Numbered from the stretch's first letter, positions 1 to 32,000 are shown. The stretch: DNA of 32,000 bases from Demequinaceae bacterium (GCA_965250005.1 OZ252279.1:1-32000); one strand, 5' to 3'. A program made the numbers and translations. The notes: generated by a model not told the origin, from the letters alone.

Positions 1-2
1 CC

Positions 3-218
3 CCATGGCCCGAGGTGCCCGCGGAGAAGAAGCGGTTCCGACGCACCAAGATCGGAGCCGGTGTGGCCACCGAGATTCGCGATGTGGGCCGCGCAGTTAT
101 TGCGCACGCCATCAAGGACGAGATTGTTGAGCCCACGCAGACCATGCACCAGGCGTACCGCGCACTGGATGAACTCACGCATCTGGGCGACGCGCAGACG
201 CCACGCACCGCAGCTTAA
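3..218 (+). CDS. 3' end of an unidentified CDS entering from upstream of the window
   Basis: Frame is open from the window edge to TAA at 216-218. Third codon positions are G/C-rich. No family recognised. Confidence 0.35.
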   Translation, partial: PWPEVPAEKKRFRRTKIGAGVATEIRDVGRAVIAHAIKDEIVEPTQTMHQAYRALDELTHLGDAQTPRTAA

Positions 219-246
219 GCGGGTGTTGGCCCCCCACGGGCAATCG

Positions 247-916
247 CTACTGGGTCGCCGGTGGCGCCTCTAGCGTCTTGCGCGCCTTGGCCGCGAGCTT
301 CACGGCAACCTCGTGCCAACCGGCGCGATCCTTCTTGGTGGGCTTGTCTTTGATCCCGGGCGAGGCGAGCTTCTTGAAGAACGGGTGCTGGGCGGCGTCG
401 GCGATCGCGCCCGCGTACTTGAGCAACGCGTCGGCGGAGTGGTAGCGCACCAGGTAATCCTCGGAGGCCGCGCTGATCTCGAGCGCGTCATTCGCCTCGA
501 GCGAGGGCTCGAGTTTGCCGACCGCCATCGCGGCGTCGATGCCGAAGACCCAGTGATTTCTCCCAACCAATACGTCGAGCATGGTGCTCCGGTGCACCGG
601 GTCTCCGGTGACCTGGAAGAGCGTCTCGGCCTGCTTCAAGGTGAATGAGGCGGACGGCGGGTTCTCGTACGCCTTGAGGTGCTCGAGCGCCTCGGGAACT
701 TTTCGCCCAGCGGCGATGAGCCGGCCGATGGACTCGGCGGCCATCGCGGCCGTAACAGCGACGCCCTCGATCAGCATCGCCTCGACCAGTTCCGGGTCCT
801 CGCGATGCGCCTTCTCGATCGATGACCAGTTCGGCACCGTCGTGCCACACCATGTACGGGTCGCCGAACACATCGACGTGCCAGGTGTCCCACGTGGGCG
901 CGAGCTTCTTTGCCAT
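247..916 (-). pseudogene. Conserved hypothetical protein with an apparent frameshift near 830-845
   Basis: ATG at 916 opens a strongly GC3-biased frame (MAKKLAPTWDTWHVDVFGDPYMVWHDG). From about 837 the GC3 signal and protein-like sequence (TVPNWSSIEKAHREDPELVEAM...KARKTLEAPPATQ) continue in another frame to the stop at 247. Alternative in-frame starts for the long part are ATG 873 or GTG 837. Confidence 0.5.
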
Positions 917-1059
917 GTCGCCAGGGTATCCGGAGACCGGTGTCCCCAGCCCGCTGCGGGGGAGAGCCGACGGCCGGAGCCAACCGCCGCGTCGTCCCTG
1001 GTCCGCGCGAGGGCGAGCCTGGTTGCAGCCGCAAGTAGCGGCGCCTCAAGGAGGGCGCG

Positions 1060-1551
1060 ATGAATGATCTGACAATGACTGTGAACGGCTGGGTGGCCAC
1101 TCAGCCAGCCCAGCATGTGGGGCCGTCGGGGGTGCGGCTCACCAGTTTTCGGATGGCGAGCACGTCCCGGTACTACGACCGGGAGAAGCAAGAATGGGTG
1201 GACGGCCGCACCGAGTGGTTCTCCGTCAAGGTGTTCCGGAACGCCGCGATCACCGTGGCGAACTCTATTCACAAGGGGCAGCCCGTTGTGGTTCACGGGC
1301 GCTTCCGGACATCCGAGTGGGAAGGCGACTCCGGGACGCGCGTGGACCTCGTGATCGACGCGACAAGCGTGGGGCACGACTTGACGCGCGGTACAGCGGA
1401 CTTCTCGCGGGCAGTGGGCGATGGTGCACTGGGCGAGCCGGAAGCTCCGGCAGACCCGCCCGACGTCGAGGCTATCGACGCGGCGGGGTCCGAGGTCGGG
1501 GACGAGAACGAGGACTCGGAGAAGGCCGAGGAGCTGGCGCTGTCGGCGTAA
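1060..1551 (+). CDS. ssb: Single-stranded DNA-binding (OB-fold) protein paralogue with acidic C-terminal tail
   Basis: AAGGAGGG precedes the ATG. SSB-like OB-fold sequence (GWVATQP...VRLTSFRMAST..REW.DG.TEWF.V.VFRN.A..VA.SI.KGQPVVV.GR..T..W) with an acidic tail. The SSB-like gene lies next to ettA, as in mycobacteria (Rv2478c/Rv2477c). Confidence 0.8.
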   Translation: MNDLTMTVNGWVATQPAQHVGPSGVRLTSFRMASTSRYYDREKQEWVDGRTEWFSVKVFRNAAITVANSIHKGQPVVVHGRFRTSEWEGDSGTRVDLVIDATSVGHDLTRGTADFSRAVGDGALGEPEAPADPPDVEAIDAAGSEVGDENEDSEKAEELALSA

Positions 1552-1570
1552 CCTCCGTGCGCCTGAAGCG

Positions 1571-1612
1571 TGAGCGAGCCCTCCCGTTGTGACATTCGCG
1601 GGAGGGCTCGCT
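1571..1612 (+). terminator. Stem-loop downstream of the ssb-like gene
   Basis: 14-bp GC-rich stem (gagcgagccctcccg / cgggagggctcgct) with a 12-nt loop, 20 nt after the stop codon. No U-tract, which is common in high-GC actinobacteria. Confidence 0.5.
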
Positions 1613-1773
1613 TGGGTCCGGGCTGCTACTCGCGCGGAGTCGAACGGCGCAGCAGTAGGTACCCCGACAGCGTGCGCCCGTCGAGGTGCCGGCGACCGAA
1701 TACACTGGTCCCGTGGCGGCGGGACCCCGTTCCCGCGCCGTTCGCACCGACACCCCAATCATGTGGAGCACCA

Positions 1774-3456
1774 GTGGCTGAGTTCATTTACACGATGCAG
1801 AAGGTGCGCAAGGCGCACGGCGACAAGGTCATCCTCGACGACGTCTACATGTCGTTCTACCCGGGCGCCAAGATCGGTGTGGTAGGCCCGAACGGTGCCG
1901 GAAAATCGTCCGTCCTCAAAATCATGGCCGGGCTGGACCAGCCGTCGAACGGCGAGGCGCGACTGAGCGAGGGTTACACCGTCGGCATCCTCATGCAGGA
2001 GCCGGAGCTCAACGAAGACAAGGACGTGCTCGGTAACGTAAAGGAAGGCGCGGGCGAGGTTCAGGCGAAGCTGGACCGCTTCAACGAGGTCTCGGCCCTG
2101 ATGGCGGACCCGGATGCCGACTTCGACGCGCTCATGAAGGAAATGGGCACGCTCCAGGAGTACCTGGATCACGCGGACGCGTGGGACCTCGACAGCCAGC
2201 TCGACCAAGCGATGGACGCGCTCCGCTGCCCGCCCGGTGACGCCGACGTCAAGGTGCTCTCCGGCGGTGAGCGACGCCGCGTCGCACTATGCAAACTCCT
2301 CCTGCAGAAGCCCGACCTGCTGCTCCTCGACGAACCCACCAACCACCTGGATGCCGAGTCCGTTCTCTGGCTCGAGCAGCACCTCGCCAAGTACGCCGGC
2401 GCCGTGCTCGCCGTGACACACGACCGGTACTTCCTCGACAACGTGGCCGAATGGATCCTCGAACTGGACCGCGGCCGCGCCTACCCGTACGAGGGAAACT
2501 ACTCTACGTATCTGGAGCAGAAGCAGGAACGCCTTGCGGTGCAGGGCAAGAAGGACGCGAAGCTCAGCAAGCGCCTCACCGAGGAGCTCGAGTGGGTGCG
2601 GTCGAACGCCAAGGGCCGCCAAACCAAGTCGAAGGCGCGCCTCGCCCGGTACGAAGAGATGGCGGTGGAAGCCGAGAAGACGCGCAAGTTGGACTTCGAA
2701 GAAATCCAGATCCCGCCGGGGCCGCGACTGGGCAACATCGTCCTTGAGGCCAAGAACCTGCAGAAGGGCTTCGACGGGCGCGTGCTCATCGACGGCCTCA
2801 GTTTCACATTGCCACGCAACGGCATCGTCGGCGTGATTGGTCCCAACGGCGTGGGTAAGACCACCCTGTTCAAGACGATCGTCGGATTGGAGCCGCTCGA
2901 CGGCGGCGAGCTCAAGGTGGGCGAGACGGTCAAAATCAGCTACGTGGATCAATCACGCGGCGGGATCGACCCCAACAAGACGCTGTTCGAGGTTGTCTCA
3001 GACGGGCTCGACTTCATCAAGGTAGGCAACGTCGAGATGCCGTCGCGCGCGTACGTGGGCGCGTTCGGCTTCAAAGGGCCGGACCAGCAGAAGCCCGCGG
3101 GTGTGCTCTCCGGTGGCGAGCGCAACCGCCTTAACCTGGCGCTCACCCTTAAGGAGGGAGGAAACCTGCTCCTCCTTGACGAGCCCACCAACGACCTCGA
3201 CGTCGAAACCCTGGGTTCGCTCGAGAACGCGCTGCTGAACTTCCCCGGCTGCGCCGTGGTGGTCTCGCACGATCGCTGGTTCCTTGACCGAGTGACCACG
3301 CACATCCTGGCCTACGAGGGCACCGACGAGAACCCCGCGAACTGGTACTGGTTTGAAGGCAACTTCGACAGCTACGAAGCGAACAAAATCGAGCGCCTTG
3401 GCGAAGAGGCCGCGCGGCCTCACCGCGTCACGTACCGCAAGCTCACGCGGGATTAG
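1774..3456 (+). CDS. ettA: Energy-dependent translational throttle protein EttA (ABC-F ATPase)
   Basis: GTG start at 1774 preceded by GGAG. N-terminus VAEFIYTMQKVRKAHGDK. Two Walker A motifs (GPNGAGKSS, GPNGVGKTT) and two signature motifs (LSGGERRRVAL, LSGGERNRLNL). About 560 aa. Confidence 0.95.
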   Translation: MAEFIYTMQKVRKAHGDKVILDDVYMSFYPGAKIGVVGPNGAGKSSVLKIMAGLDQPSNGEARLSEGYTVGILMQEPELNEDKDVLGNVKEGAGEVQAKLDRFNEVSALMADPDADFDALMKEMGTLQEYLDHADAWDLDSQLDQAMDALRCPPGDADVKVLSGGERRRVALCKLLLQKPDLLLLDEPTNHLDAESVLWLEQHLAKYAGAVLAVTHDRYFLDNVAEWILELDRGRAYPYEGNYSTYLEQKQERLAVQGKKDAKLSKRLTEELEWVRSNAKGRQTKSKARLARYEEMAVEAEKTRKLDFEEIQIPPGPRLGNIVLEAKNLQKGFDGRVLIDGLSFTLPRNGIVGVIGPNGVGKTTLFKTIVGLEPLDGGELKVGETVKISYVDQSRGGIDPNKTLFEVVSDGLDFIKVGNVEMPSRAYVGAFGFKGPDQQKPAGVLSGGERNRLNLALTLKEGGNLLLLDEPTNDLDVETLGSLENALLNFPGCAVVVSHDRWFLDRVTTHILAYEGTDENPANWYWFEGNFDSYEANKIERLGEEAARPHRVTYRKLTRD

Positions 3457-3466
3457 CAATGTTGCC

Positions 3467-3515
<49 letters not shown>

Positions 3516-3566
3516 CGAGTGGCGGCGGCGTTGTGCGGCGGGTGCGAAAAAGTAGCCTCCGGGGTC

Positions 3567-4445
3567 CTAGCTAGGTAGCCGCAGCATGCCTTCTTGGGCA
3601 ATGGTCGCCACCAGGCGACCGTCCTCGGCAAACACCCACGCTCCCGTGAGCCCGCGCCCGCCCTGGGCAGTGGGCGTGTCTTGGACGTACAGGAGCCACT
3701 CGTCAGCGCGCGCCGGACGATGCCACCACATGGCGTGATCGAGACTCGCGTAGTTCATTCCCTCCGTGGTCCACGCGACGCCGTGACGGCGCAGCAGCGG
3801 CTCAAGCATCACTTGGTCGCAGCCGAACGCGATCAGGGCACGATGCGTCAGCTCGTCCACCTCAAGCGGCTGGCGCACCCGCATCCAGGCCGTCTGGTAC
3901 GCCTTGGGGGAGCTGTCGGGCTTGAGGAAGACCGAGCCCTCCACGTGCCGCACGTCGAACGGACCGCGCTCCAGCCAGAAGTCCGCGGCGGGATGGCCCA
4001 CGAACGGCCGCATCAAGTCCACGCCGGACGTCACGGACTCGGGCCCCGGCACCTCGGGCATGGCCACGGAGTGCTCCGGCCCGTCCTGCTCCACCTGAAA
4101 CGACGCGATCATCGACAGGATGGGCTTGCCGTTCTGAATCGCGTGCGCACGACGAGCGGAGAATGAGCTGCCGTCGCGTAGTTCTTCGACCTCGAACTCG
4201 ATGGGCTTGGAGGCATCCCCGGCGCGCAAGAAGTACGCGTGCATCGAGTGGGCGTGCCGGTCGTCGGCGACCGTCCTGCCGGTCGCGATGAGCGCCTGGC
4301 CGAGCACCTGCCCGCCAAACACGCGCCCGCCGGGCATGGGTAGCGATGACCCCGCGAAGGCTGTGTCGCCCGTCTGCTCGAGATCGAGCGCCTTGAGGCC
4401 GGATGCGACCGCGTCGGTGGCCCAGGGATCATCGACCTTGGGCAT
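3567..4445 (-). CDS. tesB: Acyl-CoA thioesterase II
   Basis: 292-aa double hot-dog TesB-like sequence (GGQVLGQAL..., HSMHAYFLR.GD...PI.FEVE.LRDG.SF..RR..A.Q.G..I...). Confidence 0.9.
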   Translation of the reverse strand: MPKVDDPWATDAVASGLKALDLEQTGDTAFAGSSLPMPGGRVFGGQVLGQALIATGRTVADDRHAHSMHAYFLRAGDASKPIEFEVEELRDGSSFSARRAHAIQNGKPILSMIASFQVEQDGPEHSVAMPEVPGPESVTSGVDLMRPFVGHPAADFWLERGPFDVRHVEGSVFLKPDSSPKAYQTAWMRVRQPLEVDELTHRALIAFGCDQVMLEPLLRRHGVAWTTEGMNYASLDHAMWWHRPARADEWLLYVQDTPTAQGGRGLTGAWVFAEDGRLVATIAQEGMLRLPS

Positions 4446-4613
4446 GGGCTCTCCTGGCAGGTGCGGACGGGTACTTTGAGGTTATCCTGCCCGTGCGCCG
4501 CTCTTCTAGCCGCACTGATTCCGCGATCGTTCCCGGCACGCCGCCACGTCGACGCCCACGTAGAGAACGCTCTATGACCACCACTCGCGAATCAGCGTGA
4601 GTATCGTGGGGCC

Positions 4614-5363
4614 ATGAACGAACCGACGACGGCCGACGACCCGTTCTTGATCAACCCTCGTGAGAAGGCAGCGCCCGAGCGCAAGCGCGCGCCGGGAGTC
4701 AAAGCGCCTCGCCTCGTGGGCGACACCGTGGATTTGCGAGGGACCGGCTCTCCGCAAGAGAGCTATCCCAATGCGAAACCGATGCCCACGCCGGTCGCGG
4801 CTCCGGCCCCAGCTCCAGCGCCAGTCGTGCCAACTCCGGTCCCGGGGGGCCCACCTGCGCCTCCACTCGCAGCCGCGCCTAGCGCGGCAACGGCTCCGGG
4901 TCCGAACCCATCCGCCTACGCGGCCCCGCCGCCGCAGGCGTATCCGCCGCACCAGACTGCGCAGTGGAAGCGCAGTTGGAAGACCACCTGGGCCCGATGG
5001 GGCGTTGCGGCGGGCATCACGTGGGTGCTCTCAGGGATCTTCGGCTTTGTTCTTGCATCGGCGTTCGTTACGGGGCAGTCGTACGAGGCCCTGGGCTACT
5101 CCGTTGGCGAGCTCTCTCTCGGCTACGCTCTCTACGTGTTCTTTTGGGGCCACTGGTACGACCACGTGATCGCGGGCGCAGGCAAGTGGGGCGCCTTCGC
5201 GGTGACCGTGGGTACGGCCGGATTTCTATCCCTGTTCGGCTCGCTGGGCGTCAGTTGGCTCCCTCCCGGCGTCTACTTCCTGCTCGCAATCGCGATCGCG
5301 TCCATCACGTTCCTTACCGTGACGGCGGTTTTCAAGTCGTCCTTCAAGCCACCGACTGCCTAG
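4614..5363 (+). CDS. Membrane protein: Pro/Ala-rich N-terminal region plus one divergent four-TM WWxDH module (member A)
   Basis: N-terminal low-complexity P/A tract. C-terminal module QWKRSWKTTWARW...VFFWGHWYDHVIAGAGKWGAF...VFKSSFKPP. Confidence 0.7.
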   Translation: MNEPTTADDPFLINPREKAAPERKRAPGVKAPRLVGDTVDLRGTGSPQESYPNAKPMPTPVAAPAPAPAPVVPTPVPGGPPAPPLAAAPSAATAPGPNPSAYAAPPPQAYPPHQTAQWKRSWKTTWARWGVAAGITWVLSGIFGFVLASAFVTGQSYEALGYSVGELSLGYALYVFFWGHWYDHVIAGAGKWGAFAVTVGTAGFLSLFGSLGVSWLPPGVYFLLAIAIASITFLTVTAVFKSSFKPPTA

Positions 5364-5366
5364 CGC

Positions 5367-6062
5367 GTGTTCTTCCTCAAAGCTCTCGCGACATCACTGC
5401 TGACGGTCATCCGGGCAGGAAAGTGGCAGCGCCGCTGGAGCGTCACCGCGTGGAGGTTCGGGATCGCCACGATTCCCGGCGCGATGGTCGCGGTCGTTAT
5501 TCGCGTGTCCGTGCCGGGTGGAGGTGAGGATCCGTCCTGGGGCAATGCCGCCACCACCTACCTGTGGCTCGCCCTCCCGGTGCTGATATACGGGATCCTC
5601 GGCGGAGCTGCGGTGGACCACTATGTCGCGCGCGTCGGCGGGCTGCTTACCTGGCTCTCGCACCTGTTGTGGTCGCTCATGGTCGGCACAGTGGTGGTTG
5701 GTGGCTGGTTCTTGTGGTCGGCGTCCTCGGGCAACGTGACCGACGCGGCGACCGCCTGGCTTGCACTGAGCTGGCTCCCGCTTGCGGCGACCATCGTCCA
5801 CCTTTTCGCGGGCTTCGTGCCTGGCTCCTTCCCCAAGCCCAAGGCGGTGCGCGAGAACATCAAGGACGTGCGCGACCTGTATCGCAAGCTGCGCGCCAAG
5901 GGCGCGAACTGGCGTGATGACCGCGATGGCCGGCGCGACCGCAGGCTTGAGGCCAAGAGCGAGCGGCTAGAGAAACGCCGGGAGCTCAAGCAACGGCCGG
6001 CCGCACTACCGCCCGGACGCTCGCGGCCCGAGCGGCTGAACCGCGAACCGGACCAGCACTAG
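5367..6062 (+). CDS. Membrane protein with one divergent four-TM module and a highly charged C-terminal tail (member B)
   Basis: GTG start 4 nt after the member A stop. [14 protein letters not shown]...[21 protein letters not shown]...[10 protein letters not shown], then an Arg/Lys/Asp/Glu-rich tail. Confidence 0.65.
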
Positions 6063-6499
6063 GCGCTCGGCGTCTCCTCGAAGGTATTGACCATCGAGTG
6101 CGCCGCGCGCTCCATGTAGTCCATGAGCGTGGTCCGATGCATGGGCGCGAGGTCCACGGAGTTGACGGCGGCGCGCATGTGCGAGATCCACCGGTCGCGC
6201 GCATCGGGATTGACCCGGAACGGCTGGTGGCGCATCCGCAGCCGCGGGTGACCGCGCTGCTCGCCGTACGTTTGCGGCCCGCCCCAGTACTGTTCGAGGA
6301 ACATGCGCAGCCGGTCGGCGGCGCCGTCCAGCGACTGCTCGGGGTACAAGGGGCGCAGCACCGGATCCTCTGCGACGCGGGAGTAAAACTCCGCGACCAT
6401 CGTCTGGAATGTCTCGTGCCCACCGACAACCTCGTAGAACGACGCCGCCCGGTTGAAGTCCGCAGGGTTCTGCTCCTGAAACGGCTCGGCCTCGCTCAC
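6059..6499 (-). CDS. glbO: Group II truncated haemoglobin (trHbO)
   Basis: [57 protein letters not shown] motif string. GTG start overlaps the upstream TGA (GTGA at 6496-6499). Confidence 0.85.
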
Positions 6500-7533
6500 G
6501 GCTTGGCCTTGGGCTTTGCCTTCGCGGCCGCCTTGGCGCGCCTGGCTTTGCCTCCGACGGATTTGGCGGGCGACGGGTCGTCGTTGTACTCGGTGAACAT
6601 CCGGTTGTCGGGAGCCGCCAGGCGGATGCCCCGCTCCGTGAACTGCCGGCGAATGTGCCAGCGGATAGCGCGCTGCACCGACCACTGCTGGCCGGGCTGC
6701 ACCTGCACCAGCACGCGTAGCAGGATGGCGTCGGCGGCGAGGCTCTCGACACCGGGAATCTCGGGATCCCCGAGCACGTGCGGGGATACATTGCCCTCAA
6801 GAAGTGCGTCCTGCGCGGCCTTCATCATGGCGGCGCGCGCGTCCTCCACGCTCTCGCGGTAGTCCACGCGAACCTCGACCATGGCTCGCGACCACACCCG
6901 CGACATGTTGCCCACCCGGGCGATCTCGCCGTTTGGCACGAACCAGACGGTGCCGTCCAGGTTGCGGATGCGCGTGGAGCGCAAGCCGACCTCTTCGACC
7001 GTGCCGGTCACGCCGCCCAGGTCCACGTTGTCGCCCACACCGTACTGGTCCTCGATCAGCATGAACATCCCGCTCAGCAGGTCCTTGACCAGTGACTGCG
7101 CACCAAAGCCAAACGCGACGCCGACGATGCCCGCGGACGCGACCAGCGGTGTCACCGGGATTCCCACTTGTGCGAGCACCATGACCACGGCGATCAGGGT
7201 GATGGTTACTCCCAGCGCGCTGCGCAGCACCACACCAATGGTCTTGGCGCGCATGGAGCGTCGCTCGTCTTCAAGCTGCTTCTGGAGGGTCTGCCGCGGT
7301 GCGCCCAGGCGGGTCTTGCGCAGCACTTTGCGCGCGCGTCGCTCGCCCTTGTCGAAGCCGTCCTCGATGCCCTGAACCACCTTGCGGATGGCTACGCGGC
7401 CTACGAAGAACAGGAGGAAGGCGGCGAGCACCGTGCCGACAACTTCTAGCGTGGTTTGGCTCGCACCCCCAAGCCAATCGACGATGTTGTCCCACCATTC
7501 GGCGGCGGTGTCCTGAATTGCGGCATTTTGCAT
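6496..7533 (-). CDS. Mechanosensitive ion channel family protein (MscS-like) with Lys/Ala-rich C-terminus
   Basis: TM helices followed by the MscS core ([48 protein letters not shown]...VPNG). Confidence 0.9.
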
Positions 7534-7579
7534 GCGACCAGCCTACGGGTTGGGAGGCATCCTCTGGCAAGATGTATGC

Positions 7580-9817
7580 GTGACCGACATCAAGGCAGAT
7601 GTGACAGCCGTGGGGGACGACCCGCAGGCGCGTGTCAATGCGCACTCGGCCGCCCTGATCCGGCTTGCTGCGGCGCACGGTGTCTACGCCGAGTACACGT
7701 CGTGGGACGGCGAGGAGCGACGGTCGTCAAGCAAGGCGATCCGCGCCGCACTCGCCGCCATGGGCGTTGCCGCTGGGGACGATGCGCAGTGCCAGCGCGA
7801 ACTAGACACGCTCGAGGACAAGAAGTGGCTGACAACCGTTCCACCGGTCACCGTTGTGCGCGAGGGCGAGGCCGCCGAGGTTCACGTTCACGCCGACCAC
7901 AGCGCGCTACCGGACGTGAACCTGGTTCTCGAGAATGGCGTCACGATCGCGCCGGCGCAACTCAACAAGCACGTCGAGCCGCGCGAAGTTGAGGGCCAGA
8001 CGATCACTCGCGCGACCTTCCAGCTGCCCTCAGACTTGCCTCTTGGCTGGCACACCATCGAGGTGAACCTCGACGATGACGTGGCCCGCGGCGTCGTCGT
8101 AGTGACGCCCGACCAGCTCGAGGTCCCTGCAGCAGTACGCAACAAGCGGCCGTGGGGCTTCATGACCCAGCTGTATTCGGTGCGGTCCGAGCGCTCATGG
8201 GGCCTAGGCGACCTGGCTGACCTGCGCGACCTGTGCACGCTGAGCGCTTCGCGCGCAGGCGCAGACTTTGTGCTGGTCAACCCGCTGCACGCCGCGGAGC
8301 CCGTCCCGCCGCTGACGGCCTCGCCATACCTGCCGTCGTCGCGCCAGTTCGTCAACCCGCTCTACATTCGCGTCGAGGACATCCCCGAAGTCGCCTACAT
8401 GACGTCCGCTGAACGCGCTGTGCTCGAGTGGAAGGCAGAGGCGCTGCACGCCGCTTCGACCAGCGCCGCGCTGCTTGACCGCGACGCCGCGTGGGAAGCA
8501 AAGATTGAGGCGCTCGAAGAAGTGTTCAAGATGCCGCGCAACGCGGCGCGCGAGGCGCAGTTCCGCCACTACGTGAAGCGCAGGGGCTGGGCGCTCGAGG
8601 ACTTCGCAACGTGGTGCGCGATCGCCGAGGAGCGCTCCGGTACTACGGTCCTCACCGATTCTCCTGGCGGCCCAAACGACGGAGCGAGCCCGGACGACCG
8701 GTGGCCCGACGTGCTCGCCACTCCGGTAGCGCCCGGCGTCACTGCATTCCGCGAGATTCACGCCAAGCGCGTGGAGTTCTTCGCATGGCTGCAGTGGCTC
8801 GCCGACGAGCAGCGGTCCGCGGTGCAAGTCGCGGCGCGCCGTGCCGGCATGAGCATCGGCGTTATCGGCGATCTTGCCGTGGGCGTGCACCCCACGGGTG
8901 CGGATGCGTGGGCGCTCGGCCACGCCCTGGTCCGCGGCGTCTCCGTTGGCGCACCCCCGGACTTGTTTAACCAGCAGGGCCAGAACTGGTCGCAGCCGCC
9001 GTGGCACCCGCGCGCGCTTGAGGACGCGGCGTACTTGCCGTTTCGCGAGATGGTGCGCGCCTCGCTGCGTCACGTCGGCGCGGTCAGGGTGGACCACATC
9101 ATGGGGCTGTTCCGTCTCTGGTGGGTGCCCGAGGGCCACTCCCCAGACGACGGCGTGTACGTGCGTTACGACCATGAGGCGATGGTGGGCATCCTCGCGC
9201 TCGAAGCGCACCGCGCCGGGGCAATGGTTATCGGCGAGGATCTGGGAACCGTCGAACCATGGGTCTCCGGATATCTGAAGGAGCGCGGCATTCTTGGCAC
9301 CACTGTGCTGTGGTTCGAGAACGACGCTCACGGCAACTTTAGTGACCCCGCGATGCACCGCGCGGAGGCGCTCGCGACCATCACCACGCACGATCACCCG
9401 ACCACCGCGAGCTTCCTGTCAGGCGAGCACGTGGACGTGCGAAACAAGCTCGGCCTGCTGGTCGAGCCTTACCGGAACGTTCGCGAGGACGCGGCCCGCG
9501 ACCGCACCAAGGCCGTCGCGTTCCTCGAGCACCACGGGTTCGCGGGCAACGGCGTGAACGGTGACGTTGACCCGGAGCAGGACCTGCTGATAGGCCTGCA
9601 CCGCGCGGTGATGGCCTCTCCCGCGCTGCTCACGGGAATCTCACTCGCCGACGCCGTGGGTGAGCGCAAGGCCCAGAACCAGCCCGGCACGGACCGCGAG
9701 TATCCCAACTGGCGCATCCCGCTGACCGACGCGCGCGGCGGCGTAGTGATGCTGGACAATCTGTTCGACCACCCGCGCATGCAGGCGCTGGTCGCGGCGC
9801 TCAACGAGTCGCGGTAG
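7580..9817 (+). CDS. malQ: 4-alpha-glucanotransferase (amylomaltase)
   Basis: Long actinobacterial MalQ. N-terminal LIRLAAAHGV.AEYTSW.G. GH77 core (RSWG.GDL.DL, NPLHA, PY.PSSR.F.NPLYI, DH.MGLFRLWW.P, IGEDLGTV). Start is uncertain: GTG 7580, GTG 7601 or ATG 7532. Confidence 0.9.
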   Translation: MTDIKADVTAVGDDPQARVNAHSAALIRLAAAHGVYAEYTSWDGEERRSSSKAIRAALAAMGVAAGDDAQCQRELDTLEDKKWLTTVPPVTVVREGEAAEVHVHADHSALPDVNLVLENGVTIAPAQLNKHVEPREVEGQTITRATFQLPSDLPLGWHTIEVNLDDDVARGVVVVTPDQLEVPAAVRNKRPWGFMTQLYSVRSERSWGLGDLADLRDLCTLSASRAGADFVLVNPLHAAEPVPPLTASPYLPSSRQFVNPLYIRVEDIPEVAYMTSAERAVLEWKAEALHAASTSAALLDRDAAWEAKIEALEEVFKMPRNAAREAQFRHYVKRRGWALEDFATWCAIAEERSGTTVLTDSPGGPNDGASPDDRWPDVLATPVAPGVTAFREIHAKRVEFFAWLQWLADEQRSAVQVAARRAGMSIGVIGDLAVGVHPTGADAWALGHALVRGVSVGAPPDLFNQQGQNWSQPPWHPRALEDAAYLPFREMVRASLRHVGAVRVDHIMGLFRLWWVPEGHSPDDGVYVRYDHEAMVGILALEAHRAGAMVIGEDLGTVEPWVSGYLKERGILGTTVLWFENDAHGNFSDPAMHRAEALATITTHDHPTTASFLSGEHVDVRNKLGLLVEPYRNVREDAARDRTKAVAFLEHHGFAGNGVNGDVDPEQDLLIGLHRAVMASPALLTGISLADAVGERKAQNQPGTDREYPNWRIPLTDARGGVVMLDNLFDHPRMQALVAALNESR

Positions 9818-9822
9818 GTCTC

Positions 9823-9890
9823 TCGCAGCTCGCAGCTCGCAGCTCGCAGCTCGCGGATGGCAGCTCGCGGATGGCGGATGGCGGATCGCG
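9823..9890. repeat. Compound microsatellite: (TCGCAGC)x4 followed by interleaved CGGATGG units
   Basis: Begins 6 nt after the malQ stop. Four perfect heptamers at 9823-9850, then tcgcggatgg/cagctcgcggatgg/cggatgg/cggatcgcgg. Confidence 0.9.
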
Positions 9891-9956
9891 GTTTTCGCCG
9901 AGCGCGCGGTGCCGACCTGCGCTAGCATTGTGTGCGAGCCACGGAGGAGGGACGAC

Positions 9957-10457
9957 ATGACGCAATCACAGATTGCCGACACTGAGCGCACAACTGGGAC
10001 ATGGAAACGTGCTCCCTATGTCACATTTGTGCGGACGTCCATCGCGCTTGGTGTTCAGATCGCTCTAATGGCGGTTGTCTTGTTCGTTGCTGTTTCTTTG
10101 CCTGACGCCGGTGACACAGGGTACCCCCTGCTCGTTGGGATGGCTGCGTTCCTCTTCGCAGGCGGAGCGGTCTTGTACGCGATTGGTGTCTACTGGTGGA
10201 CGGACCACGCGTTTGCCCGGTTCGGTCGGCTGCGCAGCCTCCTCGCCCACATGGGAATCGTAATTGCTCTCACCCTGGTGTACGCCATTGGGGCCGCGCT
10301 AGCAGGTGACGACGTCTTGGCCTCGATAGGCCTCTGGTCCGACCCTGCCTACGTCTGGGGCTTTGGTGGCACCGGCAGTCTCTTGGTCGCGGTCGGCACG
10401 GCGACGGCAGGCCTCAAGCGCGAGTCTTTCGCTCCGAGCATTGACGAGCCAATCTAG
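9957..10457 (+). CDS. Four-TM WWxDH-module membrane protein (member C)
   Basis: GGAGGAGGG RBS before ATG 9957. GTWKRAPYVTFVR...VYWWTDHAFARFGRLRSLLAH...GLKRESFAP. Confidence 0.75.
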   Translation: MTQSQIADTERTTGTWKRAPYVTFVRTSIALGVQIALMAVVLFVAVSLPDAGDTGYPLLVGMAAFLFAGGAVLYAIGVYWWTDHAFARFGRLRSLLAHMGIVIALTLVYAIGAALAGDDVLASIGLWSDPAYVWGFGGTGSLLVAVGTATAGLKRESFAPSIDEPI

Positions 10458-10648
10458 AGGTGAGTGCCCACCTAGTTGGGTCGCAGCAGCCAGTCGAGCC
10501 AGCCTCGGCCGATCATTAGCCGGGCGCCCAGCGGGATGGCGACCGCTACGGCGAACATTCAGATGCGGTCGGTGTAGTTGCGACGCATGGTCGTTTCAGT
10601 CTATGTCGGCTAGCCGTCGGACGGCCTGAAGGTGTTGAAGACCAACGG

Positions 10649-11644
10649 CTAGGCGATCGCGAGGGCCTCGTCGATTTGGTGCCGGAGCGCCCGTGCGTCG
10701 CGTCGCGCCTGGCCAGGCGAGTGGCCGTACGCGCGGCTGAAGGCTCGCGAAAATGATGCCTCGGACTGGTACCCGCATCGCGCTGCGACCGTGGCGACCG
10801 TGTCAGCCGTGTCCTCGAGCGTCTGACGCGCCACCTGCATGCGCCACTCCGTCACGTACTGCATGGGGCTTTGGTGCATGAAGTCGCTGAACCGCTCGGA
10901 GAAGGAAGAGCGGGACATTTGCGCCTCGCGGGCCAGGGACTCAACTGTCCACGCGCCGCCGGGAGCATCCGCGACTGCCCGCAGGGCACGCCCCAGTTGC
11001 TCGTCGCGGAGTGCGGCGAGCCACCCATCGCGGGCCTCGGGGGCGCGCTCGATCCAGTGCCGCAGCGCCTGGATCACCAGCACGTCGGCAAGACGGGTGA
11101 TGATCGTCTCGCCGCCCGGGCGCAGCTCGCCCGCCTCGCGCGCGATGAAGCGCACCGTGCTGTGCAACCAGCTTGCCGCGTCCTCGTCGAAGCTGTCGAC
11201 CGTGATGAGGTTCGGCAGTTGGTCCACGAGCCGTTGGCCCGTGACGTGGTCAAACCGTATGACGCCGTACAGGCCCTGGGCGGCCTCGCCGCCGCCACCC
11301 GCGCGCGCGACTTCGTAGCGGTCGCTGATTGCCTCTACGTCGAGGTCCGCGAGCGCGGTCACGGGTGCGTCGGGCCCGGAGGTGAACTGGTGTGCAACGC
11401 CGTGCGGGACGAGCGTCAGGCTGCCGGGCTCGAGCGCGACCGGCGCCGAGTCCCCGACGGTGATCCACGCGCGGCCCGCGGTCATCGCGAGGAAGCTGAG
11501 CGTTCCGGGAATGGAGGGGATGCCGATTCCCCACGGCGCAGTAAGTTCGCTGCGGCAGTAGAGCGCGCCGGTGAGGCGGAGGCGATGGAGCGCGATCCCG
11601 AGCGGGTCGGTTGCGGAAGGGGCAGTGGGGCTGGGGGAGGCCAT
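10649..11644 (-). CDS. AraC-family transcriptional regulator (N-terminal cupin-like sensor plus C-terminal HTH)
   Basis: C-terminal AraC HTH string (WTVESLAREAQMSRSSFSERF....SPMQYVTEWRMQ.A...L......V..VA..CGYQSEASFSRAF.R.YG.SPG..RR). Confidence 0.85.
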   Translation of the reverse strand: MASPSPTAPSATDPLGIALHRLRLTGALYCRSELTAPWGIGIPSIPGTLSFLAMTAGRAWITVGDSAPVALEPGSLTLVPHGVAHQFTSGPDAPVTALADLDVEAISDRYEVARAGGGGEAAQGLYGVIRFDHVTGQRLVDQLPNLITVDSFDEDAASWLHSTVRFIAREAGELRPGGETIITRLADVLVIQALRHWIERAPEARDGWLAALRDEQLGRALRAVADAPGGAWTVESLAREAQMSRSSFSERFSDFMHQSPMQYVTEWRMQVARQTLEDTADTVATVAARCGYQSEASFSRAFSRAYGHSPGQARRDARALRHQIDEALAIA

Positions 11645-11795
11645 GTCCTCATTATCGCTCCAAACTATCCCATCCGTCTACAGAATTGGACGAACGGCAA
11701 GGAATCATGGATTCTAGGCGATTGTGCGTCCAGCCCCGACGAGCCAGGCTTGTCGCAGCGGCGCACAGCGTGCCGCATCGACGAAAGGTAGTCCC

Positions 11796-12386
11796 ATGCA
11801 GAAGTCCCGCCTCATCACCCCGATCCTCAGCATTACCGCTGTGGTAGGCGCGTTCGTCGGGATCGCACTGGTATTCGCGCCCGTGTGGTTCCAAGGCACG
11901 TCCGAGATCGCTACGACGGACAACCCGAGCGCGCCAAGCAAGTTTCGCCGGCGCCCCCTCGTCACGCTGACGCGCTGGCTTGTTGGCCTGGGTGCCGTTG
12001 GCCTGGGCTACGGCACGATCGTTGTCGTGTGGCGGGCTATGGGCTCCCGCGACTACGACAACGACAACGACTTTCTCTGGTCTGTGACGGTCGACTTTTC
12101 TGCTCTGGCGGGCCTCTACGTGCTCCTCATCGTTTGGTGGGTCGACCACCTGCTCGCGAAGCGCGGCCGGCGTCGGGCACTCGTCGGCCACTGCGTGATC
12201 GCGGCCGTGATGGGGATCCCGTTGCTGACGCTTGGGTCCCGCGGCGAGGGCGTCGTCGTCTACGTTCTCGTCCTCGCGACCACGGTAGGTGCCGTGCTGT
12301 TGGCGGGGCTCATCCCCGGTTCCTTTGCTCGGGAGACGGCAGCCAGCAGGGCGAGCGGCGAAACCACCTCGGGCAAGTCGCGCTAG
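11796..12386 (+). CDS. WWxDH-module membrane protein with an extra N-terminal TM helix (member D)
   Basis: GAAAGG before ATG 11796. SKFRRRPLVTLTRWLVGLG...IVWWVDHLLAKRGRRRALVGH...GLIPGSFAR. Closest to the second module of member E. Confidence 0.75.
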   Translation: MQKSRLITPILSITAVVGAFVGIALVFAPVWFQGTSEIATTDNPSAPSKFRRRPLVTLTRWLVGLGAVGLGYGTIVVVWRAMGSRDYDNDNDFLWSVTVDFSALAGLYVLLIVWWVDHLLAKRGRRRALVGHCVIAAVMGIPLLTLGSRGEGVVVYVLVLATTVGAVLLAGLIPGSFARETAASRASGETTSGKSR

Positions 12387-12411
12387 GCGTGTTTGTCCGC
12401 CTGCGGCGACG

Positions 12412-12640
12412 CTAGCTGGGCCAGCAGTCCGTCGGCTTGAAGGCGTTCGCGTCCACTGCTCAAGCGGCGAGCGCCCGGCGCACGCCGTCGCGGCCGTCGA
12501 TCACCAGGCGGCGCAGTGCGTCGTGGGCGTCTGTTTTGTCGGCGAGCCACGCGTCGGCGCGATGCTGGAGATCCGCCACGCGCACCGATTGCAGCACGCG
12601 GCTCAAGCCGTCATTATTCACCGCCGCTGCGGCGAGTTCT
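12412..12640 (-). pseudogene. Fragment homologous to the C-terminus of aminopeptidase N (pepN paralogue remnant)
   Basis: Minus-strand translation ...HRADAWLADKTDAHDALRRLVIDGRDGVRRALAA*AVDANAFKPTDCWPS* aligns with the pepN C-terminus ...KHTDQWLASNPEESPALRRLLIEARDGVRRSLVAQQADANRYGATDCWPV*. In-frame TGA at 12460-12462. No N-terminal catalytic part is present. Confidence 0.75.
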
Positions 12641-12737
12641 TTGCACGGACTCGCAACCAACCGTGACACGGTCTGAAACGTTTGACATGTACACCAACAC
12701 GGCGTGGCGTTGATGCCGTGGCAACCGGGGGATAGCA

Positions 12738-13643
12738 ATGGCCAACAAGCAAACACGGACACTTGCCAGCGGATGGGAGCGAAGCCGCCGCGCGTCCGTG
12801 CGGCGCGCACTCGTCGCGGTCATCGGGATACCGGTCGCGTTCATGGAGTGGGGGCTCATCTTTGCTGCGGCCGGAGGGGATCCCTACGCAACCCGCAATG
12901 ACGACTGGCGCCCGGGGATCATCGGCATCCTGTTCGGCCTCGCGTATCTGGCCGTGGTGGGCTGGTGGCTCGACCACCGCATCGCCTGGCGAGGCGGCGT
13001 GGTGACTGTCGGAGTGCACGTTGCCGCTGCGGGCCTGCTGAGCACACCGTGGCTGTTCATGGCGCCGGACGGAGGCGCGCAGGTCGCGGTGAACATGCTG
13101 GGCATCGCCACAGCGACGATTCTTGCCGCGACGGTCCGGGGATCGTTTCCCGCGCGCGGCGCCGGCAACGCGATGGAGGCGGGCGGTTCTGACGAAGTTG
13201 CCGCAACTTGGCGCCGCCCCCGGCTCACGACATTTAAGCGGTGGCTCGCTGGACTGGTTGGCGCCGGCATCGGCTTTGGATTGACGCTCGTGGTGTGGCA
13301 GTCCGTCAACGATCGATACTCAGAGGCCTTCCTCTTCGATCCGGTGGCGATCTACGCAGTTGGCGCCGGCGTCTATTTGTTGCTCGCTTCGTGGTGGGTC
13401 GACCATCTGGCCGCGCGCCTTGGCCGGTGGCGCGCGTTCCTTGTGCACGTCATCATCGCGGCGGTCCTCGCCGCGCCGTTCGCCGCCCAGGGCCGGTACG
13501 GCGAGGGTGTGATCCTTTACGTGTGCGTGGTCGCCACCGCAGTGGCCGCTGTCTTGGTCGCGGGGCGCGTGCCCGGGTCGTTTGCGTCCTCAGAGGCCCA
13601 GGCTGACGGGACGGCTGCGCGTGCTCCAGACCGCCCCTGGTAG
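12738..13643 (+). CDS. Two-module (8-TM) WWxDH membrane protein (member E)
   Basis: Module 1: SGWERSRRASVRR...VGWWLDHRIAWRGG...TVRGSFPAR. Module 2: ATWRRPRLTTFKRW...ASWWVDHLAARLGRWRAFLVH...GRVPGSFAS. Confidence 0.8.
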   Translation: MANKQTRTLASGWERSRRASVRRALVAVIGIPVAFMEWGLIFAAAGGDPYATRNDDWRPGIIGILFGLAYLAVVGWWLDHRIAWRGGVVTVGVHVAAAGLLSTPWLFMAPDGGAQVAVNMLGIATATILAATVRGSFPARGAGNAMEAGGSDEVAATWRRPRLTTFKRWLAGLVGAGIGFGLTLVVWQSVNDRYSEAFLFDPVAIYAVGAGVYLLLASWWVDHLAARLGRWRAFLVHVIIAAVLAAPFAAQGRYGEGVILYVCVVATAVAAVLVAGRVPGSFASSEAQADGTAARAPDRPW

Positions 13644-14173
13644 CGGGCCGAAAATCTCGCCGCGCGCCGTGCAACTCTCGCCGCAAACATGAGAGTGGGA
13701 TCGCGAAGAGGGGATCAAATGCCACGTCATCCAATGACGTATCGCAAAAATCCAAGGAGTCGGTGCTGGCGGCTGAAGTGTGGAGGCCTTCCGCAACGGT
13801 GACGCTCATGCGAAGTGTGATTGCGCTCTCAACAACAGTCGTCGTGCTCGTGCTCGTGCTCGTGCTCGCGGCTGTGGTCGGTCCTGCCCTGGAATCAGAT
13901 ATCGTCGGTGACGAAACAGGTTCCTTCTGGATGTTTGCAATATTCGCTGCGGGCGGGGCGTCGCTATACGCTGCTGTTGTCTACTGGTGGACGGACTACC
14001 TTTTTGCGCGCCTGGGGCGCGGGTACAGTTTGCTGGCTCACTTGGGAGCAATCGCTCTCATCACTACCGTGTTCGCGTTCGTTCAATTGAATGTCCGCGC
14101 CAACGACTTCAGGCCTTTCGACTTCTGAACCGCCCTGGGTTTTGTTCCGATCTCTATTTGAGAGGATCGGATC

Positions 14174-14491
14174 ATGCCAAAGAGATATCCAGAGGAGTTC
14201 AAGGCCCGCGCGGTCAGGCTCGTTGACGAAGCGGTCGGCGAGGCAGGTGCCAGCGAAACGGATGCCATGTCGAGGGTTGCTACCCGTTTGGGGGTGTCAA
14301 CGGAGTCTGTTAGACGGTGGCGTCGCCAGGCTCGTGTTGATTCGGGCATCGAGCGGGGCGTGACGAGTGAGGAGTCGACGGAGATGCGGCGGCTACGTCG
14401 CGAGAACACTGAGTTGAGGCGTGCAAACGAAATATTGCGGACTGCGTCAGCGTTTTTTGCAGCGGAACTCGACCGCCCCACGACGAAATGA
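14174..14491 (+). CDS. IS3-family transposase OrfA (HTH)
   Basis: MPKRYPEEFKARAVRLV... and leucine-zipper-like RRLRRENTELRRANEILRTASAFFAAELD, typical of IS3 OrfA. Confidence 0.9.
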   Translation: MPKRYPEEFKARAVRLVDEAVGEAGASETDAMSRVATRLGVSTESVRRWRRQARVDSGIERGVTSEESTEMRRLRRENTELRRANEILRTASAFFAAELDRPTTK

Positions 14492-15399
14492 TTCGATACA
14501 TCGATGAGTATCGGGATCAATTCGGGGTTGAGTTCATTTGTCGCACACTTGCTGCGACACCCGGTGGGTTCATTACCTCGCGCGGCTATCGGGCCGCGAA
14601 GTTTCGGCCTCGCTCCGACAGATCAATTCGGGACGAGCAGGTCGGTGAGGCCCTGACCCAAATTCATGCTGCTAACTATTCGGTTTACGGGGTGCGTAAA
14701 ATGTATGCGGCGATGCGTAGGGCCGGCTGGGATGTGGGCCGCGACCAGGTGGCCCGCCTCATGCGCAAGAGCCATTTGCGTGGGGTTCGCCGTGGCAAGA
14801 GAGTCTTCACGACCGTTACGGACCCTGCCTCGATGCGACCAGCTGACTTAGTGGAGCGGCGCTTCACCGCTAGTGGTCCGCGTGAGCTTTGGGTCGCGGA
14901 CATCACCTATGTGGCCACCTGGAATGGCTTCGCCTACACCGCTTTCGTCACCGACGTCTTCAGTCGCAAAATCGTCGGCTGGGCAGTATCCAGTTCGTTA
15001 ACTACCCAGTCGTTGCCGTTACAGGCACTCGAGATGGCTGCCTTCATCAACGACACTGGGGAAGGTCTCATCCATCACAGCGATATGGGCACGCAATATG
15101 TGTCCCTGGCTTACTCCGACCGCCTCACCGACCTCGGCATCACCGCTTCTGTCGGATCCCGTGGAGACAGTTACGACAACGCCCTAGCCGAGTCCGTCAA
15201 CGCCGCCTACAAAGCCGAACTGATTCGTGCTCGAAAGCCCTGGCGAACCATCGAGCAAGTCGAGTTCGCAACCCTGGAATGGGTCCACTGGTTCAACACC
15301 GCCCGACTCCACGAAAACCTCGGCCACCGAACCCCAGCAGAAATCGAAACCGAGCACTACGCTCAAACCCAGAGGGCATCAGCCCTCACAACCACCTAG
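14488..15399 (+). CDS. IS3-family transposase OrfB (DDE integrase core), expressed by -1 frameshift from orfA
   Basis: orfB is in the -1 frame relative to orfA. A T6 run followed by G at 14453-14459 lies in the overlap. DDE residues are present in WVADITY, HHSDMGTQY and YDNALAES. Confidence 0.9.
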   Translation: MIRYIDEYRDQFGVEFICRTLAATPGGFITSRGYRAAKFRPRSDRSIRDEQVGEALTQIHAANYSVYGVRKMYAAMRRAGWDVGRDQVARLMRKSHLRGVRRGKRVFTTVTDPASMRPADLVERRFTASGPRELWVADITYVATWNGFAYTAFVTDVFSRKIVGWAVSSSLTTQSLPLQALEMAAFINDTGEGLIHHSDMGTQYVSLAYSDRLTDLGITASVGSRGDSYDNALAESVNAAYKAELIRARKPWRTIEQVEFATLEWVHWFNTARLHENLGHRTPAEIETEHYAQTQRASALTTT

Positions 15400-15558
15400 G
15401 AACGAAACCCAGGGCGGTTCATTCTGGTATGTGACGGGGCCCGTTTGGGTTCTTGGCGGAGTGTGTTGCGTGCTGATTGCAATTGGCACGACAGCGGCGG
15501 GGCTCATGCGTGGATCGTTTGCGCCCCGCAGCCCGTCGTTGCGTGGGAATTCAGCGAA

Positions 15559-18228
15559 CTAGACCGGCCAGCAGTCGGTCGCGCCGTAGCGGTTGGCGTC
15601 CGCCTGCTGGGCAACCAAGGAGCGCCGCACGCCGTCGCGGGCCTCGATGAGCAAGCGGCGCAGCGCGGGGGACTCCTCCGGGTTGGATGCCAGCCACTGG
15701 TCCGTGTGCTTCATGATCCCGTCCGGCTCGGAAGCCGCTCCGGCGCCCACGCGGCGACCCGTCAGGGCGGCCGGGAACAGTCCCTCGATCAGGTTCTGCG
15801 CCATTTCTAGCGTCTTGGTATCCCACAGGCGGGCGACCGCGTCAAAGTAGGGTTCCACAAAGGGCTCGATCAGCGCGAGATTGTGAACGCGGTGGAAGCC
15901 CATGATGGTTGCGGCCTGCAACGCATTTGGGAGATCCTCTCCCGCGGCGGCGTCGATGAGCGCAGCCCACGCCGCCGTCTTGGCCTCGGGCGTCGGAATG
16001 GCAGCGCGCGCTATGGTCGCGAAGCGCTCGCCGGTGGCGGTGTTGTCTTCGGCCAGGCGTTCGGCAATCTGGGGCTCCCCAGCCCGGCCGCCAGCGACCA
16101 GCGACACCAGCAGCTCCCAGCCAAGGTCCGTGTCGATTTCGAGGCCCTCGAACTTGGCGGTGCCGTCCAGCAGGGAAGCGACCGCGTCCAGGTGCGTGGG
16201 CGTCTCGGCCCGGCCCGCGAACGCCTTGACCAACTGATACTGGCTGTCGCCACCGGCCTCGGCCTCGCCCGCGAGACTCCAGAGCGCGTCGCCCGTTTTT
16301 CCTTGGACGTGCTCCGCCGCAACGGGCTGGACGTACAGGTCCAGCGACGTGCTCATCTGGCGCAACAGCATCAGCACCACGGTGGATTCGGATTCAGCGC
16401 CGATGTTGTTCAGCACCAGGTCGATGAAGTCGCGTCCGGCCATCTCGCCGTCGCGGGTCATGTCCCACGCGGCGGCGAAGACCATCGAGCGGGGCAAGGA
16501 GTCTTCGAACGCATCCACGTGCTCGATGGCGGTCTTGAGCGAGGCGTCGTCTAGGCGGATCTTGCCGTACGCGAGGTCTTCGTCATTCACCAGCAGCAAG
16601 TCCGGCATGGGTTTGCCCGCCACGTCCGCGACGGCGGTGGATGCTCCATCGATGTCTGTCTCCACATGCCAGGACCGCTTCATGACCGCGCTGGCACCTT
16701 CGCCGGTGACGTCGTAGCCGCCGATGCCCATGCGGTGCGGGCGCTGCGTTGGCCAGTCGTCGGGTGCCTCCTGGGTGACGGTGAAGGCCGCGATGGTGCC
16801 GTCGTCGGCGGTCTGAATCGAAGGGCGCAGCGTGGTGACGCCGGCCTTCTCCAGCCAGAGCCCGCTCCATTCGTCGAGGTCGCGGCCGGAGGTCTTCTCG
16901 AGCTCCACGAGCAGGTCGCGCAGGGTGGTGTTGCCGCGGGCGTGCTTGCGGAAGTACTCGGCCACTCCAGCGAAGAATGCGTCCTGGCCGACCCATGCCA
17001 CCAGTTGCTTGAGCACGGACGCGCCCTTGGCGTACGTGATGCCGTCAAAGTTGACCTCGACGTCCTCGAGGTCGTTGATGGTGGCGACGATAGGGTGCGT
17101 GGACGGCAGCTGGTCCTGGCGGTACGCCCACGATTTCTCGAGTGTGTTGAACGTGGTCCACGCACTGGGGCCTTGCATGGTCTGGGCGGCGCAGAGCGTG
17201 GAGACGTACTCCGCAAAGGATTCGTTGAGCCACAGGTCGTTCCACCACTTCATGGTGACCAGGTCACCAAACCACATGTGTGCGAGCTCATGGAGGATGG
17301 TCACGGTGCGGCGCTCAACGCGGGCTTGCGCCACCTTGGAGCGGAACACGTAGTCCTCGAGGAACGTCACGGCGCCGGCGTTCTCCATGGCCCCCGCGTT
17401 GAACTCCGGCACAAAGAGCTGGTCGTACTTGGGGAACGGGTATGCCATATCGAACAGGTTCTCGTAGTACGTGAACCCGGCCTGGGTGATGTCCAGGATG
17501 ACGTCCGCGTCCAAGTGCTCGGCGAGGCCCTTGCGGCAGTAGACGTCCGCGCCGATGCGGCCCTTGCTGCTCAAGACGCTGCCCTCGACCTTGTGGTACG
17601 GACCGGCGATGATGGCGGTCACGTAGCAGGGGAGCACGCCGGTGGGCTCGAACGCCCAGGTGCTGACTCCGCGCGTCTCGCCGGCGAGCGCGATGGTCGC
17701 GCCCTCAACGGGGACGGCCTCCGGGCTGAGGGAGTTGCTCACCACGTGCCAGTGCGCGGGCGCGGTGACGGTGAACTGGAAGGTGGCCTTGAGGTCGGGC
17801 TGCTCGAACACCGCGAACACGCGGCGGGTGTCGGCCACCTCGAACTGGCTGTACAGGTAGATCTCGTCGTCCTCGGGGTCCACGAACCGGTGGAGGCCCT
17901 CGCCGGTGTTCATGTACGCGCAGTCGGCGGTGACCACCAGCACGTTGGAGTGCTCGAGCGCGGGAAGCTCGATGCGGCTGTCCTTGAAGTGGGTTGCCGG
18001 GTCCAGCTCGGTGCCATTGAGGACGATGCTGTGGACGCGCGGGGCGATCAGGTCGATGAACGTGGACTCGCCTTTGGTGCCGCCGAACCGCACCGTGGTG
18101 GTAGAGCGGAACGTGGGCGTCTTGTCCGTCAACCCCGTGGTGAGGTCGAGATGCACCTCGTAGGAGTCGGACTGAACGGTGGCGGCGCGGGCCTCGGCCT
18201 CGGCGCGGGTCAGGTTCTCTGCGGGCAT
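15559..18228 (-). CDS. pepN: Aminopeptidase N (M1 family)
   Basis: GAMEN motif (FNAGAMENAG) and zinc site HELAHMWFGDLVT...WLNESFAEY. N-terminus MPAENLTRAEAEARA. ATG 18228 preferred, upstream GTG 18249 also possible. Confidence 0.93.
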   Translation of the reverse strand: MPAENLTRAEAEARAATVQSDSYEVHLDLTTGLTDKTPTFRSTTTVRFGGTKGESTFIDLIAPRVHSIVLNGTELDPATHFKDSRIELPALEHSNVLVVTADCAYMNTGEGLHRFVDPEDDEIYLYSQFEVADTRRVFAVFEQPDLKATFQFTVTAPAHWHVVSNSLSPEAVPVEGATIALAGETRGVSTWAFEPTGVLPCYVTAIIAGPYHKVEGSVLSSKGRIGADVYCRKGLAEHLDADVILDITQAGFTYYENLFDMAYPFPKYDQLFVPEFNAGAMENAGAVTFLEDYVFRSKVAQARVERRTVTILHELAHMWFGDLVTMKWWNDLWLNESFAEYVSTLCAAQTMQGPSAWTTFNTLEKSWAYRQDQLPSTHPIVATINDLEDVEVNFDGITYAKGASVLKQLVAWVGQDAFFAGVAEYFRKHARGNTTLRDLLVELEKTSGRDLDEWSGLWLEKAGVTTLRPSIQTADDGTIAAFTVTQEAPDDWPTQRPHRMGIGGYDVTGEGASAVMKRSWHVETDIDGASTAVADVAGKPMPDLLLVNDEDLAYGKIRLDDASLKTAIEHVDAFEDSLPRSMVFAAAWDMTRDGEMAGRDFIDLVLNNIGAESESTVVLMLLRQMSTSLDLYVQPVAAEHVQGKTGDALWSLAGEAEAGGDSQYQLVKAFAGRAETPTHLDAVASLLDGTAKFEGLEIDTDLGWELLVSLVAGGRAGEPQIAERLAEDNTATGERFATIARAAIPTPEAKTAAWAALIDAAAGEDLPNALQAATIMGFHRVHNLALIEPFVEPYFDAVARLWDTKTLEMAQNLIEGLFPAALTGRRVGAGAASEPDGIMKHTDQWLASNPEESPALRRLLIEARDGVRRSLVAQQADANRYGATDCWPV

Positions 18229-18425
18229 GGTTCGAGTCTGCCACGGCACTATGGTTCGTATGGGACGTGTCGGCAGAGAGTGGCTAGTGCAGGTTGGTCG
18301 CCATTTCGGATACGTGCGCTAACGCGGGTTCGATACGGTCACTGTGGACGACAGCGAGATAATGAGCCTCGGCGGTCCGTGGTTGATCACCGGTCGCGGT
18401 CCGCGATCATCCGAGTCAGGAACGG

Positions 18426-19376
18426 CTACGAGTTCAACCAAGCCCATGTTGATCTGATTCGCCTCGTTGGAGGGAAGGAACCTCCATTGCAGATAGGGAG
18501 AACCACAAACCGATCAATTCTGTCGAACTTCTCAGCGTCGTCATCGCCCGGCGTCGGCGTTTCCTTTGGAAGCCACGGCAATGGCCGGGCTGAATCGCCT
18601 CGGGTTTGGTGGAGGGCGGGTTCTCCCAGGAGCGGTTGCTCGTGGGGTGTGTTCTCACGGTAGTACAGGTCTTTCTTCTCGATTGGTGTGAGGTATCCAA
18701 TCGAGGAGTGGAGGCGGTTGTCGTTGAACCGGTGGACCCACGACAGCGTCGCGAGTTCGAGTTCGTCGGTCGTGCGGAATGGGCCATCGATTTTCACGCA
18801 CTCGTTCTTGTAGAGTCCGACGACGGACTCAGCGAGGGCGTCGAGTGGCAGCTCGGTGGGCATTCGGTTCGTGGTGCGCCAGCCGACGATTCGCCGGGAG
18901 AACACGTCGGTCACGAACGCAGTGGACGCCATCCCAGACCAGGTCGGCACGTAGGTGAAGTCCACGACCCACAGCTCATTGGGACATTCGGCACGGAAGT
19001 TGCGCTTCACGTGATCCGGTGCTCGGTTTGCTGCCGGATCGGGACGGGTCGTGACGAACTGTTTGCCGCGACGCACCCCGCGAAGCCCCTGAGCCCGCAT
19101 GAGACGCTCCACCGTGCAGCGGGCGGTCACGACACCGTCACGCTTGAGTAGGCGCCACACCTTTCGCGCACCCGAGATCCCGCGACCCTTCGTGCGGTCC
19201 CAGAAGACCCGCTCAATGTGTTCGCGCAACTCTTGATCACGCACCGTCCGCTGCGAGATGGCACGCGTTTTGAACGCGTAGTAAGTAGACGGGGCGATCT
19301 TGACTCCGTGCTCGGTGAGCACCCGGCAGATCGGCTCGACCCCGAAACGAACACGATGCTCGTCGATGAAGTTCAC
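18426..19376 (-). pseudogene. IS3-family transposase OrfB, internally deleted, reading out through the IS end
   Basis: Aligned with the other IS3 OrfB, about 50 aa are missing between LPLDAL and AESVVGLYK, including the HHSD.G.QY block with the second catalytic Asp. There is no stop codon inside the element. The ORF runs through the terminal IR (18591-18616) to 18426. Confidence 0.8.
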
Positions 19377-19754
19377 TAAAACGGAAGTCGCGGGTCGAGC
19401 TCCCGCGCGAAGAAACTTGACGCCGCAAACAAAATATCGTTGGCACGCTTCAACTCACGATTCTCACGCTCGAGATCTTTGATACGGGCCGCGTCGACCG
19501 TGGCGATGCCCCTGACCTCGCCGGCGTCAATGCGCGCCTGTTTCACCCACCCACGCAACCTGTCCGGAATCACCCCCGTGCGATGACCGATACGGATCAC
19601 CGCCGCAATCAACGACAACGACACCTCCTGGCTCATCGCCTCACTTACGAACCGAATGGCCCGATCCCGCAACTCCTGCGGATACTTCCTCGATGCTGGC
19701 ATGACTCCCATCCTTTCGGGAAATCAGACCCTCCACTAAACCCGAGGCGATTCA
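18591..19754 (-). mobile_element. Defective IS3-family element (1164 bp) without target-site duplication
   Basis: Inverted repeats TGAATCGCCTCGGGTTTGGTGGAGGG (18591-18616) and its complement at 19729-19754 (25/26 match). Flanks are GGC versus GTG, so there is no TSD. orfB carries an internal deletion. Confidence 0.85.
19376..19711 (-). CDS. IS3-family transposase OrfA
   Basis: SRKYPQELRDRAIRFV...IKDLERENRELKRANDILFAASSFFARELD. Confidence 0.85.
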   Translation of the reverse strand: MGVMPASRKYPQELRDRAIRFVSEAMSQEVSLSLIAAVIRIGHRTGVIPDRLRGWVKQARIDAGEVRGIATVDAARIKDLERENRELKRANDILFAASSFFARELDPRLPF

Positions 19755-20713
19755 GTGCCAGCTTCCTTGTACCCGGCAGGTACTGGACTGAGGCCGAGCT
19801 GGACATGTGCTTCGTTGCTGAGCAGCACCCCGGCAGGAACGTGATACTGCCGATATTTCACCAAGTCGAGCCCGCCGCAGTGCGGGAAGCGAACCTCAAT
19901 CTCGGGGGGCGTCTGGGTGCCCTAACCCAGCGCGGTGGTCGCCTCGACGTCGACGGGGTGGCCTCCGACATCCTGAAGGCCATCGATCCGCGCGCCGCTC
20001 AGCAGCGCCAAGAGTCGTTGCTCGAGTTGGGTCGAGCCTGGCGGGACCAGATCTCCATCGTCGCGAGCGAACTCGCAAGCGGTCGCGACGTGCCCACGCG
20101 TGTTCATGCGGCGAAGCGTTTGGCCGAGACGGCCGATCGCACTTTCGGGTCGCGCAGGCAGGAGTGCGTCGACGAGTTGTGTTCATTCGTTCGGAGGGCG
20201 TCCCTCGCGCCCGACGAGAGGGAGGTGCAGCACGGCGCCCTCCGCGAGATCAAGGCCCGCCTTGCGAGAGACCGCGACCCCGAGACCGCGTGGCACTCGC
20301 TGCACTTAGATTTCACGCGCGCCCAGTTCGACGAGCTTGACTTCATGAACATCGCTATCCGCGGCGGACTGATGGACTTCTACCAGGCGAGCTTTGATAG
20401 GAACTACTTCAGTTTCTTCAGGCTTGACGTGGACTGTCCGCTTGCCGCGCAGGGCGTGTACTTCGGTGGCGTCGAACTGAGGCGGGGTGTCTTGTACTTT
20501 GACGGTGCACAGGCGCGGCAAGGCACCGTTGACTTCAGCGGCATGTCGTTTCAAGGCGGCGGACTGCAGTTTCGCGGGAGCACATTCTCGCCCGGCGTCA
20601 GCACGCGGGACGGCACGCCGTTCCCGAGCCTCCCCGCCGACGTAGGCGACCAAGTGGTGCGGATTGGCGGCGACGGGCTCGTGCGCACCTATCACGACGG
20701 GTTTGATACCTAA
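19755..20713 (+). pseudogene. 5'-truncated TIR-domain / pentapeptide-repeat protein gene
   Basis: Directly at the IS end the frame reads SASFLVPGRYWTEAELDMCFVAEQHPGRNVILPIFHQVEPAAVRE...LGALT......VDGVASDILKAI. This is the C-terminal half of a bacterial TIR domain, including the W..E.L helix. Next comes a helical linker (VHAAKRLAE...CVDELCSFVRR), then pentapeptide-like repeats (LHLDFTRAQFDELDFMNIAIRGGLMDFYQASFDR...VYFGGVELRRGVLYFDGAQARQGTVDFSGMSFQGGGLQFRGSTF). The N-terminal TIR half and the start codon are absent. Confidence 0.7.
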
Positions 20714-20723
20714 CTGTCTCCAC

Positions 20724-21935
20724 CTAGACCGTTGTGTCGTCCACCGGCGCGACCAGTGCTTCTACAATTTCGGTAGCGGCGTACTTCCGGCCGTAATTCC
20801 CCCCAGTCGTTTCGGCGAGATACCCGCGCGCAACGAACCGATCGATCGCTTTGCCAGCGGCGACCTTCGAGCACTCAAGTTCGCGCGCGACCGATGCGAC
20901 GGTGACGAACGGCGAGCGAACCAGGAGGTTTGGTAGCCGCAATTTGAGTGTCCCGCTTCGGCCTCCCTGCGCAGAAGCCACCATGGCTTCAGCAATCGTT
21001 TGGACGCGCGCAATGCGGTGCTCAACGTCGCGCGCGGACAGTCGCACGGCCTGCGCGAAGAACTCCACCCAGCCTGACCAGTCCCCGGTCGCGGACACTT
21101 CGTACAGGCGATCACGGTATTCCGAGTCGTGACGTTCGAGCCAGGGTGAGATTGTCAGAAGCGGTTCGCTCAGAATTCCGCGCTCGAGGAGGCTGCGGAC
21201 GACGAGCATGCGGCCGATGCGTCCGTTCCCGTCAGTGAACGGGTGGAGGGACTCAAATTGATAGTGCGCGAGTGCGGCATCAGCGATCGGGTCTCGCTCA
21301 GCGCGACCGGAAGCGTTTCCCCACTCCACCAGCGCGCCGAGTGCAGCTTCGAGACCGATTCCCGGGGGCATGGGCACAAAACGTGCATCCTCGACGGAGC
21401 TTGTTGGGCTGCCAATCGCGACTTGGGTGGTGCGAACTTTTCCTGGGTCGCGTTGGCCGGAAGGGGTGTCGCGGACCAGCATGCCTTGGAGTTCGCAGAT
21501 ATGGCCGAGTGTCAGTCGGCGTTTCTTCTTGGCGAGATCGAAGGCGTAGGTCGCTGCCTTCACGTAGTTGAAGATTTCGCGCATCGCGGTTGATGGCGCA
21601 TTTTTGTCATCGTAGTCGAGCGCGAGGACCTCTCGCATGGGCTCGAACGTACCTTCGAGCGCCGACGTCGACTGAGCCTCGCGTCGAAGCAGCGGCGCTG
21701 ACATCCAGCCACCAAGATCCTTGGCGCCGGCAATCTTAACGATTTGATCTAGGCGCGCCACGCCCTCGCGGGCGTCAGCAAGGGCCTTCCACGCCGACTG
21801 CGAGAGGTTCGGCATTGCGTCCAAGTTATGCGGTACGAAGCCTGCGTGTTGGTATGCGTTCCCACTTCGTGCGTCTGTACCCGCAATCGTCGTCAGATTT
21901 CCGGTCGGGCTCGTCTTCATCGTTTCTAGGTCCAC
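20724..21935 (-). CDS. Fic family protein (AMPylase-type, class II with N-terminal inhibitory motif, C-terminal wHTH)
   Basis: Canonical Fic motif HPFTDGNGRIGR. Upstream [ST]xxxE[GN] motif TSALEG. Length about 400 aa. Start is GTG 21935 or ATG 21920. Confidence 0.9.
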   Translation of the reverse strand: MDLETMKTSPTGNLTTIAGTDARSGNAYQHAGFVPHNLDAMPNLSQSAWKALADAREGVARLDQIVKIAGAKDLGGWMSAPLLRREAQSTSALEGTFEPMREVLALDYDDKNAPSTAMREIFNYVKAATYAFDLAKKKRRLTLGHICELQGMLVRDTPSGQRDPGKVRTTQVAIGSPTSSVEDARFVPMPPGIGLEAALGALVEWGNASGRAERDPIADAALAHYQFESLHPFTDGNGRIGRMLVVRSLLERGILSEPLLTISPWLERHDSEYRDRLYEVSATGDWSGWVEFFAQAVRLSARDVEHRIARVQTIAEAMVASAQGGRSGTLKLRLPNLLVRSPFVTVASVARELECSKVAAGKAIDRFVARGYLAETTGGNYGRKYAATEIVEALVAPVDDTTV

Positions 21936-21977
21936 ATTGAAACTCTAGCGCCCTAAAAGTTAATTTGGATCGGGAGA

Positions 21978-22274
21978 TTGAAACTTTCACGTCAACAAGT
22001 GCTTCCGGCGAAAGCAATCGACTCGGCCAGTCTCAACTATGACCTCGTCGTTCAGTATCTCGTCTTTGGTGTCTCCCATATTTTCGTAGTGAACTTCATC
22101 GCTGTGATCTTCGTCCGTTGGCCTGCCAACGGCGTGATCTTCGTGCTTCTTGTTCTTGTTCTTGCGTCAGTACGTCTACCGATCTCGACGAGTCGTCGCG
22201 GTCTTGGCTTCGCTTGCGCTAGCATCGTGAAGCTCAACCCAGAGCCCACTGATGCAGAGGATTGTGAGCCTTAG
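21978..22274 (+). CDS. Possible small two-TM membrane protein in an AT-richer spacer
   Basis: 98-codon ORF with a TTG start. Hydrophobic stretches YLVFGVSHIFVVNFIAVIFV and GVIFVLLVLVLASV. The codon-aligned antisense frame is also largely open. No homology recognised. Confidence 0.25.
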   Translation: MKLSRQQVLPAKAIDSASLNYDLVVQYLVFGVSHIFVVNFIAVIFVRWPANGVIFVLLVLVLASVRLPISTSRRGLGFACASIVKLNPEPTDAEDCEP

Positions 22275-22306
22275 ACGCCAACGCTCTGTGGCGGTAGCGT
22301 CGTGAT

Positions 22307-22507
22307 ATGCGTCCACCCATTTGCGAGGTCTGCGACGCCGAGGTGGATCCGGCCGACGGCCTGGTGCGCTGCGCGCCCACGCCGGCGAGCATCGAGTGGC
22401 ACGCGCCCGCTGCGCGCGAGCTCGCCGTCGGGCACGCGCTCGGAGAGGTGATCCGCACCATCCGCGAGACCGACGCCCCGCGACGGCGCCCGCTGCCGGG
22501 CCCGTGA
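22307..22507 (+). CDS. Small Cys-containing hypothetical protein
   Basis: ATG start and high GC3. CxxC...C arrangement (PICEVCDAEVDPADGLVRC). Its stop overlaps the next start (GTGA at 22504-22507). Confidence 0.45.
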   Translation: MRPPICEVCDAEVDPADGLVRCAPTPASIEWHAPAARELAVGHALGEVIRTIRETDAPRRRPLPGP

Positions 22508-22931
22508 CTGACGCATCGGCCGCGGGGCACCTGGCCTTTGACGACATGAACCACCTGCACCGCACCCTGCGCGAGCTGCTGCCCACGCTTGCGGCGCTGG
22601 CCGGGCTGGACCCCGCGAGCATCGACCGCACGCTCACGCGCGACTGGTCGCCCGTGGACGGCGCAGTGCCGCCCAACTGCCCGTACTCGGAGACGACGCT
22701 GCGCACGGCATCGGCGGGCGAGACCACCCTGTCGCTTCAGTTTGAGGCGGCGCACTGGAGCGAGGACGACTGCGCGCGCACGTCCCTGACGCTCAGCCTC
22801 GCGGGCGCGGGGGAGCGCGACTACCGGGTGAGCGCGTGGAGCCCGGCGGCGGGGCGCCCTACGTGGTGGAGGCGATCGATGTTTCGGGGGTGGTGCCGGG
22901 GGAGTTGGCGGATGTGCTTGGCTTCCAATAG
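22504..22931 (+). pseudogene. Hypothetical protein, translationally coupled to 22307-22507, with an apparent frame switch near 22845-22860
   Basis: GTG 22504 opens VTDASAAGHLAFDDMNHLHRTLRELLP...TLTRDWSPVDG...ERDYRVSAWSPAAG. After the G-rich run ggcggcggggcgccc, the protein-like high-GC3 frame is ...APYVVEAIDVSGVVPGELADVLGFQ* ending at 22929-22931. The length is not a multiple of 3. Confidence 0.35.
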
Positions 22932-22976
22932 CGCCCCACCCGACTGGTGGGCGCTTGGATGTGGCACGATCGGCCT

Positions 22977-23243
22977 ATGCGAGAAATCAGACGCGTTGTC
23001 CGCGTTACATACGATGAAGACGCTGACGCCGCGTATATCTACCTAACGGATTCGGAATTGCCCGCTGTTAGGGACACAGTCGCTTTCGACCCGCCGGGCG
23101 TCATCGGCTTCACCGCGGCGGCTGACTGGAAAGACGAGCGCCTCGCGGGTATTGAAATTCAGGGCGCGTCGAAGCGTCTGTTCGCAGATCTGCTAGTTGG
23201 AACGGACGCGGACGAGGCGAACGGCAGAGTGCCGCGCGGCTAG
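22977..23243 (+). CDS. DUF2283-like small protein
   Basis: MREIRRVVRVTYDEDADAAYIYLTD... matches the characteristic YD.e.DalYi.l N-terminus of DUF2283 proteins. Confidence 0.6.
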   Translation: MREIRRVVRVTYDEDADAAYIYLTDSELPAVRDTVAFDPPGVIGFTAAADWKDERLAGIEIQGASKRLFADLLVGTDADEANGRVPRG

Positions 23244-23390
23244 ACGTCCCACCTGACACCGGCTGGTTCAGTTAGACACACGTGCTCGCGGCGCAAGAAA
23301 TCTCGGCCGAGCACCACCTGGGCGATGTGGTCTGCACGCTCACGCGCGACTGGGCGCCGGCGGGCTCCGCGATGCGCGGGAGCGCGACTA

Positions 23391-23417
23391 CCGGGTGAGT
23401 TGAGGGATCTCACCCGG
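23391..23417. other. Perfect 9-bp hairpin (CCGGGTGAG-9 nt-CTCACCCGG) at the end of a partial duplicate of 22628-22832
   Basis: Read directly from the sequence. Left arm 23391-23399, right arm 23409-23417. Confidence 0.7.
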
Positions 23418-23471
23418 TGAGTAAGTGGTCTCACTGGGCGGAGGCGACGTTCTTCTCGTAGTGTCGAGAAC

Positions 23472-23789
23472 ATGGGAGATTCCTGGGACGAGGTGCTGCG
23501 GCTTCGGCGGGCGTACCTGCTGGCACCGTTCCCGGATCGCCTGCAATACGAGGTCGCTGGCGTGAATCTCGTGGTTGTCGAGGAGGAGCTCTGGGGGTAT
23601 GTGAGCCAGGCCACCAGGACCCGTTCCGGCACAGTCACGCTCACGCGGAACGCGCTTGATTCGCTTCTCGCCGATCTCATCCGAATCGAACCAATGCTCG
23701 CCGACGACGTGCTCGATTTCTTCTCGCTGGCACGCGAACTTGCGCAAGCCACGGTTGACGCGTTGGCGGCGCCCGGGGGCGGGAAGTAG
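23472..23789 (+). CDS. Hypothetical protein (105 aa)
   Basis: ATG start with protein-like composition (MGDSWDEVLRLRRAYLLAPFPDRLQYEVAGVNL...). No family recognised. Confidence 0.45.
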   Translation: MGDSWDEVLRLRRAYLLAPFPDRLQYEVAGVNLVVVEEELWGYVSQATRTRSGTVTLTRNALDSLLADLIRIEPMLADDVLDFFSLARELAQATVDALAAPGGGK

Positions 23790-23796
23790 TCGCGGC

Positions 23797-23911
23797 GAAC
23801 GCGGATCGCGGTGCCAGCCTGGACGGGCACTGCCTGGTGGTCGAGCACCATCACGCCCTCGCTGTCCAGGAGCAGGTAGAGCTCATCGAGGACCGCGTGT
23901 GAGTGTCAGTA
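23797..23911 (-). pseudogene. Cupin-domain gene fragment (paralogue of the C-terminal cupin of 26212-27117)
   Basis: Minus-strand translation Y*HSHAVLDELYLLLDSEGVMVLDHQAVPVQAGTAIRV aligns with HYWHSHAVLDELYLFLDGEGVLALDDELIPVRAGTAIRV of the bicupin. The Trp codon is replaced by TGA. No upstream or downstream continuation. Confidence 0.75.
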
Positions 23912-23956
23912 GTCAGCGCAGGCGGCGGGCCCGGGGCTCGCTTGGCGGGGCAGGGC

Positions 23957-24754
23957 ATGATGGGAGCCATGCGCATCGTGTCGATCGGGGACAGCTTCAC
24001 GGAGGGTGTGGGGGACAAGCGGCCGGACGGCACCCCGGTGGGCTGGGCCGACCGCGTGGCCATGGGCCTCGCAGCCGCCCACCCGGACCAGGAAGTCTGG
24101 TACGCCAACCTTGCCGTTCGTGGGCGTTTGATCGACCCCATCGTGAATGGCCAGCTCGATGCCGCGCTCGCGCTCGAACCGCCACCCACGCACCTGACTT
24201 TCAACGGCGGCGGCAACGACATGCTGCGACCCGGCTACTCTGACGCGCACATGATCGCACTGCTGACCCGCGTGCTCGACGCCTGCGCTGCTGCGGGTGT
24301 CAGCGTGGTCCTGTTGAGTGGCCCCGACCCATCCGAGGGCATCCCTCCGGGCAAGCGCATGCGCGAACTCAGCACTCGACTCACGGCGATTGTCGAAGAG
24401 ATCGTCGCCAAGCGCGATGGGGTCATCTACGTGGACAACTTCGGAGACCTGGAGTCGCGCAAAGTGCCGTACTGGTCCGCCGACCGGCTGCACCTGAACG
24501 CGCTGGGGCACCAACGCGTCGCCAGCCGCGTGCTCACTGCCATGGGGGTTCCAACCGCCGCGCCGGCGCTGGACCCGAAGTTAGCCGCCCGCCGCGGGGT
24601 GCTGGGCGCGATCTGGTTCTGGGCGGTATACGTGCTGCCGTGGTTTGGGCGCAGACTGTTGAGAAAGTCCTCGGGCGACGGGCGCCAGGCCAAGTTCCCC
24701 ACCTGGGTGCGAGTACCTGCGAACGGTGAGCCGCTCCGCGGTGCTGGCCCGTAG
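23957..24754 (+). CDS. SGNH/GDSL-family hydrolase with C-terminal hydrophobic segment
   Basis: Block I IVSIGDSFTEG, block III NGGGNDML, block V DRLHLN. Start is ATG 23957 or 23969; GTG 23903 would overlap the cupin remnant. Confidence 0.85.
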   Translation: MMGAMRIVSIGDSFTEGVGDKRPDGTPVGWADRVAMGLAAAHPDQEVWYANLAVRGRLIDPIVNGQLDAALALEPPPTHLTFNGGGNDMLRPGYSDAHMIALLTRVLDACAAAGVSVVLLSGPDPSEGIPPGKRMRELSTRLTAIVEEIVAKRDGVIYVDNFGDLESRKVPYWSADRLHLNALGHQRVASRVLTAMGVPTAAPALDPKLAARRGVLGAIWFWAVYVLPWFGRRLLRKSSGDGRQAKFPTWVRVPANGEPLRGAGP

Positions 24755-24846
24755 CGAGAAGACGAGAAGCGATCGTTCATGGTCGCAGCCGTCAATGACT
24801 TGGGCCACGTCGCCGAGGCGTTCCTGCGGCTACGTGGGATGCCTGC

Positions 24847-25173
24847 TCAGCGCATCGCGTGGAACCAGCTGCCTTCGAAATCTCGATCGACTGTCTCCCG
24901 AGCCTGGACTACATAGGAACTGGCGGCCAACTCGGTGGCCGGAAGCCCCGCGCCCTTGAGGGCTTCATCAACAGCGTCTTGCAGGTCGAACTCGAGTTGC
25001 AGGGCGTCACGGCGATCGTCGGTCCCTGTGCAGAGGCAAGCGGCCACACCTGGAATGTCAGGGAACGCGGCAATCCACTTCACGTCATCAACGCCGCGAG
25101 ACTTGAGGCGGGCCAGCAGCTCGATGCCAGCGGCTTCAAGAATCCACCACTTCGACGCGTCCGTGGAACCCAT
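24847..25173 (-). CDS. Hypothetical protein (108 aa)
   Basis: ATG start with reasonable GC3. No family recognised. Confidence 0.45.
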   Translation of the reverse strand: MGSTDASKWWILEAAGIELLARLKSRGVDDVKWIAAFPDIPGVAACLCTGTDDRRDALQLEFDLQDAVDEALKGAGLPATELAASSYVVQARETVDRDFEGSWFHAMR

Positions 25174-25655
25174 ACTTCAAGCCTAGCGCACCCGCGTGGG
25201 AATGGGCGGGATCTGAGTGGCCCGGTGTCGCTGGGCTGCCAAAGCAAGAGGGTCTCGAGGTGCTGTCGCGAAGCGGTGACTGACATACCCGCCGTCCGGC
25301 ATCGGCGCGGCGCTATCGTAGTCGGGACAGTGAGAGGGGACCCCGTGGCTGGTGAGATTCCCGTGTCAGTGGGCGCGGCCGGAGTGCGTCGGCGCGTGCT
25401 CGTACATTTCACCGTCACGTATTTTGCGGTCATGCTTTTCTGGCCGTGTGCGCTCTGGACAGTGATCGCGTACGCCTTCACGCGCCTTGAAGCGCACACA
25501 CCGAGCTTGGTGATCTGGGCTATCGGCGGCGCCACAGTCGGGGCGCGGCGTCACGCGGTAGTGGCGGCTGCCTCGATTCGGTCGTCTTTGCGATCAGTTT
25601 GCGCCTCGCCTCCAGCAGCCTCGTTTGCGTAGCTAGGGCGCTGTAGCGTCGGGGC

Positions 25656-25973
25656 ATGAATCGATCAGTATTCGCACTCGCGTTCGCGTTACCGATGTTA
25701 CTGGGCGCATGTTCCAGTCCAGATGATTTGGAAGCGCCCGGCACCATGGACGCGGAGATGAGTGCACGGCTCGACTCCCTAGATGCGGCAGTCGCGGACT
25801 GGCGCGATGCAGCATCGCTCCCCGAGGCGCACACCGCCCCGGAGGAGGCATGCAACCTCGTCGTCGGCCCCGGTGGTCCGCTCTATGGAGACGCCGATGG
25901 CGACGGGGTGGCCCAAGGCCAAAACGGCATCGGCCTATTGCCCGGGAAGGGCGGCGAGGCTGGCCTGGCTTAA
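25656..25973 (+). CDS. Putative lipoprotein (possibly the 5' part of a gene interrupted by an in-frame TAA)
   Basis: Signal peptide with lipobox MNRSVFALAFALPMLLGAC. Stops at TAA 25971-25973. The same frame continues as ORF 25977-26255. Confidence 0.6.
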   Translation: MNRSVFALAFALPMLLGACSSPDDLEAPGTMDAEMSARLDSLDAAVADWRDAASLPEAHTAPEEACNLVVGPGGPLYGDADGDGVAQGQNGIGLLPGKGGEAGLA

Positions 25974-25976
25974 GCG

Positions 25977-26255
25977 GTGACCGTCAATACGTGTGTGGAG
26001 GCTGACGTGCTCGGCGGCTCGTGGGACGACGCTGCGGGCCGGTGGGGCATCGCGCAGACCGCGTATGGCGAGTGGACGCGGTCCCACAACACGATGCCTT
26101 CGCTACTGAGCCATCCCCAGCGCGTGGTGGGGTGGGCGACGTTCACGCTCGCGACCGACAGCCTGGACGAGGCGCGCGAGTACGCGGGGCACGCGGAGAT
26201 TCATGCGCGACTCACCAGGGCAGCGGGATCTCCGGATACATGGTTGCGTCTTTGA
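25977..26255 (+). CDS. Hypothetical protein, or the 3' part of the preceding lipoprotein gene
   Basis: GTG lies one codon after the TAA, in the same frame. High GC3. The 3' end overlaps the bicupin gene convergently by 44 nt. Confidence 0.4.
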   Translation: MTVNTCVEADVLGGSWDDAAGRWGIAQTAYGEWTRSHNTMPSLLSHPQRVVGWATFTLATDSLDEAREYAGHAEIHARLTRAAGSPDTWLRL

Positions 26256-27117
26256 TCTCTGCGAGCGGCTGGCCGCCGGCGCGGATGCACACCCACTTGA
26301 GTGCGGTCGGGCTTTCGGGGGTGCAGGCCCAGCTGCGGCGCACACCTTGGGGCACGCGGATCGCCGTGCCGGCGCGCACCGGGATCAGCTCGTCGTCCAG
26401 TGCCAGCACGCCCTCGCCGTCGAGGAACAAGTACAGCTCGTCCAGGACCGCGTGCGAGTGCCAGTAGTGGGCGCCCTCGCCGGGTTTGCGTGAGTTCACG
26501 GTCATCCCGATGAACTCTAGATCAATCTCGCGGTCCAGCACCTGGCGGCCCGGCGCGCTCGTCTTTTCCGACAGTCCGCCGTACGGCTCGAACCATTCCG
26601 CCATGGCCCCGGCCTCAACGACCTCGTAGCCGGCCGACGCGTCGGCGCTGGCGCTGGTCGCCTTGAGGGGCGGTTCACCGTCGGACCATGGCAGCGGGCG
26701 GTCGCGCTCCGGCCACGCGTCGCGCGCGATGTCCGCAAGTGCGGCGCCGCCGGCGCGAATGCAGATCCAGGTGAGCGGCGCGGGGCTGTCGTGCGTGCAA
26801 AACCAACTGCGCTGCGTTCCTTGCGCGACCTTGACGGCAGTGCCGGCACGCACGGGGACGATGTCGTCACCGAGCGCCATCACCCCCTCGCCGGACACAA
26901 AGAAGTACAACTCCTCAAGTTCGGTGTGGGCGTGCCAGAAGTTTGCGCCCGTGCCGGGGGCGCGCGAGTTGAAACTGAGCCCAAAGAACTCCGCATCGAT
27001 CTCGCGGTCCACGAACCGGCGTCCCGCGACGGGGTTGGTGGTGGCGGCTTGCGCGGCTTCAGTCTCGTCGATCCACTCGTGTGGGGCGCCAACGTCGATC
27101 CGGGTGTAGGAGGACAT
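26212..27117 (-). CDS. Bicupin (two tandem cupin domains) protein
   Basis: Internal duplication: ...NFWHAHTELEELYFFVSGEGVMALGDDIVPVRAGTAVKV...WICIRAGG and ...HYWHSHAVLDELYLFLDGEGVLALDDELIPVRAGTAIRV...WVCIRAGG. Confidence 0.85.
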   Translation of the reverse strand: MSSYTRIDVGAPHEWIDETEAAQAATTNPVAGRRFVDREIDAEFFGLSFNSRAPGTGANFWHAHTELEELYFFVSGEGVMALGDDIVPVRAGTAVKVAQGTQRSWFCTHDSPAPLTWICIRAGGAALADIARDAWPERDRPLPWSDGEPPLKATSASADASAGYEVVEAGAMAEWFEPYGGLSEKTSAPGRQVLDREIDLEFIGMTVNSRKPGEGAHYWHSHAVLDELYLFLDGEGVLALDDELIPVRAGTAIRVPQGVRRSWACTPESPTALKWVCIRAGGQPLAEIKDATMYPEIPLPW

Positions 27118-27548
27118 ACGGAGAATCTACTTGTTTGACGGGGTGCAGGCGGGTGGGTGCCTACTGCGTTCCGGTCGGGGGCAACAGCTTTTTGGCGCCG
27201 ACAGTGCCCCAACTAGTCGCTTGGGTCCGAACTCGAAGGCCTCGGCCGCGCCGCAGGCCAGCTTGGACGCGCCCGCCCGTTCATGGAGACGAAGCTGCCG
27301 CACTCGGCGGGGAGTAGGCGCGCGGCCGCGAGTGTCTCCTTCTCGCCGACGATCTCGCGCCAGAGGCGCAGCAACGGTTCGCTCGAACTGGTTGCTGAGC
27401 TCCGCGGCGTCGGCGATGTGCGGGACGGGGCGGTGGTCGGGCGAGTCGCTGATCCGAGCGATGTCCCCGGGGCGTGAGCGGGCGGCGCCGTCCACAGATT
27501 CGGACATTTCGGACGCCAATGTCAGGTGGTGATGATGGAATAGATGTC

Positions 27549-28508
27549 ATGACCTTCAGCACGCGCTCCCTTCGCACGGCCACCGCGGCCGTCCGCGCGC
27601 GCGAGGGCGCGGACCTTGCGGGGCTGGCGGCAACAGACCTGCTGGAGTTGTCAGATCACGTCGCGCAACTGCGACGCGATGCGGACGTACTCATGGCTCA
27701 AGTTGCGGCAGAGATTCACCGGCGCTCCGACTTGGTCAACGCGCGCACGGGTCGCGCGCGCCACGGGCGGGAGCCTTGCAGAGGCACGACGGTTGGTTGT
27801 GGCAGGCGGCTTGCTCGCGGGCGCGGTTGCCCCCGGTGGCTCTGCCGGCCACGGCGCTGTTGATGGACAGGGTGCTGTGAATGGACAAGGTGCTGTGGAT
27901 GGGCAGGGTGATGCGCTGGGTTCAAGCGCGACGGCCACGCCGATAGCAGGGTTTTGTGGCGAGTTGGCGAGGCTAGTGCGCGAGGGCCGCGTCGGCGTGG
28001 ATGTGGCGGCGCTGTTCTCCGCGGCGGTGTTGGGTCTGCCAGATGTGGAGCGCACGCGCGAGCTCTTTTCGAGGGCGCTTGCCAAGGCGCAGGGGCTGCC
28101 GCTGCATCACGTGCGTCGGCTCGTGTGGCGGGCGCAAGCGCTCGCAGACCCCCGCGCGTGGGAGGACCGCGAGCAAGAACAGCACGACGCTCGCTCGGAC
28201 ACACGTACCGCCTGTTCAGCTCGGCCCAGCGCCTCGCGCTCGTGGAACGCGACGGCGGGTGCTCGTGGTGCCACGCGCCGCCATCGTGGTGCGAGGCACA
28301 TCATATTCGCTGGTGGGAACGCGACGCGGGTCCAACGGACCTCGCCAACGGAGTGCTGTTGTGCACGCGATGTCACCATCGCGTCCATCGCGACGGCTGG
28401 GAAATCGAGGTGCGGGATCAAGTGGTGCACTTCATACCACCGCGCGCCGTCAGCACTGCGCGCACTCCCGTGATCGGCGGGCGTGAACGCTATGGCATCG
28501 CGGCGTAG
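27549..28508 (+). pseudogene. HNH endonuclease (DUF222 / 13E12-repeat type), degraded by frameshifts and an internal deletion
   Basis: The N-terminal DUF222-like part (LLELSDHVAQLRRDADVLMAQVAAEIHRRSD) is in frame 1. The middle (LARATGGSLAEARRLVVAGGLL...PLHHVRRLVWRAQALADP) is in frame 2. The HNH part (RLALVERDGGCSWCHAPPSWCEAHHIRWWERDAGPTDLANGVLLCTRCHHRVHRDGWEI) is in frame 3. Total length is only about 320 codons, against my recollection of several hundred residues for this family (not checked). Confidence 0.8.
27853..27906 (+). repeat. 18-bp tandem repeat x3 inside the HNH pseudogene (encodes GAVDGQ/GAVNGQ/GAVDGQ)
   Basis: ggcgctgttgatggacag / ggtgctgtgaatggacaa / ggtgctgtggatgggcag, read directly from the sequence. 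Confidence 0.85.
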
Positions 28509-28572
28509 GCCACGGCCGCGCCGCCGGGTCGTCAGGTTTTCTCTCTGCCGCCGCTCCTCCGCAGCAGATCCC

Positions 28573-29286
28573 CTAGCGCCTGTTCGCCAGGTACACGGTG
28601 TTGGTCGATTCGCCGCCCTGGAGCGGGTTGGGGAAGCCGACCACCTCGGCCGCGACGTCGTCGAACACGCCCGCGAGGATGTCCATATACGCCTGGTCCG
28701 GAGGGTCATTGGACCACAACGCGTAGACGCCGCCCTCGGCCAAGTGTGCGGCCAGCCGACGCGTGCTGGCCGGGCCGTAGAAGCCCTCGCTGCCACCGTC
28801 GAGCAGGTGCTGCGGCGAGTGGTCGATGTCGAGCACCACGGCGTCCCAGAGCCGATCCGGCCTATCCGGGTCGAACCCTGCGCCGTCCGACATCGCGAAG
28901 AAGTCGCCGTGCACCAAACGGCAGCGTGCGTCGGCCGTCAGCACCGGGCCCACGGGGACCAAGCCTCGTCGGTGCCAGTCGATCACGGGATCGAGAAAGT
29001 CAACCACCGCCAGCTCGCGCACCCGCGGGTCGGACAAAACGGCCTGCGCGGTGTAGCCCAACCCCAGGCCACCCACGGCAATGTCCAGCGAGTCGCCGGG
29101 CAGCCGCGCGAGTGCGAGCCGGGCCAGCTCCTCCTCCGCGTGGACGAACATGCTGGACATGAGCCACTCGTCGTTCAGCTTGACCTCGTAGACGTCTTGC
29201 TTGGTGACCGGGTCGAGTCGCCTGCGCAGGCTCACCTCGCCGATGGGGGTCTCCGCCCAGTCGAGTTCTTCGAACCGTGCACTCAA
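28573..29286 (-). CDS. Spermidine-synthase-like SAM-dependent transferase
   Basis: Spermine/spermidine synthase-like layout: DIAVGGLGLGYT (GxGxG), VVDFLDPVI, DAVVLDIDHSP. Confidence 0.7.
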   Translation of the reverse strand: MSARFEELDWAETPIGEVSLRRRLDPVTKQDVYEVKLNDEWLMSSMFVHAEEELARLALARLPGDSLDIAVGGLGLGYTAQAVLSDPRVRELAVVDFLDPVIDWHRRGLVPVGPVLTADARCRLVHGDFFAMSDGAGFDPDRPDRLWDAVVLDIDHSPQHLLDGGSEGFYGPASTRRLAAHLAEGGVYALWSNDPPDQAYMDILAGVFDDVAAEVVGFPNPLQGGESTNTVYLANRR

Positions 29287-29406
29287 GGGGGCGTCCCGTC
29301 TGTTGGGGCGGCGCGGTGTGCCGCTTGGGCAACCCTAGCTCGCGATGCGCGCGGCTCGGGCCCTCGCTGCCCTTGCGCTCCTGCAAGAGCGGATCGAAAC
29401 TGAGAC

Positions 29407-29730
29407 ATGGACGAGATCACGCCGGGCTGGTGGCTTTTCAGCATCGGGCCCTACGAACAGTGGGTCGACCTGGGCGGCGCGGACGTGTGGGCTGCAGAGT
29501 GGACGCCAACCGGCGAATACATCACGGTCGAGAACCCCGAGTATTCCGAGCAGCTCCACCAGTTCGAGATCTACGAGATCGAGCTGCATGACGGAACCCT
29601 GCGGTTCGCGGCCGCCGAGTTCCACTACGGCCTCTGGGGGTTCTATCTCGAGGGCCACGAGGATGGCGCGCCCGATGAATCCGATGAGATCGACGAAGGC
29701 GCCATAGATGCCGAGGACGACGAGCAGTGA
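29407..29730 (+). CDS. Hypothetical protein with acidic C-terminal tail
   Basis: ATG start, Trp/Tyr/Glu-rich globular part and a D/E tail. No family recognised. Confidence 0.55.
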   Translation: MDEITPGWWLFSIGPYEQWVDLGGADVWAAEWTPTGEYITVENPEYSEQLHQFEIYEIELHDGTLRFAAAEFHYGLWGFYLEGHEDGAPDESDEIDEGAIDAEDDEQ

Positions 29731-30207
29731 CTAGTGGCCGGCGCGGAACCCCAGTTGCCGCCATGCCTCATAGATCGCAATCGACGCGCTCGACGTAATG
29801 TTGAGCGAGCGTCGGCCGGGCAGCATCGGAATCGCCACCTGGTCCGCGACCCGCGCATGTGCCAGTACGACCTCGGGCAGACCTGTGGGCTCGGGCCCGA
29901 ATAGCAGGATGTCGTCCGCGCGATACTCGACGTCGCTGTAGACGGTGGTGGCGCTCGCGGTGAACGCGAACACGCGCGAGTCAGGGGCCGTCGCTAGCAG
30001 CGCATCAAGGTTGCCGTGCACAGTGACCGTCGCGAGGTCGTGATAGTCGAGCCCGGCGCGAATGAGCCGGGGTTCGTCCAGCTCAAACCCCAAGGGCTCG
30101 ATCAGGTGCAGTTGCGCGCCTGTGACAGCCGAGAGCCTGATCGCATTCCCCGTGTTCTGCGGGATGCGCGGCTCGTAGAAGGCGATCGAAGGAACGTCGG
30201 CGGGCAT
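29731..30207 (-). CDS. trmL: tRNA (cytidine/uridine-2'-O-)-methyltransferase TrmL (SpoU family)
   Basis: IAFYEPRIPQNTGNAIRL.A.TGA.LHLIEPLGF......L.RAGLDY...LLFG.E..GLP.......IPM.PG.RSLN...S..I..YEA.RQ.GF. Confidence 0.9.
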   Translation of the reverse strand: MPADVPSIAFYEPRIPQNTGNAIRLSAVTGAQLHLIEPLGFELDEPRLIRAGLDYHDLATVTVHGNLDALLATAPDSRVFAFTASATTVYSDVEYRADDILLFGPEPTGLPEVVLAHARVADQVAIPMLPGRRSLNITSSASIAIYEAWRQLGFRAGH

Positions 30208-30247
30208 GGCGCTAGTTTGCCACGGCGCCCGCCTGCCGCCGCGTCGC

Positions 30248-30289
30248 TTGACACCCGCGGCACGCGTGATAACTTGTTAGTTGGCTAAC
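30248..30289 (+). promoter_or_regulatory. Putative sigma-A-type promoter with overlapping palindromic operator upstream of marR
   Basis: TTGACA (30248-30253), 16-nt spacer, extended -10 TGaTAACTT (30267-30275). Inverted repeat GTTAG-ttgg-CTAAC (30276-30289) lies immediately downstream. Confidence 0.45.
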
Positions 30290-30333
30290 GAACGAAAGAA
30301 CGCGGACAGATCCGCGCCAGGCAGGAAGCAACA

Positions 30334-31023
30334 ATGAAGACCCAAGACAACACTGGGGCGCACGCCCCACAACCGGGCGAGGAGAACCTCGTCCGCGCCA
30401 TGGCAGGCACCGCTCACGCGATGCGCCGCTACCTTGAGACCACCCTCGGCGACGTACCCGGAGGCATGAGCGCCTGGGCCGTGCTCCGCACCGTTCACCG
30501 CTGCGGCCCGACTACACAGGCCGACCTCGCCCGCTGGATGGGCATCGCGGGCTCAACGCTCACACGCCGCCTCGACCAGATGGAAGATGACGAACTCATC
30601 GCTCGCGCCGACGACCCGGAGGACGGCCGCCGCATCATCGTGCGCCTGACGGACAAAGCCGAGCAGCTCATCGCCGCCCAGCACACGCGAATGCAGGCAG
30701 AGACCGACCGCCTCACCGCGGGAGCAGCCGCCCACGACCTCGACGCCGTCGCCCGCGTGATCGCGAAGATTCGCGAAAACCTTGTCGAACTCGGCGCCGA
30801 TCTGCACTCGCACGACGGCGGACGTGGTCGTGGCCGCGGGCGCGGCGGACTCGGCGGTGGCAGAGGGACAGGCGGCCGACGCGGGCGCGGCTCGCGCGGC
30901 CGAGGCTCCCTGGGCGCTGGCGACCACGGCGACCACAGCGCCCCCGGTGACCACAGCGAAAACTCGGATGATAACCACAACCACCGCCCCCACTGGCGCG
31001 GCCCACGAGAGGGTTCCGAATGA
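30334..31023 (+). CDS. MarR-family transcriptional regulator with Arg/Gly-rich and His/Asp-rich C-terminal extension
   Basis: AGGAAG RBS. MarR wHTH (TTQADLARWMGIAGSTLTRRLDQMEDDELIAR..DPEDGRRIIVRLTDKA). Tail GGRGRGRGRGGLGGGRGTGGRRGRGSRGRGS...DHGDHSAPGDHSENSDDNHNHRPH. Confidence 0.85.
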   Translation: MKTQDNTGAHAPQPGEENLVRAMAGTAHAMRRYLETTLGDVPGGMSAWAVLRTVHRCGPTTQADLARWMGIAGSTLTRRLDQMEDDELIARADDPEDGRRIIVRLTDKAEQLIAAQHTRMQAETDRLTAGAAAHDLDAVARVIAKIRENLVELGADLHSHDGGRGRGRGRGGLGGGRGTGGRRGRGSRGRGSLGAGDHGDHSAPGDHSENSDDNHNHRPHWRGPREGSE

Positions 31024-32000
31024 GCTTCCACGGCGGCGGCAGCCACCCACCACCCGCGAGCCGCCCGGCGCGCGGCAAGGACGAGGCAAGCAAGGGAGGC
31101 GGCCCGCGCTGGGGCGTGGATATCAAGGCGCAGCGGCGCGAGAACGCCGAGGCGCCCAACATCCCGCACCTGTGGCGACGCGTCGGCGCGCTGTTCCGCG
31201 ACTACCGCGGGCGACTGCTCGCCACCGCGATCCTCGTCGTGGCAAGCGCAGTCGTCGGCATCATCCCGCCGCTGCTCATCCAGCGCATCTTCGACGACGC
31301 CCTCTTCCCGGCAGACGCATTCGGCCCCAATCTGCGGCTGCTCTCATCGCTGGTCGCGCTCGCTATCGGGCTCTTCATTGCGTCGGCACTCCTGGGCGTG
31401 TGGCAAACCTTCCTCACGTCAAAGGTGGGCAACCGCGTCGCGGGCGACCTGCGCGAGAATCTGTTTGTGCGGCTCCAGGGTATGGACCTCGCGTTCTTCA
31501 CGCGCACCAAAACCGGCGTCATCCAGTCGCGGCTACAGAACGACGTGGGCGGCGTTTCGGGCGTGCTCACCAGCACGGTTACCAACATCGTCGGCAACTC
31601 CGTGACGGTGCTCGCGAGCCTCGCCGCGATGATCGTGCTCGACTGGCGCCTCACGGTGATTGCCGTAATCGTCATGCCCGCGCTAGTGGTGGTGCAGCGG
31701 CGCGTGGGCCAGGTGCGCGCGCGCATCGCCTCCGCAACTCAGGAGTCGCTCAGCGAACTCACCGCCATCACGCAGGAGACCCTGAGCGTCTCCGGAATCC
31801 TCCTGTCCAAGTCGTTCAACCGCCAGGGCCTCGAGACCGAGCGCTACGCCACCGAGAATCGCAACCAGATCAGCCTCCAGGTTCGCCAGGCCATGAGCGG
31901 CCAGTGGTTCTTCGCGATGGTCATGTCCATCATGTCGAGCGTTCCCGCGGTCATATACCTTGCCGCAGGATTCTTCATCTCGCGCGACCTCGACAACGCA
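31020..32000 (+). CDS. ABC transporter permease/ATP-binding protein (type I exporter), 5' partial; continues beyond the window
   Basis: ATG overlaps the marR stop (ATGA at 31020-31023). My own translation gives an ABC exporter TMD: LLATAILVVASAVVGIIPPLLIQRIFDDALFP...FLTSKVGNRVAGDLRENLFVRLQGMDLAFFTRTKTGVIQSRLQNDV...DWRLT. Open to the window end, so not in the ORF track. Confidence 0.85.
   Translation, partial: MSFHGGGSHPPPASRPARGKDEASKGGGPRWGVDIKAQRRENAEAPNIPHLWRRVGALFRDYRGRLLATAILVVASAVVGIIPPLLIQRIFDDALFPADAFGPNLRLLSSLVALAIGLFIASALLGVWQTFLTSKVGNRVAGDLRENLFVRLQGMDLAFFTRTKTGVIQSRLQNDVGGVSGVLTSTVTNIVGNSVTVLASLAAMIVLDWRLTVIAVIVMPALVVVQRRVGQVRARIASATQESLSELTAITQETLSVSGILLSKSFNRQGLETERYATENRNQISLQVRQAMSGQWFFAMVMSIMSSVPAVIYLAAGFFISRDLDNA

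Follow-up and report, generated by a model that had tools for sequence, protein, structure and literature searches.

Does the cluster of genes lying between pepN and an SGNH/GDSL hydrolase gene in a Demequinaceae bacterium constitute a defence system, or a set of genes brought together by the place in which they sit? The question arose from an earlier note on a 32,000-nt stretch of this genome (GCA_965250005.1 OZ252279.1:1-32000; hereafter the window), which described an accessory, defence-like island holding a defective IS3 element, a truncated gene for a TIR, helical and pentapeptide-like protein (TIR-PRP), a convergent Fic gene, and several small open reading frames. All of the features that it listed were recovered where it had placed them (Table 1), although the small ORFs required a partial reinterpretation.

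Table 1 Features of the island and of its conserved flanks, in window coordinates.
Feature	Position	Strand	Remarks
pepN (aminopeptidase N)	15559–18228	−	Conserved left flank; GC3 0.89
Non-coding scar, pepN to IS	18250–18590		IS-end-like remnant at 18454–18490
Defective IS3-family element	18591–19754	−	orfA 19711–19376; orfB from 19376
3′ remnant of the TIR-PRP gene	19754–20713	+	319 codons
Putative class II Fic AMPylase gene, SoFic type, intact	20724–21920 (alternative end 21935)	−	Fic_N, Fic and C-terminal domain
Divergent AT-richer spacer 5′ of Fic	21936–22306		G+C 0.515
Putative 98-aa hydrophobic ORF	21978–22274	+	GC3 0.56
One broken gene in three frames	22307–22931	+	Pieces 22307–22504, 22504–~22855, ~22857–22931
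DUF2283 small gene, 98 aa	22947–23243	+	Pfam PF10049, E 1.5e-8, above cut-off
Second, incomplete copy of the broken gene	23334–23402	+	Segments TLTRDW... and ERDYRVS (then stop)
105-aa orphan ORF	23472–23789	+	Coding-like GC 0.73/0.43/0.76
Cupin pseudogene fragment	23744–23905	−	In-frame stop immediately upstream
SGNH/GDSL hydrolase	23958–24754	+	Conserved right flank; Pfam Lipase_GDSL_2 7.8e-24

A chromosomal slot with variable defence cargo

The host is a high-GC actinobacterium, and the GC3 of the island (0.67–0.79) lies below that of host genes (0.82–0.89). Both flanks are conserved. The exact 889-aa pepN product is already on record, orthologous pepN ends were found on the related contigs L001 (77% nucleotide identity) and L092 (78.6%), and a GDSL orthologue was found on L002 (78% identity at the nucleotide and 72% at the amino acid level). 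Comparison of four genomes, without a statistical test, identified a single slot running from pepN to ERG4/24 and GDSL, whose cargo differs between the related contigs. The gene order is pepN, DUF2254, PCTIR-TIR, SIR2-like, TIR-PRP, Fic-B, ERG4/24 on L001; RmrA-like M78 peptidase, HSDR_N_2, TIR-PRP, Fic-C, ERG4/24 and, further along, GDSL on L002; and pepN, HsdM/S, KAP NTPase, HsdR, Fic-A, ERG4/24 on L092. The relatives therefore carry a type I restriction-modification (RM) system with a KAP NTPase, a PCTIR-TIR with a SIR2-like gene, or an RmrA-like peptidase in the same place, a pattern of conserved flanks and differing defence genes expected of a defence hotspot. The window lacks the core genes that relatives have between Fic and GDSL. 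Since the cargo varies between relatives, the slot is accessory and defence-like, as had been proposed from the window.

A defective IS3-family element and a probable pepN-side deletion

The scar next to pepN, previously described as devoid of a confident gene, has a flat G+C content by codon position (0.60/0.58/0.57), returned nothing in a homologue search, and showed no similarity to L001, L002 or L092. The IS-end-like remnant within it agrees with the terminal repeat of the IS in 12 of its first 13 nt and is followed by a GGAGGG block.

The adjoining element is bounded by 38-nt inverted repeats (18590–18627 and 19718–19755, 84% complementary), whose ends read TGAATCGCC...GGCGATTCA and have the terminal TG...CA form. 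It encodes orfA (HTH; HTH_Tnp_1, 2.3e-8) and orfB (DDE transposase; HTH_21, partial rve, rve_3) in adjacent frames, as is typical of the IS3 family, and matches the NCBIfam model transpos_IS3 above its cut-off (E 2.3e-58). This match is split in two stretches, the best of which stops at profile position 264 of 369; rve is matched at positions 2–56 of 102 only, with rve_2/rve_3 following directly at residues 180–233. When aligned by tblastn with full-length IS3 transposases, 262–268 query residues span 316–347 subject codons, which implies that some 50–80 transposase residues are missing and that the DDE core is incomplete. The gap in the core and the shortened alignment identify the element as defective, in agreement with the earlier description. 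Furthermore, orfB has no stop codon within the element, which is 132 bp shorter than a related intact IS3 copy at 14126–15421. That copy is flanked by a clean 3-bp TTC/TTC target-site duplication, whereas the defective element shows none at its ends (flanks ggc and gtg). The missing duplication, together with the missing 5′ half of the neighbouring gene, indicates a deletion that followed IS insertion rather than a simple insertion.

A truncated TIR gene with intact orthologues

Homology of the remnant to the intact proteins P0002 and P0003 begins at 19752–19755, corresponding to residue 97 of P0002 in the middle of the TIR domain, and from this residue onward the amino acid identity is 76% and 75%, respectively. 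The missing 5′ TIR part was not found anywhere in the window (tblastn, E up to 50). The remnant keeps TIR αC to αE (about 19754–19990) along with the helical and beta-repeat domains; the complete flavodoxin-like fold (βA to αE) is absent, the product has no Pfam TIR match, and a match to the PADLOC model PDC-S66 covers the TIR tail only. Pentapeptide_3 scored 19.6 bits, under the Pfam cut-off of 27. The AF2 model places the helical and beta parts at a pLDDT of ~90 and the TIR part below 50, with the first ~64 residues predicted to be disordered. The gene, which starts at the IS end as originally noted, is accordingly modelled as a pseudogene whose product would be unable to form a TIR fold.

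NCBI annotates a 302-aa product for this remnant. Its dN/dS against the orthologues is 0.20, compared with 0.24 between two intact orthologues, and this unrelaxed ratio fits either a recent truncation or a remnant that is still constrained. The dS of TIR-PRP against its orthologues (0.71–0.78) is similar to that of the flanking genes (pepN 0.63, GDSL 0.57), which suggests an old resident of the slot rather than a recent import; on these sequence comparisons the gene appears to be long-standing while the other contents of the slot vary.

Intact orthologues are 389–415 aa in length, and their architecture is rare, being found in four full-length 50% clusters in a set of 1.84 billion representatives. 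There is no full-length PADLOC model for TIR-PRP, and the fusion is absent as a system from every library tested, which agrees with the earlier remark that it is not a described system. The orthologue TIR domain is recognized by Pfam TIR_2 (4.6e-17) and aligns with AbTIR from the PDB (E 6.8e-21), and a predicted structure (AF2 pTM 0.76) matches AbTir/PdTIR/BtpA in Foldseek at a target-normalised TM-score of ~0.78. Structure prediction thus supports a complete, AbTir-like TIR fold for the orthologues but not for the remnant. A WTExE motif is invariant in six sequences, the window remnant included; in the alignment of WTETEL with WTNYEL its second glutamate, on αC, falls on the catalytic glutamate of AbTir (YEL). 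In addition to PDC-S66, P0002 matches ThsB models in PADLOC (4e-12) and the NCBIfam model of Thoeris type III ThcB4 (1e-9).

The C-terminal domain is less clearly a pentapeptide repeat with its right-handed quadrilateral beta-helix. P0002, P0005, P0006 and P0007 score 15–25 bits against Pentapeptide_3, under the cut-off of 27, whereas the TM-anchored P0004 passes (31.8). Five-residue periodicity is weak, and the domain is modelled confidently (pLDDT ~90) with many short strands; a Foldseek search of the PDB returned no pentapeptide protein, its best hits being helical repeats (E 0.085). In 73 of 79 relatives of this module, TM segments replace the TIR domain.

A search for Thoeris ThsA (SIR2 or Macro/TM plus SLOG) beside the TIR gene found none in the window. 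The SIR2-like neighbour on L001 does not match any ThsA model, resembles Aga_SIR2 only weakly (E 1e-3) and has no PDB match, and SLOG neighbours of TIR-PRP occur in L083-89 only. Other family members adjoin an integrase, SLOG and TIR genes, or DNA-hypermodification genes, but the L091 member is located among housekeeping genes.

A class II Fic gene

The end of the Fic gene lies 10 nt from the convergent TIR-PRP stop codon. Its 398-aa product, annotated at NCBI, matches Pfam Fic_N (2.2e-13) and Fic (6.8e-17), contains HPFTDGNGRIGR, which fits HxFx(D/E)GNGRxxR, and carries TSALEG at about residues 90–95, an (S/T)xxxE(G/N) motif inside the Fic_N match (49–133). Under the class definitions of PMC12249575, an inhibitory helix N-terminal to the Fic core in the same protein corresponds to the class II assignment made earlier. 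The PADLOC SoFic model is matched over its full length (E 2.2e-78, positions 8–358 of 361) and the PDB SoFic structures 3eqx/3zcn at E ~5e-22. The score against the NCBIfam SoFic equivalog NF046030, 106.7 bits, is far under its cut-off of 550, which marks the protein as a distant SoFic family member rather than an orthologue. The sequence points to an autoinhibited class II AMPylase, plausibly the sole working defence or toxin gene in the island. SoFic itself acts against phage as a single-protein system of class 2 (PMC12249575), and a 2026 preprint reports EF-Tu as its target and describes de-AMPylation as well (10.64898/2026.07.09.737422). Fic_N-Fic proteins are very frequent in Actinobacteria, with 1526 matches at E <1e-30.

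Small ORFs and rearrangement debris

Upstream of Fic, G+C falls to 51.5% over 21800–22199 against flanks of 0.62–0.74, in line with the AT-richer stretch seen initially. The 98-aa ORF located here has no family match, and short direct repeats (repeat D4) with a terminator-like hairpin occur at 22097–22147. Further downstream, the earlier note had described a small CxxC protein coupled by GTGA to a second ORF. Both ORFs (22307–22507 and from 22504) and the overlapping GTGA exist, but they belong to one and the same gene. At 41% identity (E 3e-51), the 237-aa homologue P0275 aligns across the three fragments, with a gap of 22 residues following CxxC, and the frame switches are visible in a GC-frame plot and in the translations. 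The segment is therefore a single gene of ~215 aa that has undergone two frame changes and lost 22 aa. Direct repeats of 42 nt (D1, 81%) and 26 nt (D2, 96%) mark its partial second copy.

The remaining features were identified correctly at the outset. The DUF2283 gene has a GC3 of 0.67, under that of the host, and for the 105-aa ORF neither the Pfam, NCBIfam, PHROGs and PADLOC models nor a composite homologue search gave a match. The cupin fragment (Cupin_2 E 0.034) aligns at 58 positions with residues 220–277, in the C-terminal cupin domain, of a bicupin encoded in the window (26212–27117), with 55% identity and an E of 3e-18.

One system or independent modules

A two-gene system, with Fic for example as a regulator or backup of the TIR protein and with one half of the window copy dead, is suggested by gene order. 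Fic occupies the same slot edge in four of four genomes and directly adjoins TIR-PRP in all three that carry it (window, L001 and L002), each of these Fic proteins matches the PADLOC SoFic model, and the recurrence exceeds what we would expect by chance of unlinked genes, which counts against independence. The three Fic genes are not orthologous, however (pairwise identity 28% or confined to the motif), whereas the TIR-PRP genes beside them are ~75% identical, and the layout varies: the genes are convergent and 10 nt apart in the window, and in the other two either convergent (177 nt) or co-directional (126 nt). The Fic orthologue on L092, Fic-A, sits in the same slot beside a type I RM system without TIR-PRP, a 63% homologue adjoins a type ISP RM enzyme, and no Fic neighbour was found in the contexts of the distant TIR-PRP members P0005, P0006 and P0007. 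Divergence is also discordant, with a Fic-A dS of 1.87 against ~0.6 in the flanks and a flank-like dS for TIR-PRP. We consider such a pairing very unlikely, and the functional link between TIR and Fic that had been entertained is not upheld, given the non-orthologous Fic genes, Fic-A without TIR-PRP, and the distant members without Fic; the neighbour search proposed with it recovered Fic at all three close loci and at none of the distant ones. On this comparative evidence, Fic and TIR-PRP appear to be independent modules, co-located because the slot collects such genes.

Other readings concern the role of single genes. An intact TIR-PRP acting as a Thoeris-like ThsB sensor, and producing a cADPR-type signal for a separate SIR2 or SLOG effector lost from the window by the deletion, would fit the ThsB-type matches of P0002 and the resemblance to AbTir, its closest solved TIR and a producer of a cADPR isomer. 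It would also fit the SIR2_2-like 679-aa gene of L001, which shares the strand of TIR-PRP and stops 59 nt before it, and the SLOG (LD_cluster2) genes adjoining TIR-PRP, with other TIR genes, in L083-88 and L089. We regard this as doubtful: the SIR2-like protein is not recognized as ThsA, L002 and L091 have neither SIR2 nor SLOG neighbours, and the prevalence of TM segments in place of the TIR domain suggests that one effector has replaced another within a single polypeptide. It is improbable that the remnant still works as a TIR-less protein expressed from the IS or from the annotated internal methionine. An open frame (19583–20713, with an in-frame ATG at 19583) does cross the IS end, and the NCBI annotation, the unrelaxed dN/dS, the confidently folded helical and beta domains, and the abundance of TIR-less relatives of the C-terminal module are compatible with activity; but no promoter-like site was found in 19300–22400, those relatives nearly all have TM segments that the remnant lacks, its first residues are predicted to be disordered, and a recent truncation would equally leave dN/dS unrelaxed. 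Equally improbable is a recombination-prone junkyard in which TIR-PRP and Fic served regulatory or housekeeping functions, for example as a pentapeptide DNA mimic or a reversible Fic regulator. Vertical inheritance of TIR-PRP under purifying selection with a flank-like dS, the one family member in a housekeeping context, the frequency of Fic_N-Fic proteins, and the de-AMPylation described for SoFic in the preprint cited above would suit it, but the defence cargo held by the same slot in relatives, and the defence-type neighbours of other family members, argue against it.

The region is probably the variable cargo of a defence-island slot, a set of independent modules gathered by the slot rather than one system, with the TIR gene IS-truncated and Fic intact. 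An old resident gene encoding an AbTir-like TIR, a four-helix repeat and a beta-repeat domain would have been struck by the IS3-family element, after which a deletion towards pepN would have taken the first ~70–95 codons (TIR βA to βC), the promoter and anything upstream. For the intact orthologues, we infer a single-polypeptide sensor-effector, in which the helical and beta-repeat module may sense a trigger or mediate assembly and the TIR domain, with its WTExE motif, may cleave or cyclise NAD+. By analogy, Fic may arrest growth upon infection by AMPylating a target in the host. The remaining ORFs would be the debris of repeated rearrangement, comprising the frameshifted gene with its partial copy, the cupin fragment, the small DUF2283 gene and the orphan ORF.

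Comparison with known systems

The insertion element shares with the IS3 family its orfA/orfB organization, its HTH_Tnp_1, HTH_21 and rve domains, and its TG...CA inverted repeats, and differs in the internal deletion of the DDE core, an orfB without stop, and the missing target-site duplication. The Fic protein resembles SoFic in its Fic_N, Fic and C-terminal architecture, the HPFTDGNGRIGR motif, the N-terminal TSALEG and the full-length PADLOC match, and the closest homologues of the window protein adjoin RM systems. Unlike SoFic, it lacks room for a small downstream antitoxin like AS1 (PMC12249575), because the convergent gene ends 10 nt away.

Compared with the TIR NADases AbTir, PdTIR and BtpA and with ThsB, the orthologues share the TIR fold, the aligned glutamate and the ThsB/PDC-S66 matches, but TIR-PRP is fused to a helical-repeat and beta-repeat module, and in the window the TIR domain is cut in half. 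With the actinobacterial 2TM, helical and pentapeptide-repeat proteins (Pentapeptide_3-containing, for example P0004 and L003-L082), TIR-PRP shares a helical linker with RQxCxDxLC and a beta-repeat domain rich in F, the identity being ~30% across residues ~173–378; where those relatives have N-terminal TM-like segments, TIR-PRP carries a cytosolic TIR domain.

A TIR gene truncated at an IS3 boundary

A search with the product of the truncated gene that abuts the defective IS3 element recovered two intact orthologs, P0002 (415 aa, 76% identity) and P0003 (389 aa, 75%), both of which have Pfam TIR and TIR_2 domains. We refer to this TIR / helical / pentapeptide-like gene as TIR-PRP. Homology starts at position 19752-19755, residue 97 in P0002 numbering, between the strand VAMIVSP and the helix WTETEL, and the missing first ~70-95 codons are absent both to the left of the IS and across the 32-kb window (tblastn, E up to 50). 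Because the bases flanking the IS read ggc and gtg, the element has no target-site duplication, which points to an IS insertion and a subsequent deletion toward pepN, rather than a simple insertion, as the probable cause of the truncation. In the structure model of the remnant, the TIR piece is disordered (pLDDT <50 at residues 1-64) and the helical and beta domains are still confidently predicted. A sigma-70 promoter scan of 19300-22400 found no promoter within the IS from which the remnant could be transcribed. The remnant is incapable of working as a TIR protein, and the gene in the window is dead, a pseudogene.

The IS3-family element is itself defective. Its match to NCBIfam transpos_IS3 (E 2.3e-58) is split in two stretches, the best of which stops at profile position 264 of 369; orfB covers the rve model at positions 2-56 of 102 only, with matches to the C-terminal integrase-core models rve_2/rve_3 directly after (residues 180-233), and leaves the element without a stop codon. 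Comparison with full-length IS3 transposases by tblastn implies that 50-80 residues are missing. A solo IS-end-like remnant (CTGATTCGCCTCG..GGAGGG), 136 bp outside the element and oriented as its 18590 end, suggests an earlier IS event at the same junction. The 340 bp beyond pepN carry no coding signal (GC 0.60/0.58/0.57 by codon position), and no homolog of this region between pepN and the IS was found.

A related IS3 on the far side of pepN is intact, with an uninterrupted transposase (NCBIfam IS3, 9.3e-82) and a clean 3-bp target-site duplication, TTC. The stop of a 121-aa membrane ORF overlaps the first bases of its terminal repeat and the tail of this ORF resembles the neighboring 301-aa membrane protein, so the ORF may have been truncated by the IS. 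The reading of pepN as cargo of an IS3 composite transposon was rejected, since two related contigs, L001 and L092, also have pepN next to this slot.

Features of the window and gene order of the same slot on related contigs
Feature	Position	Strand	Description
301-aa membrane protein	12738-13643
121-aa membrane ORF	13763-14128
Intact related IS3	14126-15421		23-nt inverted repeats (96%); orfA 14174-14491; orfB 14488-15399
pepN	5′ end at 18228/18249	-	left flank of slot
Solo IS-end-like remnant	18454-18490
Defective IS3-family element	18591-19754		38-nt imperfect inverted repeats; orfA with HTH_Tnp_1; orfB with HTH_21 and rve
TIR-PRP remnant	19754-20713	+	3′ remnant
Fic-A	20724-21920	-	intact; Fic_N and Fic domains; motif HPFTDGNGRIGR; N-terminal inhibitory TSALEG
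98-aa ORF	21978-22274
Direct repeats and hairpin	22097-22147
66-aa CxxC ORF	22307-22507	+	frame 2; piece of broken gene
GTGA-overlapping ORF and short tail	to 22931	+	frame 1, then frame 0; pieces of same broken gene
Partial second copy of broken gene	23334-23402
Lipoprotein-like 105-aa ORF and 92-aa ORF	25785-26152		downstream of GDSL
Bicupin	26212-27117
L001 slot			pepN (77% nt), DUF2254, PCTIR-type TIR (PDC-S35), SIR2_2-like 679-aa gene, TIR-PRP, co-directional Fic, ERG4/24
L002 slot			RmrA-like M78 peptidase, HSDR_N_2 protein, 509-aa membrane protein, TIR-PRP, convergent Fic, ERG4/24, ..., GDSL ortholog (78% nt)
L092 slot			pepN (78.6% nt), type I RM system with KAP NTPase, window-Fic ortholog (83% aa), ERG4/24

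A variable slot with differing defense cargo

Conserved flanks are common to four related contigs and delimit a slot that runs from pepN to ERG4/24 and GDSL. The gene orders in L001, L002, and L092 indicate that its contents differ per genome and consist mostly of known or candidate defense genes. The earlier note had described an accessory, defense-like island, a description that this differing cargo supports; all the features it listed are present in the sequence where it placed them. GC3 is 0.82-0.89 in the host genes of the window and 0.67-0.79 in the IS, TIR-PRP, Fic, and DUF2283 genes. ERG4/24, conserved at 84-87% among the relatives, is absent from the window along with the other L002 genes between Fic and GDSL. 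Synonymous divergence of TIR-PRP between the window and its orthologs (dS 0.71-0.78) is near that of pepN (0.63) and GDSL (0.57), and the gene is an old resident of the slot rather than a recent import. Its dN/dS is ~0.2, and the intact family is under purifying selection.

Two further observations concern rearrangement around the slot. An 80-aa internal ERG4/24 fragment beside the Fic gene of L002 (8891-9133), 88.5% identical to the full L002 copy (9893-10969), may have been left behind by cassette exchange via flanking homology. The DNA upstream of the TIR-PRP region in L001 (4780-5155) and L002 (5706-5879) is 65-69% identical to the two-ORF segment downstream of GDSL in the window, which implies a probable relocation between lineages. 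Exact look-up found seven of the 10 window proteins submitted, all seven of them singleton clusters at 90% identity; the source organism is a poorly sampled species.

Debris between Fic and the cupin fragment

The small CxxC protein, which the earlier note took to be coupled to a second ORF by GTGA, proved to be part of one broken gene. All three pieces align to the 237-aa homolog P0275 (41% identity, E 3e-51, with a 22-residue gap right after CxxC), and a GC-frame plot shows two frame switches in 22307-22931, a stretch that by its sequence is a single pseudogene. Translational coupling was rejected, as P0275 spans both ORFs. A second copy of this gene, partial and internally deleted, corresponds to 22628-22832; repeats between the copies measure 42 nt at 81% and 26 nt at 96%, and the second copy ends ERDYRVS*, followed by the palindrome ctcacccggtgag. 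Between the two copies sits the DUF2283-like gene, whose assignment was confirmed by Pfam. The small ORFs had no matches in PHROGs, NCBIfam, or PADLOC. The 105-aa ORF of this region has a coding-like pattern, and no homolog of it was found. The cupin pseudogene fragment was also borne out, with 55% identity (E 3e-18) to the second cupin domain of the window bicupin.

Fic is intact and is not a conserved partner of TIR-PRP

The product of the window Fic gene (Fic-A) is one of a very large set of actinobacterial proteins (1526 matches at E <1e-30), with a homolog from a Demequina MAG at 57% identity. It matches the PADLOC SoFic model over its full length (E 2.2e-78) and PDB SoFic entries at E ~5e-22, but is not an equivalog of SoFic, scoring 106.7 bits against an NCBIfam cut-off of 550. 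EF-Tu is reported as a SoFic target in a 2026 preprint (10.64898/2026.07.09.737422). Between the window and L092 (1622-2818), dS is 1.87 and dN/dS 0.06; this dS exceeds the flank values roughly threefold, taking for the latter the ~0.6 of pepN and GDSL from another pair of comparisons (window-L001 and window-L002). With synonymous divergence so far above the flanks, the Fic-A alleles seem to predate the host split or to have been exchanged horizontally.

The AT-richer region upstream of Fic contains a strongly hydrophobic 98-aa ORF (GC2 0.37, GC3 0.56), for which no homolog was found, and a CCGTTGGC..GCCAACGG hairpin framed by 18-nt direct repeats with a spacing of 30 nt. The region may either encode a small membrane protein or be a regulatory site.

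The Fic-TIR linkage entertained in the earlier note did not survive comparison. The three Fic proteins adjoining orthologous TIR-PRP genes are not orthologous, sharing 28% mutual identity or the catalytic motif alone, and one of the three genes (in L001) is reversed relative to the others. The window-Fic ortholog of L092 lies in this slot next to an RM system and without TIR-PRP, a 63%-identical Fic-A homolog adjoins a type ISP enzyme, and no Fic gene neighbors the more distant TIR-PRP genes P0005, P0006, and P0007. These have instead an integrase, a SLOG gene, further TIR genes, and thymidine-hypermodification genes (P0005); SLOG, MazG_C, HMUDK_hel, and an IS110 transposase (P0006); or chorismate synthase and nusA (P0007). 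The high dS of Fic-A relative to the flanks counts on the same side. The evidence thus says no to Fic and TIR-PRP working together, and their adjacency is not a conserved operon partnership. In 4/4 genomes, however, some kind of Fic gene sits at the ERG4/24 end of the slot, which independence leaves unexplained. Within the window island, Fic-A is the sole plausibly active defense or toxin gene.

The P0005 island, found on JGI metagenome contigs (L083-L088), adjoins a tyrosine integrase and carries an operon of SLOG (LD_cluster2) and a 405-aa weak-TIR gene, a ThsB_TIR and Nmad2 pair, HMUDK_hel, thymidylate synthase and kinase, and a GIY-YIG protein, so that a thymidine-hypermodification cluster is accompanied by three TIR genes.

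A rare TIR fusion to a widespread module

In the P0002 AlphaFold model (pTM 0.76), residues 36-150 adopt a TIR fold, residues 162-266 form four long helices, and residues 280-410 make up a C-terminal domain rich in strands. An exhaustive HMMER scan over 1.84 billion cluster representatives found just four clusters of full-length relatives (P0003, P0005, P0006, and P0007; 83-42% identity), with thousands of remaining matches restricted to the TIR domain alone. Scans of metagenome_contigs and viral_contigs matched patterns with no confirmed relative, and genome_contigs yielded TIR-less relatives of the C-terminal module only. The context of TIR-PRP is defensive or mobile in 4/5 independent loci.

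Without TIR, the helical and beta-repeat module occurs at 431 loci in species-representative genomes of Actinobacteria (~30% identity), and TM-like segments replace TIR ahead of it in 73/79 reconstructed full ORFs, for example P0004. P0004 scores above the Pentapeptide_3 threshold, whereas the TIR-fused proteins fall below it (15-25 bits vs 27). Foldseek matches of the remnant model include no pentapeptide protein, only weak helical-repeat matches, and a simple periodicity test gave weak five-residue periodicity. Given the homology to P0004 and the lack of a Foldseek pentapeptide match, the "pentapeptide-like" label is reasonable and the pentapeptide fold putative.

In Streptomyces sp. NBC_00191, mirror-image copies of a TM / helical / pentapeptide-repeat relative (L080 and L081; NZ_CP108130.1 25520-46323 and 8444289-8465092) lie ~35 kb from either end of one linear chromosome, apparently in terminal inverted repeats, and several further module relatives are plasmid-borne or close to the end of a chromosome (L013, L019).

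Proposed function and relation to known systems

Intact TIR-PRP would probably act as a single-chain sensor-effector, in which the helical and beta-repeat module mediates trigger detection or assembly and the AbTir-like TIR consumes or cyclizes NAD+. The alternation of TM and TIR on the shared module is consistent with an effector swap. The main rival explanation is a Thoeris-like signaling role, to which the SIR2-like and SLOG neighbors at some TIR-PRP loci and the ThsB-model matches of the protein lend weight. It is a doubtful, tentatively held proposal that TIR-PRP is an undescribed single-gene anti-phage family (intact in P0002, P0003, P0005, P0006, and P0007; dead in the window) whose sensor module is TM-attached in hundreds of actinobacterial genomes. 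If it were true, the 431 loci among species representatives would make up a large unrecognized defense family with a TM-for-TIR effector swap, and its beta-repeat domain might mimic nucleic acid or serve as a scaffold for assembly that detects phage proteins.

The direct value of the window is modest because its own copy is dead; it is a clear, well-resolved case of a defense hotspot eroded by IS activity and deletions, and two over-readings, the Fic-TIR operon partnership and the "coupled small ORFs", are corrected. The useful lead is the intact ortholog family. TM-anchored relatives of the module are abundant in Streptomyces and allies, without known function, and protection against phage by the TIR version would supply a testable hypothesis for them too.

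The TIR identification in the earlier note holds for the intact ortholog, since AlphaFold and Foldseek both give P0002 a TIR fold. This domain groups with AbTir, PdTIR, and BtpA (Foldseek, E ~1e-6, target-normalized TM-score ~0.78), and phmmer against the PDB matched AbTIR at E 6.8e-21, aligning WTETEL to AbTir WTNYEL, the glutamate of which we take to be the catalytic residue. WTExE is invariant across 6/6 family sequences. PADLOC recognizes TIR-PRP in its TIR part alone (PDC-S66 and ThsB-like models), and this defense library holds no model for the helical and beta-repeat module. With a TIR domain that is AbTir-like and keeps the aligned catalytic Glu, the TIR / helical / pentapeptide-like family adds a new, putative form to the TIR-based immune proteins.
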